From: Terriglobia bacterium
Lineage (GTDB): Bacteria > Acidobacteriota > Terriglobia > Bryobacterales > Bryobacteraceae
Direction of reading: 5' to 3'
NCBI GenBank assembly: GCA_963739705.1
Contig: CAVUBR010000016.1
Coordinates: forward strand, 58,964-122,963
Length of the DNA stretch: 64,000 nt
Part shown: piece by piece, positions 1 through 64,000 of the stretch
How positions within the stretch are numbered: position 1 is the stretch's first letter
Layout of the letters: every line of letters starts with the position of its first letter
Translations under genes and position numbers: made by a program
The notes under the pieces: model-generated
Seen by the model: the letters and a program-made list of their open reading frames with translations, nothing else
Told to the model about the DNA's origin: nothing
Databases searched by the model: none

Positions 1-597
1 ATCGGGGCCGCTGCCATTTTGGTCGCCGCGTCGATTCATTGGCATCCGAAATCCGAATACGGAGATAACGTAGTATTTCTCGCTGGCGTCGGCCACGGCC
101 TTGGCCTCATCGGCGCTGCTCGCGCCCTGACGCTTTAGAGCCTGTTGAACCGGCATCGCGCTGTCCCAACGCACGGTCACGTTCATGGGACCGGCGCTGC
201 GCCCGCCCGAGGAAGCCCCGCTGTCGTCATCCGGATTACCCCCGCCGCGAGGATAACCTCCAGCGCCTGGGTTGCCGCCGCCCGGATAACCACCGCCCGG
301 GTAGCCACCGCCCGGATAACCACCGCCCGGGTAACCACCCCCCGGGTAGCCAACACCTGGATATCCTCCACCCGGATATCCGCCGCCCGGGAATCCAATC
401 CCGCGTCGGCGCCCGGAGCCGGATCCTTGCGGCGCGACGGTCATTTCCTTCGCCCAGGGCGAGTCGGTAAGGACTTTGTTAATTTCGTCGTCGGTCCATT
501 GCGTGTAGTCCTTGTTCCTCCACGATTCGGCGGCGAAAAGAACCACGGCGCAGGCTGTCCCGGCAAAAGCTATCCCCAAAATTTGATTTCGATGCAT
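1..597 (-). CDS. Secreted Gly/Tyr/Pro-repeat protein. N-terminal 199 codons only; the gene runs off the left edge.
   Basis: Absent from the ORF track because there is no stop in the window. The ATG is the complement of 595-597. Hand translation gives MHRNQILGIAFAGTACAVVLFAAESWRNKDYTQWTDDEINKVLTDSPWAKEMTV..., i.e. a signal peptide followed by a W-T-x-x-E...SPWA motif. Eight GGYPG-type pentapeptides follow, then ...MNVTVRWDSAMPVQQALKRQ.... The frame stays open to base 1. Confidence 0.6.
   Translation of the reverse strand, partial: MHRNQILGIAFAGTACAVVLFAAESWRNKDYTQWTDDEINKVLTDSPWAKEMTVAPQGSGSGRRRGIGFPGGGYPGGGYPGVGYPGGGYPGGGYPGGGYPGGGYPGGGNPGAGGYPRGGGNPDDDSGASSGGRSAGPMNVTVRWDSAMPVQQALKRQGASSADEAKAVADASEKYYVISVFGFRMPMNRRGDQNGSGPD
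271..390 (-). repeat. Eight tandem 15-bp units (consensus on + strand RTARCCNCCNCCCGG), encoding (G-G-Y-P-G)n inside the 1..597 gene.
   Basis: Read directly from the sequence: gttgccgccgcccgg / ataaccaccgcccgg / gtagccaccgcccgg / ataaccaccgcccgg / gtaaccaccccccgg / gtagccaacacctgg / atatcctccacccgg / atatccgccgcccgg. The units are in frame and contiguous, with no spacers. Confidence 0.9.
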
Positions 598-756
598 CTT
601 GCTTCGCCAGACGCTGTGCGGGAGTGTGCCGTTACGCTAAACTCATGTTTTGCCGATTTTCAGTCTGTCAAGTTTTGTAAGGAAGTTCCGCCGCGCAGCG
701 CTTTTCCCGTTAACCTGCGGTTTACCGGGCGCGTCGTTACACTATTCGTCTCGATC

Positions 757-3105
757 ATGAAACTAAGTCTTATTCTTCCATTCGCCGGATTGCTCTGCTC
801 GGCCGGTGTAGCCTCCAATGCGCTGCTCGGCGCAGAGCCAGACGCCGTGAAGCTGCTGGAGACCGCGCCGCTTCGATTCGAGCCCGCACCCGGCGCTTCC
901 GGCGGTTTTGTAGCGCGCGGCGCACGGTACCACTTCGAGTTTTCGAACCACCAGACCATCCTGCATGCCGCGGGTCGCAACGTAGCGCTGCGTTTCGACG
1001 GCGCCGATCCTCACGCCCGCATCCAGGCTGAAGACGAGCTGAAATCGAAAACCAATCTGTTCCTGGGGAACGACCCGTCCCAGTGGCGGCAAGGCATCGC
1101 TAACTACGGACGCCTGCGAGTTCCCGGATTGTATCCCGGCGTCGATTTGGTGTACTACGGAAACGCTCGTGAATTGGAGTACGATCTCAAAATCGCGCCT
1201 GGCGCCGATCCCGCCCAAATTCGTTTGCGGGTTACGGGCGCGCGTGCCAGCGTGGACCACGCCGGCGACTTGGTCGCCGATCTGATCCAGAAGCGGCCGG
1301 TAGCGTATCAGGTGGACGCAAATGGCGTCCGGACCACTGTAAAAGCCCGCTACCGCCGCAATCGCGACGGCTCCTATGGATTCGCTGTCGGAAACTACGA
1401 TTCGAGGCGCGAACTCATCCTCGATCCCGTGCTGACGTTTTCAGCTTATTTGAGCGGATCACATGAAGATACTGCATACGCCATCACGCACGATCAGAAC
1501 GGCCTCATTTACGTCGCCGGATCGACTCTATCCACTGACTTCCCATTAGCCGGGGCCCCGTCACAAGCCTCGGCGGGCGGCAGCGGCGATGTTTGGGTAG
1601 CACAAATTAATCCCAACGCCCCGGCCGGCAGTGGGTTTCTGTTTACCACCTACGTGGGCGGGTCCGGCACGGAAACCTTCGGCGGCCTCGCGGTCGGCCC
1701 CCAAGGCGACATCTATTTGACCGGATCAACCGAGTCCACGAATTTTCCGGTCACCTCGAGCGCGTACAAAGGCAGCATCACCAACGCCCCCAATACCAAC
1801 GCTTTCGTCGTCTGGATCAATTCCAGCCAGAGTCTCGCCTACTCGAGCTACCTGGGCGGGAGCCATGCCGACATCGCGAATGGAATCGCAACCGATTCGC
1901 ATGGCAGAATGTGGATCACTGGCGGAACGCTGTCCACCGATTTCCCCATGGTGGGAGCCCTTCAGAGCACCAACGCCGGCGCTCAGGACATGTTCATCGC
2001 CGGTTTCGATCCATCCCAAAGCGGAACCAATTCGCTCGTCTACTCTTCTTATCTGGGCGGCTCGAATTGGGACACTGGCCGAGGTATCGCAGTCGCCTCC
2101 GATGGTACGTTGTGGATCGTTGGGGGTACTTATTCCTACGATGCACCGGTGCACAACGCTTATCAGCCTAACTATCGCGGCAGCGGCGATGCTTACGTGG
2201 CTCACATCGATCCCAACATGGGTTCGAGCGGCCTCTTATACGCAACCTTCCTCGGCGGCGGCAGCCTGGAGGAAGCCCGCAGCATCGTTCTCGATCCATC
2301 CGGACCGGTGATCGTCGGCGGTTACACGGTCTCTCCGGACCTTCCAGTGACCTCCAACGCCTATCAGCAGACCTACGGCGGCAATACCGACGGCTTCATT
2401 GCGATTCTGAATCCCGCCAATTCATCCAATCAACTGGCCTATTCCACCTACTTCGGCGGAGCAGGAGCCGATGTTCCGTTCGATCTGAAACGTGACTCCA
2501 GCGGAGCGCTCTACCTGTCGGGCATGACCACGTCTCCGGGACTCCCGTCCACTCCAGGCGCGCCGCAGCCGGCCTACGACAATACCCTCGACGTCTTTGT
2601 CCTGCGTTTCGATCCCTCCCAAGCCGGTGCGGCAGGCATCGACTATTTCACCTATCTGGGAAGCGACGGATTGCAGATCGGGTACGGCGTGGATTTTGAC
2701 GCGAGCGGCAACGTCTACGTCGTGGGTTCCACCAGCGGGCCGATTTTCGACGCGCTGGGCGGCGCCGGTAAGCCGTCCGCTTCCGGCAAAACGGATGCTT
2801 TCGTGGCCGGATTCCCCATCTGCAGCTTCAGCCTTTCGCTCAACAGCCAGCAATTTCCCGCATCCGGCGGCACCGGGACGATCAACATCACGGCTGGGGG
2901 AGGAAGTTGCGCCTGGACCGCTTCCAGCAGCCTGGATTGGGTTACGGTTTCTCCCGCCGGCGGCAGCGGCAACGGTTCGGTCACCATTACCGTGGCCGCA
3001 AATACGACTGGCGCGGCGCGCGAAGGCAGCATTACCATCGCGGGTGTGTCGTTTCTCGTGGGCCAGGACGCCTCGACGCCCGCGGCCTCTCACTTCCGGC
3101 GTTAG
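757..3105 (+). CDS. Secreted SBBP beta-propeller repeat protein with a C-terminal BACON-like Ig domain
   Basis: The tracked ORF is 145..3105. Its first 204 codons are the Arg/Thr-rich antisense of the GGYPG gene, so I moved the start to ATG 757 (MKLSLILPFAGLLCSAGVASNALLG, a signal peptide). The motif G(S/G)T.S.DFP...AYQ recurs about 7 times (GSTLSTDFPLAG, GSTESTNFPVTSSAY, GGTLSTDFPMVG, and so on). The C-terminus reads GGTGTINITAGGGSCAWTASSSLDWVTVSPAGGSGNGSVTITVAANTTGAAREGSITIAG. Confidence 0.8.
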   Translation: MKLSLILPFAGLLCSAGVASNALLGAEPDAVKLLETAPLRFEPAPGASGGFVARGARYHFEFSNHQTILHAAGRNVALRFDGADPHARIQAEDELKSKTNLFLGNDPSQWRQGIANYGRLRVPGLYPGVDLVYYGNARELEYDLKIAPGADPAQIRLRVTGARASVDHAGDLVADLIQKRPVAYQVDANGVRTTVKARYRRNRDGSYGFAVGNYDSRRELILDPVLTFSAYLSGSHEDTAYAITHDQNGLIYVAGSTLSTDFPLAGAPSQASAGGSGDVWVAQINPNAPAGSGFLFTTYVGGSGTETFGGLAVGPQGDIYLTGSTESTNFPVTSSAYKGSITNAPNTNAFVVWINSSQSLAYSSYLGGSHADIANGIATDSHGRMWITGGTLSTDFPMVGALQSTNAGAQDMFIAGFDPSQSGTNSLVYSSYLGGSNWDTGRGIAVASDGTLWIVGGTYSYDAPVHNAYQPNYRGSGDAYVAHIDPNMGSSGLLYATFLGGGSLEEARSIVLDPSGPVIVGGYTVSPDLPVTSNAYQQTYGGNTDGFIAILNPANSSNQLAYSTYFGGAGADVPFDLKRDSSGALYLSGMTTSPGLPSTPGAPQPAYDNTLDVFVLRFDPSQAGAAGIDYFTYLGSDGLQIGYGVDFDASGNVYVVGSTSGPIFDALGGAGKPSASGKTDAFVAGFPICSFSLSLNSQQFPASGGTGTINITAGGGSCAWTASSSLDWVTVSPAGGSGNGSVTITVAANTTGAAREGSITIAGVSFLVGQDASTPAASHFRR

Positions 3106-6100
3106 TGCACCGGGATGCTCGAGGACTTGGACGTTGGCGCCACCCGCCGTTACCGTGATGGGATAGATGATGGGATACGAGCCGGCTGTGAGACTGCTCG
3201 GCACCGTAACGTTTAACTGATAAAGTCCCGAAAACCCCGGCGCCAGTCCACAAAAATCGGGCGTCACCTTTGTCGTTCCAATCGTCACCGTGACCGTGGA
3301 ACTGCACTGGGCGAGCGGCGACGCTGGCGCCGGATCGCCGCTGGCCGGCTGATTGGTCACCGGGCCGAGACCGTTTGCGAAAATCTCAATGCTCTGCCCT
3401 CCCACCGCGGGATTCGAAGAAGTGATCACATTGGCTTTGGAATCCAGCGCGGCAACCTGGCCCCCGCCTTCAAAAAATGCCGGGGAATAGTTGGCCAGTG
3501 GCACCGTCACCACATTACCGAACGCCAGGCCGAACCCGTCCCCTACGATGACCTTCATCTGGACCGAGCTTTGACCTTGCAGTTCCCAGGGCACCTGGAC
3601 ATTCACCTGATTCGGGCTGACGAAGATCAAATGCCCCGGCAAGCTAAGCTGGGCTGACGGTACATCGAAGCTGACGGTGACGAAGTCGATGGTCAACGGC
3701 AAAATGGCCGTGGTCGCCTCGTCCGTCACGGCGCTGAGGTTTGTTCCGAAAATCGAGATGTACGATCCGGGGGCGATGGGTTGTCCTTCGGTCAGGCTGG
3801 CTGCATTCACCACGCTGCTTGCGGTGATGACCGGCGCCGTAAGTGCAGTGGCGGCAAAACTGAACCCCAGGCGCGCGCCAAATTGCGCCGTGAAAGTGTA
3901 ATTGCTTCCGACCGTGCTCCCCAGGAAGGCTTCCGCGCTTGCGATTCCATTGCTATCCGTGACGGCTTGGATATTTTCTAGCGACGCATCGGTCGGAGCG
4001 ATGAAGGTGATATTGAGCCCCGCGACTGGAACGCCGTTCAAGTCCACCATCTTCACCACAATCGGGCCCGCATCCTGGCCGGCCAACGTGTCGGTTGGCC
4101 CAGAGAGCGCAATCATATTGCCCACCGCGGGGGTGCTGATGAAGAACATGTAAGGAACATGGACCGCGGACGCTCCTCCCTGAATGGTTACGAATCCGGA
4201 GTAGACGCCCGCATTGGGAATGAATCCGGCAATGTTCAGATTCACCGCCGCCGAAGCGCCCGGCGCCAGCGTCAGGCTGGCATGATCCACCGACGCATTC
4301 ACGCCATTGACCGACACGGCGGGCGTCACCACCAGCGATAAATTCGCGCTGCCCGAACCGGTGTTGGTCACCTGGAATGATTGTGAGACAGGGAACGCGG
4401 TAGGCACGCCCAACGAAAGCGTGGAGGGCGTCACAATAATGGTGGATTGCACCGCCGCGCCCGCGTCCATCAATCCCGCGCCGAGTTGCTGCACTCCCAC
4501 CGCATTGCCGTTCTCGTCCTGAGTGACAACCTGCGCCGCCGTGTTCACCAGCGCGGACTTGATCTGCGCCGGCGTATAGCCGGGATGCGCTTGCTTCACC
4601 AGAGCCGCGGCTCCGGACACCAGCGGCGTCGCGAAGCTGGTACCCGAGCCGGCAGCGTAGCGGTCGGGACTAAAGAGCTCGCCTAGCGGGTCATAGTCTT
4701 GCGCGGCCAGATAGATGTCCGCGCCGAAATTCTCGCTGCCACCCGTCGCCACCAGGTCCGGTTTGATGGCGTTATTGCCCGGCGACGGCCCCAGCGAAGA
4801 ATAGTACGACAGCAGGTTCACAAGATTCGAGGGCTTGAGCAACTCGAAGGTGCCAATCCCGATCGTCACGTTATTTTTTGGATTTGCAGTAGCAAAGGAC
4901 TTCAACGCCAGGCCGTCCGAGTTTGAAATCATCACGGCCGGAATATTGGTGGAGGTCAGGCCGCCCGGCGCGATCGGCGGAGACTGGTCTGCCATGTACA
5001 GCACCACGCCAATTGCGCCGGCAGTTTGCGCATTCGTTACTTTGTCGGAAAAGGTGCAGGTTCCCCGCTCTATGATCGCGAACGCACCGTTTAGCGATCC
5101 GGCCGGCAGTGGATTACATCCCAACGTGTCGGCGCTAACAGACGCCACATCCACCGCTGGTCCGGTTTGGCCGGTGGGAAAAGGGCCGTCACCCAATTGC
5201 CCGGCGAGCTGCTGCAGGTTGGAAGGAACCCCCGAGCCGAGCACCTGAACACTTCCATCCACGATGAAATGAGAATTGGTGGTGGACCCCACCGTGATTG
5301 CCGACGGCGCGTCGCCCGGTGACCCGATGCTGTCCAGCGTAGGCGCGTTGGAACTGGACGCGCCGTCGCCATCGTTACCCGCCGCAATCACCACCACCAT
5401 GCCGGCCTGGACCGCGTTTTCCACCGCTATGGCGAGTGGATCGCACGGCACGCCGCTCGGATTACCGCAGATGGAACCCGTATCCAGCGGACCCGAGAAG
5501 GCCGGGCCTCCCAGCGACACCGAAGCGACGTCCATCCCGTCGTTGAGCGCATCCTCCAGCGCCAGCATGATGGCGGCGTCCGACGCGCCATCGTGAATCG
5601 TGGGTGATCCGAATACCTTGTAGTTGCCCAGGAACGCCTTCGGAGCTACGCCGTTGAATGTCAAACCGGCTGGGCCGGTATTGGGGACTCCCGCGGCCGC
5701 CGAAGCCGTTCCGGTGCCGTGACCCACGCGATCGCGCGGCGTGTAATCGTCCGGCGTCGAATCCACCGCCGGATTGTTCGGATCGCTTCGGTGGCCGCCT
5801 CCAACGCCGCGTAGCTGCGCGCCACGATGACCTTGTGGTTGGTGTAGTCCGAGCAATTGGGGACGTTTACTTCCGTGCCATTAGGGTAGGCGATTTTGCA
5901 GATCGGAAATCCCGAAGGCACGCTCAGCGAGTTGTCCTGAAAAGCCGGATGAGTCTGATCGATGCCCGTATCGATCATCCCGATCTTCATGCCCGCGCCC
6001 GCCTTCCCAGTTCCGCCCAGCGCGTTCCATGCACCCGGAGCGTCCACCAGACCCGTGGCACGATTCAGATTCAAATGATACTGACGCCCGGCCACCACGC

Positions 6101-6440
6101 CTTTCACCCCCGGCAGCGCCTTCAGTTCCGCCAGACGCTCCTTGGGCGCAATCACAAAGATGGCGTTCAGCACCGTCTTCACTTCGGCCGTCACTTGTAT
6201 ATGGCGCGACGCCAGATCATTCTTCAAAGCTTGGTGCTTGCCTCGATCTGCTGCCGGTAGTTCGCCGCGTCCAGCGAGCGCGCTCGTTCGGCCGAGGCGT
6301 AGCGTTCGGCGACCGGCGGATCTTCGAAAATGAGCGTGTAATGCTGCGCCCCGGATTGCGCTCGCAGCGCCGGAAGCGTCAGCGCTCCCGATCAGGATCA
6401 GTCCCAAGATACCTAGATACTTACTAATTCGTTGCGCCAT
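3102..6440 (-). CDS. S8 (subtilisin-family) serine peptidase with I9-like propeptide, PA-domain insert and tandem TIGR03437-like C-terminal Ig modules. At least 4 frame disruptions in this sequence.
   Basis: The Asp motif IGMIDTGID lies in ORF 5661..6530. The His motif GHGTGTASAAAG and the Ser motif GSGTSFATPLVSGAAAL lie in ORF 2422..5856. A signal peptide follows ATG 6440 (MAQRISKYLGILGLILIG). Frame switches are needed at about 6386, 6238, 5790 and 3140. After the last switch the protein ends ...TSKSSSIPVH-TAA at 3102-3104. The tracked ORF instead reads on to 2422 through the opposite-strand gene. Confidence 0.8.
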
Positions 6441-6766
6441 GACTACTTTGATGAACCCCAATTGATCGAAATTTCCTTCAGCAATGTAAAGAATGTAAAT
6501 AATATCCGTTTCTCCACCGTGGCCGGCCATCCGGTCTTCACCCCCGGACCGCTAGGCTTTTCTGCTTAGCTGCGGCAAACCAGCGAAGAGCGTGACAGCA
6601 CACGGATCGCGGAAAAATCAAACCCCGACGCGGGAGCACCCGTTATGCCGCCGGCGAGAGATCATTTCTCAACCGGCACGAAAGAACTTCCAGGAGACTA
6701 ACCAGGATAAGGTACCAGTTTATCACTGCTGACAGAGCCCTTAGGCCGCGGATTTTAAAACGAGCC

Positions 6767-9700
6767 TTAGCGGGAAGCGACGGTGGTTCCGGCTTTTAGC
6801 GACGCAAGTTTTTCGGCCGCCGTTCGTTTCACCGTGGCGATGTTTTGCTCTTTGATTTTCTCGTACCCCCGGATCTGATCCGGCAGCGCGGCGATTTCCA
6901 GCGCTTGTGGCAAGTTGTCCGGCGTCAGGCTGGCCAGCACTTCTTCGATGAGCTGGCGATACCACGCGATCAGCGAGCGCTCCAGGCGCCGGTGCGAGGA
7001 AAGCCCGAAAATATCCAGCGGCGTTCCGCGCAGACCTTTGAAGCGCTTGAGAACGTTCAGCGGAGTCCGGAACCAGGGGCCCAGCTTGAGCTTCTTGTTA
7101 ACTCCGAAGCTGCGCAGCAGCGGCGGATGCAAGTTGTAAGAGATCGCTTCCGGCGCTTCCCACATGTCGCGCACGCGCTCGACGAACTCCGGCTTGGTCA
7201 GCAGCCGCGCCACTTCGTACTCGTCCTTGTACGCCATCAGCTTGTACAGGTACCTCGCGACCACCTCGCGCAGCGCCGGCTCCTGAATCTTATCCAGGAA
7301 CTCGACGTACGATCGCGCGTACGCCTCGTTCTGATATTCGCGCAGCTCCGCCACGCGATCGAAGCCCGCCTTAGCCTTCGTTTGCGGTTTGAGGAGCCCT
7401 TCCACCCAGGCCGCATCCTGATAATATTTGCGTCCCCACGCGAACCACTCCCGGTTGCGGTCCACCTCCACGCCGTTCCACTGGATGGCCTGCTCGATCG
7501 CCTCCGCGGAGATCGGGATCAAACCACCCTGATAGGCGATACCGGTCATGAACATGTTCACCGCCATGTGCGTGCCGAATAATCCTTCGGCGATGCGGTT
7601 GGCGTCCACGAAAATGTTGCGGCCCCGATTGGTGACGGAGTTGATCGCGTCCAGCATCTGCCCGGAACCGCTCAGCGGCATGCGATTCCTGATGGTATCG
7701 ATGGTGGGAACCAGATCGGTGTTGAGGATCGCAACCGTGCGTTCGCGGCCGGCTGTCGCCAGATTCTTCGGCTCCAGGATTCCCAGCAGATCGAAGCCTA
7801 AGATCAGATCCGCGTTGCCGGCGTTCACTTTGGCGGGCGCTTCAATCGGATGCGCGCTGACCAGCAGATGCGAGACCACCGCGCCGCCCTTCTGCGCGCT
7901 GCCGGTTTGATCGAGCGTCGCCACGTGCAGGCCGTCGATCCAGGCGGCGGTGGCCAGCAGCGCGTTAATCGTGACTACGCCCGTCCCGCCGATTCCGGGA
8001 CCGATGATGCGATAACCCTCGCCCGCCTGCACGCGATCGCGCGGCGCAGGTACCTCCGCGGCCGGCAATTGCGGCAGCGCCTTCTTCTTCAGACCGGTGC
8101 CCGGCTTCACGTCCACCGACACGAACGACGGGCAATCGCCCAGCGCGCAGCTATAGTCCTTGTTGCAGGAGGATTGATGGATGCGAATCTTCTGCCCCAG
8201 CTCGGTCATCACCGGCGTGAGGCTCATGCAATTGGCCTGCTTGACGCAATCGCCGCAGCCTTCGCAAACTTCTTCGTGAATCACCAGGCGCTTGGTGGGC
8301 TCGGCGTAGATGCCGCGCGATCGTTTGCGGCGCTTCTCGGCGGCGCATTCCTGGTCGTAGATCATGACCGTGACGCCGGGAATCTGTTCCAGCTCGCGCA
8401 GCGTGCGCGTCAATTCCTCCCGCGGCCGCAGCTCGGCATTGGAAGCCAATTCGCCTGCGTTGTTATATTTCTCGACATCCTCGGCCAGCACGACGGTCTT
8501 GCGAACGCCCTCCGCCTGCAGCTTCCGCGTCAGATCCGGAATCGGCAGCGCGCCCACCGCATTCTGCCCGCCAGTCATCGCGACGTGCCCGTTGAACAGA
8601 ATCTTATAAGTAATGTTGACCTTGGCCGCGACGCACGCCTCGATGGCCAGATAGCCGGAGTGAAACAGCGTCCCGTCGCCGAGATTCTGGAAAATGTGCT
8701 TCTGATCCACGAACGGCGTCATGCCGATCCACGGCGCGCCCTCGCCGCCCATGTGCGTGAGGAAAACAAAGCTGCGGGCCGGATCGTTCAGCCGCATCGC
8801 CATGGTGTGGCAGCCGATGCCGCCGCCCGCGATTTGCCCTTCCAGCAGCAGCGTGGACCGATTGTGCGGGCAACCGGAGCAGAACGCGGCCGGACGCGCG
8901 CCGAGGGATTTCGAACTCCCGAATGGCTGCGGCGCGGCCGCGAGCGTTCGCGGCGCCTTGTGCAGAATGTCGCACAGCGCCGTAGCGATTCTGTCCGGAT
9001 CGAGTTCGCCGGTCGGCGGAAAATGCGATTTGCCCAGAACCGCCGGCCGCGACGGAAGATCGTACAGAATCTCGCGCAGCTGCGTTTCGATGAAACTCCG
9101 CTTTTCCTCGACCACGAATATCGTTTCCAGCCCGCGCGCGAATTCCCGCGCAAACTCCGGATCGAGCGGAAACGGCATCCCAACTTTACCGATGCGCACC
9201 TCATCGCGCACGCCCAGATCGCGCAGCGCCTGCATCAGATCGAAATAGGATTTGCCGGTGCTCAGCACGCCGATGCGCGCCTCGGCCCCATTGTGCCGAT
9301 TGATGCCGTTCAGGCGCGCGAACTGGCGCGCGGCCTCCAGTCTCCGCACATTCACTTCGTGTTCCAGCCCCAGCGTGACCGGCGCCACGATGCGTGGATC
9401 GGTGTGGCGCTGGTAGCCTTCAGGCAGCCGAATGACCGGCCGCGACGGGTCCAGCTCAGCCGTTCCCCCGCCATCGCACACATCCGTGACCATCTTCATC
9501 CCCACCCAAGCCGCGCTGAAGCGCGACAACGCGATGGCCAGCAGCCCATAATCCAAAATGTCCTGCACGTTGCCGGGATACAGATACGGAATGCCGAGGT
9601 TGAACAGGCTGAAATCGCTCTGGCTGGGGATGGTGGAGCTTTTCGAAATCGGATCGTCGCCGCACAGCAGCAGCGCGCCGCCGTTCTTCGCCGAGCCCGC

Positions 9701-10078
9701 CAGGTTGGCGTGCCGGAAGATGTCGCCGCTGCGATCCACGCCCGGCCCTTTGCCGTACCAGATCCCCACCACGCCTTCCACTTTGCTCTTGCCGATGGTG
9801 TCGATGATCTGGCTGCCGAACACCGCCGTCGCGGCCAGGTCCTCATTGACGCCCGGCCGGAAATGGATGTTGTGTTCGGAAAGCAGTTTTCCCGCGCGCG
9901 CCAGCGCCATGTCGTAGCCGCCCAACGGCGAGCCTTCGTAGCCCGAAATGAACGCGCCCGTGTTGAGCCCCGCGCGCCGGTCGCGCCGCATCTGGTCGAT
10001 CGGCAGGCGCACCAGCGCCTGGATGCCGGTCAGATACACCCGGCCTTGTTCGAGCGTGAACTTGTCGGAGAGCTTCAT
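6767..10078 (-). CDS. Indolepyruvate:ferredoxin oxidoreductase family protein (fused alpha/beta, 1103 aa)
   Basis: The N-terminus MKLSDKFTLEQGRVYLTGIQALVRLPIDQMRRDRRAGLNTGAFISGYEGSPLGGYD is the hallmark of the fused IOR family. There is a TPP-binding region, and Cys clusters (CEGCGDCVKQANC...CNKDYSCALGDCPSF) indicate 4Fe-4S binding. Confidence 0.9.
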   Translation of the reverse strand: MKLSDKFTLEQGRVYLTGIQALVRLPIDQMRRDRRAGLNTGAFISGYEGSPLGGYDMALARAGKLLSEHNIHFRPGVNEDLAATAVFGSQIIDTIGKSKVEGVVGIWYGKGPGVDRSGDIFRHANLAGSAKNGGALLLCGDDPISKSSTIPSQSDFSLFNLGIPYLYPGNVQDILDYGLLAIALSRFSAAWVGMKMVTDVCDGGGTAELDPSRPVIRLPEGYQRHTDPRIVAPVTLGLEHEVNVRRLEAARQFARLNGINRHNGAEARIGVLSTGKSYFDLMQALRDLGVRDEVRIGKVGMPFPLDPEFAREFARGLETIFVVEEKRSFIETQLREILYDLPSRPAVLGKSHFPPTGELDPDRIATALCDILHKAPRTLAAAPQPFGSSKSLGARPAAFCSGCPHNRSTLLLEGQIAGGGIGCHTMAMRLNDPARSFVFLTHMGGEGAPWIGMTPFVDQKHIFQNLGDGTLFHSGYLAIEACVAAKVNITYKILFNGHVAMTGGQNAVGALPIPDLTRKLQAEGVRKTVVLAEDVEKYNNAGELASNAELRPREELTRTLRELEQIPGVTVMIYDQECAAEKRRKRSRGIYAEPTKRLVIHEEVCEGCGDCVKQANCMSLTPVMTELGQKIRIHQSSCNKDYSCALGDCPSFVSVDVKPGTGLKKKALPQLPAAEVPAPRDRVQAGEGYRIIGPGIGGTGVVTINALLATAAWIDGLHVATLDQTGSAQKGGAVVSHLLVSAHPIEAPAKVNAGNADLILGFDLLGILEPKNLATAGRERTVAILNTDLVPTIDTIRNRMPLSGSGQMLDAINSVTNRGRNIFVDANRIAEGLFGTHMAVNMFMTGIAYQGGLIPISAEAIEQAIQWNGVEVDRNREWFAWGRKYYQDAAWVEGLLKPQTKAKAGFDRVAELREYQNEAYARSYVEFLDKIQEPALREVVARYLYKLMAYKDEYEVARLLTKPEFVERVRDMWEAPEAISYNLHPPLLRSFGVNKKLKLGPWFRTPLNVLKRFKGLRGTPLDIFGLSSHRRLERSLIAWYRQLIEEVLASLTPDNLPQALEIAALPDQIRGYEKIKEQNIATVKRTAAEKLASLKAGTTVASR

Positions 10079-10231
10079 AGCGCAGGAGTGAGTATCCGAT
10101 TCATGCTAGCATGCGCTGGGCGCACCTCAGAGCCTTTGCCGGGCGTCAAACGCCAGGTAGAAAGCCCCCTTCCCCGGACCACCTCGCACTGGCATAGGAT
10201 ATGAAGTGGCAAAGCAACGAAGGGGAGGCTT

Positions 10232-10676
10232 ATGCGAAAAGTTGGATGCATTGCGATAGGTTCTATGTTCGCGCTGCTCGCCATGCTCGCGAACGCACAA
10301 GACAAACCGGACTTCAGCGGCAACTGGCAGCTCGATCCAGCCAAGTGCGAACTGCACACCAGCAAGGTGGCCGACGCCAATTGGTCCATTGAAGAGTCCG
10401 ATAACTCCATCCACGTCACGGAGAACGAGGCCGGCAAAGCCGATCGAGATGAAGTGCACCACCGACGGCAAGGATTGTGAAGTCCACGGCGACAAGGCCA
10501 AGGCATCATTCTGGTTCAACGGGCCGATGCTGGTGGAGATGGAAACCAAGGGCGACCACGTCACCCGCTACCGGCTCACGCTTTCTCAAGACGGCAAGAC
10601 GCTGAAGGTAGAAACGACTTACATCGTTCCGCAGGGCGACGCTAACGACGTTCTGGTATTCACCAAGAAACCCTAG
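10232..10676 (+). CDS. Small secreted lipocalin-like hypothetical protein (one frameshift near 10440)
   Basis: ORF 10232..10480 has a signal peptide (MRKVGCIAIGSMFALLAMLANAQ) followed by DFSGNWQLD. The protein continues in ORF 10389..10676 as IEMKCTTDGKDCEVHG...LTLSQDGKTLKVETTY. The join falls at ccggcaaagccgatcgag. Confidence 0.5.
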
Positions 10677-11275
10677 GACGCCAGTTTCCGTTCCAGCTCC
10701 GCTTTCACTTCCGGCCACTCCGAATCGATGATGCTGAAGTAAACGCTGTCCCGTACGCGCCCGCTGTCGCACACCACGTGTTTGCGGAAGATGCCTTCCT
10801 GCTTCGCGCCGAGCCGCAGAATCGCATTGCGCGACTTCTCGTTGAGCTCGTCGGTCTTCAATTCCACGCGCAAGCAGCCGAGGTATTCGAACGCGTGCCG
10901 CAGCATCAGGTACTTGGCCTCCGTATTTACGGCGCTGCGTTGCCACGGCCGCGCGATCCAGGTGGCGCCGATTTCGACGTGCCGGTTCGCGCGATCGATA
11001 TTCATGAAACGCGTGCTGCCGATTGCCCGCCCGCTCGACTGCTCGATGGTGACGAACGGCAGCGCCGTTCCCTCCGCCTGCCATTGCAGCGCCGTGCGGA
11101 CATAAGCCAGCATGTCGTCGTGCGTCCGCACTTGAACCGGGATCCAGCGCCACAGCTCTTCATCCAGACCCACTTCGGCCAGCGCGTTCACGTGTCCAAC
11201 CGTCAGCGGCTCCAGCCGGATGTGCCGCCCTCCCAGCACCACCGGAGCAATTGGCATCAAGGCCGGACTACTCAT
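10673..11275 (-). CDS. GNAT family N-acetyltransferase (RimJ/RimL-like)
   Basis: ORF 10673..11323 contains the pattern RLEPLTVGHVNAL...RFMNIDRANRHVEIGATW...QRSAVNTEAKYLMLRHAFE...RVELKTDELNEKSRNAILRLGAKQEGIFRKH. I chose ATG 11275, which forms an ATGA overlap with the stop of the upstream S9 peptidase. Confidence 0.75.
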   Translation of the reverse strand: MSSPALMPIAPVVLGGRHIRLEPLTVGHVNALAEVGLDEELWRWIPVQVRTHDDMLAYVRTALQWQAEGTALPFVTIEQSSGRAIGSTRFMNIDRANRHVEIGATWIARPWQRSAVNTEAKYLMLRHAFEYLGCLRVELKTDELNEKSRNAILRLGAKQEGIFRKHVVCDSGRVRDSVYFSIIDSEWPEVKAELERKLAS

Positions 11276-13702
11276 TCCGTTGAAACCTTGGGCGGCGCGT
11301 CCCTCACGTACTTGTCGAACCACGCCATCATTTCGTACAGCACCGTCTCGATCGTCTCCCGCGCCTGATACCCATGCGCCTCGGCCGGCAGCATCACCAG
11401 CCGCACCGTGCCGCCGTTCCCGCGAATCGCCTGGTACATTCGCTCGGATTGAATCGGAAACGTCCCGGTATTATCGTCCGCTTCGCCGTGAATCAGCAGA
11501 ATGGGCGCCTTGATCTTATCCGCCACCAGGAACGGCGACATCTTCAAATAAACATCCTGCGCCTCCCACAACTGTCCGCCGCTCGGTCTGGAATCCAAAC
11601 GGCGTCAGCGTGCGATTGTACGCCCCGCTGCGCGCGACCCCAGCGCGAAACAGGTTGGAATGCGACATCAAATTCGCCGTCATGAACGCGCCGTAGCTGT
11701 GCCCGCCCACGCCCACGCGATCGCGATCCGTCACGCCCATCTCCACCGCCTTGTCGATCGCCGCTTTTGCGTCCATCACGATCTGCTCGATATAAGTGTT
11801 GTTCACCGTCTGGGGATCGCCGATAATCGGCATGGCCGTGTCGTCCAGCACCGCATAGCCATGCAACGCGAAGAACAGCTCGGATGGTCCGGCAATGCTG
11901 GTGAAGCGCTGCACTGAGCCGCTGATCTGCCCGGCCGTCTCGGCGTCGTTGTATTCGAGCGGGTACGCCCACACCACCGTCGGCAGCCGCGTGCCCTGTT
12001 TGTAACCGGGCGGCAAGTACAAAGTGAACGACAGCGGCACGCCATCCTGCCGCTTGTAAGTGACTTTCTGTTTGGTGATGCCCTGTAGCATCGGCGTCGG
12101 ATCCGGGAAATGTGTCAGCGCCCGCTCGGACCCGCCCGCGCCCAGCACGCGCACGAAATAATTGGGCGGCGTGGTCTGGTTCTCGCGCACCGTAAGGATC
12201 TTCGATGCGGCGCCGTCCGCGAGCGCCACGAAATTCTCGTAACTGGTCGCGCTCGAATGAAAAATGCGCTCCGTTTTGCCGGTCTCCAGATTCATGCGAT
12301 CCAGAAACGGCCGGTCGCCTTCCGGACTCGCGCCCGGGCCGGTCAAATAAATGGCATTGCCAACCTGCGCCACCACGTCTTGTCCGGTCGGCAATGTCCG
12401 CAGTACCATCGTGCCGGGGCTATGATAGCGATCCTGCACATTGACGCCCCACAGCAGCTTCGGCGCCACGCCCGCGCGCTCGGAATCGATCAGAAACATG
12501 CGCTGCCAGCGCCGATTGCGTTCGTAATCCTGCACGAACGCCCCGCGCTCCTCGGCGAACTCGATTCCGCGAAAGCGCTCTTCGGTCCTGAAAATTTCAT
12601 CCGGCGTTGCCTGGAACGGCGCCTTCAGCATCACAATGCGGTCGCGATGCGGAACCTTCTCGTTCGGATTCCCGCCGTCCAGCGCCTCGGCCCAAACCAG
12701 CGTGGCGGGCTGATTGGGCCGCCATCGGTAATCTCGCGGCCCTGTGGGAACGCCCTGAATCGGCACGCGGTCTTCCAGCGGCAGGCTCGCAACCTTGTAC
12801 ACCACGCTGCCTGCGGCGTTCCACACCTCGACATCCTTGGGAAAATCCTCCACGGGATGCAGATAGGAAAACGGCCGATGCACGCGCGCCACGAGCAGAT
12901 GCTCCCCGTCCGGCGCCGGATCCACTGTCAGAAAAATCGCCGGCTTCCCGCGCGCCTCCACGCGCCCGCTCGCTGTATCCACCGTCGCCAATTGCGCCGT
13001 CGCGTAGTAATCGAACAGGTCTTCATCGTGCGCGTTGTTCAGCATGTCTTCGTAGGTACGAACCGGCCCGGTGTGCCCGGCGCTCTCCTGCGTGTGAACA
13101 CCAGTGGGAATCACGGGCTCCGTAGGAGCCGCGCCGCGCCCGGACGGAACGGTCTGGACCAGCAGCCTGCGGCTGTCCGGCATCCATTGGAGAATAGGGT
13201 CGCGCCGATTCCCGAACCCCGCCCCTTCCATAGCCGCGTTCACGCGCACGCCATCGATTCTGCGCGCGCGCCCGCTGGCGACGTCGCCAACCCACAACTC
13301 GATCGCGGTCTCGGTAGTATTCGTGAAAGCGAACTGCTTTCCATCCGGACTCCAGCGCGGCGTCGAAGTCTTAGCACCGGCCGGCAACTGGATCTTCACC
13401 TGCGACCCATCGTCGATCCGAACCAGAACCATGGAAGTATCCAGGTTGGCCCGATGCGGCCCGTTGTTTTTGGGATTGATTCGCAACCCGGCCAGCCGCA
13501 GCATCGGCTGCCCCACCACGGCAATGGGCGGATAGCGCAACGGCTCAACCAGCAGCAGGTGCGTGCGCGCCGGACTGACGATGGCGCGCGGCGTCGCCGG
13601 TGCATTCAACACATCGAGAATTTCCCGCGGCGGCTTCTGATAAGGCTCATCGGCGAGCAGCAGCGCGGCGAAACAAATCAACAACAGGCGGATGCGCATC
13701 AT
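11272..13702 (-). CDS. S9 (prolyl oligopeptidase family) serine peptidase with N-terminal beta-propeller (one frameshift near 11575)
   Basis: ORF 11516..13702 has a signal peptide and the nucleophile elbow GGHSYGAFMT. The catalytic Asp and His (LLIHGEADDN, PAEAHGY) lie in ORF 11272..11598. The join reads ...GFQTERR / QLWEAQDVYLKMSPF. Confidence 0.85.
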
Positions 13703-13739
13703 GAGGCTATTTTAGCCCCGCTCAACCCGCGCAATCGCT

Positions 13740-15671
13740 TCAGCCTAGTTTCGCGGCTTGCCCGTCCACCAACGCGCGCAGCGCCCCCTGTTGCTCGCTC
13801 ACAACCAGGCCCGCAATATTCTCCGACAAACTCTTCAGCGCAACCCGCGCCGCGCCCAGATCCCCGCGCTCCACCTCGCGAAACGCCGCCACATACTGCC
13901 CCACCAGCGTCTCCCGATGCGCTTTAGCGTCCCGCGCCCCAACGAACCCGGAATCCGGCAGCTTCACAATGGCCGACTTCAACCCGCCCCACCCCAGATC
14001 GATCACCTGCGGCTTCACCAGCATGAACTCGCCCGCCAGTTGCGACAATCCCGCCACTTGCTGCACAAAATAATTCCGGTCGAACCCATGCATCCCGGCC
14101 TCGGTGTCCACTTGCGCATACGTCTGCGTCCACCCGCCCGGCCAGTCGCCCGCCAGCCCAATCCCCGGAATCCCATAAGCGCGCCCTTTATTCATGGGAC
14201 TCTTCACCGTTCCCTGGAATCCGCCATTCATGCCCGGCCCCGCATTCCCCGACTTCACATCCACGCGCGGCCAATGATTATCGGTCGCCGCCCGCGCAAT
14301 CGCCTCCACCATCCAGATATTGTTGTTGTGCACATCCATCAGGCTGGTGATCACGCCGCCGTTCTCCGGCGACTCGCTGGAGTAAACATACCGATTCCCG
14401 TCCGGCCCGGTCTCGATGGTCTGCTTCCCGCCCATGTGCTCGATCCCAATCGTAGCCACCACGCGCTTCAACGTTTCCGGGTGGATGGCGTAGTAGTCGA
14501 ACTGCGGCCAACTCGGTTCACCACCCGGCATAAAGTGCCGGCAATCGAAATAGAACACCAGCGTGCGCGCCCGCTCCGCCTTCGGAATGTTCCTGAAATA
14601 CGAGATGATGCCGAGCATCCCCAGCCCGCCATTCTCTTCGATCAACGACATCGCGTCGGTGTGCGTCGCCAGCAGCACTTGCTCGTCCTGCGGCGTCCCA
14701 TAATTCCGCCCCGGCAAATGTGTCAGAATCGCTTTCCCGGTGTCACGCTGGAACCGCGCCGTGAGCGTCAGCGTCGCGCGCTTTTGAGCCTTCGCGTCCG
14801 CCACCACCTTGGCCCCATTCACGCGATCCAACGTCAGCGTCGGACAATTGACGTATTTCGCGCCGAGCCCCGCCTTCCCATCCGGCGTGTACACGCTGCG
14901 CTGCGCCAGTCCAAACGCCGCCCCAGGCGACAGGTCGTACACCACCACCATGCCCGCCGCGCGCCCGCGAATCCCGATCGCGGCCAACCGGTTCAGTTGC
15001 GCCCAAACCCAGCGGCAATGATAGGAACTGGTGACGCTGGCCGGCGGCGGCGTAAACAGCGGATGCCATTTCCCCGGCGAGCGCCACTCGTAATCGGTCA
15101 GCGTATAGCTATCGAGAAACGAATTGGAGTAAGGCGGCTCGGGATACGGCGCCGTCTCGAAGACCACAATCTTCCCCGCCATCTCGGCGTCCGACGGCGG
15201 CTTGGCGCGATCATAATACAGCATCTGGGCCGACACGCCCTCGGCCGGCGTGAACCCGGACGTCATGCCATAAGAAGCCACCACCGGCACCCGCATCCCA
15301 TCCGAAACCAGCTTCTCCACCGCGACGCCCGAATCATGCAGATGGGTTCGGTGGTCCGGCCAGTCATCCACGATGTAATGGTCGTAAGGAATCTCGACAT
15401 AGTCGAAATCCACAGCTCCGAACTCCTGCATCTTCGAGATCAGGAAATCGGTGTAGCGCTTCCATCCGGCGCCGCCCGCGTAAGTAGGGCCGCCCTTGCT
15501 CTTGAAAACGTTCCACTCCCACGCGACATCCGGCGTAATCATGAACCGCGCATCGATCTTAGGAAACTCCGTCGCGCCGGCCCTGCGCCCCAGCACCGTC
15601 CCTGCCGCGACCCCAGCCGCCGCCTTAAGAAAGGTCCGCCGTGGCGTACGGCCTCTGCTAGATTCCTTCAT
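13740..15671 (-). CDS. Tat-signal secreted protein, possibly PA-domain/M28-like. Function unknown.
   Basis: Twin-arginine leader MKESSRGRTPRRTFLKAAAGVAAGTVLG. The segment VLLATHTDAMSLIEENGGLGMLGI is reminiscent of M28 metal-ligand blocks. No secure family assignment can be made by eye. Confidence 0.5.
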   Translation of the reverse strand: MKESSRGRTPRRTFLKAAAGVAAGTVLGRRAGATEFPKIDARFMITPDVAWEWNVFKSKGGPTYAGGAGWKRYTDFLISKMQEFGAVDFDYVEIPYDHYIVDDWPDHRTHLHDSGVAVEKLVSDGMRVPVVASYGMTSGFTPAEGVSAQMLYYDRAKPPSDAEMAGKIVVFETAPYPEPPYSNSFLDSYTLTDYEWRSPGKWHPLFTPPPASVTSSYHCRWVWAQLNRLAAIGIRGRAAGMVVVYDLSPGAAFGLAQRSVYTPDGKAGLGAKYVNCPTLTLDRVNGAKVVADAKAQKRATLTLTARFQRDTGKAILTHLPGRNYGTPQDEQVLLATHTDAMSLIEENGGLGMLGIISYFRNIPKAERARTLVFYFDCRHFMPGGEPSWPQFDYYAIHPETLKRVVATIGIEHMGGKQTIETGPDGNRYVYSSESPENGGVITSLMDVHNNNIWMVEAIARAATDNHWPRVDVKSGNAGPGMNGGFQGTVKSPMNKGRAYGIPGIGLAGDWPGGWTQTYAQVDTEAGMHGFDRNYFVQQVAGLSQLAGEFMLVKPQVIDLGWGGLKSAIVKLPDSGFVGARDAKAHRETLVGQYVAAFREVERGDLGAARVALKSLSENIAGLVVSEQQGALRALVDGQAAKLG

Positions 15672-15795
15672 CGTGAACCTCCGCTGATCTCCACAATACT
15701 GCAGAAAGCCATGCCCGCGGCTTTAATGTATACTTGCGTCAATAACCGCGTCGTGGGTCAAGTCCCGACTTATTTTTTGCAGAGGAGTCAATCCA

Positions 15796-16713
15796 GTGAA
15801 GCCTTCCCTGATCTTTCCAATTGCAGCCGCGGTTCTAATCGCATGCGGAAGCCTTGCCGCCGAGAGCCCCGAAGGGGTCAACGTCAAAAAGCCCTACGAT
15901 CAGTCTGTGCGCAAAAGCAAAGGCGGCACTCCAAACATTGTCTACCGCGGAGGAGCCGTCATGACCAGCGCCCGCGTCAACGTCTACGTCATCTACTACG
16001 GCGATGTCCCGCTCGGCAGCCAAAATATCCTCAACACTTTCTTTACCGATCTCCGGACCGCCCAAAGCTCCTTCTTTCGCGTGAACGACACCTATTACGA
16101 CTCAACCAAAGCCACCGTCGCCCCCAGCTTCGATTTCGCACCGGTCACCGGAATGGTCTATATCGACAATCCCCCGTCGCTCGGAACGCACATCGGAGCG
16201 AAAGATATTCCGAAAATAATTCGCAATGCGATCGAAGCGCCCGATGGACTCCCAGCCGATGAGAACGGCGTCTATTTTGTCCTGACGGCCCCCACGGTCA
16301 GCGCGAAGGGCTTCTGCAAATCCTATTGCGCCTATCACACCAACTCAACCGCCATCGTCAGCGGAAAAAATATCAAGTTCGCGCTGGTCCCCGATCCCGG
16401 CAACGACTGCGGCGGCTGCGACGGCAATGTCGCCATTTATGGACAGAACGTGACTCCCAACGGAGACCCGGGCGCCGACGAAATGACCGACTCCATCATC
16501 CACGAGCTCTCGGAAACCGTCACCGACCCGCTAGGCACCGGCTGGCTCACATCCAATGGCGAAGAGAATGGCGACCTTTGCAACTTCACCTACGGCAAAC
16601 CGCTTTCTCCCGGACCAGCCAACGGCGCGACCGCCAACGTGCAAATGAATTCCCACTTCTACCTGATCCAGCAGATCTGGACCAACGTGTCCCCGCAGCA
16701 CTGCGCGCCGTAA
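15796..16713 (+). CDS. EXORDIUM / phosphate-induced protein 1 (Phi_1) family homologue, secreted
   Basis: GTG start with AGGAG 8 nt upstream, and a signal peptide. Blocks align to the plant EXO sequence as I recall it. [22 protein letters not shown] matches [44 protein letters not shown] matches [50 protein letters not shown] matches [27 protein letters not shown]. Confidence 0.7.
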   Translation: [305 protein letters not shown]

Positions 16714-16837
16714 AAATTACTCACCGGAGAGGCGATTCAGAGCCGGCTCGCCGCGAGCGGCGTCTCTTCGCGCCCCACCGTTAACACCAGGCTTCAGATC
16801 CGGTAATATCGAAGCTCAGGTCCGGAAGGACCAACGC

Positions 16838-17901
16838 ATGAAACAGGGACTAATCTTACTGTTGACGGTGGCGGCTGTTTCCGCCAGCGCGTGGGCACAG
16901 GAACCGGGTTATCCGATCACGGTCGTCCCACCGGGAAAAGGGCCATACCAGTTTCCTCAGGGGTACCAAACGCCCTGGGACAAGATCGAGATGCTGGTTA
17001 CGGAGAAGCTGTCGCCGAATCTCTATATTCTGCACGGTTCGGCCGGTCTTGACCCGACACATCCCGATGCCGCCGGTGGCAGGGTCGCGGTGCTCTTCGG
17101 CTCCGACGGCGTGCTGATGGTGGATACCGAGGACCCACAACTGGCGGCCAAGACGCTCGACACCATCCGGACATTCACCAGCGCGCCGATTAAGATTGTG
17201 GTCAATTCCCATATTCACCCCGACCACACCGGCGGTAATGCGTTCTTCGCGAAACAGGGGGCGGTGATCTTCTCGCAGGAGAATCTGCGCGAGGAAATGC
17301 TAAACCCGCCGGGCCAGGCCAATGCCGCTCGCCCGATCCCGCCGGCGTTCCAACTGCCACCTATCGGTACGGCTCACCAGGCGCTCCTGCCGTCACCATC
17401 CATATGAACGGCGAAACGGTGGACTTTATTCCGATGATGCCGTCCCACACCGCGGGCGACACCATCGTGCGCTTCAACAAGGCGAACGTGATCTATATCG
17501 AGGATTTCTATCGCAACTTCGGCTATCCGTTTGCCGACCAGGCCAACGGCGGTTCGATCAAGGGCATGATCGAGGCCGTTGACCTCATTCAAGAGCTTGC
17601 CGGCCCCGATACGACGCTCGTCCCGGGCCACGGAACGCTGGTCAAAAAGAAGGATCTGCTGGGCTACCGCGCCATGCTCGTCGACATCCTGGCAAAGGTG
17701 CAGAAGCTCCGCGATCAGGGCAAGTCGCTGGACGAGGTTCTGGCCGCGAACCTGACCGCACCCTATGACGCGACCACGCTGGGCGACACCAAGCAGAGCA
17801 AGGACCGGTTCATCACCGAAGTGTACGACGAACTGAAGGACTTCCCGCCGGTTGTAAACGGCAAACGGAAAATGCCGAGTCGCACAGGGCCGGGGAGATA
17901 G
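16838..17901 (+). CDS. Secreted MBL-fold metallo-hydrolase (one frameshift near 17332)
   Basis: Signal peptide, then the metal-binding motif VNSHIHPDHTGGN (HxHxDH). The protein continues in ORF 17404..17901 with PSHTAGDTIV and VPGHG. The alternative frame reads ...AARP/DPAGVPTATYRYGSPGAPAVTIHMNGETV across a CCC run. Confidence 0.75.
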
Positions 17902-17950
17902 GGCCGCCAGGGAGAAGCGGTTTGTTTACGGCGGTAGTATACTTCCGACT

Positions 17951-18481
17951 ATGGAAAAGATAAAGCGTACGGCGAGAATCGCAATTGCAGGGCTGGCGTT
18001 GTGCGCGGCGGCAACTCCGCAGGCCGCCGAGGCCCCTAAGACAGCACCGGCAACGCATGTCACGAAGGAACAGATTCAGGAGTTCATCGCGAAGCTGCCA
18101 CGCGCGCGAATATCGGACAGTCCGATCCGTGCGATTGACGTGGGCGGATACAAGGTGGGCGTCTTCGCGGTGTTCCGGCCAAAGGACGCACCGGAGCAAG
18201 CTATCTACCACGATACGAACATGACGGAGATTCTGTACATCCTGGAGGGATCGGCGACACTGATCACGGGCGGCACCATTCCGGACGCTCATCCGCCCAC
18301 GCGCCCCGGCGGCAACTTCAGCGGCGACAAGATTGAGGGCGGCACCAGCCGGCACGTGTCTCCGGGCGACGTGATCATCACCCCGGGGCGAACGCCGCAT
18401 TTGTGGCAGAATCTGGAGAGCGACATGTCGTATCTGGTCTTCAGGCCGGATCCGGACGGGAAGTCGTTGCGGCTGAAGTAG
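17951..18481 (+). CDS. Secreted cupin-domain protein
   Basis: Signal peptide MEKIKRTARIAIAGLALCAAA. Cupin-like blocks: HDTNMTEILYILEGSATLITGG ... GDVIITPGRTPHLWQN. Confidence 0.7.
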   Translation: MEKIKRTARIAIAGLALCAAATPQAAEAPKTAPATHVTKEQIQEFIAKLPRARISDSPIRAIDVGGYKVGVFAVFRPKDAPEQAIYHDTNMTEILYILEGSATLITGGTIPDAHPPTRPGGNFSGDKIEGGTSRHVSPGDVIITPGRTPHLWQNLESDMSYLVFRPDPDGKSLRLK

Positions 18482-19250
18482 CGCGCCGCGCATCAGGCCG
18501 ATGCTCGCCCAGCAGATCAGCGAGGATCCATGCGGTTCCGGCAATCGCGAATGTCTCGGCGGTTTCGCTCCAGTTCGTATGACTGCGGGGCTCGGAAACA
18601 AGCAACGGAATCCACACCAGTAGCCCAAAGGACCCAAGCATGATTGTCAGCAGGCGAGTCGCGAGCAGCGCCATTCGATTCGTAAGCAGAGCGACGGCCG
18701 CCAGTGCGAAGGGAACCGTCGTTGCTATCGCCCAAAACACCTGACTTGGCGGAAGCCACTTCGGAACAAGCGTGCTGGTGTTGTTGAGATAAATCGCCTG
18801 TTCGAGGCCAAAGGAACCGGCACAAAGGCCCAAAGAAATTCGGCCGATCCGATTCAGCGTTTCCGGCGCACATGTCGCCGACCAGCGCGCATAAATCAGA
18901 CCCGCTCCGGTCAGCAGAGAGAATTGCTCGAAGAAATTGCCCCAGCTATTGTAAATCCGCGGTGCGGCGGCGATTGGCGGCACGCATAGTAAGACGAAGA
19001 CAAGATAAACCGCACCCAGGACGGCCGCTCCCGTCTTCGCGGTCCGGCGGAACTGAGTTGCACCGCCGCCCAAGATCTGGAGAGCAGCGACTGCGTAGAG
19101 AAAGACCGGGCCATCGGTAGCGTTCAAGATGTAACGCAGTTGATCCCAATCCTTGTAGTTGTGCCAGGCCAGCGTGATGGGGCCAAAAACCAAAGACGCC
19201 GCTCCAAACACGTGACGGCCGAGGTTCGAGCTACGCGTTGAAACAGCCAT
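18441..19250 (-). CDS. Integral membrane protein (DoxX-like topology), function unknown
   Basis: 269-aa ORF with 7-8 hydrophobic helices. Its 3' end overlaps the convergent cupin gene by 41 nt. Family assignment is weak. Confidence 0.45.
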   Translation of the reverse strand: MAVSTRSSNLGRHVFGAASLVFGPITLAWHNYKDWDQLRYILNATDGPVFLYAVAALQILGGGATQFRRTAKTGAAVLGAVYLVFVLLCVPPIAAAPRIYNSWGNFFEQFSLLTGAGLIYARWSATCAPETLNRIGRISLGLCAGSFGLEQAIYLNNTSTLVPKWLPPSQVFWAIATTVPFALAAVALLTNRMALLATRLLTIMLGSFGLLVWIPLLVSEPRSHTNWSETAETFAIAGTAWILADLLGEHRPDARRATSAATTSRPDPA

Positions 19251-19349
19251 TTGCTTTAGTCTCGCTAACGCGGCTAGTCCCCGGTGCGGGACACGCGGTC
19301 CAAGGATAGGCCTCGCACGCCAGAGCCAACCAACATCGCGGGCATTTCA

Positions 19350-19522
19350 CCTCAGCGGGAGAAAAGACCAACCTTCTTGTGTGACACTTTGAACCTCTCC
19401 GAGGGCGCAAATTGACCCGTCGAAGTTCGGGGTCACGAAATCATTCTCTCGAATGACCCGGCCTAGAGAAAATGTCGAAAGATTATTGACCGAGGTCGGA
19501 GCCGGCTACTTCCGGCCTTCAT
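19350..19522 (-). pseudogene. Remnant of a DUF5615/Mut7-C-like (PIN-like) toxin gene downstream of DUF433
   Basis: An ATG at 19522 forms an ATGA overlap with the DUF433 stop, but that frame stops after 19 codons. A second frame reads GRVIRENDFVTPNFDGS...EGWSFLPLR, which resembles the (E)GR.LVT.D.DF core of DUF5615 partners of DUF433. Confidence 0.25.
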
Positions 19523-19722
19523 GAGCGCTTGGGAAACGCCAAGACCTCCTGAATTTGCTCCCGGGACACAAATGGCAACCACTCCAGGAACTCTTCTATT
19601 GAAGACCCGCGATTAAGGTGTTCGAACAGAGAGGCAACCGTCACACGCGTGCCTCGGAAACACCAAACGCCACCGAGCTTTTCCGGGGCGCGATCGACCG
19701 CGACACAACGCGTCCGGTCCAT
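19519..19722 (-). CDS. DUF433 domain protein (antitoxin-like)
   Basis: LGGVWCFRGTRVTVASLFEHLNRGSSIEEFLEWLPFVSREQIQEVLAF matches the DUF433 pattern (G.P.IRGTR..V..I...L..G.S.EEIL..YP.L..E.I..AL.). Confidence 0.75.
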   Translation of the reverse strand: MDRTRCVAVDRAPEKLGGVWCFRGTRVTVASLFEHLNRGSSIEEFLEWLPFVSREQIQEVLAFPKRS

Positions 19723-19740
19723 ACCCTTAGTCTATGCGGA

Positions 19741-19947
19741 TCACACGAAAACGAGCAATGGCCGAACGCCGGCGAGGTCGCATTGACGTCGTTTGCGTGA
19801 GAATTCGACGATCACTCGCAATGCCTTACACTGTCCGATCCGCGCAGCAAGCCCAGGCGACAGCGGCTTGCTACCGTGCACGCGCTTAAGCGACCAACCG
19901 TTTTTCTCCACCAGCCGGCACATCTCAGTTCCGGCAATCGGTCTCAA
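19741..19947 (-). pseudogene. HicA-like toxin gene with a non-canonical C-terminal half
   Basis: TTG start overlapping the hicB stop (TTGA). The N-terminus ...EMCRLVEKNGWSLKRVHGS is HicA/YcfA-like. After GS the sequence (KPLSPGLAARIGQCKALRV...) loses all HicA similarity in every frame I translated. Confidence 0.4.
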
Positions 19948-20153
19948 ACCGCAACGTCGAGAAACTGAACGTGCGACTCAGGCTCCCGCCCCTCTTCCTT
20001 CAGGACCTCGAGCACGCCGACGATCGCCTCGCGGATGTTGTCCCTAAGCTCATCCACGGTTTCGCCTTGCGAGTAGCAGCCTGGCAGCGCAGGAACCTCG
20101 CCCCAAAATCCGCCATCCGGGTCTTCATGGATGACAACGGTGTATTTCTGCAC
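19944..20153 (-). CDS. hicB: HicB family antitoxin (UPF0150 fold, no obvious DNA-binding extension)
   Basis: MQKYTVVIHEDPDGGFWGEVPALPGCYSQGETVDELRDNIREAIVGVLE is the canonical HicB N-terminal domain. Confidence 0.75.
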   Translation of the reverse strand: MQKYTVVIHEDPDGGFWGEVPALPGCYSQGETVDELRDNIREAIVGVLEVLKEEGREPESHVQFLDVAV

Positions 20154-20206
20154 TCCTCAATTTTCCCATAACGGACACGAATTAATCAGCACGCCCGCAG
20201 CTGTTC

Positions 20207-21742
20207 TTAGCGAAGGGTGACGCTGCGTTGTGGAACTAGGGCAAAGTTTTCGATCGAAATCAGAGCACTCCGATCGATCCTGAGTGCCGAGCGATGAAAT
20301 AGTACCTGAATCTCGTCAAACTCCTGTATGCGGGCGTTCTGAGGAACTGGAAAATCGAGGACTTCTGTCACCGGGATCGCGGCCAAGTACAATGGCTGGA
20401 CCTTCGGCAGCGACAACACGTCCCGTTTCCCCAAACTTTGGAAAGGTTGGCCTGGTGCCTGGGTGTCGACCAAGAGAAGTTCGAGTGCTATTGTTCTCGG
20501 ATAGCGGTCTGCGTTTGAGATAGTAAGCTCAATTGAGCGACAACATCCCAGATCGATGAGATGTTTCAGCTTCTGGATCGCCTTCATGGACATCGGTTTT
20601 TGGTCTGTAGTTACAAAGGAGAGCCCTAGTGGACTCGCTCTGCGAAAATATGAACCCGCTGGTGGCGCGATCTGCGGACGCTTGAACATCCAATACTGTC
20701 CTGAGAATCGCATGCTGAATCGAGCGCGGGGGGCAGACGACGGAGGACTCGAAAGCCATGGTGATGGAGGCGCGGTCAGCACGCTATCAGCAGCCCTTAC
20801 GTAAGGCCACAGGATCACGCCGGGGTAACTGGCGTCAGTAATTTCAATGCTGCTGGATGGCTCGTAGAGTGTGGTTACTAGTTCGGTCGGTCTACCGGAT
20901 TCGGTCTGCGTGGTCGCTGTCCGGATCAAGGCTCGCACCTTCTTAAGCGGATTACTGGTTCGCACTTTAGGATCTGGCTCTCCCCCTGGTTGGGAAGCTG
21001 AATTAAAGCCAAGCTCTCTGCCTCCTACCGTCAGACCGGCGGCTAAGATTAAGGAGAGCAGAATTCGCAGGAGCGAATTCTGAGAAGTGGCCGGTCCACC
21101 TAGGTTGTAGACTCCCGCGACCAGACATAACAACGTCAGAGTAACAGCGCTGAAGCATAGTAGCAGGGCCGCCAAGAGCGGAGTTCCCACCCAAACAGCC
21201 ACCATGGTCGTTTGGCCACCCAGAGCGACCACGAATGCCGAGACCCGAAGCCACGTGTCCAGGCGAACGGACCCAGGGCCGGCGCCTTCGAGTTCCGCCC
21301 ACTGGGAATACATCAGTCGTGTTGAGCTGACGGCTAGCGCCAGCGCAGCCACTAACACCGCGGGCGTCAAGTCGCAAAGCAAAATTGCAGTTGGCGTCAA
21401 CCATACCGCGGTTCGCGCGGTCCGCAGAGAGATGCGGAGGACGTCTGGCTTCACGGAGCGCACGCTTACCAGTTGGAAGACGATCATGATCGTCCCACTG
21501 CAGACCAGAGCAAGAAACGCATCGGCCAGAGCCTGAACTGCGATATTTGCCGTAGACTCGCGGTACAGTCGAGCAGAAACAGTTAGCGACCATACGATCC
21601 AACTGGTAGCGGACAGGCTGGCGAACGGCATCAATAGGACTAGCCAAGGTTGCGGTTTCCACGGCTCTGTAGGAGGCAACCCGGCGACCAGCCGATTCTC
21701 AAAACCCGGCATGGAATGGCATACCAACTGTTTCTCTCTCAC
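20207..21742 (-). CDS. Unknown membrane protein: about 7 TM helices plus a roughly 230-aa C-terminal soluble domain
   Basis: 511-aa ORF. Its ATG overlaps the stop of the ADOP permease (4-nt overlap at 21739-21742). Hydrophobic segments run through about residue 240. A polar linker follows (SASQPGGEPDPKVRTSNPLKK), then a beta-rich-looking domain (YPGVILWPYV...FSGQYWMFKRPQ...IELTISNADRYPRTIALELLLVD...). I recognise no family. The 3' half is only about 50% GC. Confidence 0.6.
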   Translation of the reverse strand: MREKQLVCHSMPGFENRLVAGLPPTEPWKPQPWLVLLMPFASLSATSWIVWSLTVSARLYRESTANIAVQALADAFLALVCSGTIMIVFQLVSVRSVKPDVLRISLRTARTAVWLTPTAILLCDLTPAVLVAALALAVSSTRLMYSQWAELEGAGPGSVRLDTWLRVSAFVVALGGQTTMVAVWVGTPLLAALLLCFSAVTLTLLCLVAGVYNLGGPATSQNSLLRILLSLILAAGLTVGGRELGFNSASQPGGEPDPKVRTSNPLKKVRALIRTATTQTESGRPTELVTTLYEPSSSIEITDASYPGVILWPYVRAADSVLTAPPSPWLSSPPSSAPRARFSMRFSGQYWMFKRPQIAPPAGSYFRRASPLGLSFVTTDQKPMSMKAIQKLKHLIDLGCCRSIELTISNADRYPRTIALELLLVDTQAPGQPFQSLGKRDVLSLPKVQPLYLAAIPVTEVLDFPVPQNARIQEFDEIQVLFHRSALRIDRSALISIENFALVPQRSVTLR

Positions 21743-24429
21743 TCTTCGCGCAAAGCTGCCATCGGATCGATGCGTATCGCACGGAGTGCCGGCCCAAGAG
21801 ATGCAAGTAATATGATGACGGCCAGCAGTCCCGAAGTGACCGCGAACGTTATGGGATCAAGCTCGCTCACACCGTACAGCATCGATCGGATGTATCGCGT
21901 GAGCGCCCAGGCGCCTCCGATACCTACGACGACGGCCAATACCAACAAGACGGAAGTCTCGCCAAGCACCATTCGCAGCACGTCCCCAGACTGTGCGCCC
22001 ATTGCCGTGCGGATGCCGATCTCGCGAGTGCGCCGCGCAACCAAGTAGGACATCGTTCCGTAGACTCCGGCTGCGGCGAGAAGAATCGCAATCAGAGCGA
22101 AACCTCCAATTAGCGTCAATTGGAAGCGCTCCGGCGCGAGGGCCGCACCCCTCAGCTCATCCATGGTCTTCACATCGGAAATAGGTTGATCCCGATCGAC
22201 GGCGCGGACTTGCTGCTCCACCGCCCGAATCGCCATCCTCGGGTCACCATCTGTTCGCAGCATGAAGGTCGCGCGGAAAAGAGGGCTGCCGGCGCATGTG
22301 CAGCGGTAGATCATCGACGGCGGCTCCGCCCACAGGGCGGCACCGCGAATGTTGCCTACCACACCCACGATTGTCCATGTGACGCCGCGCTCGATATCGG
22401 GTCCATACGCGATTTGCCGGCCTAGCGGGTCCTCACTGGGGAAGATCCGCCGGACAAAAGCTTCATTTACCACCACCGGCTCAGCCCGCACGAAAGCAAA
22501 ATCCACAGTTTCCGATCGGGCTACATCGCTCGCGTCGAACATCCGGCCACGTTTCAGTGGAATTTCCAAAGTGTGGAAGAACTCCGGGCTTACAAGTGTG
22601 TTATCGATGATCGGCCGATTCAGGAACGGCACCAGGGGCCGACCGACAACACGAATTCGCCCGCCGATATAGAAAGCTTCGTCGCCCAGTGGGATCGCCG
22701 ACACCATCGTGGCCCCACGCACCATGTGCAGTTGCTTCAGCCGCTCGAGGATCTCCGAATAGAACGGACCGTAGTTGCGGCCGAACGGACCGATCGGGTT
22801 CACGCGAAACGTGAGCAAATGGTCGGAGGTCAAGCTGGTTCGCGCCAAGTGAAGAAAACTCCGTGTCAACAGACCGGCACCGATCAGCAATACCAGAGTG
22901 ATAGCAATCTCCCCAAGCACTAACATTTTCCGCAGGTGCGTTGAGCCCCTTGCGTGACTGTGGGTCACGCTCGCGCACTTCAGGGCCTCGTGAATGTGGA
23001 CTCCAGCCGCAGATGCCGCGGGAACAACGCCAAATAGCATTGCACTCCCGAGCGTGAGCACGACTGTAAACACAAGAACGTGCCAGTCCAGAGAAATAGC
23101 TGGATAGCGAATAAGAATCCCCGGTTTGGCTGCGTCGAGTACACCCACGGCCACCGACGCGAGTCCAATTCCCGCCAGACCGCCGGGTAATGCAAGCACC
23201 AAACTCTCCGTTAGCATCTGCCGGATGATTCGCCCGCGCCCGGACCCCAGTGCCAGGCGTACGGCCAGTTCGCGCCGACGATTCCCGGCGCGCGCCAGGA
23301 GCAGATTCGCTAGGTTGACGCAGGCGATCAATAGAACCAAGCCCACCGTGCCCGTGAGCATCAGAAGTGCGGGCCGCACTGGTCCGGTAAGATGCTCCTG
23401 CAGCGGACCGGCGGCGATCCTCAAGTCCGTCCGAAAACCCGTCTTCTGGAATTCCTTTGGATACTGGGCGCGAATCGCGAGTGTCAGGCGATTCATCTCT
23501 GCGCTGATCTCTCGCGCCGTTATGTCAGCCTTACGCCGGGCGACGATCGAGACAATGAACACACCCCGCCTGGCAGACAGAGGGAAGCTCTGAGTAGATT
23601 CGTCCAGCGAAGATGGCAGCCATACCTCGGATCCTCGCGGATAGTCGAAGCCCTGTGGCATCACGCCGATAATTGTGTGCGGCAGTCGGTCCAGCGCAAT
23701 CGTTTTGCCCACAACAGATGGGTCGCCACCCAAACGATTCCTCCAGAAGGCATAGCTCACGACTGCGACCGCCGGTGACTTCGGCCCCTCCTCGTCCGTC
23801 GCTAGATACCGCCCCAGCATCGGTTGCATGCCCATGACTTGGAAAAACGATGCCGACACCTCCCCGGCGTCCAGTTGCTCAGGCCTTTCCACTCCCGTCC
23901 AGTTCACCGGGGCCGAATTGAACGCGGCAACGTCTTCGAAAATCCGGTTCTGTTCTCTCAGGGCGAAGTAGTCCGGAGCGACTCCGACGTCCTGATGAGC
24001 TGGCCCCGAAGTCTCACTGATCCAGTCAATCCGATCGGAGTAGGGATATGGAAGCGGCCGGACCAAAATCGAGTTCGCAACGCTAAATACCGTCGTGTTG
24101 GCGCCGATGCAAACGGCGAGCGTTAGCGTCGCGACCAAAGCCAGGAACGGATCGCGGCGCAGGCTACGAACCGCATAGCTCGAATCGTCCCAGAGATTCT
24201 CGATCGCTCTAGTTTTTCTGCTATCTCTGCACTCTTCTTTATGCTGCGTAACGCGGCCGAACTGCCGTAGCGCCGCGTTGTGAGCCTCTGCGGCGCTCAT
24301 CCCAGCAGCCAAGTTCTTCTGGACCTGCAGGTCAAAGTGAAACTGAATTTCGTCATCCAACTCGCGCTCCACCGCTGCGCGCTGGGATAGTGAACGGAGG
24401 CGAAGGCGCAGTATTTGGAGCCACCTCAT
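21739..24429 (-). CDS. ABC-type permease, ADOP family (duplicated MacB-like periplasmic domain plus FtsX, TIGR03434-type)
   Basis: 896 aa. The N-terminal prefix MRWLQILRLRLRSLSQRAAVERELDDEIQFHFD is followed by VRSLRRDPFLALVATLTLAVCIGANTTVFSVANSILVRPLPYP. Two FtsX-type 4-TM modules are present. Confidence 0.9.
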   Translation of the reverse strand: MRWLQILRLRLRSLSQRAAVERELDDEIQFHFDLQVQKNLAAGMSAAEAHNAALRQFGRVTQHKEECRDSRKTRAIENLWDDSSYAVRSLRRDPFLALVATLTLAVCIGANTTVFSVANSILVRPLPYPYSDRIDWISETSGPAHQDVGVAPDYFALREQNRIFEDVAAFNSAPVNWTGVERPEQLDAGEVSASFFQVMGMQPMLGRYLATDEEGPKSPAVAVVSYAFWRNRLGGDPSVVGKTIALDRLPHTIIGVMPQGFDYPRGSEVWLPSSLDESTQSFPLSARRGVFIVSIVARRKADITAREISAEMNRLTLAIRAQYPKEFQKTGFRTDLRIAAGPLQEHLTGPVRPALLMLTGTVGLVLLIACVNLANLLLARAGNRRRELAVRLALGSGRGRIIRQMLTESLVLALPGGLAGIGLASVAVGVLDAAKPGILIRYPAISLDWHVLVFTVVLTLGSAMLFGVVPAASAAGVHIHEALKCASVTHSHARGSTHLRKMLVLGEIAITLVLLIGAGLLTRSFLHLARTSLTSDHLLTFRVNPIGPFGRNYGPFYSEILERLKQLHMVRGATMVSAIPLGDEAFYIGGRIRVVGRPLVPFLNRPIIDNTLVSPEFFHTLEIPLKRGRMFDASDVARSETVDFAFVRAEPVVVNEAFVRRIFPSEDPLGRQIAYGPDIERGVTWTIVGVVGNIRGAALWAEPPSMIYRCTCAGSPLFRATFMLRTDGDPRMAIRAVEQQVRAVDRDQPISDVKTMDELRGAALAPERFQLTLIGGFALIAILLAAAGVYGTMSYLVARRTREIGIRTAMGAQSGDVLRMVLGETSVLLVLAVVVGIGGAWALTRYIRSMLYGVSELDPITFAVTSGLLAVIILLASLGPALRAIRIDPMAALREE

Positions 24430-24438
24430 CAGAGTCCC

Positions 24439-24765
24439 TTAGGCCCGTACAATCGCAGAAATAGCAGTGGAAAGCCGTTCCCAACTGATCGTCTCACGCT
24501 CAAGTTGTCGTCGGCCTGCCCTGGTCAGTGAGTAATACTTGGCTCGGCGGTTATTATCGCTCTCGCCCCATTCGGCCTGAATCCAGCCTTGCTGCTCAAG
24601 CCGGTGCAGAGCAGGATAGAGTGAGCCTTGCTGCACTTGCAATACGTCTTTCGAAATCTGTTGAATGCGCTGCCCGACCGCCCACCCGTGCATCGGTCCT
24701 AGCGAAAGCGTTTTCAGGATTAGTAGATCCAATGTTCCCTGGACGAGGTCGGTCGGTTTCGCCAC
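24439..24765 (-). CDS. PadR family transcriptional regulator (acidobacterial PadR type)
   Basis: [80 protein letters not shown]. It lies 10 nt upstream of the permease gene. Confidence 0.9.
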
Positions 24766-24780
24766 AGCGCTATATCTCCC

Positions 24781-24814
24781 CTACTCCTAGATAATCTACA
24801 ATAACTCTACTCCT
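24781..24814. promoter_or_regulatory. Candidate PadR operator: palindrome TAGAT-A-ATCTA (24788-24798) flanked by direct CTACTCCT repeats (24781-24788 and 24807-24814)
   Basis: Read directly from the sequence. It starts 16 nt upstream of the padR start codon and is AT-rich in a GC-rich genome. Assigning it to PadR is inference. Confidence 0.3.
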
Positions 24815-25310
24815 GCTCTTGAAGATCGTCAAGGGGAAGACAGTCGGTCCGGTCCCAGGACGAGTAAGAACGGGAATGTCGATCTCTGCAGTGCAGTCGG
24901 CAATTGGTCGTATAGGGCGTACTTTCGGCCAGCAGCCCGCCTGACTGTCCCGACACGCGGTCCCTAAGCACAGCGCTTGTGCGCATTAACGTTGCCTAGG
25001 CAAATATTCGTTGCTGGCGCCACAACCAGTTACGCCATACCCCCAGGCATCCGCTGAACCAGTTAGGCGTAGCATGTCTTGATGGACCAAAGCATCGCCA
25101 TGATTCCCGCCCAAACCGACGCTTTGTTGAAAATGCACAACTTGCCTGGCTTCGTTTTTCAGATTTGCAATTCAAATCCCCACCGCCCGCACGGAACCCC
25201 CTACATGCGTCAAACCCGTCGCCCAGAAAGGCCGCCCACCCGCCAATTTTGCACAAAATTAGCGCGTTCGCTCCCCCAGCCTCCTGCGTATTAGTCCATG
25301 AAAGGCAACG

Positions 25311-25859
25311 GTGACCCCCAGCTTGGCCCAGCATGCAGCCCTCGGGCGCGCGGCCGTCGACTCGGACCGCGCCTTCGAATCCGCCGTCCGCCAACACCAG
25401 GCCATGGTCTTCAGCGTCGCTTACCACTTCTTGCAGGATCACGCCGCCGCCGAAGAGGTCGCCCAGGAAGTTTTTCTCGAACTCTACCGGCACTGGCACG
25501 AGCTCTGCTCCGACGAACACCGCCTGCACTGGCTGCGCAAAGTCGCCAGCCGCCGCTCCATCGATCAGGGCCGCCGCCGCAAACTCCGCCGCCACGTGAG
25601 CCTGGACGACGCGCCCGAGCCGTTCTCCTGGATGCCCGCCACTGACCCGGTGGTCAAGCGCTACATCGAGCAGCTCCTCTCCAAACTCCCCGAAGCGCCC
25701 CGCATGATCGTGATCCTGCGCTACCAGGAAGGACTCGAGCCGGCCGAAATCGCCGACCTGCTCGACATGCCGCTCGCCACCGTGAAAAGCCACCTGCACA
25801 GGTCGCTGGCGCCGCTGCGCCGCAAAATGACGTTCACCACCCCCGAGGAGTCCATATGA
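25311..25859 (+). CDS. RNA polymerase sigma-70 factor, ECF subfamily
   Basis: Region 2: AEEVAQEVFLELYRHW. Region 4: PRMIVILRYQEGLEPAEIADLLDMPLATVKSHLHRS. GTG start. Confidence 0.85.
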   Translation: MTPSLAQHAALGRAAVDSDRAFESAVRQHQAMVFSVAYHFLQDHAAAEEVAQEVFLELYRHWHELCSDEHRLHWLRKVASRRSIDQGRRRKLRRHVSLDDAPEPFSWMPATDPVVKRYIEQLLSKLPEAPRMIVILRYQEGLEPAEIADLLDMPLATVKSHLHRSLAPLRRKMTFTTPEESI

Positions 25860-26176
25860 CGGATTTTGAAGATCAGCTTCGCCGAGCGCTGGAGCGCAAA
25901 GACCCTTCGCCAGATTTCGCCGCGCGCGTGCTGGCGCGAGTCTCCGCCAAGCGCCGCCCGCGCGCCATCGCCAATTGGTTCCAATGGCCCGCCTGGACTG
26001 CCGCGGCCGTCGCCGCCTCTCTGCTGCTCGCATCCACCGGACTCGATCTCGAGCGCCGCCAGCGCCTCGCCCGCGAACAAGGTCAAGAAGCTCGCGCCCA
26101 ACTGCTCCAGGCCATGGAAATCACTTCCGCGCAGCTCAACAAGATTCATAAGAAAGTCCAAGGTGCCGTACGATGA
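25856..26176 (+). CDS. Putative anti-sigma factor (single-pass membrane protein)
   Basis: ATGA overlap with the sigma gene. 106 aa, with an N-terminal cytoplasmic segment and one TM helix (WPAWTAAAVAASLLLASTG). The assignment rests on position and architecture only. Confidence 0.5.
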   Translation: MTDFEDQLRRALERKDPSPDFAARVLARVSAKRRPRAIANWFQWPAWTAAAVAASLLLASTGLDLERRQRLAREQGQEARAQLLQAMEITSAQLNKIHKKVQGAVR

Positions 26177-26706
26177 AACATTCTCTATTACTTCTGTTGT
26201 TTATCTCTCCGCTGGCGTTGGCCCAGCCTTTGAAGCTCGACAGCCTCGATAAGCTCGCCTCCAAGGCGACCGAGACCGTCAAGGTCACTCTGGACAACAA
26301 GCTCTTAGGCCTGGCCTCCCGCTTTCTCTCCAATGACGATCCCGACGAAGCCCAGGTCAAACAGCTGGTCAAGGGTCTCAAAGGCATCTACGTCCGCAGC
26401 TTCGAATTTTCCAATACCGGCCAATACGCCGACTCCGACCTCGACGCCATCCGCAAACAACTGCACGATGCAAGCTGGAAGCCGATCGTCGAAGTGCACA
26501 CCAAGGACGAGAACGACAACACCGACGTCTACGTCAAGGACGAAGGCGACCACTTCGCCGGCATCGCGATCGTCTCCGCCGAGCCGAAAGAATTGACCGT
26601 GGTCCACATCGACGGAGTAATCGACCTGGATGGCCTGTCGAAGCTGGCGGGCAACTTCGGCATCCCCGACGACATTCGCTCCAAGACCGAAAGGAAGCAC
26701 AAATGA
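26173..26706 (+). CDS. DUF4252 domain protein
   Basis: ATGA overlap with the previous gene and a signal peptide. The protein reads ...LDSLDKLASKATETVKVTLDNKLLGLASRFL...VKGLKGIYVRSFEF...FAGIAIVSAEPKELTVVHIDGVIDLDGLSKL, the usual partner of ECF/anti-sigma pairs. Confidence 0.75.
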   Translation: MKHSLLLLLFISPLALAQPLKLDSLDKLASKATETVKVTLDNKLLGLASRFLSNDDPDEAQVKQLVKGLKGIYVRSFEFSNTGQYADSDLDAIRKQLHDASWKPIVEVHTKDENDNTDVYVKDEGDHFAGIAIVSAEPKELTVVHIDGVIDLDGLSKLAGNFGIPDDIRSKTERKHK

Positions 26707-27545
26707 TTCTGCTGCCGATGCTGCTGTTCTTGGCGCAAGACCCGCTCACCGCCGATGACATCATGGCGCGCGTGGCGGCCAACCAGGATCGCGCCGACCA
26801 GATGCGCGCCGATTTCGTCTATCACCAGGATGTGCTGATTCGCCTGAATCGCAAGAACGGAAAGCTGGCGCGCGAGGAGTACAGCGAATACACCGTCACC
26901 CCTACGGCCGATGGCACCAAGAAAGAGCGCCAGCTTTTCCGCGGTAAGTACATGGATCACGGAAAAGAGGTCGAATTCGACAAGCCCGGCTACGAGCACA
27001 AGAAGTTCGATGCCGACGCAGGCTTCGTAACCAGCCTTGCCGACTCATTCGTCAACGACCAAAAATCCCGCGATGGCATCGAGCACGATTTCTTTCCGCT
27101 CACTTCCAAACAACAGCGCAAGTACGTTTTTCATTTGGAAGGAACAGAAGATTATCGCGGAACGCCCGTTTACCGCATCACTTTCGAGCCCAAGAAAAAG
27201 CCGCCGCTGCTGGACGCCGACGAGATCGGCGACGACGAAGACGTCTGGGCCGGTGAAGCGCTCATCGATCGCGACGAATTCCAGCCGGTCCTAATCACCA
27301 CCACGCTGGCCGAAAAAATTCCGCTGTGGGTCAAGGCCGTGTTCGGAACCGACATCAAAGCGCTGGGCTTCAAAGTGACCTACAAGAAATTCGACCAAGG
27401 CTTGTGGTTCCCAGTCACCTACGGCGGCGAATTTCAGTTGAAAGCCCTGTTTCTCTACTCGCGCAAAATCGGCATCTCAATGCGCAATTCCAATTTCCAC
27501 CACGCCGACGTCCACAGCCACATCACTTACGCAGCGGTTCCCTAA
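26703..27545 (+). CDS. LolA-like / outer-membrane lipoprotein-sorting-like protein
   Basis: ATGA overlap with the previous gene. 280 aa, with the typical opening LTADDIMARVAANQDRADQMRADFVYHQDV and a beta-rich remainder. The family call is moderate. Confidence 0.45.
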   Translation: MILLPMLLFLAQDPLTADDIMARVAANQDRADQMRADFVYHQDVLIRLNRKNGKLAREEYSEYTVTPTADGTKKERQLFRGKYMDHGKEVEFDKPGYEHKKFDADAGFVTSLADSFVNDQKSRDGIEHDFFPLTSKQQRKYVFHLEGTEDYRGTPVYRITFEPKKKPPLLDADEIGDDEDVWAGEALIDRDEFQPVLITTTLAEKIPLWVKAVFGTDIKALGFKVTYKKFDQGLWFPVTYGGEFQLKALFLYSRKIGISMRNSNFHHADVHSHITYAAVP

Positions 27546-28910
27546 TCCGAGGCGGTCTTCTTCCGGGGCGCCCCTTCGCTCGGTGCTTTGTGAGCGGGCA
27601 TCCGCGCAATGGCTACGCGCGCGATCCGGTTATGCTCCATCTGAAGAATCGTGAACCGCCGCCCGCCATACTCCACCGCTTCGCCTTCATTGGGAATCTT
27701 CCCCAGTTGAAACAACAAAAACCCGGCCAATGTTTCAAACCCGGCGTCGCCCGGAAGTTCCAAACCGTACTGCGTATCCAGATCCCGAATCGAGATGGTC
27801 CCCTCCACTTCGATCTCGGCGGCCTCCGCGGCCGGACGCGGCCGCTTCACGTCGTGCTCGTCGCCGATCTCGCCGAGGATCTGCTCCAGCGCATCTTCCA
27901 GCGTGACCAGTCCCACGATAGTCCCGAACTCATCCACCACAACTGCCATATGCTTATGCGTGCTGCGGAATTCGTCGATCAGATCGTTCAACGGCTTGGT
28001 CTCCGGCACCACCAGCGGCTTGCGCAATACACGCGAAAGATGAAACGGCCGCAGCGGACGCTTCCTTTCCGCCGCGATCCGGCGCTCTTCCCAAATTCGC
28101 ATCATGTCCTTGTAATGCACGTAGCCGATGATGTGCTCGGGATCGCCCTGATACACCGGCAGCCGCGAATATTGGTTCTCGCGCATGCGCCGCAATACCT
28201 GGTCGAGGCTCGCATCCACGGAGACCGAGACGATGGCGTTGCGCGGCACCATGATTTCGCGCGCGTAGTAATTCTGCAATTCGAGCAGCGCCTGAATGGC
28301 GTCTTCCTCGAAGCGGTGCAGATGGCCCTCGCGCCGGCTGGAGCTGACGATGAACTTCAATTCCTCGGCCGAATGCCCGCCGCCGGTGTGGCTGCCCCGG
28401 AGGCCGATCCAGCGCGAAAGCGCCGCGGCCGATCTTTCCGCGAAGAAGACGAACGGCGACGAAATGCGATCGAACACCAGCAGCGCGGGAGCTACCAGAA
28501 TCGACAAGCCGGTCGGCTTTTTCGATGGCCAGATTTTTCGGCACCACTTCGCCCAACACCACGTGCGCATAGCTGATCAGCAGGAAAGCAATCGTGAAAC
28601 TCAACACGTGCAGCAATGGCGAGAGAGCCGGCGTTAGCACCGGATTGAAGATCGACAGGATCAGGTGGTACATGCTGCTCTCTCCGGCCCATCCCAATCC
28701 GAGGCTCGCCAGCGTCACGCCGGCTTGGGTGACCGAGAGCAAACGCGCGGGATTCGCCAGCAGATTGAGCGCCGCTTGTGCCCCCACTTGACCTTCCGCC
28801 GCGAGGGCGCGGAGCCGGCTTTTGCGCACCGAAATCAGGGCCACTTCAGCGGCCGCGAAGAAGCCGTTCAAGGTCAGGACCGCAATGAGGATGATGAAAC
28901 GATAAGGCAT
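27542..28910 (-). CDS. HlyC/CorC family transporter (DUF21-CBS pair-CorC_HlyC), one frameshift near 28508
   Basis: The DUF21 N-terminus MPYRFIILIAVLTLNGFFAAAEVALISVRKSRL...VVPKNLAIEKADRL lies in ORF 27954..29411. The protein continues as SILVAPALLVFDRISSPFV...SAEELKFIV...YAREIMVPR... in ORF 27542..28570. Confidence 0.85.
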
Positions 28911-28967
28911 GCCGAGCGTTTTCCCCTGACGCCGCGCACTCCGCCGCGATACAGTGGAATTTCCTAG

Positions 28968-31178
28968 ATGCACCTCGGAAGAATCGTCAAGTTCATCAAC
29001 TTGAGCATAGCGGTTTTGCTCTTCGTGGGTCTGTCGGCGGCCTACTGGTTCGCCTATCGTCCGCTGCCCCAAACTTCGGGACAGGTCGCAGCGCCGATTT
29101 CGGCGAAAGCCACGGTCGAGCGAGACGCGCTGGGCGTCCCGCACATCGCCGCCGCGAATTGGGAAGACGCGATTTTCCTGCAGGGCTACGTAACCGCGCA
29201 GGACCGCCTGTGGCAGATGGACGCGCTGCGCCGGCTGGCTGCCGGTGAGTTGTCCGAGATCATCGGGCCTTCGGCGCTGGAATTGGATCGCGAGGCGCGC
29301 CGCTTGCGAATGCGGCGCATGGCGCACGAATATTATCAGAATCTGGCCGCGGGCGACCGCGCGGTGCTGGCGGCCTACGCGCGCGGCGTGAACTATTTCA
29401 TCGAAACGCATCGCGATCGTTTGCCGCTCGAGTTCTCATTGCTGCGCTACGATCCCCGGCCATGGAGCATCGAAGACAGCCTGCTGTGCGGCCTGCAGAT
29501 GTATCGCAACCTGACCACCACCTGGCGGGAAGAATTGCAGAAGGCCGCTATGCTCGCGAGCGGCGATCGCGCCAAAGTGGATTTTCTGTTTCCGTCGCGC
29601 ATCGGCACCGAGTTCCAACCCGGCTCGAACGCCTGGGCGCTCTCGGGCCAGCACACCGCCAGCGGCAAACCGATTCTCGCCAACGATCCGCATCTCGAAT
29701 GGGGCATCCCGTCTACTTGGTATCAGGTGCACTTGCAGGCGCCCGGCCTGGATGTCATCGGCGTTTCGCTTCCCGGATTGCCTTGCGTGATCATCGGGCA
29801 TAACCAGCGCATCGCCTGGGGAGTCACGAATCTCGGCTACGACGTGCAGGATTTATACATTGAGAAGATCGATCCACGCACCGGCCGATATTTGTTTCGC
29901 GGCCAACTCGAGCAGGCCCGCTCGGAGGTTGAATGGATCGCGGTGAAGGGGCAGAAGCCGCAAGAGTTTCGCCAGTGGGTAACCCGTCACGGTCCGGTGA
30001 GCATTGCGGAGGGAAATCGGTTCCTCGCTCTGCGCTGGAGCGCGGCTGACCCCAGCTCGTTTCAATTCCCGTTCTTGGATTTGAACCGCGCGAACAATTG
30101 GTCCGAGTTCACGGCCGCGCTGGCGCGCTTTCCGGGGCCGGGACAGAATTTCGTGTATGCCGACGTGGACGGAAACATCGGCTATCACGCCACGGGGAAG
30201 CTTCCGATCCGGAAATACGAAGGCGACGTTCCGGTGGACGGCAGTTCGGGCGATTTCGAATGGGAAGGTTTCATTCCGTTCGATCAATTGCCGGCTTTCT
30301 ACAATCCGCCGCAAGGTTGGATCGTCACGGCCAATCAAGACCCGTTTCCGGACAATTATCCTTACAGCGTTCATGGCAGTTTCGCCGCGCCGTATCGTTC
30401 GCTGGAGATTCGCAGCCTGCTGGCCTCGCACGACGGCTGGAAGCCGGGCGATATGCTGGCGGTCGAGAAGGACGTCTACTCCGCGTTTCTGGATCATCTG
30501 GCGCGCATGCTTGTGGCGGCCTACGATCGATCGAAGCCGGCCGGTTCGAACTTGGGCGATGCCGTCGGGGTGCTGCGATCCTGGAACGGCCAGATGGAAA
30601 AGGGCACCGCCGCGCCCATGTTGATTTCGGTGGTGTACCAGGCTCTGCGCAAGCGCATTGCGGATTCGGCCGCGCCCGGCAAGTCCGATCTCTATGGCGC
30701 GCAAATGGCGCCGGCGGTGGTAGAGCAGATTCTGGAGCGCGGCGCGCGCGGCTGGTTTCAGGATCGGGATGGGCTGCTGATGCGGGCGCTCTCGGAGGGC
30801 CTCCAAAACGGGCGGCGCTTGCAGGGCAGCAATGTGAAGCGCTGGAATTATGGCAGTTATAACGAGCTGACGATCCGGCATCCGGTGGGCGACAAGTTGC
30901 CGCTGCTGGGACCGTACTTTAATGTGGGGCCGGTGCCGATGAGCGGCTCGTCGACGAGCATTAAGCAGACCACGCAGATATTGGGGCCGTCGATGCGGTT
31001 TGTCGCCGATCTCAGCGGGTGGGATCGCTCGCTCAACAACCTCACGATTGGAGAATCCGGGCAGATTTTATCGAGGCATTACAAGGATCAGTGGAATGCT
31101 TATTATGCCGGGCGGAGTTTTCCGATGCAGTTTCAGAAGGTGGATGCGAAGCAGACGTTGACCGTCGTGCCGCGCTGA
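28968..31178 (+). CDS. Penicillin acylase family protein (Ntn hydrolase S45; AHL-acylase-like)
   Basis: VERDALGVPHIAAANWEDAIFLQGYVTAQDRLWQMD, and the autoprocessing/nucleophile site GSNAWALSG followed by ILANDPHL. Confidence 0.9.
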   Translation: MHLGRIVKFINLSIAVLLFVGLSAAYWFAYRPLPQTSGQVAAPISAKATVERDALGVPHIAAANWEDAIFLQGYVTAQDRLWQMDALRRLAAGELSEIIGPSALELDREARRLRMRRMAHEYYQNLAAGDRAVLAAYARGVNYFIETHRDRLPLEFSLLRYDPRPWSIEDSLLCGLQMYRNLTTTWREELQKAAMLASGDRAKVDFLFPSRIGTEFQPGSNAWALSGQHTASGKPILANDPHLEWGIPSTWYQVHLQAPGLDVIGVSLPGLPCVIIGHNQRIAWGVTNLGYDVQDLYIEKIDPRTGRYLFRGQLEQARSEVEWIAVKGQKPQEFRQWVTRHGPVSIAEGNRFLALRWSAADPSSFQFPFLDLNRANNWSEFTAALARFPGPGQNFVYADVDGNIGYHATGKLPIRKYEGDVPVDGSSGDFEWEGFIPFDQLPAFYNPPQGWIVTANQDPFPDNYPYSVHGSFAAPYRSLEIRSLLASHDGWKPGDMLAVEKDVYSAFLDHLARMLVAAYDRSKPAGSNLGDAVGVLRSWNGQMEKGTAAPMLISVVYQALRKRIADSAAPGKSDLYGAQMAPAVVEQILERGARGWFQDRDGLLMRALSEGLQNGRRLQGSNVKRWNYGSYNELTIRHPVGDKLPLLGPYFNVGPVPMSGSSTSIKQTTQILGPSMRFVADLSGWDRSLNNLTIGESGQILSRHYKDQWNAYYAGRSFPMQFQKVDAKQTLTVVPR

Positions 31179-31182
31179 CGCG

Positions 31183-34100
31183 TTAGGCCACGGTCGGTTC
31201 GGGGACCGGCTGCTTGACGCGTTTTTTGCGGGCGCGCGTTTTTTCCAGGATCGCGGCCATGTAGGTGTAGAAGACCGGCGTCAAGTACAACGTCACCAGT
31301 TGCGAAAAGAGCAGGCCGCCGACTACTACCAGGCCGAGCGGTTGACGGGCTTCGCCGCCGGCGCCGTAGCCGAGCGCGATGGGGACCGCGCCCAGCAGGG
31401 CCGCCATGGTAGTCATCATGATCGGACGGAAGCGGATGAGGCAGCCTTCGTAGATGGCCTGCAGCGGCGTCAAGCCCTGCTTGCGCTCGGCTTCCAGAGC
31501 GAAGTCGATTTGCATGATGGCGTTCTTTTCCACGATGCCAATCAGCATGATCAAACCGACGAAGGCGTAAATGTTCAGATCCATTCCGAACAGGTACAGG
31601 GTCATGAGGGCGCCGAAGCCGGCCGACGGCAACCCGGACAGAATCGTGATGGGATGAATATAGCTTTCGTACAGAATGCCGAGAACGATGTACACCACCA
31701 GGATGGCGACAATCAGCAGGACCCAGAGATTGCCGAGCGAGGATTGAAAGGCCTTGGCCGCGCCCTGGAAGTTGGTGCTGATGGTATCGGGCAAAGTTTG
31801 CTTGGCGAGGGTTTGAATCTTGTTCACCACCTCGCCGAGCGAAGCGCCGGGCTTCAAGTTGAACGATACGGTAACGGCCGGGAGCTGGCCATAGTGGCTG
31901 ATGGCCTGCGGGCCGATATCCTGATGCAGCTTCGCCAAGGTATCCAAGGGAATCAGAGAACCAGTGGACCCTTTGAAGTACAGCAGCGAGAGCGCGTGCG
32001 GATCGGCCAGGTATTTCGGATCGAATTCCAGCAGAACCTTGTATTCGTTGATGGCGGCGTAAATGGTGGAGACCCAGCGCGGGCCGTAGGCGTCGTAGAA
32101 CGCGTTTTCAATGGAGTTGGCGTTCACTTGCAGGGCGGCGGCTTTATCGCGGTCGATGGTGACCGTGACCTGAGGACTGAGGATGGCCAGATCGCTGGTG
32201 ACGTCCTGCACTTCGGGTAACTTTTCGATTTCGCTTTGAAGGCGCATTGCGCCGGCGTACAGTTCTTTCTTGTCGGGCGATTGCATGGAGAACTGGTACA
32301 GGCTCTTGGTGACCTGGCCGCCGATGCGGATGGTGGGCGGATTCTGCAAGTACACGCGCATGCCGGGGAAGTTGGCGAGCTTGGGGCGCAGGTCTTCGAT
32401 GATCTGGTTGACCAGTTCCTTGCGCTGGTTGCGGGGCTTCAGATGGACTACGAGCTCGCCATAGTTGGGTCCGCCGAGAGTAGAGGCGGAAGTGCCGCCG
32501 ACGGTGGACATGAGCGCGAGGACATCTTTATTAGTGCGGAAAACCTCGGCGACCGCTTTTTGGTATTCGATCATCTGGTAATACGAAGTGCCCTGCGCGG
32601 CTTCGGTGACGGCGTAAATCTGGTCGGTGTCCTGATCCGGGATGAAGCCTTTGGGGATGGTGACGAACATGTACAGCGTGGCGGCCAGCACCAAGCCGGA
32701 GGCGGCCATGGTGAGAGCGCGGTGGCGCAGCACCACTTGCAGCGTGCGGTCGTAGATGCGCAGCATGCCTTCGAAAAACTTCTCGGTGACGCGGTAGAAC
32801 CAGGAATGTTTTTGCAGCTCGGGCGAGCGCAGGAAGCGGCTGCACAGCATGGGCGTCAAGGTGACGGAGACGACGCCGGAAATCAGAATCGCGACGCAGA
32901 TGGTGACGGAGAATTCACGGAACAACCGGCCCAGGATGCCGCCCATGAAAAGCACGGGGATGAACACGGCGGCGAGCGATAAGGTCATGGACACAATGGT
33001 GAATCCGATTTCGCCCGATCCATCGAGCGCGGCCAGCAAAGGCTTCTCGCCCATTTCCATGTGCCGGAAAATGTTTTCCAGCATGACGATGGCGTCGTCG
33101 ACGACGAATCCGACCGAAAGAATCAAGGCCATCATGGACAGGTTGTCGAGGCTGTAGTGCAGCAGGTACATGATGGCGAAGGTGCCGATGATGGAAAAGG
33201 GCAGCGCCAGGCTGGGGATCACGGTGGCGGACACATTTCGGAGGAACAGGAAGATCACCATCACCACCAGGCCGAGCGTGAGCAGCATGGTGAACTGAAC
33301 GTCTTTATAGGATTCGCGGATGGTATCGGAACGGTCGTACAGAACGTTCATGCTCACCGAGGCCGGAATCTCGGAACGGAACAGAGGGAGCAAGTTCTTC
33401 ACCGAGTCGGTTACCTGGATGGTGTTGGTTCCCGGCTGGCGCTGGATGCCGAGAATGATGGCGCGCTGCGTTCCTTCGGGCGTGTAAAACCAGGAAGCGG
33501 TTTTGTCGTCCTCGACGCTATCGATGACCTGGCCGAGATCATTCAGGCGAACGGCCGAACCGTTGCGGTAAGCGACGACGAGGGGCCGATACTGAGCGGC
33601 GCTCATCAATTGGCCGGTGGTCTGGAGTGTGAACGCGCGCTGCGGCCCGATGATGGTTCCGGTGGGCAGGTTCACGTTCCAGCTTTGCAGCGAGGTTTCG
33701 ACTTCGTTGATGCCGACGCCATGCGAAGCCAACAGATGGGGGTCCAGTTGGACGTGGACTGCGTATTTCTGCGCGCCTAGCACCTGCACCTGCGCGACGC
33801 CGCTGATCATCGAGATGCGCTGGGCGATGCGGGTTTCAGCGTACTCATCGAGCGTCCACAAGGGTACGGTCTTGGAGGTGACGGCGAGATACAAAATGGG
33901 CTGATCGGCGGGATTCACCTTGGTGAAGGTGGGAGGGGTGGGCATGCCCTGCGGCAACAAGCGCGCGGCCTGGGTAATGGCGGCCTGGACATCCACGGCG
34001 GCGCCATCCAGACTCTTGCTCAGATTAAATTCCAAGGTGACCTGAGTGGAGCCGAGCGAATTGATGGAGGTCATCGAATCCAGGCCGGCGATGTTAGAGA

Positions 34101-34311
34101 ACTGATTTTCGAGCGGCGTGGCAACGGCGGAGCCCATGGTTTCGGGGCTGGCTCCGGGCAGGGCCGCGGTGACCAGCAAGGTGGGGAAGTCGACGTTGGG
34201 CAGATCGCTAACGGGCAGAGAGCGATAGGCGACGAGTCCAAACAGTGCAATGGCAGCCATCAGCAAGCTGGTGGCGATGGGCCGGCGGATGAATCCTTCC
34301 GAAAAGTTCAT
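31183..34311 (-). CDS. RND efflux transporter permease (AcrB/MdtB-like)
   Basis: 1042 aa. MNFSEGFIRRPIATSLLMAAIALFGLVAYRSLPVSDLPNVDFPTLLV..., with 12-TM architecture and two large loops. Confidence 0.95.
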   Translation of the reverse strand: MNFSEGFIRRPIATSLLMAAIALFGLVAYRSLPVSDLPNVDFPTLLVTAALPGASPETMGSAVATPLENQFSNIAGLDSMTSINSLGSTQVTLEFNLSKSLDGAAVDVQAAITQAARLLPQGMPTPPTFTKVNPADQPILYLAVTSKTVPLWTLDEYAETRIAQRISMISGVAQVQVLGAQKYAVHVQLDPHLLASHGVGINEVETSLQSWNVNLPTGTIIGPQRAFTLQTTGQLMSAAQYRPLVVAYRNGSAVRLNDLGQVIDSVEDDKTASWFYTPEGTQRAIILGIQRQPGTNTIQVTDSVKNLLPLFRSEIPASVSMNVLYDRSDTIRESYKDVQFTMLLTLGLVVMVIFLFLRNVSATVIPSLALPFSIIGTFAIMYLLHYSLDNLSMMALILSVGFVVDDAIVMLENIFRHMEMGEKPLLAALDGSGEIGFTIVSMTLSLAAVFIPVLFMGGILGRLFREFSVTICVAILISGVVSVTLTPMLCSRFLRSPELQKHSWFYRVTEKFFEGMLRIYDRTLQVVLRHRALTMAASGLVLAATLYMFVTIPKGFIPDQDTDQIYAVTEAAQGTSYYQMIEYQKAVAEVFRTNKDVLALMSTVGGTSASTLGGPNYGELVVHLKPRNQRKELVNQIIEDLRPKLANFPGMRVYLQNPPTIRIGGQVTKSLYQFSMQSPDKKELYAGAMRLQSEIEKLPEVQDVTSDLAILSPQVTVTIDRDKAAALQVNANSIENAFYDAYGPRWVSTIYAAINEYKVLLEFDPKYLADPHALSLLYFKGSTGSLIPLDTLAKLHQDIGPQAISHYGQLPAVTVSFNLKPGASLGEVVNKIQTLAKQTLPDTISTNFQGAAKAFQSSLGNLWVLLIVAILVVYIVLGILYESYIHPITILSGLPSAGFGALMTLYLFGMDLNIYAFVGLIMLIGIVEKNAIMQIDFALEAERKQGLTPLQAIYEGCLIRFRPIMMTTMAALLGAVPIALGYGAGGEARQPLGLVVVGGLLFSQLVTLYLTPVFYTYMAAILEKTRARKKRVKQPVPEPTVA

Positions 34312-34369
34312 TTAAGCCGCAATCTCAGACCGGAGTTTGTGGGCATGACGACGGAACAACCTGGCTATC

Positions 34370-35707
34370 CTAACTGCGGCCGCGAGCTCCGCGGCCTCCC
34401 TCACCGCGGCCTCCCCGGCCGCCGAATTGGACGCGGCTGTTGGGCGCCAGCCGGAGCTGGCCCTCGGTAACGATGGTTTCACCGGGCGTCAAGCCGCTAT
34501 CCACGACCAGATCCTGATCTACGCGCGTGCTGGTGACCACGGGCCGCATTTCGACCGTCTGATCTTGCTTTACGACGTACACAAACTGGCCGTCTTGTCC
34601 GGTTTGGACGGCCTGATTGGGGACCACGACGGCATTGGGACGGGTGGTGAGCCGCAGGGTGACTCGCACGAATTCTCCCGGCCAGAGCGTATTGTCTTCG
34701 TTCGGGAAAGTGCCTTTGAGCTTGATGGTGCCGGTGGAGGGATCGACGGTATTATCAATGAACGTCAAAACGCCGGTTTCCGCGGCATTTCCTGTGTCCT
34801 GGGACTGGGCATGCACCGGGAGCTTTCCTTCGGCCATGTATTTCTTGATCTCTCCCAGCTGCGCTTCGGGGACCGAAAAGGTGACGTAGATCGGATGGAC
34901 CTCAGCGATGGTCATCAGCTCCATGGTATTGGGGGTTACGATGTTGCCTTGCTTGACCGCCAGATTGCCGGTCCGGCCGTCGATGGGCGAGCGGATGGCA
35001 GTATATCCCAATTGGACCTTGGCATTGTCGATCATGGCTTCGACGTTGGCAATGGAAGCTTTATCGGCGCCGATTTGAGCGCGCGCGCTTTCAATGGCGG
35101 CCTTGTCGGCCTGAATGGTCTGCATTAAGGCATCCGCGCTGGCGCGCATCTGATCGGTTTGCTCGCGAGAAACGATACCTTGCTCGAACAGCTTGGCGTA
35201 GCGGCCGGCCTCGGTTTCAGAGTACTTCTGATTGGCGGTGTCGCGCGCGAGATTGGCTTGCGCCTGGCTGAGCATCGCGTTATCGCGCGCCGAATTGGCT
35301 TGCGCCTGGCTGAGCTGGGCTTGCGCCTGGCCGAGCTGGGCCTCGTAGGATCGCGGATCGATGGTGAACAGCGGGTCGTCCTTCTTCACGTAGCCGCCTT
35401 CCTGGAAGTAGACCTTAGTGAGCTGGCCGCCGACCTGGGCCTTGACGGAGATGGTGGAGTAAGCTTCGACGTTGCCGATGACATCGATGTTGACCGGCAC
35501 ATCCTTCTGCATGACGGTGGCGACCACGACCGGAACAGGGCCACCGCCGTCGCCTCTGCCACGTCCTCCGCGGCCGCCAGGTCCGCGGCCAGTAGTCGCG
35601 TCGGCTTCAGTTTTGGAGGCGCAGCCTTGCATTGCCAGAAACCCGAAAGTAATCAGAGCCAGGGAAAGTGGCGCGAGGCAGTAAATAATCCGTTTCGACA
35701 CACTCAT
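34370..35707 (-). CDS. RND efflux periplasmic adaptor (MFP) lipoprotein
   Basis: Lipobox-like LAMQGC. A coiled-coil hairpin (AQLGQAQAQLSQAQANSARDNAMLSQAQANLARD) and beta-barrel/MP domains. It sits 58 nt upstream of the permease. Confidence 0.9.
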   Translation of the reverse strand: MSVSKRIIYCLAPLSLALITFGFLAMQGCASKTEADATTGRGPGGRGGRGRGDGGGPVPVVVATVMQKDVPVNIDVIGNVEAYSTISVKAQVGGQLTKVYFQEGGYVKKDDPLFTIDPRSYEAQLGQAQAQLSQAQANSARDNAMLSQAQANLARDTANQKYSETEAGRYAKLFEQGIVSREQTDQMRASADALMQTIQADKAAIESARAQIGADKASIANVEAMIDNAKVQLGYTAIRSPIDGRTGNLAVKQGNIVTPNTMELMTIAEVHPIYVTFSVPEAQLGEIKKYMAEGKLPVHAQSQDTGNAAETGVLTFIDNTVDPSTGTIKLKGTFPNEDNTLWPGEFVRVTLRLTTRPNAVVVPNQAVQTGQDGQFVYVVKQDQTVEMRPVVTSTRVDQDLVVDSGLTPGETIVTEGQLRLAPNSRVQFGGRGGRGEGGRGARGRS

Positions 35708-35838
35708 GAAAAGGGGAACTCCATCACTAACGTTTAAAGTGGCGTCCTTACGATCTCTCAGGTTACACGTTGCAAGCTGTTATCTCAAGCCGAGACTTGA
35801 TTTTAGCCTTGGATCCGGCAGGACGCTCACCTTTCAGT

Positions 35839-36957
35839 TTAACGCAGCTCGAAGCGGCCATCGGGATAAAGATAATAGCGGCGGCCGCGCCAGACGATGG
35901 TATTGCCGAAGAAGCCAGCCCACCAGAACAGGAAAGTTAGAAAATCCTGCAAGATCAGGAGATGCCAACGCGGGCGGGTGCGTAGAATCCAGGCGCAGGT
36001 AGACCAGGCTGCCAGGGCCCGCAGAGCGGCGGCGACGAGGAGCGCGGGCCACCAGGCCGGATGCAGAATCCAGAGCAGCAGGGCGAACGGGAGCGGGTGC
36101 GTAAAGAGCTGGCCGATGTAGCCAAGGGGCCGGGACCTGCGAGTGCTGCGCAGCCAGCGCAGGCGGTGGGAAATACTGGCGCGGAGGCATTGGCTGCCGA
36201 TGCGATGTTGGACGATGTTGCGCGAGAGAATGACGCCCATTCCGGCCTCAGCGGCGAACTTGCCCATGATGAAGTCTTCCGCCAGGTAGTCCTTGAGCTT
36301 GGCGAAGCCGCCGATGGCGGCGAGGGCTTGTTTGCGCGCGGCGATGGTGGGGCCCACGGCGAATCGCATGCCTTCGATGAGGCGGGCCACTAACAAGCCG
36401 GCCAGGAATTCGGTGTTCATGCCTTCAGCCTCGAGCTGAGACCAGAGGCTGGCGCCCGCCAGAGCGCGGTAGGGACAAGTTGCGAGCGCGACGCGGGGGG
36501 CGCTGAACTCGGCGGCGATGGAACGCAGGAATACGGGGGCGACACGGATGTCGCTGTCGCTCATTACGAGGATGTCATAGCGCGCTTCAGCGACCATTCG
36601 CTCCAGGCTGTGGACCTTGGCATTGGGATAGGGCGGCTCGCCGGTGATCAGTAAGCGAGCGGTGCGGCTGGGGAACTCTTCGATCAGTGCGCGCACGACG
36701 GGGGCGGCGGGGTCGGCTGGTCCGCTAACCGCGAACAAGAGTTCGTACTCCGGGTGATCCTGTTCGAAGAAGCTGCGGAGGTTTGCCTCGAGGCCTTCGT
36801 CGGCGCCGGAGAGGGGCTTGAGGACGCTGATGGGGGCCGAAGAGTGCGCCGCGGGAATTTTCTGCGACAGATAGCTGCGGGCGGCGAAGACAACCAGGAG
36901 GCAATAGATCAGGGATCCGGCCAGCAAGAAGGCCACGGCGATCGCCAGGGCGAACAT
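35839..36957 (-). CDS. GT2/GT21 glycosyltransferase, ceramide glucosyltransferase / HpnI-like
   Basis: PISVLKPLSGADEGLEANLRSFFEQDHPEYELLFAV, ...ILVMSDSDIRV (D.D motif) and ...RLRWLRSTR (the Q/RxxRW equivalent). It lies 10 nt downstream of thrS. Confidence 0.75.
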   Translation of the reverse strand: MFALAIAVAFLLAGSLIYCLLVVFAARSYLSQKIPAAHSSAPISVLKPLSGADEGLEANLRSFFEQDHPEYELLFAVSGPADPAAPVVRALIEEFPSRTARLLITGEPPYPNAKVHSLERMVAEARYDILVMSDSDIRVAPVFLRSIAAEFSAPRVALATCPYRALAGASLWSQLEAEGMNTEFLAGLLVARLIEGMRFAVGPTIAARKQALAAIGGFAKLKDYLAEDFIMGKFAAEAGMGVILSRNIVQHRIGSQCLRASISHRLRWLRSTRRSRPLGYIGQLFTHPLPFALLLWILHPAWWPALLVAAALRALAAWSTCAWILRTRPRWHLLILQDFLTFLFWWAGFFGNTIVWRGRRYYLYPDGRFELR

Positions 36958-36967
36958 GAATGGGCGC

Positions 36968-38905
36968 CTACTCGGTCCGAGCTTTGATCTCGATCAGATT
37001 TTTGATTCCGGCCAGGAATGCGTCGACGCTTTGGGCTCCCTGATCGCCGTGCTTCCGGTTGCGGACCGAGACGCTGTCGTTCTGAGCTTCGCGATCGCCC
37101 ACCACCAGCATGTAGGGGATCTTCTGGAGCTGGGCGTCGCGGATTTTGAGATTCACTTTTTCGCTGCGATCGTCGAGTTCGACGCGGATTCCGGCCTGTT
37201 TGAGGCGGCCGGTGACTTTCTGGGCGTATTCGTTATGGCGATCGGTGATGGGCAGCACGATAGCCTGCACCGGGGCGAGCCACACCGGGAATGCGCCGGC
37301 ATAGTGTTCGACCAGGATGCCGAAGAAGCGCTCGACGGAGCCGAACAGCGCGCGATGGACCATGAGCGGCTGGTGCTTCTTGCCGTCTTCGGCGATGTAT
37401 TCCAGGTTGAAACGGCGCGGGAGCGTGAAATCGAACTGCACGGTGGATAGCTGCCAGGGGCGGCCGATGGCATCGAACAGTTTCACGTCGATTTTCGGGC
37501 CGTAGAAAGCGGCTTCGTCGGGGACCAGCTTGGCTTTGACGTTGAGCCGGTCGACGGCGTGTTTGAGCGCGTTCTCGGCTAGCGACCACTGGTCCGGCGT
37601 GCCGTCATACTTGCCGCTGGCGCCGCCGTCCCAGGTGGAAACTTCGGCCTCATAAGAATCGAAGCCGAAGGTGGTGAGGACATCGATGGCGAACTGCAGG
37701 CAGTTGACGATTTCGTCTTCGATCTGCGACGGCGTGCAGAAAATGTGGGCGTCGTCCTGAGTGAAGCCGCGGACGCGCAGCAAACCGTGCAGGACGCCGG
37801 CGCGTTCGTAGCGGTAGACGGTGCCGAGCTCGCCCAGGCGCACGGGAAGATCGCGATAGCTTCGCTGCCTGTCGGCGTAGATCAGGATGTGGCCGGGACA
37901 GTTCATGGGCTTGAGCTGGTATTCGGCGTCGTCCAGCTCCATGGGCTTGAACATGTTCTGGCTGAAGAAATTGGCGTGGCCGGAGGTCTTCCACAAGTCG
38001 TGCCGCATGACGTGCGGAGTGAAGACGAGCGAGTAGCCGCGCGCCAGGTATTGATCGCGCATCCAGTCCTCGATGATCTTTCGCACCAGGCCGCCCTTGG
38101 GGTGGAAGAAGATGAGGCCGGGGCCGGCTGCTTCCTGGATGCTGAAGAGGTCGAGCTCCTGGCCGAGCTTGCGGTGGTCGCGCTTTTTGGCTTCTTCCAG
38201 GCGCGCGAGGTAGGCGTCCAGATCTTTCTTACTGAAAAATGCCGTGCCGTAGATGCGCTGGAGCTTGGGATTGTGCTCGTCGCCTTTCCAGTACGCGCCG
38301 GCGACCGAGAGCAGCTTGAAGGCTTTGATGCGCGAGGTGGCCGGGACGTGCGGGCCGCGGCAGAAGTCGATGAAATTGGGGCCGAGGGTGTATTCGGAGA
38401 AAATCTCGTCGGCTTTTTCCTGGATGAGCTGGACCTTCATCCAGTCGTCGGCGTACTTTTGCAGGCCTTCGGTCTTGGCGGTGAGCTTGCGTTCGTAGGG
38501 GAGAGCTTTGGATTGCAGATCCCACATGCGGGCTTCGATTTTTTCGAGGTCTTCGGGGGTGAAGGGCGTTTCGCGCTGGAAGTCGTAGTAGAAGCCGGTG
38601 TCGGTGGGCGGGCCGATTCCGAGCTTGGTTTCCGGGAACAGCTCGAGCACCGCGGCGGCCAGCAGGTGGGCGGTGGAATGGCGGTAGACTTGGAGGGCTT
38701 CCGGGTTGCGCGAAGTGAGGATTTCGAGCTTGGCGTCGCCTTCGAGCGGGCGCGTTAGATCGTATAGCTGGTCGTTGACGCGCGCGACCACGGCGTCGTC
38801 GGCCAGGCGCTGGCCGATGGACTGGGCGACGTCCATGGGGCGGGTGCCTGGAGGGACTTCCTTCGTGCTGCCGTCGGGCAACGTGATGGTGAGGCTTTCG
38901 CTCAT
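36968..38905 (-). CDS. thrS: Threonine--tRNA ligase
   Basis: 645 aa. TGS domain (ITLPDGSTKEV), editing-domain HSTAHLLA, class II motifs (FRGPHV.., GFTQDDAHIF, ...GSVERF) and an anticodon-binding C-terminus. Confidence 0.97.
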   Translation of the reverse strand: MSESLTITLPDGSTKEVPPGTRPMDVAQSIGQRLADDAVVARVNDQLYDLTRPLEGDAKLEILTSRNPEALQVYRHSTAHLLAAAVLELFPETKLGIGPPTDTGFYYDFQRETPFTPEDLEKIEARMWDLQSKALPYERKLTAKTEGLQKYADDWMKVQLIQEKADEIFSEYTLGPNFIDFCRGPHVPATSRIKAFKLLSVAGAYWKGDEHNPKLQRIYGTAFFSKKDLDAYLARLEEAKKRDHRKLGQELDLFSIQEAAGPGLIFFHPKGGLVRKIIEDWMRDQYLARGYSLVFTPHVMRHDLWKTSGHANFFSQNMFKPMELDDAEYQLKPMNCPGHILIYADRQRSYRDLPVRLGELGTVYRYERAGVLHGLLRVRGFTQDDAHIFCTPSQIEDEIVNCLQFAIDVLTTFGFDSYEAEVSTWDGGASGKYDGTPDQWSLAENALKHAVDRLNVKAKLVPDEAAFYGPKIDVKLFDAIGRPWQLSTVQFDFTLPRRFNLEYIAEDGKKHQPLMVHRALFGSVERFFGILVEHYAGAFPVWLAPVQAIVLPITDRHNEYAQKVTGRLKQAGIRVELDDRSEKVNLKIRDAQLQKIPYMLVVGDREAQNDSVSVRNRKHGDQGAQSVDAFLAGIKNLIEIKARTE

Positions 38906-38977
38906 TTAGAATTCCAGGTTAACAGGAGCGACGTCGGGATGTGGCGTCAGTTCTCATTTCAAATAGCGGGCTGGAGT

Positions 38978-39229
38978 TTACTTGGGCAGGCCTCGCCGAT
39001 CATACAAAATAGCATCCGGACTACGCTTGTCTAGGGCGGGTAGCTTGGCACATGCGTGGCCGATCGCAAGCAGCCGGTTGACCAGGCGAGCCTTGTTGCG
39101 ACTCTTCCTGATGCGTTCCAGTCGTTCGATCACAGCGCGGTCCACTGCTTCAGTCATCGTCTCGCCCGTCAGCCGGGCAAGCTCTCGTAGGCGGCGCTGC
39201 GTTTCTTCGTTCTTGATGTTCAGGCCCAT
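38978..39229 (-). CDS. VapB-type antitoxin-like protein (Rv0623/PSK_trans_fac-like), with no cognate toxin gene
   Basis: MGLNIKNEETQRRLRELARLTGETMTEAVDRAVIERLERIR...ILYDRRGLPK is the typical family pattern. The next downstream gene is thrS, 72 nt away, not a PIN toxin. Confidence 0.7.
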   Translation of the reverse strand: MGLNIKNEETQRRLRELARLTGETMTEAVDRAVIERLERIRKSRNKARLVNRLLAIGHACAKLPALDKRSPDAILYDRRGLPK

Positions 39230-39250
39230 GCGTTCCTCTCGCCCGCAACC

Positions 39251-39916
39251 TCACCTCTGAGGCGTTTCGTCCTCGATGCGGTAATCTGGCGGAATTGAGA
39301 ACAGCGAGGCGTCGGGTTCCGCGCGGACGATGTTTTGGATTTTGCTGGTGGTTTTGACACCGAGCGCGGAGATCTGGCGAAAGCCGGTCAGGCGGAGCCC
39401 TTTGGAGATCCATTGTTCGTCGGTTCCGGTGATGGTGCAGTCGCCTTCCACTGTGATAGTGGTCAAGGAGGCGTCGAGATCGATGTCCTCGATGGTGCGT
39501 TTTCCGAGGGACTTGGTCTTAGTGGTTCGTTCGCCTGGTTCTCGGGCCAGTTCCTCGCCGCCCGGGCCTACCATCGCCATAACTATGGATGATGCTGGGG
39601 TTTGCGGGGGAAGGTTCATGCGAAAGGCCTGCTTTGTAGGCACGATCAACATTGCGAGGAATCCGGCTTCCGAATCGACGATCTCGATGAGTGTGGCGTC
39701 GCCCATCAGTTCGGGCAGATCCCGCTCAATGCGGATTCTTCCGGCTGTGTCGCGGTAGAACTTCGAGGCTTGACGGTGCGTTGTGGATTCTCCGGTAGGC
39801 GCGGTTTCGACGCGTTCGGTCACAATCTCTCCGGATATCGGCGCGCCAGAAATTGGAAGGATGGTGATCGGAGGCACAGAGCCGACTTTGGGCCTTGGTT
39901 CACGAGTTTGCGACAA
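39251..39916 (-). CDS. Hypothetical (probably secreted) protein; start uncertain
   Basis: ORF with a TTG start at 39916. The same frame upstream reads (TAA)-SAFVASLIILLAGTALL-SQTREP. This is a signal-peptide-like stretch with no usable start codon. No family recognised. Confidence 0.45.
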   Translation of the reverse strand: MSQTREPRPKVGSVPPITILPISGAPISGEIVTERVETAPTGESTTHRQASKFYRDTAGRIRIERDLPELMGDATLIEIVDSEAGFLAMLIVPTKQAFRMNLPPQTPASSIVMAMVGPGGEELAREPGERTTKTKSLGKRTIEDIDLDASLTTITVEGDCTITGTDEQWISKGLRLTGFRQISALGVKTTSKIQNIVRAEPDASLFSIPPDYRIEDETPQR

Positions 39917-39985
39917 GAGAGCTGTTCCTGCGAGGAGGATGATGAGGCTCGCAACGAATGCTGATTAACCCACGGATCAAGAGTA

Positions 39986-42953
39986 TCACCGGGCTGTCTC
40001 GGCGAGCAGGTTTCGGATCAGTACTGTGGGATGAAACGTCTGGGCGCCGTTCAGGTCGGCGATTTGATGGCGGCAGGAGGTGCCCGTTGCTACCAGGACG
40101 TCGCCGGGTTGCATGGATTCGACCGCGGGCAAAAGGCGGCGGCCGGCGATGGCTTTCGAAACTTCGTAGTGATCTTTGGAATAGCCGAAAGATCCGGCCA
40201 TGCCGCAGCAGCCGGCATCCAGATCGACAACCGTGACGGAAGGGATGCGCGACAGGAGAGCGATGGTGGCTTTCGTCAAGCCCATCGATTTTTGATGACA
40301 GTGCGCGTGGAACAGGATTCTTTGGGGGCCGGCGCGGAGGGGCAGATCCAATTGCCGCCGCAAACTCGTCGAATAGCATGCACGCCTGCGCTACGGTGCG
40401 GGCTTTCGTTTGTTGGTCTCCGCGCAAAAGCGCCGGCGCGTCTTCCTTGACGGCTGAGAGGCAGCTTGGCTCGCAGAAGAGAATTTTTTCGCCGCGGTCC
40501 GCGACGGGGAAGAGCGCGTCTACAACTCGGGCGGCGTGTTGGCGGGCCTGCTGGAGTAGGCCCTGCGAAATCAGCGGGCGGCCGCAACAGCCTGGGCGGA
40601 CGACGTTTGTGCGGCATCCGGCATGCTGCAGGATCTCGACTGCCGCGATGCCGATCTCGGGGTCGAAGTGATTGGTGAAGGTGTCGTTAAACAGAGTGAC
40701 AGGCAGGCCGTCGGCCGGCGATTGGGCGTGCGAGTCCAGCCAATCGGCGAAGGTTTCGCGCTTCCACTCGGGAAGCGTGCGGCGGCGATCGATGTTCAGG
40801 AGCTTTTCATTCGCATAGCGGCCTAGAGAGCTGCGCGTGAGCGTGTTAGAAAGCGGAGCGAAGCGGCTGGCCCAGCTCGACAGAGAGCCGATATGGCCGA
40901 GGGCGCGTGCGCGGAGCGGAACGCCGTGGCGCTTCCAATAATCGGCCAGAAATTCGCTCTTGAGCATCGCCATATCGACGTTCACCGGGCATTCGGCTTT
41001 GCAGGCGCGGCACTCCAGGCACAAGTCCAATACGTTATAGACGTCTTCGTCGCCGAGGCCGGTTTGGTTGAGCTGGCCCGAGATCGCCATGCGAAGCGCG
41101 TTGGCGCGGCCGCGCGTGGTGGCCGACTCGTCTTGCGTCGCCATGAAGGAGGGGCACATTGTGCCGGATAACCTTTTGCGGCACGCTCCCACGCCACTGC
41201 ACATTTCGATCGCGCCGGCGACGCCGCCGTATTCGGAAAAATCAAACCAGGTGGATGGATTGCGAGCTTGGTACGCCGAACCGAATCGGAGATTGGATGT
41301 CAGCGGGGGCGGGTCGACGATCTTGCCGGGGTTCAGAATGCCGAGGGGATCGAAAGTTCGCTTGATCTCGCGGAAGGCTTCATAGAGCACATCGCCGAAA
41401 ATCTTGCGCATGAACGGGCTTCTGACCAAGCCATCGCCGTGTTCGCCCGAGATCGCGCCGCCGAACTCGACCACCAGGTCAGAGACTTCCTCGGCCAGGC
41501 TCGAAAATTTGCGAACGCCCTCTTCGGTTTTCATGTTGATGACGGGGCGAACGTGCAGGCAACCGACCGAGGCGTGCGCGTAGACTCCGGCGGTGGTTTG
41601 GTGCCGGTCGATGATTTCGAGGAACCGGCCGATGTATTCGCCCAGTTTTTCCGGAGCAACGGCGGTGTCCTCGACGAAGGAGATGGACTTGGCATCTTGC
41701 TTCATGGCCATCGACAGGCCGAGGGCGGCTTCGCGGAGATTCCAGATGCGGGCCTGGGCGGCGGGGTCTGTTTCGGAATGGTAGAAGTAACCGAGGTTGC
41801 GCGATCGCAGGTCGGTTTCGAGGGCTGCGAGGCGGGCGGGCAGGTCTTCTTTGCGATCGGCGTAAAACTCGACGCAGAGGATGGCGGCCGGGTCGCCCTG
41901 GATGACCGCGCGGCGGGCCTGGTCGAGTGCAAGGTTCTGACGGGTGTTGTCGAGGATGGATTTGTCCATTACCTCGACCGCGGAGGGCTGGTGCACCAGG
42001 ATGAATGGAGTGGCGTGGAGCGAGTCCAAGAGATGGTGAAATCCGATCACCATCACGGCTTTGGCTTTCGGCAGAGGCACCAGGCGCAGCTTCGCCTCCA
42101 GCACCACGCCCAGCGTGCCTTCGGAGCCCACCATGAGCTTGGCCAGGTTCACGGTGCTGGCGGGGTCGACGAATTCGTCCAGGTTGTAGCCGCCCACGCG
42201 GCGCAGAATTTTCGGATAGCGCTGGGCGATTTCGGCGGAGTGCTGGCGGGTCAGGTCGAGAACGGTGCGATAGCAGGCGGCTTCGAGCGTGTCGCCGGTT
42301 GGGATTTGGTCGCGGCGGATTTCGCGAAATTGAACGACGCTGCCGTCTGAGAGCGCGACGGTCTGTTCGAGCACATGGTCGATGGTTTTTCCGAACACCA
42401 CGCTGCGCGCGCCGGCGGAGTTGTTGGCCATCATGCCGCCGATGGTGGCGCGGCTGGCGGTTGAGATGTCTGGGGCGAAACGGAGGCCGTGCGGGGCCAG
42501 TTGCGCGTTCAGTTCGTCGAGTACGACGCCTGGTTCGACGCGCGCCCAACGCTGGGGCGCGTTGATTTCGAGAACACGATTGAAGTACTTGGAGGTGTCC
42601 ACCTGGACGCCCTCGCCGATGGCTTGTCCGGCTTGGGATGTGCCGCCGCCGCGCATGGTCAGAGGGCAGCGAAAGCGATGGCAGATTTGAATCGTGCTGA
42701 TGATGTCCTGGCGCGTTTTCGGAATCACCACGCCCAGAGGCCGGATTTGATAGACGCTGGCGTCGGTGGAGTACAAGGCGCGTGAAATCTGGTCGAAGCG
42801 GACCTCGCCCTGGATTTGGCGCTCGAGTTCGCGCTGCAGCGCAGCGGCATCCACTAAGCCGGCGTTGGCTTGGGGCACTGGCGTGCCGAGGGTGAGGTTG
42901 ACCAGGTTCAATGCGTTGCCTTCATGGGACCATTCCGATTGGATTCGTGTCAA
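39986..42953 (-). CDS. FAD-binding (GlcD/D-lactate dehydrogenase-like) and Fe-S/CCG-domain oxidoreductase fusion (one frameshift near 40360)
   Basis: FAD_binding_4 region (VVIPKTRQDIISTIQICHRFRCPLTMRGGGTSQAGQ), 4Fe-4S motif CLECRACKAECP, and CCG motifs. The last CCG domain (ILFHAHCHQKSMG...DAGCCGMAGSFGY) lies in ORF 39986..40363. Confidence 0.85.
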
Positions 42954-42981
42954 TGTAAGTGGCGCGCGGGATTTGTGGATT

Positions 42982-44170
42982 ATGATTGGACAGGTGAGCT
43001 ACCGGCCAGGCAGACATTTTCTCCAGATACCGGGACCGACGAACGTGCCGGATCGCGTTTTACGCGCCATCGATCACGCCACCATCGATCATCGGAGCTC
43101 CGATTTTGCGGAATTGGGCGAGAGCGTGTCTGGATGGAATGAAATCGATTTTTCAGACGCAAGGGCCGGTGGTTATTTTTCCGTCGTCGGGTACTGGGGC
43201 GTGGGAAGCGGCGCTGGTGAACACGCTGAGCGCCGGCGACAAGGTGCTCGCATTTGAAACGGGGCACTTCGCTACGCTTTGGACGAAGATGGCCCGGAAC
43301 CTGGGACTGAGTGTGGACGTGATTCCCGGCGATTGGCGTCACGGCGCGGACCCGGCGCGTTTGGAGGAACGGCTGAAAGCCGACTCGGCGCATGAGATCC
43401 AGGCGGTGATGGTGGTCCACAACGAGACTTCGACGGGGACTACCAGTAACATTCCTGCGGTTCGGCGCGCGATCGACGCTGCGCGGCATCCGGCGCTGCT
43501 GTTGGTGGATACGATCTCGTCGCTGGCGTGTATGGAGTACCGGCACGAGGAGTGGGGCGTGGATGTGACGGTGGGTGGGTCGCAAAAAGGTCTCATGCTG
43601 CCGCCTGGACTCGGTTTCAACGCGATCAGCGCGAAGGCGATGGAAGCGGGCAAGAAGTCGCGCTTGCCGAAGAGCTTCTTTCAGTGGGGCGAGATGTTGG
43701 AGGCCAATGCGAAGGGATTTTTTCCGTACACGCCTTCGACGAACTTGCTGTATGGCCTGCGGGAAGCGCTCCGCATGCTGGAGGAAGAGGGGCTCGAGAA
43801 CGTTTTCAAGCGCCATGCACGTTTAGCCGAGGCGACGCGAAGGGCTGCCCGCGCCTGGGGGCTGGAGATGGTGGCGCTCAATTGCGCTGAATACAGCAAC
43901 TCGTTGACGGCGCTCTTTGTGCCGGAGGGATTCAACGAGGCCACGGTGCGTGCGCTGATTCTGGAGCGGTTCAACATGTCGCTGGGCGCAGGGCTCGGTA
44001 AGCTGGCCGGGCGCGCTTTTCGCATCGGCCATCTGGGCGACTTCAATGAGCTGATGCTGGCGGGCACGCTGGCCGGGGTCGAGATGGGGCTGGAATTGGC
44101 CGGAATCCCGCATGGCAAGGGCGGCGTGGACGCGGCGCTCGACTACTTGTTGGAGCAGGCCAGAGCGTGA
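42982..44170 (+). CDS. Class V aminotransferase (serine/alanine--glyoxylate aminotransferase family), one frameshift near 43128
   Basis: The N-terminus MIGQVSYRPGRHFLQIPGPTNVPDRVLRAIDHATIDHRSSDFAELGESV (in ORF 42766..43257) joins LDGMKSIFQTQGPVVIFPSSGTGAWEAAL in ORF 43106..44170. PLP lysine context: VTVGGSQKGLMLPPG. Confidence 0.85.
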
Positions 44171-44177
44171 CTCGCAA

Positions 44178-44867
44178 TCACCGTGGCGCGCGGCGGAATG
44201 GCAGCCACATCAGGAAAAAGAGAGCCAGCGCCACCAACTCGCCGGCCGCGATGTACCACGGCCAAGGTCCCAGATAGTTCAACAACGAAACATTGGCGGG
44301 CTTTTCGCGGAGGTACATGTAATTGGTTTTGAAAAGCCAGTCGAACACGCCGACGGCGGCGGCGTACAGGTTCGCCGTCCGAAATGCTGTCCAGACGCTG
44401 TTGGGGCGCGGCCGGAGCAAGCGGCCCCAAGTCAACGTCAGAATCGTAACGATGACGAAGCCGTGCGCCAGAAAAAAGTAGATGGTCGGATAGGACGGGA
44501 AGGGCGCCCACAGGTCGGGCGTCAGCACCGCCATGCTGCTTCCGGCCACGCCGGCGTAGTAGGCCAGTTCATAGCACCAGGGCTGAAGCCACAGCGCCGC
44601 GATGATGGTAAGCCACAGGGTGAAATCGCAAAGTTGCAGGGGCAGGCCTTCGGGGAAGCGAAAGCCTTCGTGCTGATAGCGGTAGAAATACCAGATGAGT
44701 TCGTTGACCAGAAGGAACAAACCCAGGCTGCGGCGAATCCAGAGGCTGGCTAAACGGCTTCTGCGGCAGAGTGCCGACAGAACCAGAGCGATCAGAGGGA
44801 TGGCAGCGATGATCGCGAGATGCGCCGGCCCGAACAGTTGGAATCCGGGCACAGCGAAGAGGAGCAT
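44178..44867 (-). CDS. TIGR02206/YwaF-like integral membrane protein
   Basis: 229 aa with 6-7 TM helices and an [11 protein letters not shown] motif. Its ATG shares one base with the TAA of the upstream gene (TAATG). Confidence 0.55.
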
Positions 44868-46006
44868 TAATAGCGAAACACGGCCGCGATTGCGGCGCCA
44901 TCCGGCATTTTAGCGGCTGGCAGGCTGAAAGCTAAGCCGCGCTGTCGCAGGGTTTCGATGGCGGCACGGTTGAGCGGATCTTCGTCGCCCCGGTCTACGC
45001 GCGCGTCCTGATTGATATAGAGCCAGCCCACACGGCCGTCGGCGGCAGCGTGGAGGATGGTGTCCAAGTCTGTTGAGAAGCGTGCCGGCGCCATCCGTTC
45101 CTTGGATTCCATGAGACCCGCGGCAGCGTGCTCGGTCGCATCGGATCGAACAATGGCATAGGCTCGCTTCAGCAATTCGTCCTCGGAGAACGGCGAGTTG
45201 GCGCCCCCGTGGATGCTCTCCTTGAGCAAGTGCGGGTAACCGCTGAGGGAGCGATAGATGGCGGTATCCTCATCAACGCCCGCCAGGACCAGGGGTGCGT
45301 CGCCGGCGTGGAGCAGTTCGCGAATGCCGCGGTCGACGGCCTTGAAAAAGTCCGCCACGTACGTGTGAGCGGTCTCGCGTCCCGAACCGGTTCCGAAACG
45401 CACGCCGCGCATGGACCCGGTGGAGCTGCCGGCGGTGGAGCGATTCTCGAGGTCGTGATCGGGCGGTTTGAAGGCCAGGGCCTCGTCGAGTGTTCGGGGC
45501 ACGCCCTTAGGCAGCTCGACGCGGTGCGCACGCAGGCCGGCATAGCGCCATAGCTCCACCGATTTCTGCGACAAGCGCAGCAGATAGAACTCGGCAGGCA
45601 GGTGCAGATCCACGAGCACGGGCCGTACCTGGAAACAGCCGGCCACGGTGAGCGAGGGTTTCAGCGGCTCGATCCCGTCCAGGATGGTAAAAACTTCCGG
45701 GGAGCGAAAGATAGCGTGGCCCCAGTGGGATCCAGCCTCGAATTCAGGAGCATCGGTCAGCCGGAGTAACGGCTCGATTAAGTCGGTTACCTCGGGCTGG
45801 GCGATCGAGCGCGCCTTAAGCTGCCGTTGGACATCCTGACAGTAGGTTCGTAACATCGTGCCCATGGACTTGGCCTGTTCTCCGGGCCGGTAAGGCGGCA
45901 GCAGGATGGTAACGCAGGGCGCGGCAGAGCCGGCCAGCTCCCCGATTTTTTCGGGGCGCAGGGTCTCTAACGTCGGAACATTCAAGCCGGTCATAGAGTC
46001 CTCCAT
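44867..46006 (-). CDS. eRF1-like 'baeRF' family protein (bacterial archaeo-eukaryotic release-factor-like), function unknown
   Basis: Start taken at ATG 46006 (or 45994). The tracked ORF extends to 46096. The layout matches what I recall of baeRF proteins: [34 protein letters not shown], then [18 protein letters not shown]...[54 protein letters not shown]...[16 protein letters not shown] and [15 protein letters not shown]. Not verified by any search. Confidence 0.5.
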
Positions 46007-46268
46007 CCAGGACTGCTGGCACGCATCCAACCAATTGCGGGAAGGCCAACATATTACGGTTGTTCGGGCGCGAAGTGGTTGGTTGGGAGCTTTCACGCAC
46101 CCTCGCTATGGGGAAAACGGCGCGGGGCTTCTCGGCGATCGGCAGAGCCGCCAACAGATTGAACGGTATGCTCTTCTGGTACCGCTCGTGCGGGTGACTA
46201 GGTGGTCCAGAATAGTAGTCCGGAGACGTCTTGTGTCTCAGGGATGACGGACCGGAAGAAGGCGCAAG

Positions 46269-46940
46269 ATGGGCGACAAAGAACTGCGAGAAGCGGTCGA
46301 GCAAGCGCTCGATTGGGAACCGATCGTTGACGCCAAGGGTATTGGGGTGTCGGTCGCGGATGGGGTTGTGACGTTGAGCGGACACGTTCCGACTTATGCC
46401 GAGAAACGAGAAGCTGAGAAGGTGGCGGGCTTGGTGCGGGGGGTCAAGGCAGTGGCTTGCGAGCTGGAGGTGGCACTACCGGTCTCTTTCGAGCGAAGCG
46501 ATGAGGAAATCGCGCGGGCGGCTGCCAACGCCGTTGCTTGGAATACGCTGTTGCCGAAGGACGCCATCCAAGTGTGGGTGGACAAAGGGCGCGTGACGCT
46601 GGAAGGCGCGGTGGATTGGCAGTATCAACGGAGGGGGGCCGGAAAGAGCGTGCGGTATCTGGCGGGCGTCCGAGACGTGAATAATCACATCTTGGTTCGG
46701 CCGCGGGCCGATCAGGTCGCCGTGAAGGCGCAGATTGAAGCTGCGCTGCTACGCAACGCGCAGTTGGACGCCAACCGGATCCGTGTCGATATTCGTGGAG
46801 GCCGCGTCATTCTGAGCGGCACAGTGCAATCCTGGCTGGAGCGGGAAGCGGCCGAACAGGCGGCCTGGGGTGCGCCGGGCGTATGTGACGTCGAGAATCT
46901 GCTCATTGTGAACCCGGTGGCGAGCCTGGTGGCGTATTAG
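46269..46940 (+). CDS. BON-domain protein (three BON repeats, OsmY-like)
   Basis: The pattern ...I.V.V.DG.VTLSG.V....E...AE.....V.GV..V.N.L.V recurs three times (GIGVSVADGVVTLSGHVPTY, IQVWVDKGRVTLEGAVDWQ, IRVDIRGGRVILSGTVQSW). Confidence 0.85.
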   Translation: MGDKELREAVEQALDWEPIVDAKGIGVSVADGVVTLSGHVPTYAEKREAEKVAGLVRGVKAVACELEVALPVSFERSDEEIARAAANAVAWNTLLPKDAIQVWVDKGRVTLEGAVDWQYQRRGAGKSVRYLAGVRDVNNHILVRPRADQVAVKAQIEAALLRNAQLDANRIRVDIRGGRVILSGTVQSWLEREAAEQAAWGAPGVCDVENLLIVNPVASLVAY

Positions 46941-46975
46941 CGCGGCTTGGCCGGCTGGGAAGGAGGGAGGGACGA

Positions 46976-47848
46976 ATGATCCGGTTCCAGAGAATCCTGT
47001 TTCCAGTTGATTTTTCCGAGCAGTGCGTGGCCATCGTGCCGGCTGTGAAGGCCATGGCCAGCCAATTTGGCGCGCGGCTCGAGGTGCTGCACGTGGTGGA
47101 CTTGCCTGCGGCCTGGTTTGGGTCGCCCGAGGCCGCCGCTTGGGCAGCGCTGATCAGCGCTGAACGGCTGCGGGAGGAAGGCCAGATCGCTCTGGATCGT
47201 TTCATTGCGAAGCATTTCGGGAATTTTCCCGTGACCGCGGTGGTGGACGAAGGCGAAGCGGGGCGCGAGATCGCCGATTACGCGCAGGACAAGCATACGG
47301 ACCTCATCATGATGCCGACCCATGGTTATGGTCCGTTCCGAGCGTTTTTATTGGGGTCCATCACTGCCAAGGTGTTGCATGACGCGCATTGTCCGGTTTG
47401 GACCGGAGTGCATGCCGAAGAGCTGACGGCGCATCCTCCGCAGCGCTGGAAGCACCTGCTGTGCGCGATCGACACGGATCCGCGGGACGCCGCGGTGCTC
47501 AAGTGGGCGGCGGAGTTTGCGGCTGGGCGAGGCTTGGAGGTGCGGCTGGTGCACGCCGTTGAGGGAGTGGACGGAACGTTGACGAAAGAACGCGACCCGA
47601 GTATGTACGAGTTCCTGTTCAACGTGGCGCGCGAGCGGATCGCGGCGACGCAGTCCCAGGCGGGAACGCATTTTGAAGTCTGTTTTCTGGGAGGCAAGGT
47701 GGGCCGCGCGATACACCAGGCGGCTATCAGCCACGACGCCGATCTCGTAGTGATCGGGCGCGGTGTGATGCAACACAAGCTCGGGCGTCTGCGCAGCAGT
47801 GCCGTTTCCGTTATCCGACAAGCGCCCTGCCCGGTGATCAGCATTTAG
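46976..47848 (+). CDS. Universal stress protein, tandem Usp domains
   Basis: Two Usp modules: RILFPVDFSEQC...DLIMMPTHGYGPFRAFLLGSITAKVLHDAHCPVW and HLLCAIDTDPRD...DLVVIGRGVMQHKLGRLRSSAVSVIRQAPCPV. Confidence 0.85.
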   Translation: MIRFQRILFPVDFSEQCVAIVPAVKAMASQFGARLEVLHVVDLPAAWFGSPEAAAWAALISAERLREEGQIALDRFIAKHFGNFPVTAVVDEGEAGREIADYAQDKHTDLIMMPTHGYGPFRAFLLGSITAKVLHDAHCPVWTGVHAEELTAHPPQRWKHLLCAIDTDPRDAAVLKWAAEFAAGRGLEVRLVHAVEGVDGTLTKERDPSMYEFLFNVARERIAATQSQAGTHFEVCFLGGKVGRAIHQAAISHDADLVVIGRGVMQHKLGRLRSSAVSVIRQAPCPVISI

Positions 47849-47878
47849 GCCAGGGTCTAGCTTTGCGGAGCGTGTGAG

Positions 47879-48739
47879 ATGACGTTGAACACGCAAGTCG
47901 CGATGCGATTGGATGAAGTGGCCGGCTTGCTGCTGGAGCAAGGCGCGAGTCCTTTCCGTGTGCAGGCCTACCGGCGGGGCGCGGAAACCGTGCGGCGGCT
48001 GGAGCGCCCCGTTTCTGAAATCTTCGAGCAGGAGGGGGTGGAAGGCCTGCGCAAGCTGCCGGGCATCGGCGATCGCCTGGCTATCGCGATTCGCGACATT
48101 GTGCGCTTGGGGCGTCTTCCGATGCTGGATCGGCTGCGCGGGGAGTCCGACGTGGTGGAATTGCTGCGAACGGTTCCCGGTATCGGGCCGGTGCATGCGC
48201 AGCGGCTGCACGACGATCTGGGCGTCGATTCGCTCGAAGATCTGGAAGCGGCGGCGCACGACGGGAGGCTGGTCAACGTCGCGGGGCTGGGGCACAAGCG
48301 CGTGGCCGGCATTATGGATTCGCTGGCTACGCGGCTGGGCCGGCTGCGGGCGCTGAGCGCGGAGGCCGAGGAGCAGGTCCCGGTTGAAGAAATGCTGGAC
48401 GTTGACCGGGAATATCGCGAGCGCGCGGAATCAGGCGAACTGCACAAGATTGCGCCGCGGCGCTTCAATCCCACCGGTGATGCCTGGCTGCCGATTCTGC
48501 ATACGCAGCGTGGGGACCGTCACTACACGGCACTGTTTTCGAACACGGCTCGCGCGCACAAGCTCGGTAAGACCGGAGATTGGGTGATCCTTTATTACGA
48601 CGGGCGCGGGGGCGAGCGGCAGGCCACGGTGATCACCAGCCAGTACGGAGGTTTGAAGGGCCAGCGAATCGTACGCGGGCGGGAAGAGGAATGCGCGCGG
48701 TATTACGGTGCGGCGCTGGGCCATGCGTCGGGAATCTAG
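47879..48739 (+). CDS. PolX-like helix-hairpin-helix protein lacking polymerase palm/thumb and PHP domains
   Basis: The N-terminus matches the PolX 8-kDa and fingers region: VAMRLDEVAGLLLEQGASPFRVQAYRRGAETV...LPGIGDRLAIAIRDI...LRTVPGIGPVHAQRLHDDLGVDSLEDLEAAAHDGRLVNVAGLGHKRVAGI. The protein then ends after a roughly 110-aa unrelated tail (…RHYTALFSNTARAHKLGKTGDWVILYY…). Confidence 0.55.
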   Translation: MTLNTQVAMRLDEVAGLLLEQGASPFRVQAYRRGAETVRRLERPVSEIFEQEGVEGLRKLPGIGDRLAIAIRDIVRLGRLPMLDRLRGESDVVELLRTVPGIGPVHAQRLHDDLGVDSLEDLEAAAHDGRLVNVAGLGHKRVAGIMDSLATRLGRLRALSAEAEEQVPVEEMLDVDREYRERAESGELHKIAPRRFNPTGDAWLPILHTQRGDRHYTALFSNTARAHKLGKTGDWVILYYDGRGGERQATVITSQYGGLKGQRIVRGREEECARYYGAALGHASGI

Positions 48740-48750
48740 AGAGGTGCAAC

Positions 48751-50094
48751 ATGAACACTACGGAGACGATGCTCCTCGATCTGGTGCGGGATGCGGCGCA
48801 CCCTTTGACCGGGTCGGCGCAAGATTACGATCCGCTGTTGGAGCTGATCGGCGACGCGCGCTTCGTTTTGCTCGGCGAGGCGACGCACGGCACGCACGAG
48901 TTTTATCGGGAGCGCGCGCAGATCACCAAGCGGCTGATTCGCGAGAAAGGATTTACCGCGGTCGCGGTGGAGGCGGATTGGCCGGACGCGTATCGCATTA
49001 ACCGCTTCGTGCGCGGCCAAGGCGAGGATGAGGATGCGGCGGACGCGCTCAGCGGATTCCGGCGTTTTCCGGCCTGGATGTGGCGCAATGCCGACGTTCT
49101 GGATTTCATCGGGTGGATGCGCGCGCATAACGAGGCGCTAGCCGCGCGGCAACTTCAAGCAGGGTTTTACGGACTCGATTTGTACAGCATGCACGCCTCC
49201 ATCCAAGCTGTGCTGGAGTACCTGGACAAGGTAGATCCGGAAGGAGCGCGGCGGGCGCGGCATCGCTACGCGTGTTTTGAAAACTTCGGCGAAGATCCGC
49301 AGGAGTACGGCTATGCGGCCGGGCTGGGATTGAGCGGCACATGCGAGCGCGAGGTGATCGAGCAACTGATCGACTTGCAGCGGCGCGCCACCGATTACGC
49401 TCGCCGCGATGGGCGGATCGCGGCCGACGATTTCTTCTACGCCGAGCAGAACGCGCGGCTGGTCAGGAATGCGGAAGAATACTACCGCGCGATGTTTCGC
49501 GGGCGCATCTCATCCTGGAATCTGCGCGATCGTCACATGGCCGAGACGCTGGACGCGCTGGCCGGGCACCTGAGCCGACATGATCAGCACGCCAAGATCG
49601 TGCTGTGGGCGCACAACTCGCACCTGGGGGACGCGCGAGCGACGCAGATGGGCCGCCGCGGCGAGCTAAACGTCGGGCAACTGGTGCGGGCACGCTATGG
49701 AAGCGAGTGCGTGCTGATCGGATTCACTACCTACAGTGGAACGGTGACGGCGGCGTCCGAATGGGGTGGTCAAGCGGAGCGCAAGCGTGTCCGTCCGGCG
49801 GTGGCGGAGAGCTACGAAGCCATGTTCCATGCAGTGGGCGCCCCGCGATTCCTGCTGGGGCTTCGCGATGGCGGGCAGGTTTCGCATGGGCTCGCGGAGC
49901 CGATGCTTGAGCGCGCCATCGGCGTAATCTACTTGCCGGAGTCCGAACTATCTAGCCACTATTTCTACGCCAGCCTGGCGCGGCAGTTCGACGCCATCCT
50001 GCATTTCGATCAAACCCGCGCGGTCGAGCCGCTGGAACGCACGTCCGAGTGGACCATCGGCGAGCCGGCCGAAACCTTCCCATCCGGAATGTAG
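48751..50094 (+). CDS. Erythromycin esterase / ChaN-like family protein
   Basis: Start at ATG 48751 (MNTTETML). Motifs: ARFVLLGEATHGTHEFYRERAQITKRLIREKGFTAVAVEADWPDA, FPAWMWRN, LWAHNSHLGDA. Confidence 0.85.
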   Translation: MNTTETMLLDLVRDAAHPLTGSAQDYDPLLELIGDARFVLLGEATHGTHEFYRERAQITKRLIREKGFTAVAVEADWPDAYRINRFVRGQGEDEDAADALSGFRRFPAWMWRNADVLDFIGWMRAHNEALAARQLQAGFYGLDLYSMHASIQAVLEYLDKVDPEGARRARHRYACFENFGEDPQEYGYAAGLGLSGTCEREVIEQLIDLQRRATDYARRDGRIAADDFFYAEQNARLVRNAEEYYRAMFRGRISSWNLRDRHMAETLDALAGHLSRHDQHAKIVLWAHNSHLGDARATQMGRRGELNVGQLVRARYGSECVLIGFTTYSGTVTAASEWGGQAERKRVRPAVAESYEAMFHAVGAPRFLLGLRDGGQVSHGLAEPMLERAIGVIYLPESELSSHYFYASLARQFDAILHFDQTRAVEPLERTSEWTIGEPAETFPSGM

Positions 50095-50162
50095 TCCACA
50101 ATCTCGTTCCTGAAGCGCGATCTGTTAATTTCACAAGGAGGGCTGTCCTCAGGAAGACGGGG

Positions 50163-52646
50163 ATGATTTGGCGTATCCGTTCACTTGCTGGGAGCTGCTG
50201 CGCCTTGTCCGTATTGGCGGCCTTTCCGCTGTGGGCCGATGTTACCTTGACGGGCCGGGTAGTGGACGAAAACGAAGTGCCGGTTCCCGGTGCGCACGTG
50301 AGCGTGGTTCCAGCGCCCGGTTCCCCGATTCCCGCCCCCGCGAAGCCTTGGGACACGCAAACTGATCCGACCGGAGCCTTCACGCTCAGTCTTCCAGCGG
50401 CAGGCGATTTTCTGGTCAGCGTCGAACTCGAAGGTTACTATGCGCTGAAGGATCGCCCCGTGCGGGTGCAGGGGACGCAGGAGATGACGCTGACGTTGAA
50501 CACGGTCCGCGAGGTTTTCCAATCCACCGATGTGAACGCCGAAACCTCGCCGGTGGACGTCGGCCAGACGCAGAACCAGGAACATTTGACAGGCACGGAA
50601 GTGAACGACATCCCGTACGCCAATAGCCACAGTTTGCGAAACGCGATGACGCTGATGCCGGGCGTGCTGGAGGATGCGACCGGCGCTTTTCACATTGAGG
50701 GGTCGTCGGAGAATCAGGTTCTGTTCCTGCTCAACGGCTTCAACATCACGGATCCGATTTCAGGCGATTTCCGCACGGCGCTGGCGGTGGAAGGCATCCG
50801 TTCGGTGGATCTCACCACCGCGCGGATTTCGCCGCAGTACGGCGCCGGGTCGGCCGGAGTTCTGGCCCTCAATACCGAGAACGGTACGGACGCGTTCCAC
50901 TATACGGCGACGGACTTTATTCCCGGTTTGAAGCTGCAGCAAGGCCTGCGCCTAGGCAATTGGTATCCGCGCGTGGGTTTCTCCGGGCCGATCGTGCGCG
51001 GGCGGTCTTGGTTTTCCGACACCCTCGATTCCGGATACGACCAGTCGATCGTAACGGACTTGCCGCGCGGGCAGAACACACGCAGCGGCTGGTCAGTCAG
51101 CAACCTGTTGCACACGCAGACCAACTTGACGCCATCCAATATCCTGTTCACTGACTTCCTGGCATACGTGGATCGCGAAGGGCACGTGGGATTGGGACCG
51201 CTGAACCCGATACCGACTACTCCGGACGTGCACACACGCGAGTTTTTCGGGAGCATCAAGGACCAGACCTACTTCGGCCACACGCTGGTCGAATTGGGGT
51301 ATTCGCACAACGACTTCCTGGATACTCAAACTCCGCTGGGCCAGAGCTTATACGTCATTTCGCCGCAGGGCGCGAGCGGCAATTATTTCGTCGATTCCAC
51401 GCAGTCGGCTGCGCGCGATCAGGGCCTGGCGGATGCCTACCTGCCGCGTTTCGAATTTGCGGGCTCGCATCAAATCCAGCTTGGCGGAGACGTCGAATGG
51501 CTGCACTATAGTGGCGACTTCCACCGCACCGGTTACGAAGTTCTGGGGCTCACGGGCCAGTTGCTGTCCCAGACAGTGTTCGGCCCTCCCGCGCTGTTTC
51601 ATGCGCGGGATGTGGCGACGTCATCCTATCTGCTCGATACGTGGCGCGTCTCGAAGAGCTTGCAATTCGAGGTTGGGTTTCGCGAGGACCTGGATCATCG
51701 CGCCACCGACGTGGCCTGGTCGCCGCGCGCGGCGTTTTCGTGGTCGCCGTTTGCGTCCGGCCACACGCGGGTTTCCGGAGGCTATGCGATCAGTCATGAT
51801 GCGGTGACCATGGATATGCTGGGCCGCCCGCTGGATCAGACGGCGCTTACCAGCACCCCCAGCACGCCGTTCTTCGCAGCGGCCACCACTTTCGCGGTGG
51901 GCGGCTTCCAATTACCGCGCGCCACCAATTGGAATCTGAACGTGGACCAGCAAATCACGCCGCACACTTTTTTGACAGCGAAATACTTGCGGCGGCGTGG
52001 AACCGACGGCTTCGCGTTCGTGAACACGCTGGCTCCGGAAGGCCCGGCCTCGCTGCTGCCGTTACCCAATGCCACATCCGCGGGCGTCTACCAGCTCGAA
52101 AATCTGCGCCGGGACGACTACGACTCGGTGCAGATTTCGGTGCGGCAGACTCTGTCCGGCCAGCACGAATGGATGGCAAGCTACACGCGCTCGCGCGCGC
52201 TCTCCAACGCGGTTCTCGATCCGAGCACATCCCTACCGTTGCAGGTTGTGACGAATCTTGTTCCGATGCCCTGGGACGCGCCGAATCGTTTCTTGGGATG
52301 GACCTATCTGGGGCTGCCGTGGAAGAACTGGTCCATCGCCGCGCTGGCCGACCTTCGCAGCGGCTATCCGTTTTCGATCCGGGACCAGACCGGACTGGTT
52401 TCGGGCGCGGTGGATTCGCACCGTTATCCGATGAATCTGGATCTGAACATCGCCCTCGAGCGCATGATCACGCTGGCGGGATACCGGTTTGCGCTACGCG
52501 GGGGGATGGACAATGTCACCAATCAAGCCAATCCCACCGCGGTGAACAACGTGATCGGCGCGCCGCAGTTCCTGCAGTTCCTGGGCGATGAAGGGCGGCA
52601 TTTTGTGGTGCGCGTCCGCTTCTTCGGCCGCGCTGGAACCAAGTAA
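50163..52646 (+). CDS. TonB-dependent receptor-like outer-membrane protein with N-terminal CarboxypepD_reg domain
   Basis: Start at ATG 50163 (MIWRIRSLAGSCCALSVLAAFPLWA). The region LTGRVVDENEVPVPGAHVSV is followed by a plug-like region (NSHSLRNAMTLMPGV, GSSENQVLFLLNGFNITD). The beta-barrel ends ...RHFVVRVRFFGRAGTK. Confidence 0.8.
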   Translation: MIWRIRSLAGSCCALSVLAAFPLWADVTLTGRVVDENEVPVPGAHVSVVPAPGSPIPAPAKPWDTQTDPTGAFTLSLPAAGDFLVSVELEGYYALKDRPVRVQGTQEMTLTLNTVREVFQSTDVNAETSPVDVGQTQNQEHLTGTEVNDIPYANSHSLRNAMTLMPGVLEDATGAFHIEGSSENQVLFLLNGFNITDPISGDFRTALAVEGIRSVDLTTARISPQYGAGSAGVLALNTENGTDAFHYTATDFIPGLKLQQGLRLGNWYPRVGFSGPIVRGRSWFSDTLDSGYDQSIVTDLPRGQNTRSGWSVSNLLHTQTNLTPSNILFTDFLAYVDREGHVGLGPLNPIPTTPDVHTREFFGSIKDQTYFGHTLVELGYSHNDFLDTQTPLGQSLYVISPQGASGNYFVDSTQSAARDQGLADAYLPRFEFAGSHQIQLGGDVEWLHYSGDFHRTGYEVLGLTGQLLSQTVFGPPALFHARDVATSSYLLDTWRVSKSLQFEVGFREDLDHRATDVAWSPRAAFSWSPFASGHTRVSGGYAISHDAVTMDMLGRPLDQTALTSTPSTPFFAAATTFAVGGFQLPRATNWNLNVDQQITPHTFLTAKYLRRRGTDGFAFVNTLAPEGPASLLPLPNATSAGVYQLENLRRDDYDSVQISVRQTLSGQHEWMASYTRSRALSNAVLDPSTSLPLQVVTNLVPMPWDAPNRFLGWTYLGLPWKNWSIAALADLRSGYPFSIRDQTGLVSGAVDSHRYPMNLDLNIALERMITLAGYRFALRGGMDNVTNQANPTAVNNVIGAPQFLQFLGDEGRHFVVRVRFFGRAGTK

Positions 52647-52661
52647 CAGCTCGTTGGCCGT

Positions 52662-54070
52662 TTATGGCCCCGGCACCTGGACAGGAATCGTGGCCGGTGT
52701 CTGGGTCTGGAAACCTCCGATGGAGATGGACACGGGTATCTCTCCGTTCGGCGTGGATTGCGGAATCCGGACATTGAATTGATAGAGGCCGCTGATGGAA
52801 CCGGGGACCAGGCCGGCGTATAAGACGTCCGATGGATCGAGCGTTACGGTTCCGATGGTGACGGTGACTCCGTTCAACAAGGACGCCGCACCCGTGGCAA
52901 TTTGGCCGGCGGGAACCGAGGGATTCGTGTCGCCAAATCCGGTTCCGTACAACGTCACGATATCGCCCGGCTTGGCAGGCATGGCGCCGGGGATCAGGGA
53001 TCGGATCCGCGACGATGTTGGCGGTGCCACCGAACTGCGCCGCGATACTGGCGGAGTTCGCGAATAGAAAGAACGCCGGCGCGAAGGGTTGAAGCGTGGT
53101 GTAAGTATCGATGTCGGAAGTAAGCTGGTTATCTTGGCCGGGGTTCAGTATAAGTTGGAGCGTCACCGGACCTGTTCCGGAGAATGTGGGTAACTGCGCA
53201 TTGATCTGCGCGGCAGACACATAGGTGATAGGAATCAGCGTCGGGTTGGAAATACCTGGGCCGGTAACTTGCACCGAGACACAGGCCAGCTCGGTTGGGA
53301 AGGCTCCATTGACGAAATCGCCCAGTCCCGCGACGCGGCCCGGGCCGCCCACCACAAACGCGGTGCCGACCATGCTGACCATGGCGTTGGAGGACAAAGG
53401 CGGTTGGAATGATCCTCCATTTTCCGTGGTTCGCAGGATCGGTTTGGTGATGTCGGTGCATTTGCCGGCATTCGCAATGGTCGACACGGAAGTGTAGACC
53501 CAATCGCCGAGCGGCATTCCATCACCGTTGCCGGCGACCGCCGCCACGTATACGTGCAGCTTGCCGACCTCATTGGGAGGCGGAGTCCACAACACGTCAA
53601 ATTCGAAATCTGGTTCCAGCCGCGCCTCGGGGCGCGACCTTATGTTCAGAGAATGCCCGCAGGTTATTGCATGGCGCGGCGGCGCCGTATTGAGAGCCGT
53701 CGTCGCATCGAACCTGCACCGGGGCGGGGGTATCCGTGGGCGAAAACGTTCCGGCCGACTGAGTTTCGTCGCTCACCTCGCGGATGGTTATCTGAAAGCC
53801 CCAAGTAACCGCCTCCGGATGTTGGATGAAGATGCGAATGGTTTGCTGGATGTTCGGGAAATAGTCGCTGACCATTACTTTCAGGGAACCACTGGGGTCG
53901 CCATTGGCTGGGCCAAATGAGCTATGGCAAGTGCTGCAATTCTGGCCGTTGTGATCGGAGGGTACGGCGTTGGCGCCCGCATATCCCAAACTTGGTGTAG
54001 CACTTTCAGCCAGCAGGACGGCCGGCATGGTGGCAATCGCAAGCAACAGCGCTGGAAGTATCCGTCTCAT
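52662..54070 (-). CDS. Secreted protein with one CxxCH motif and C-terminal tandem TIGR03437-like Ig modules (two frameshifts, near 53635 and 53002)
   Basis: ORF 53597..54070 has a signal peptide (MRRILPALLLAIATMPAVLLA) and NGQNCSTCHSS. It continues as ...EPDFEFDVLWTPPPNEVGKLHVYVAAVAGNGDG in ORF 52516..53595. It then continues as SLIPGAMPAKPGDIVTLYGTGFG...GLVPGSISGLYQFNVRIP...ISIGGFQTQTPATIPVQ in ORF 52662..53030. Confidence 0.65.
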
Positions 54071-54221
54071 TCTTCTCGTGAGACTGAGTTAGAGCAGAAA
54101 GGTTACAGGGATAAGGTGGATTGTACGAGGAATTAGTAAGTTAGGATAGCTGGGATCTAAGCTTGGGCAGCTTAGTGACGCTTGATTGGCGCCCGGGGAA
54201 GGGTCCCGGCTGAGCGGCTTG

Positions 54222-55250
54222 TCATGGATTCTGACCGCCTTCCTGGCGGGCCAAACACGCCAGTGCTTTCTTGGCGGCGGTGCTCAAGGGAAATTCATGT
54301 AATCTTTGCGCGGGCAACCAGAGAAAGCGCTTAGGGATGCTTCGGGCGGAGGCCTGATGGACGTGGAACGAATAGTTTGTATTCACGATGGTGTGGCGAA
54401 AAACGCCAATCCTGGCGCCGATTTTGGCCTGGGGGAGGTGCGCGGGCTCGGGCAGTTCCCAAAAGCCCGCCAAGCGGCGGCTTTCCGTTTCCCTTTGCCA
54501 GAGAAGAATGCAGGCTGCTTTCCGGATGACTAAGATCTGCTTCTCGATTTCCACGGGGCTGGCGCGGACAGCTTTGACAGGCAACTCGCGTTGGCACCCA
54601 AGCCGGCGTGCCGCGCACTGGCTTTTCAAAGGACAAATCGAACACCGCGGCTCCCTGGGGAGACAAACGATCGCGCCCAGCTCCATCCAGGCTTGATTGA
54701 ATTGCCCCGGCTGTCCGGGATCGATCAGGCGATCCGCCACGGCACGCAATCGCTTGCGCACCACGCTGGAAGCAACATTGCCGCGCTCCGCTGTCAGGCG
54801 GCTCAACACGCGGATGGCGTTGCCATCCAAAGCGGCGTGAGGCAGGCCAAAAGCGATGCTGGCGATTGCGGCGGCGGTGTAGTCCCCAACGCCCGGCAAG
54901 GCTCGAATGGATTCGTAGTCTCGTGGGAAGGTTCCCAATTCTACGATCTTCTTCGCCGCTTTTTGCAGATTGCGGGCGCGTGCGTAGTATCCCAGACCGG
55001 CCCAGGCGGTTAGCAGATCCTGCTCGGGCGCCGCCGCCAGCTCTTGGATAGCCGGGAAGCGCGCGAGAAATCGCTCGTAGTAGGCGATCGCGGCCGCGAC
55101 GCGCGTCTGCTGCAACATGATCTCGGAAATCCAGATGCGGTATGGATCGCGAGTGCGCCGCCATGGCAAGTCGCGCTGATTTTCGCGGTACCAGGCCAGC
55201 AGGAGGCGCCGGATTGCGGGGATTGGTCGCGAGGGATCGATTTGGTTCAT
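54222..55250 (-). CDS. mutY: A/G-specific adenine DNA glycosylase
   Basis: LLAWYRENQRDLPWRRTRDPYRIWISEIMLQQTRV, HhH-GPD (ALPGVGDYTAAAIASIAF), Fe-S loop C..REPRCSICPLKSQC, and a NUDIX-like C-terminal domain. Confidence 0.9.
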   Translation of the reverse strand: MNQIDPSRPIPAIRRLLLAWYRENQRDLPWRRTRDPYRIWISEIMLQQTRVAAAIAYYERFLARFPAIQELAAAPEQDLLTAWAGLGYYARARNLQKAAKKIVELGTFPRDYESIRALPGVGDYTAAAIASIAFGLPHAALDGNAIRVLSRLTAERGNVASSVVRKRLRAVADRLIDPGQPGQFNQAWMELGAIVCLPREPRCSICPLKSQCAARRLGCQRELPVKAVRASPVEIEKQILVIRKAACILLWQRETESRRLAGFWELPEPAHLPQAKIGARIGVFRHTIVNTNYSFHVHQASARSIPKRFLWLPAQRLHEFPLSTAAKKALACLARQEGGQNP

Positions 55251-55432
55251 TGCAATCGGCGATTCCGTATCCTATCCCTTCTATTATTGCGGCGAAACAT
55301 GCCGCTCGCTCCCGCCGTGGCTCGGTAGCGGTTCGCGCCAGTAGCGTTTTGCGTTTTGTGCTGCGTTTTGCGTCGCGTTGTTTGTTATGCATCGTGTTAT
55401 AGTGCGGTTCATCCGGAAACGGGAGCCTGGAC

Positions 55433-56803
55433 ATGCGGACGCGCGTCATTCGTACATTTCTCACCAGCGGCTTCATGTTGTTGGCGGCCGCGCTTGTCGC
55501 GCTGGATTTGTATGCCGCCCAATCGAGTCCTGCGCTGTGGTATCCGCTGCTCACGGTCTCGGGAATCATCCTGCTGCTGGCGGGGATACTGGCGTTCCTG
55601 TTCGTGCGATCTTTTTCGAGACAGACCGACGAGTTGCGGTCCTACGCCGAGCATTTGCTCGATCCGCTCGCGTCCATTGAACAGCTTCCGGCCGGCGATG
55701 ACGACCTGGGGGATCTGGCACGCTCGCTGCAGCGGATGGCGCCGCGCATCCGAGAGCTGGTGGAGAGCCTGAAACTGGAAAATGCGCGCCGCGAGGCGAT
55801 TCTCGCGAGCATGGTGGAAGGGGTTCTGGCGGTCGATAAGGATCTGCGCGTGACGTTCTGCAACAGCTCCTTCGCGCGCGCGTTGGGCGCGCGCATACCG
55901 GTGCACGCCGGGATGCCGCTATTAGATCTGGTGCGCGATCCCGGACTTCTAGAGATCATGACTAGCGTTTTGACATCTGGCGAAAGGGTGGAACGCCGGC
56001 TGACGTTGCCGGCGGCCGCCGATCACACCTTCGAAATCCTGGCCGGGCCGCTGGCCGGACCTTCTACACGCGGCGCGCTCGCGATTCTGCATGATGTGAC
56101 GGAGCTGGAGCGGCTGGAGCGGGTGCGCAAGGATTTTGTCGCCAATGTCTCGCATGAGCTTCGAACGCCGCTGGCTGCCATTCGCGGCTATGCGGAAACG
56201 CTGCTGGGAGGCGCGCTCGAAGACCAGGAGCATAACCGCAAGTTCGTCGAGATCATCGAAGCGCAAGCCACGCGCTTGAGCAACATCGCCTCCGATCTGC
56301 TGACGCTTTCCGAGTTGGACTCGAGCGGCGGCGCTGCGCCCCAGCCGCAGACGGTTTCGGTCCGGGCGGTCCTGGAGTCGGCGCTGCGCACGGTCGAGTC
56401 GGCGGCGCGAGTGCGAGGCGTCCAGATCCATTGCGGAGCCATTGACGATCTGACCGTGTTGGGCAGCGAACTGCGCCTGGAGCAGGTGCTGGTGAACCTG
56501 CTCGATAACGCCGTCAAGTTTAATCGGCCCAACGGGGAGGTGTGGCTGGAAGCGCGGGCCGTGGATGGAAGCGCGCGCATCGCGATCCGCGACACGGGCA
56601 TCGGTATTCCGTCCGAAGATCTTCCGCGGGTGTTCGAGCGATTCTATCGCGTCGACAAGGCGCGCTCGCGGGAAATGGGCGGCACGGGACTGGGCCTATC
56701 GATCGTGAGACATGTGGTGGAGCAGATGAATGGGACCATCCAGGCGGACAGCCGCCTGGGCGAAGGATCTCAGTTCACGATTACGCTGCCCACAATGCGG
56801 TGA
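55433..56803 (+). CDS. Sensor histidine kinase, PhoR-like (2 TM-HAMP-PAS-HisKA-HATPase_c)
   Basis: H-box FVANVSHELRTPLAAIRGYAETL. N/G boxes LLDNAVKFN, IRDTGIGIP, GGTGLGLSIV. No response-regulator gene is adjacent. Confidence 0.85.
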   Translation: MRTRVIRTFLTSGFMLLAAALVALDLYAAQSSPALWYPLLTVSGIILLLAGILAFLFVRSFSRQTDELRSYAEHLLDPLASIEQLPAGDDDLGDLARSLQRMAPRIRELVESLKLENARREAILASMVEGVLAVDKDLRVTFCNSSFARALGARIPVHAGMPLLDLVRDPGLLEIMTSVLTSGERVERRLTLPAAADHTFEILAGPLAGPSTRGALAILHDVTELERLERVRKDFVANVSHELRTPLAAIRGYAETLLGGALEDQEHNRKFVEIIEAQATRLSNIASDLLTLSELDSSGGAAPQPQTVSVRAVLESALRTVESAARVRGVQIHCGAIDDLTVLGSELRLEQVLVNLLDNAVKFNRPNGEVWLEARAVDGSARIAIRDTGIGIPSEDLPRVFERFYRVDKARSREMGGTGLGLSIVRHVVEQMNGTIQADSRLGEGSQFTITLPTMR

Positions 56804-56836
56804 TACGGCCGCTGGTGGAGGCGATCCCGCGAGCGC

Positions 56837-57913
56837 CTACAGGTGCCGTTTCACGAACGAACAGATGTGATACCCGTCGATGAACTTGAAGGGAGTTTCG
56901 CCTAGCGTGTAGTGGCCGCAAGGCAGCACCACCACCTTGTGATCCAAGCCATGTTTTTCAACCTTGGCGATGATGTCGCGGGAAAATTCCGGAAGGAAGG
57001 TCGTATCATACGCGGCGTAGATAAACAGAGTTTTGTGTTTTCGAGCGGCGAATTTTTCCAGATAGCTGACCGGGCTGATGGCCTTCCAGGACTCGCGCAG
57101 GACTTCCAGATCGACGTGCTCTTCCAGACCTTGGCGGATGTGCTGCGTGGAGAGACCGGTCCAGACCACGTCGGCCACATACGTGGAACAGTGATTGAAA
57201 ACGTTTACGGCGATGCGCGGATCGTGGGCGCTGGCCAGGCATGCGTAGGAGGATCCCAGGCTGGTGCCGACGATGCCGAGGCGCTCGAATCCCTGCATCT
57301 CCAGCCAGTCCAAACAGGAACGAACATCAATGACGGCTTGGCGCGCGGCATCGATGGTGCGGCACACGTTGGCCGAGACGGCATAATCGGCGCGCTGGAG
57401 TTCGGGCGGCATGCGGTAGTCGTGATAGGGCAAGCTGAGACGCAAGGCCGAAACGCCCAGGCGGGCCAGGCCGCGGCAGAGCGCGTTGTGACCGTCGGCG
57501 GGAGCGTTCCAGTGCGGCAAGAGCACCACCGCCTTCTTTCCGCCCTTGGCCGGGAACCACTGCGCGTGCACGATGTTGTTCTCCGGATATGGCGTTTCCA
57601 CCGCGGAGCGAAAGCGCAGCATTCCGTCGCGGAGCGAGAAGTGGGCGGGGCGCTGGTAGGCGAAGAACTCGTCGCTATTCTCCAGCGCGAGGCGGTTGAG
57701 CTTGGAGACGTAATCGGCGGGCGCGTCGCCATTCTTGGGATAGCGGCGGCCGCAGGGCCAGTTCCCGGTCCATTCCAGCCCCCATTCAAAATGGCGGACG
57801 ACTCGATTGGTCGCACGAAAGCAGAGCTGCTGCTCGCGAGCCAGGATCCAGCGTTCGTACCAACCCCGCATGATTCTTTTTTCAGAATACCGGGGTGTCC
57901 GCCGGATTGTCAC
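56837..57913 (-). CDS. Alpha/beta hydrolase (ABHD18/DUF2048-like)
   Basis: 358 aa. Nucleophile elbow IVGTSLGSSY, with later Asp and His candidates (YAAYDTT, PCGHYT). Confidence 0.7.
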   Translation of the reverse strand: MTIRRTPRYSEKRIMRGWYERWILAREQQLCFRATNRVVRHFEWGLEWTGNWPCGRRYPKNGDAPADYVSKLNRLALENSDEFFAYQRPAHFSLRDGMLRFRSAVETPYPENNIVHAQWFPAKGGKKAVVLLPHWNAPADGHNALCRGLARLGVSALRLSLPYHDYRMPPELQRADYAVSANVCRTIDAARQAVIDVRSCLDWLEMQGFERLGIVGTSLGSSYACLASAHDPRIAVNVFNHCSTYVADVVWTGLSTQHIRQGLEEHVDLEVLRESWKAISPVSYLEKFAARKHKTLFIYAAYDTTFLPEFSRDIIAKVEKHGLDHKVVVLPCGHYTLGETPFKFIDGYHICSFVKRHL

Positions 57914-58048
57914 GCGCGTAGAGCCGAAGCGCGGCGGAATCTTCGCGGATGGGGTGTTTTCGGCGTCCAGACGGGCGGCGTCCGAGCGCGGGATACTCCG
58001 TTAAATTCTTGCGAGACTCGTCTGTTAGGCTAGTTCGATGGGTGAGGG

Positions 58049-59555
58049 ATGCCAGCAGGCGCCAAGGAATCTGCCAGGACAATAGCGGTTCACATTACCA
58101 TCGTGATCGGCATCATTGCGGCCATCACGTGGATCGGCTATGGCTTGCTGCCAGTGAACGAGACTACCGCCGGGTTCGCGTACCTGCTGGCAGTCCTGTT
58201 TATCGCCGGCCGCTGGGGGCTGGCGGAGTCGATCGCGGCGTCGCTGACCGCGGTGTTGGCGTACAACTTCTTTTTTCTTCCGCCTATCGGCAAATTCACG
58301 ATCGCCGACCCACAGAACTGGGTCGCTTTGTTCGCTTTCCTGGCTACTGCGATCACGGCCAGCCATTTCTCGCGGCAAGCCAGAATGCGGACCATCGAAG
58401 CGACCGAACGCCAGAAGGAGATGGAAACACTATACGCTTTCAGCCGGTCCATCCTGCTGATTCAGCCCAGCCAATCCGTGGCGAAGCAACTGGCGATGCA
58501 GATTGCGCAGACTTTCGACGCATCCGCGATCGCTCTCTACGACCGCGAGACCGGGCAGATTTATCATTCCGGGCCGGAGGATTTTCCCGACGCCGGCGAT
58601 CAGTTGCAAAAAGCGGCGGTGGAAGGCACGTTCTTCCGCGACAAAGCGCAGCGTTATTACATCGGTGCGCTTGGGCGCACAGCCTATTGGCAGCCTCGGT
58701 TTGCGCGGCGTGGAGCTTTCCGATTCCGCATTGCAAGGGCTCGCCAACTTGGTCGCCATCGGGCTGGAGCGGAGCCGGGCGCACGCCAGCGCCAGCCGGG
58801 CCGAAGCGGCGCGACAGAGCGATGAGTTGAAATCGACGCTATTGGACGCGCTGGCACACGAGTTCAAGACGCCATTGACTTCGATCAAGGCGGCGAGTAC
58901 GGCCTTGCTGTCCAGCGACGGATTGGATCAGGAACAGCGGCGCGAGCTGCTCAGCGTGGTGGATGAAGAGGCCGACCGGCTCAGCATTCTGGTGACCGAG
59001 GCCATCCAAATGGCTCGCATCGAGGCGGGGCGCGTGCATTTGCGGCGCGAGCATCATCAGGTCTCGGCGCTGATTGAGTCCGTGTTGGCAAAGCTGAAGG
59101 GGCGAGCCGAAGAACGCACCATCGCGGTGCGGGTTGCCAGCGAGCTCCCGCCTATCTGGGTGGACCGCGAGCTGATCGAGGTGGCCTTGCGGCAATTGAT
59201 CGACAATGCGCTCAAGTATTCGCCGCCGGACTCGCCGGTGCGGGTGGAAGCGGAAGCGGAATCGGGCCGCGTGATTGTGAGCGTGGCCGATTGCGGGCCG
59301 GGCATCCCGGAAGCGGAGCAGACTCGCATTTTTGAAAAGTTCTATCGCGGCGATACGGCGCGGCATCGCGTTCCCGGAGCCGGGCTCGGATTGGTGATCG
59401 CGCGCGAGATCATCCACGCCAATGGCGGCGAAATATGGGTGGAGAGCAAGCCGGGCGAAGGCTCGATATTCCGGTTCTCGGTGCCTGCCATCGCGCCGCA
59501 ACACAACCCGGTGCGACCGCCGATAATGGTAACGGAGCATGACCAGCACGACTAA
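58049..59555 (+). CDS. KdpD-type histidine kinase core (DUF4118 membrane domain - GAF-like - HisKA - HATPase_c) lacking the KdpD-N/Usp sensor half (one frameshift near 58650)
   Basis: DUF4118 region: ...ETTAGFAYLLAVLFIAGRWGLAESIAASLTAVLAYNFFFLPPIGKFTIADPQNWVALFAFLATAITAS. It continues in ORF 58503..59555 with H-box LLDALAHEFKTPLTSIKAAS, LIDNALKYSP, VADCGPGIP and GAGLGLVIA. Confidence 0.8.
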
Positions 59556-60634
59556 ACGCCGCAGTCCTGAAGAAATCCTGCAACAGGTGCAGGCCGAGGA
59601 GGCGTACGAGAAACGCGGCCGGCTGAAAGTGTTTTTGGGTTACGCTTCGGGCGTCGGAAAATCTTTTCGCATGCTGGACGAGGGCCGGCGGCGGCACGAG
59701 CGCGGCCAGGATGTCGTGGTGGGCGCGGTGCAGCCGCAACGGTCGCCGGAGATCGAAGCGCTGTTGCAAAAAATGCCCGTGATCCCGCTCCGGATTGTGG
59801 ATGGCGTCGCGGTGATGGACGTAGACGCGATTTTGAAGCGTCATCCCGGCGTCGTGCCTGGTGGACGGATTGGCTTACGACAACCCACCCGGCTCGCCCA
59901 ACCACAGCCGCTGGCAGGACGTGGAGCAACTGCTCGAAGCGGGAATCTCGGTTATCTCCTCGGTGAATATTCAATACATCGACGAGCTGCGCGAACAAGT
60001 TGCACGGATCACCGGCAAGTACGTATCGCAAACCGTACCGCGTAGCTTTCTCAATTCCGCGGACGAAATTGTGGTGGTGGATGCGCCGCCGGAGATGTGC
60101 ATCACACGCACGGACGGCGAAGCGGATGGCCGCGCCTCCAGCCAGGCGCAGAAGCTGTCGGAACTCCGCGAGATTGCACTGTTGCTGGCCGCCGACGTGG
60201 TGGACCGCCAGCTGGAGCAGTACCTGCAGCGAAATGGAATCACGCAAACCTTCGGCGCGCAGGAGCGAGTTCTGGTGTGCATCACGCCGCGGGCCAACGG
60301 TGCGGTGATGGTCGCCAGCGGCAGGCGCAACGCGGATCGGTTCCATGGCGACCTGACCGTGGCTTACGTGCGGCAAGCCGAGATTTCCGCCGACGACCAG
60401 GCCGCGCTGGAACGAAACCTCGCGATTGCGCGCGACGCCAAGGCGCACATCGAAATCCTGGACGGGGAGGACCCGGTCGAAACGATATTGCAGTTTGCCC
60501 GCGAGCACGGGATAACGCAGGTATTCGTCGGGCACAGCACGCAAGAGCGGTGGTGGGAGAGGTACACGGGAACCCCGCTGGACCGGCTGATCCGCGGCGC
60601 TAACGACATCGACGTGCGCGTGTTTCCTCACTAG
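59539..60634 (+). CDS. Stand-alone KdpD N-terminal sensor domain plus Usp domain protein, copy 1 (one frameshift near 59857)
   Basis: RGRLKVFLGYASGVGKSFRMLDEGRRRHERGQDVVVG contains a Walker-A-like element, as in KdpD-N. The join reads ...ILKRHPGVV/LVDGLAYDNPPGSPNHSRWQDVEQLLEAGISVISSVNIQY. Removing one C of the CC at 59857-59858 restores the frame. Usp-like C-terminus. The gene overlaps the kinase gene by 17 nt. Confidence 0.8.
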
Positions 60635-60639
60635 CAAGC

Positions 60640-61778
60640 ATGGCAGCATCCCAGGCGCGCGGAAGACTCAAAATTTACCTGGGCTATGCCGCCGGTGTCG
60701 GCAAAACGTACCAGATGCTGGAGGAGGCGCAAGACCTGCGTCGCCAGGGCCGGGACGTGGTGATCGGCTATTTCGAGCCGCACGGGCGCAAAGATACCAT
60801 CGGCAAGACCGAAGGCCTGGAGTTCGTTCCGCGGCGCCGAGCCGAATACCGCGGCACCGATGTTTGAAGACATGGATACGGACGCCATCCTCCGGCGCCG
60901 TCCCCAAGTCTGCATGGTGGATGAGTTTCCGCACAGCAACATCCCCGGCTCAGAGCGGGAGAAACGCTGGCAGGATGTGCAGGTTCTGCTGGACGCTGGA
61001 ATCGACGTACTGACCACCATGAACATCCAGCACCTGGAGAGCCTGAACGATCAGGTGTGGCGAATCACGGGGGTTCGTGTGCGCGAGACGATTCCGGACT
61101 GGGTGATGCAGCAGGCCGATCAGGTGGTGATGGTGGATCTGACGCCGCGCGCTTTGCTGAACCGTCTGGCTCGCGGCGTGGTGTACCCTCCCGACAAGGC
61201 TCTGGAGGCGCTGAAAAACTTTTTCCAGGAATCCACGCTGGTGGCGTTGCGCGAACTGGCGCTTCGCCAGACGGCTCACGAAGTGGAAATCCGGCAGGTG
61301 GACTACAATTCACCGGGCTTTCAAGCCGTCCCCAGCGACGGCGAGGCGACCGATGAGCCGCCGCGGAGCCAGGAGCGCATTCTGATTGTGGTGACGGCCG
61401 ATCCATCCACCGCCATGCTGATCCGGCGCGGAAAGCGCGTGGCCGATTACCTGCACGCGGATTGTTTCGCCGTGGCTGTGTCACGCCAACGGGGAGGGCA
61501 AAGAAGCAGCATCCCAGCAACGCGACGCCGTGGAGCGGCACTTGAACTTCGCGCGCAACTTGCACATCGAAGCGCGCATGTTGGGCGGACACGATGTGGC
61601 CAAGACGGTGGTGGAGTTCGCGCGGCTCAACGGGGTGACGCAAGTGTTCCTGGCCCGGCCGTCAGAAGGCCGCTGGCCCGCCTTCGGTGGACGAAACCTG
61701 GTGCAGCAGGTGGTGCGCCTGGCGCGCGATATGCAGGTGATCATCGTGGCCGACCGGAGCAAGCAGCGGGCGCACTGA
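60640..61778 (+). CDS. Stand-alone KdpD N-terminal sensor domain plus Usp domain protein, copy 2 (two frameshifts, near 60858 and 61483)
   Basis: RGRLKIYLGYAAGVGKTYQMLEEAQDLRRQGRDVVIGYFEPHGRKDT. It continues as MFEDMDTDAILRRRPQVCMVDEFPHSNIPGSEREKRWQDVQVLLDAGIDVLTTMNIQHLESLND, then as the Usp part ...AVERHLNFARNLHIEARMLGGHDVAKTVVEFARLNGVTQVFL (ORF 61530..61778). Confidence 0.8.
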
Positions 61779-61813
61779 GCCGCCGGTCCGCAGTACAATT
61801 GGCCGACGACACC

Positions 61814-62506
61814 ATGCCGGACTCCAAGACTGTTTTTCTCTTTGACGTCGACAACACGCTGCTCGATAACGATCGCGTCACGGCGGACTTGAAGCGCTAC
61901 CTGGAGGCCAACGTCGGACCCGAGCGGTCGCTGCGCTATTGGCAGCTGTTCGAGAGCATCCGCTCGGAGCTGGGCTATGCCGACTATCTGGGAGCGCTGC
62001 AACGCTACCGCCTGGAGCACCTGCACGAGCCCAATCTTCTGGCGGTTTCCTATTTCTTGATGGGCTATCCGTTCGCCAACCGGCTCTTCCCGAACTCCGT
62101 CGATGCGGTGGAGCACGTCGCGCAATGGGGCCGCGCGGTGATTCTCTCCGATGGCGACGTCGTGTTTCAGCCTCACAAGGTGTACCGGTCTGGTTTATAT
62201 GAAATTTTCGAAGGCAACGTTCTGATCTACGTGCATAAGGAGCAGGAGCTGGCGGATGTCGAACAGCGCTATCCGGCCGAGCACTATGTAATCGTGGATG
62301 ACAAGCTGCGAATTCTGCACGCCATTAAGCAAATTTGGAAATCGCGAGTGACCACCGTCTTTGTCCGGCAAGGACACTACGCGCAGGATCCGAAGGTTCT
62401 GTCGCAGTATGCGCCGGCCGATATCAGCATCGATCGAATTGGCGATTTGCTCGAGTACGATGTGAGCAGCTTATGCGGCGGCGCGCGGGCGCGTACGACC
62501 AGCTAG
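61814..62506 (+). CDS. HAD-superfamily hydrolase
   Basis: Start at ATG 61814. Motif I is [12 protein letters not shown]. Later motifs are ILSDGD and VIVDDK. The tracked ORF 60860..62506 is a chimera that runs into this gene. Confidence 0.7.
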
Positions 62507-64000
62507 GCCGTAGGCGCGGCCGCGCGCAGAACCGCGGCCACTATGGCCTGCGCTTCTTCCTGAATGCGTCCGAGATGCTCGCGCCGACAGGAAGCTCTCG
62601 GCGTAAATCTTGTAGATATCTTCGGTGCCGGATGGCCGCGCGGCAAACCAGCCGTTTCGCGCGATGACCTTGACTCCGCCGATGGGATTGTTATCGCCGG
62701 GCGCCGTGGTCAAGACGCGTTGGATCTTTTCGCCGGCCAGCTCGGAGACCGCCAGATCGGCCGGCGATAATTTGGCGAGCGCGGCCCGCTCCCTGGCGTT
62801 GGCGGGTGCATCGATCCGTTCATAGAATGACTCGCCATGTTCGCGCACCAGGTCCGCGTAGATTTCCGACGGATCGCGGCCCGCGCTGGCGGTGATCTCG
62901 GCCGCAAGCAGCGCCGCGATGAGGCCGTCCTTATCGGTGCTCCAAACCGAACCATCGCGCGCCAGGAAGGACGCTCCGGCGCTCTCTTCGCCCGCGAAGC
63001 CCAGCCAACCGTCCAGCAGGCCATCGACAAACCATTTGAAGCCTACGGGTACTTCGTACAGCCGGCGGTTGAGCCGGGCAGCTACGCGATCGATCATGCT
63101 GCTGCTCACCACGGTCTTGCCGACCGCTGCATCCCGGTTCCAGCCGGGCCGGTTGCCGTAGAGATAGTGAACGCAAGCCGACAGGTACTGATTGGGAGGC
63201 ATGAGACCGGAATGCGTGACGATGCCATGCCGGTCGTGATCGGTGTCGCATGCAAACGCAATGTCGAAGCGGTCCTTGAGCCCGATCAGGCCGCGCATGG
63301 CGTAAGGCGATGAGGGGTCCATGCGGATGCGGCCGTCCCAATCCAGCGTCATGAATCGGAAGGTTGGATCTACTTCGTTGTTGACCACCGTCAGGTTCAG
63401 GCCGTAGCGGTCCGCGATAGCAGGCCAATAGTGGACGCCCGCGCCGCCCAGCGGATCCACACCCAGGCGGATGCGCGCGCTTCGGATGGCTTCCAGATCG
63501 ATCACATTTCCGAGGCCGGAGGTGTACTCGGCAATGTAGTCGTGCCGCTCGGTAGTGGAAGCTCTTCTGGCCGCATCGAAAGGTACTCGCTTGACGCCTT
63601 CGAGCTTGTTCGCAAGAAATTCGTTGGCGCGGTTCTGGACAAACGCGGTGGTTTTGCTGTCGGCAGGCCCGCCATGCGGCGGATTGTATTTGAAACCGCC
63701 ATCCTCGGGCGGATTGTGCGAGGGCGTGACGACGATGCCGTCCGCCAAGCCAGTTTGCCGGCCGCGGTTGTAGTTCAGAATGGCGTGCGAAACGGCGGGT
63801 GTGGGCGTGTACTCGCCCTCGGGCGCGAGCATCACGGATACACCGTTCGCCGCCAGCACTTCCAGCGCACTGGCGAGAGCCGGCTCGGATAGCGCGTGCG
63901 TGTCGATGCCCAGGAAAAGCGGCCCGCCGATCGCGTGCTCGCTCCGGTACTGGCAAATCGCCTGTGTGATGGCAAGGATGTGCCACTCGTTGAAGGCCAC
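62503..64000 (-). CDS. pgm: Phosphoglucomutase, alpha-D-glucose phosphate-specific. C-terminal about 500 codons; the 5' end lies beyond the right edge. One frameshift near 62582.
   Basis: Active-site [19 protein letters not shown], Mg site [22 protein letters not shown], and [17 protein letters not shown]. After ESF the tracked frame becomes Arg/Ser/Gly junk. The alternative frame reads [28 protein letters not shown], ending at 62503-62505. Confidence 0.9.

Follow-up and report, generated by a model that had tools for sequence, protein, structure and literature searches.

The minus-strand gene at positions 44867–45994 of the window, the 64-kb stretch of Acidobacteriota DNA analysed here, most probably encodes a distant member of the Balon family of ribosome hibernation factors, within a dormancy/stress module that includes Usp and BON genes (probability about 0.78). 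Balon of Psychrobacter urativorans (AOC03_06830) was characterized as a hibernation factor by cryo-EM and genetics, and work published in 2024 showed that it plugs ribosomes left idle in stress; its genes have been reported in stress operons, including some with OsmY-type (BON) neighbours (Helena-Bueno et al., Nature 2024, PMC10901736). A preliminary description of this DNA had proposed a candidate uncharacterised system and assumed that no baeRF family had a shown activity. Since Balon has the same Pfam model as its best match and is among the top structural matches of the window protein, this premise is out of date. Clusters of Balon-type genes with stress genes have already been described (PMC10901736), and the locus is therefore a new example of a known arrangement rather than an uncharacterised system.

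The six open reading frames of the locus are all present and intact on the strands previously described, and their domain assignments were confirmed by Pfam and NCBIfam matches. The features are as follows.

44178–44867, minus strand: TMEM164/TIGR02206-type integral membrane protein (PF14808, TIGR02206)
44867–45994, minus strand: Balon-like gene (baeRF_family3; 375 aa; PF18845)
46000–46004, minus strand: Shine-Dalgarno sequence GGAGG of the Balon-like gene, read from the sequence, 5 nt upstream of the ATG at 45994
46015–46035, minus strand: predicted sigma-54-type promoter of the Balon-like gene, ATTGGTTGGATGCGTGCCAGC (PWM and conservation)
46175–46195, plus strand: predicted second sigma-54-type −24/−12 element, facing the BON-Usp-HhH-Ere arm, TCTGGTACCGCTCGTGCGGGT
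46269–46940, plus strand: triple-BON protein (223 aa; PF04972)
46976–47848, plus strand: tandem Usp-domain protein (290 aa; PF00582)
47879–48739, plus strand: HhH protein of PolX N-terminal type (286 aa; HHH_8 and HHH_5)
48751–50094, plus strand: erythromycin-esterase-family (Ere-like) protein (447 aa; PF05139)

The ATG at 46006, originally given as the start of the Balon-like gene, overlaps the Shine-Dalgarno sequence and was rejected. In all 39 of 39 aligned homologues the start corresponds to the ATG four codons further downstream (invariant M5), and the GGAGG is kept at the same position across the aligned upstream regions of baeRF genes. The gene thus extends from 45994 to 44867, and the divergent spacer measures 274 bp instead of 262 bp. 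The TAATG at 44867, where the TAA of the Balon-like gene and the ATG of the TMEM164-type gene overlap, was confirmed. On the plus strand, the intergenic gaps between the BON, Usp, HhH and Ere-like genes are 35, 30 and 11 nt, which argues for co-transcription of this arm.

Assignment to the Balon family is based on several profile and structure comparisons. The window protein matched PF18845 (baeRF_family3) with 105 bits (cut-off 31.5), and this model is also the best Pfam match (94 bits, model positions 1–167 of 168) of the Balon sequence reconstructed from PDB 8rd8_B. When a profile of 40 homologues was compared with 177,635 PDB sequences, Balon was the sole match (E 9e-17), covering chain residues 12–142 and 176–369 of 369. 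The NCBIfam model NF052287, ‘AOC03_06830 family ribosome hibernation factor’, matched residues 27–334 with 72 bits (E 6e-20), which is below its equivalog cut-off of 330. By these sequence matches the protein is a member, though a distant one with 16–18% identity, of the Balon family. Its AlphaFold model (pLDDT 81, pTM 0.77) shows the predicted three-domain eRF1-like fold, in agreement with the fold originally proposed; the top six PDB matches by Foldseek (8rdv, 8rd8, 8rdw, 8v9j, 8v9l and 8v9k) are ribosome-bound Balon, Msmeg1130 and Rv2629 (E 2e-20 to 5e-13, TM 0.61–0.67), followed by aRF1, eRF1 and Pelota with TM values of 0.2–0.4. With 375 aa the protein lies within the 360–420 aa reported for Balon homologues; a 13-residue segment of the C-terminal domain present in most homologues is missing. 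Because identity to the experimentally studied Balons is 13–18% and the NF052287 score is under the equivalog cut-off, we infer rather than demonstrate functional equivalence to Balon.

Gene neighbourhoods were compared in 78 species-level loci, mostly from Bryobacterales. Within 1.5 kb of the baeRF gene, Usp genes occur at a density of 22.6 per 100 kb, compared with 1.6–1.9 at a distance of 3–7.5 kb, and BON genes at 8.8 compared with 1.0–1.9. Clustering of both with the baeRF gene is clearly above chance, and the conserved stress-type cluster of the preliminary description is thereby borne out. Usp genes are the commonest neighbours (within 3 kb in 36/78 loci, in several arrangements), BON genes are found within 3 kb in 21/78 loci (33/78 by clustering), and the partners are combined in several independent arrangements among the loci. 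Unbiased clustering of these loci also revealed recurrent Hsp20, CBS and GroEL genes. We read Usp and BON as co-regulated members of a general dormancy/stress module. The baeRF protein matched no PADLOC defence model, in line with the earlier statement that this is not a known defence pathway.

The proposal that all six genes form one co-conserved unit is not supported. Broad linkage is limited to the Usp and BON genes; HhH genes are near the baeRF gene in 11–17, TMEM164 genes near or directly downstream of it in eight, and Ere-like genes near it in five to seven of the 78 loci. It is therefore possible, though in our view somewhat doubtful, that the functional module consists of the Balon-like, Usp and BON proteins only and that the other three genes are neighbours by descent in one Bryobacteraceae subclade. 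Besides these low counts, the complete set is limited to L007–L009, L016 and L056 (L012 and L072 have the same set without TMEM164), and in the closest relatives unrelated flanking genes for an aminotransferase, an FAD oxidase and an outer-membrane protein are syntenic as well. On the other hand, L022, L024, L025 and L049 show a second, independent HhH arrangement, in which the gene is convergent with the baeRF gene and follows it immediately downstream; the HhH gene adjoins HPF, BON, Usp, Ere-like, RtcB or GroEL genes in unrelated metagenome loci; TMEM164, at 51% identity, still comes directly after the baeRF gene in L006; and the short gaps of the plus arm argue for its co-transcription. Within the broader module, the HhH protein is moderately linked to the baeRF gene, in two different arrangements; the Ere-like and TMEM164-like genes, confined to a subclade, count as lineage-specific additions.

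Residues 1–150 of the HhH protein correspond to the 8-kDa and fingers HhH modules of bacterial PolX (HHH_8, HHH_5), and the match to Thermus thermophilus PolX (3b0x, E 1e-26) is restricted to residues 3–150. In place of the palm, thumb and PHP domains, which a domain search did not find, it carries a helix-plus-beta domain that is strongly conserved and about 115 residues long (residues ~165–280). It cannot be a polymerase. No relatives of this C-terminal domain were detectable; Foldseek matched only the PolX N-terminal region with the AlphaFold model (pLDDT 77.5). The gene orders Ere-PolX-BON-HhH-HPF-Usp (L086) and archease-RtcB-HPF-HhH (L087) in metagenome loci illustrate how the HhH protein recurs as an accessory in clusters of hibernation and stress genes.

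The BON protein matched PF04972 in three stretches (172 bits) and resembles OsmY weakly (71 bits, cut-off 174); inspection of its N-terminus revealed neither a signal nor a transmembrane segment. The Usp protein matched PF00582 in two stretches (160 bits). Nucleotide binding had been assigned to it, but the canonical ATP motif G-x2-G-x9-G-[ST] was found in neither Usp domain when the sequence was inspected. The Ere-like protein covers the full PF05139 (Erythro_esteras) model with 462 bits (E 2e-138). It was rejected as an EreA, EreB or EreD resistance enzyme, since its NCBIfam scores (EreB 63, EreA 29, EreD 26) are far under the cut-offs of 750–800. The TMEM164-type protein matched PF14808 (158 bits) and TIGR02206 (157.5 bits), which NCBIfam annotates as an acyltransferase.

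Conserved promoter-like elements on both sides of the spacer support the divergent control region proposed earlier. The Balon-side element has GG at 46032–46031 and GC at 46020–46019, 24 nt from the ATG; the BON-side element has GG at 46178–46179 and GC at 46190–46191, 77 nt from the BON start codon. With a sigma-54 PWM they score 18.1 bits (the top match of the whole window) and 11.9 bits (the fifth), values that are partly circular because the training sites had been pre-selected for GG and GC. Across loci, a conserved −24/−12 element lies 20–32 nt upstream of Balon-family genes: in about half of 76 species loci, NGG-N7-NGTGC or TTGC occurs at a fixed distance from the start of the baeRF gene, while a fixed-distance GG-N10-GC is expected by chance in about 4/76. 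The element stays conserved where the intergenic regions otherwise diverge. A conserved GG-N10-GC block, whose −24 half is usually CGG instead of TGG, was present on the BON side in 11/16 aligned divergent spacers, and similar motifs precede 10 other Usp and six other BON genes in related loci. The window encodes no enhancer-binding protein, and one is found within 10 kb in only 7/84 loci; these genomes do contain ORFs with GAFTGA, the motif of sigma-54 activators. An enhancer-binding activator encoded elsewhere may induce both arms jointly through the two predicted sigma-54-type promoters.

Alternatively, the TGG-N8-CGTGC blocks might be operators of a stress regulator or another type of promoter, which we consider unlikely. 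The −12 half is mostly GTGC rather than canonical TTGC, the canonical CAC is missing from the −24 half in many loci, the predicted leader is short (~10–17 nt), no enhancer-binding protein gene is adjacent, and the promoters of these organisms are predictions from sequence. However, the invariant features are exactly the hallmarks of sigma-54 promoters, GG and GC at a spacing of 10 nt; both GTGC and the canonical TTGC alternate as the −12 half; several loci are near consensus, such as TGGCACACAGTGTGCAT in L061 and TGGCAGCCGGTTTGC in L044; and the position is fixed relative to the start codon, with the same geometry recurring in front of separate Usp and BON genes.

The Balon-like protein lacks the catalytic motifs. 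Neither GGQ nor NIKS was found on inspection of its sequence; in the profile alignment the GGQ position reads GSGR, compared with GSDR in Balon, so that the GGQ-like loop and peptidyl-tRNA hydrolysis expected in the preliminary description find no support. This long loop carries the clade signature PDHDLxNRS...RFGTGSGRE, in which F204, G205, T206 and E211 are invariant. P41, likewise invariant, is aligned to the proline of Balon's HP motif, the histidine of which is replaced by R40 here and by R in most homologues (numbering from the ATG at 46006). By homology with Balon, the protein would probably bind ribosomes: under growth-arresting stress it would enter the A site, with or without mRNA present, probably delivered by EF-Tu. 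[quoted passage not shown] A catalytic or rescue function on stalled peptidyl-tRNA, as in the aeRF1 relatives eRF1, Pelota and Vms1, would fit the aeRF1-like fold, the strong conservation of the loop compared with the poorly conserved loops of baeRF families 1, 2 and 6, and a Gln two or three residues past GSGR in most homologues (consensus GRETQ), but is very improbable, as GGQ is absent, this Gln is not conserved (A in the window protein and close relatives), the best structure and sequence matches are non-catalytic Balons and not eRF1 or Pelota, and Balon leaves the peptidyl-transferase centre inert.

Compared with Balon, including the mycobacterial proteins Rv2629 and Msmeg1130, the window protein shares the Pfam model, the three-domain fold, the length of about 375 aa, the lack of GGQ and NIKS, the proline of the HP motif, GS[GD]R at the GGQ position and a location among stress genes such as BON/OsmY-type and Hsp20 genes. 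It differs in its low identity and sub-cut-off NCBIfam score, the R for H exchange, the loop that is invariant within its clade and has its own signature, and the predicted sigma-54-type promoter. RaiA/HPF is the commonest Balon neighbour in the literature, whereas with a single, approximate E. coli HPF sequence as probe it adjoined the baeRF gene in 0/78 loci and was absent from the window; preferred partners of this clade are the tandem-Usp, BON and HhH proteins. The baeRF-1 clade, defined computationally by Burroughs and Aravind (2019), was predicted to comprise non-catalytic A-site blockers acting in translational shutdown, with emphasis on HPF linkage and poor catalytic-loop conservation in families 1, 2 and 6 (PMC6514570). 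Like its members, the window protein is an aeRF-1 homologue from bacteria that has all three domains and lacks the catalytic Gln. In its own clade the loop is invariant, and the HPF probe gave no adjacent match.

In block 8 of the Mycobacterium tuberculosis DosR regulon (Rv2623–Rv2631), the Balon homologue Rv2629 and the Usp Rv2623 are co-regulated. We take Rv2623 to be a tandem Usp and Rv2626c of this block a CBS protein; the alpha-crystallin HspX also belongs to the regulon. Usp, CBS and Hsp20 genes likewise recur near the baeRF gene in Bryobacterales loci. The phylum is different, the block as listed lacks BON, HhH, Ere-like and TMEM164 genes, and DosR is a response regulator acting at sigma-70-type promoters, whereas a sigma-54 promoter with an activator is predicted for the window. 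We read the Usp/BON/Balon-like module as a probable parallel to DosR block 8. Two predictions appear to be new: a sigma-54-type element would lie upstream of Balon-family genes and of nearby BON and Usp genes, and the PolX-N-terminal HhH protein would recur at other loci next to RtcB, GroEL, BON and hibernation factors of the HPF type.

The six open reading frames of the divergent cluster were intact and lay at the positions expected, with one correction to a start codon:

44178-44867, minus strand, TMEM164/TIGR02206 gene
44867-45994, minus strand, Balon-like (eRF1-like, baeRF) gene
46269-46940, plus strand, BON gene
46976-47848, plus strand, tandem Usp gene
47879-48739, plus strand, HhH gene
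48751-50094, plus strand, Ere-like gene

Pfam and NCBIfam returned the same domain assignments as the preliminary description. The TAATG overlap at 44867 is real, and so are the short gaps in the plus arm (35, 30 and 11 nt). The start of the Balon-like gene had been placed at 46006, where the ATG overlaps the Shine-Dalgarno sequence GGAGG. As 39 of 39 aligned homologues start at the next ATG, the invariant M5, the gene starts at 45994 and encodes 375 aa. By its homologues, the window comes from a Bryobacteraceae or Terriglobia bacterium (Acidobacteriota). With this start the divergent spacer measures 274 bp instead of 262 bp.

The Balon-like protein scored 105.2 bits on PF18845 baeRF_family3 (cut-off 31.5), membership of PF18845 being defined by a score above the gathering threshold. 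The sequence of Balon, the ribosome hibernation factor of Psychrobacter urativorans, was rebuilt from the printed PDB alignment (8rd8_B; 33 positions of the unaligned gap were filled with X). In a Pfam scan it matched PF18845 baeRF_family3 best, with 94 bits over model positions 1-167 of 168. The window protein falls into this family too, so that baeRF family 3 includes the experimentally characterised Balon. NCBIfam matched the Balon-like protein to a single model, the Balon model NF052287 ('AOC03_06830 family ribosome hibernation factor'). At 72 bits (E 6e-20, residues 27-334) the match fell short of the equivalog cut-off of 330; judged from its sequence, the protein is a homologue and not an equivalog of the Psychrobacter protein. 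A single-sequence search of the PDB sequences gave Balon (8rd8, 8rdv, 8rdw) as the sole match below E 0.01, the one further match being noise (E 0.57), and a profile of 40 homologues retrieved Balon alone, over nearly the whole chain (E 9e-17).

An AlphaFold model built on the alignment of 40 homologues (pLDDT 81.4, pTM 0.77) showed three domains as in aeRF1 and, together with the PF18845 score, bears out the eRF1-like fold that had been proposed. Foldseek placed six ribosome-bound Balons at PDB ranks 1-6 (8rdv, 8rd8, 8rdw, 8v9j, 8v9l and 8v9k), three from P. urativorans and three mycobacterial (Msmeg1130 and Rv2629), with E-values of 2e-20 to 5e-13 and TM-scores of 0.61-0.67. aRF1, eRF1 and Pelota ranked next, with TM-scores of 0.2-0.4. 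Most proteins in the alignment of Balon-like homologues have a C-terminal-domain segment of 13 residues (columns 366-378, consensus about FGVFxGxxRGGRxxW) that is missing from the window protein and from its closest relatives, P0001 and P0004. This segment may be the two-strand insert in the Pelota-like domain described by Burroughs and Aravind.

For comparison with Balon we used its defining features as published (Helena-Bueno et al., 2024; PMC10901736). Balon binds the A site together with EF-Tu, independently of mRNA, and inhibits translation; its HP motif contacts the decoding centre, and it has a bL27 trap and a lasso loop around A2602 that is reported as poorly ordered without P-site tRNA (PMC10901736). 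A string search of the Balon-like protein found neither NIKS (stop-codon) nor GGQ (hydrolysis) motifs. The GGQ-like loop anticipated by the preliminary description is not supported: the equivalent position reads GSGR, which aligns with GSDR in Balon. A catalytic peptidyl-tRNA hydrolase of the aeRF1/Vms1 type was judged unlikely, as GGQ is missing and a nearby Gln is not conserved. The nearly invariant R40-P41 of the Balon-like clade aligns with the HP motif of Balon ('REHP'). P41 is invariant among the homologues and is preceded by R in the window protein and most others and by H in a few (P0030, P0115). Just before the long helix of the middle domain, where the lasso loop of Balon would be expected, lies a loop of about 30 residues (180-208). 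It is invariant within the clade (PDHDLxNRS...RFGTGSGRE) and was predicted with pLDDT below 50.

The earlier premise of baeRF families without any demonstrated activity is outdated, as the activity of Balon was published in 2024. Burroughs and Aravind (2019; PMC6514570) had defined the baeRF-1 clade and predicted non-catalytic A-site blockers linked to hibernation, and A-site blocking hibernation was then shown for Balon and two mycobacterial homologues (PMC10901736). According to the same study, about 20% of representative bacteria have a Balon homologue, which typically lies in a stress operon alongside RaiA, Hsp20, OsmY/OsmC, HdeD, RtcB and MarC/EmrB. Acidobacteriota are not mentioned in the accessible parts of the published Balon main texts and supplements. 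The proposal of an uncharacterised eRF1-like system is superseded: the gene belongs, as a distant member, to the Balon family of ribosome hibernation factors, and the stress cluster around it resembles those already reported for Balon. By homology, the protein would most likely occupy the A site and so silence and protect ribosomes under stress, a reading to which we assign a probability of about 0.78.

Scanning one genome per GTDB species yielded 78 loci, mostly from Bryobacterales, whose six-frame ORFs were searched with the window proteins. At 85-90% identity, synteny extends to unrelated flanking genes, so that these close relatives are little informative. Around homologues at 51-62% identity Usp is kept, BON often and TMEM164 sometimes (in the same overlapping position), and the HhH and Ere-like genes are absent. 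Within 3 kb of the baeRF gene, Usp was found in 36 of the 78 loci, BON in 21, HhH in 11, TMEM164 in 8, Ere-like in 5 and HPF in 0. HPF/RaiA was found neither within 10 kb in the 78 loci nor in the window by phmmer; because the probe was a single, approximate E. coli HPF query and weak, its absence is not proven. The density of partners drops steeply away from the baeRF gene: Usp from 22.6 per 100 kb within 1.5 kb to 1.6-1.9 at 3-7.5 kb, and BON from 8.8 to 1.0-1.9 over the same distances. The partners occur in several independent arrangements. The commonest has Usp directly downstream on the same strand as the baeRF gene; others have BON and Usp in a divergent arm (in some cases together with HhH and Ere-like genes), TMEM164 between the baeRF gene and a downstream same-strand Usp, or a convergent HhH gene immediately downstream (L022, L024, L025, L049).

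Given these densities and varied arrangements, there is good support for Usp and BON as functional partners of the baeRF gene and moderate support for HhH. The Ere-like and TMEM164 genes are confined to a subclade. Unbiased clustering of the neighbouring ORFs added Hsp20 (12 loci), CBS (9) and GroEL (8), so that the Balon-like gene sits in a stress-response neighbourhood in which Usp, BON, Hsp20, CBS and GroEL recur. A partly similar composition is seen in the mycobacterial DosR regulon, whose block 8 (Rv2623-Rv2631) includes the Usp Rv2623 together with the Balon homologue Rv2629.

Some loci showed further peculiarities. Two whose baeRF proteins are 51-62% identical to the window protein carry an APH-type kinase gene paired with an APS-kinase/AAA_33-like gene a few kb downstream of baeRF (L004, 11506-13198; L006, 10794-12405). 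In L072 and L056 (about 5900-11200) the cluster is present, and many of its ORFs are split by frameshifts that are probably errors of long-read assembly. L072 has been assigned to an 'Acidimicrobiales' bin, yet identity to the Bryobacteraceae window reaches 78% in its best BON segment and 82% in its best HhH segment, which suggests mis-binning or recent transfer.

The divergent spacers of the window and of 15 loci with baeRF proteins 40-90% identical were aligned and contained two conserved islands in otherwise divergent sequence. The island on the baeRF side reads TGG-N8-CGTGC, with 10 nt from GG to GC, which is the geometry of sigma-54 -24/-12 elements. Among the 76 loci with an alignable N-terminus, about half have such an element 20-32 nt before the baeRF start; chance would give about four. 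The -12 half is GTGC in some loci and the canonical TTGC in others, and some loci are near consensus, e.g. TGGCACACAGTGTGCAT. With a PWM built from the loci's own elements, the best sigma-54-type match in the 64-kb window was the baeRF-side element (46015-46035, minus strand, 18.1 bits); the BON-side element (46175-46195, plus strand) ranked fifth with 11.9 bits. In related loci the PWM also marked sites upstream of 10 other Usp genes and of 6 other BON genes. Its matches of at least 12 bits numbered 190, compared with about 95 for shuffled sequence. Selection of the training sites for GG and GC makes the PWM partly circular; the evidence from position and from other genes is independent of this selection.

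With 16.5 bits, the site CTTGGATGGAGGCGTGCATGC (49187-49207, minus strand) was the second-best match in the window. It falls within the Ere-like gene, in antisense orientation, and could be chance or an antisense promoter. Matches at 12759-12779 and 26466-26486, intragenic or antisense, were judged to be chance. In eight loci (L023, L026, L028, L029, L032, L035, L043 and L047), extra tandem-Usp gene pairs about 2-6 kb upstream of baeRF are preceded by a near-canonical sigma-54-type element, e.g. AGTGGCAGACCGCGTGCACGT, which suggests a larger Usp-rich regulon in Bryobacterales.

A motif scan for ORFs of GAFTGA-type activators found none in the window. Such ORFs occur in 7 of 84 related loci, none consistently adjacent, and their presence implies sigma-54-dependent activators in these genomes. 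Scans for sigma-70 promoters and terminators over 44000-50400 gave counts at shuffle expectation and were uninformative. The idea of one regulon is supported by sigma-54-type elements on both sides of the spacer, as a prediction only. Our literature search returned no report linking Balon with RpoN or sigma-54, and sigma-54-type control common to Balon-like, Usp and BON genes, as predicted from sequence, may be new.

The HhH protein belongs to a very large, strongly conserved family (7,891 matches at E below 1e-5, with 65% identity or more in the best 120). An identical protein (P0121) is encoded on a 2-kb Logan contig. The first 150 residues of the HhH protein correspond to the 8-kDa and fingers modules of PolX (T. 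thermophilus PolX, E 1e-26). A PolX DNA polymerase was rejected, as only HHH_8 and HHH_5 were found, without palm, thumb or PHP, and the PDB profile match ends at residue 150; the earlier assignment as a PolX-derived protein without a polymerase domain was correct. The remainder matched nothing in Pfam, NCBIfam or the PDB sequences. AlphaFold predicted a helix followed by six strands for residues of about 169-276, and Foldseek with the whole model returned the PolX N-terminal region alone.

Elsewhere the HhH gene has similar company. On the metagenome contig L086 (2592-8567), genes for an Ere-like protein, full-length PolX, BON, HhH, HPF (Ribosomal_S30AE plus a fused cold-shock domain, CSD) and Usp run in one direction, the same partner set as in the window with HPF instead of the Balon-like gene. 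Locus L087 (3649-7419) carries archease, RtcB (fragmented) and HPF, directly followed by an HhH homologue of 472 aa (P0232) fused to a BLH/PTP-type phosphatase-like domain. In L085 HhH adjoins Hsp20. In 44 metagenome loci whose flanks span 2.5 kb or more, the partners within 3 kb of HhH were BON (12), Usp (8), GroEL (8), HPF (4), Ere-like (3) and baeRF (3). The accompanying hibernation factor is Balon-like in the window and HPF in L086, L087, L154, L160 and L161. These contexts make HhH a recurrent member of stress and hibernation clusters, and its role as a recurrent companion of hibernation factors may be a new observation.

The Ere-like protein is a full-length member of PF05139 (Erythro_esteras, E 2e-138). 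Assignment as an EreA, EreB or EreD resistance esterase was rejected, the NCBIfam scores being 62.7, 28.6 and 25.9 bits against cut-offs of 750-800, and its membership is limited to the broad PF05139 family. The BON protein has three BON domains and no signal peptide and is weakly OsmY-like. Nucleotide binding by the Usp protein, as previously suggested, is not to be assumed, since neither of its two Usp domains has the canonical G-x2-G-x9-G-[ST] motif: domain 1 reads PTHG-x9-GS and domain 2 is degenerate, so that an ATP-binding UspFG-type protein was rejected. None of the six proteins matched a PADLOC-DB 2.0 defence model at E up to 1e-3, in agreement with the view that this is not a known defence system. 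The plus arm is followed on the same strand by a gene for a CarboxypepD_reg/Plug/beta-barrel outer-membrane protein (50166-52646), which may be co-transcribed with it or merely syntenic. In L004 (3435-5942) the same gene directly follows BON-Usp, and HhH and the Ere-like gene are absent there. Elsewhere in the window the genes have unrelated functions; their products include ThrRS, a glycosyltransferase, components of HlyD/MacB-type efflux, a PAS histidine kinase, a KdpD-like protein and a TonB-type outer-membrane protein.

A bolder reading, which we regard as doubtful, is that the Balon-family, BON and Usp genes of Bryobacterales form a sigma-54-dependent hibernation or dormancy regulon with an unlinked enhancer-binding protein. 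In the same reading HhH, with its unassigned C-terminal domain, would be an unrecognised hibernation accessory that is paired with whichever hibernation factor is present and might bind rRNA ends or the ribosome, not DNA. Two leads would, if confirmed, add to the knowledge of Balon, and neither would change its basic picture: the sigma-54-type element common to Balon-like, Usp and BON genes, which would provide a testable regulatory input, and the conserved HhH protein that recurs beside Balon-like as well as HPF factors. What had looked like a mystery eRF1-like system is now assigned to the Balon family, itself a recent discovery. This makes ribosome hibernation a probable function for genes annotated as 'hypothetical protein' in MAGs of Bryobacteraceae and other Acidobacteriota, which is relevant to the persistence of these slow-growing soil bacteria.
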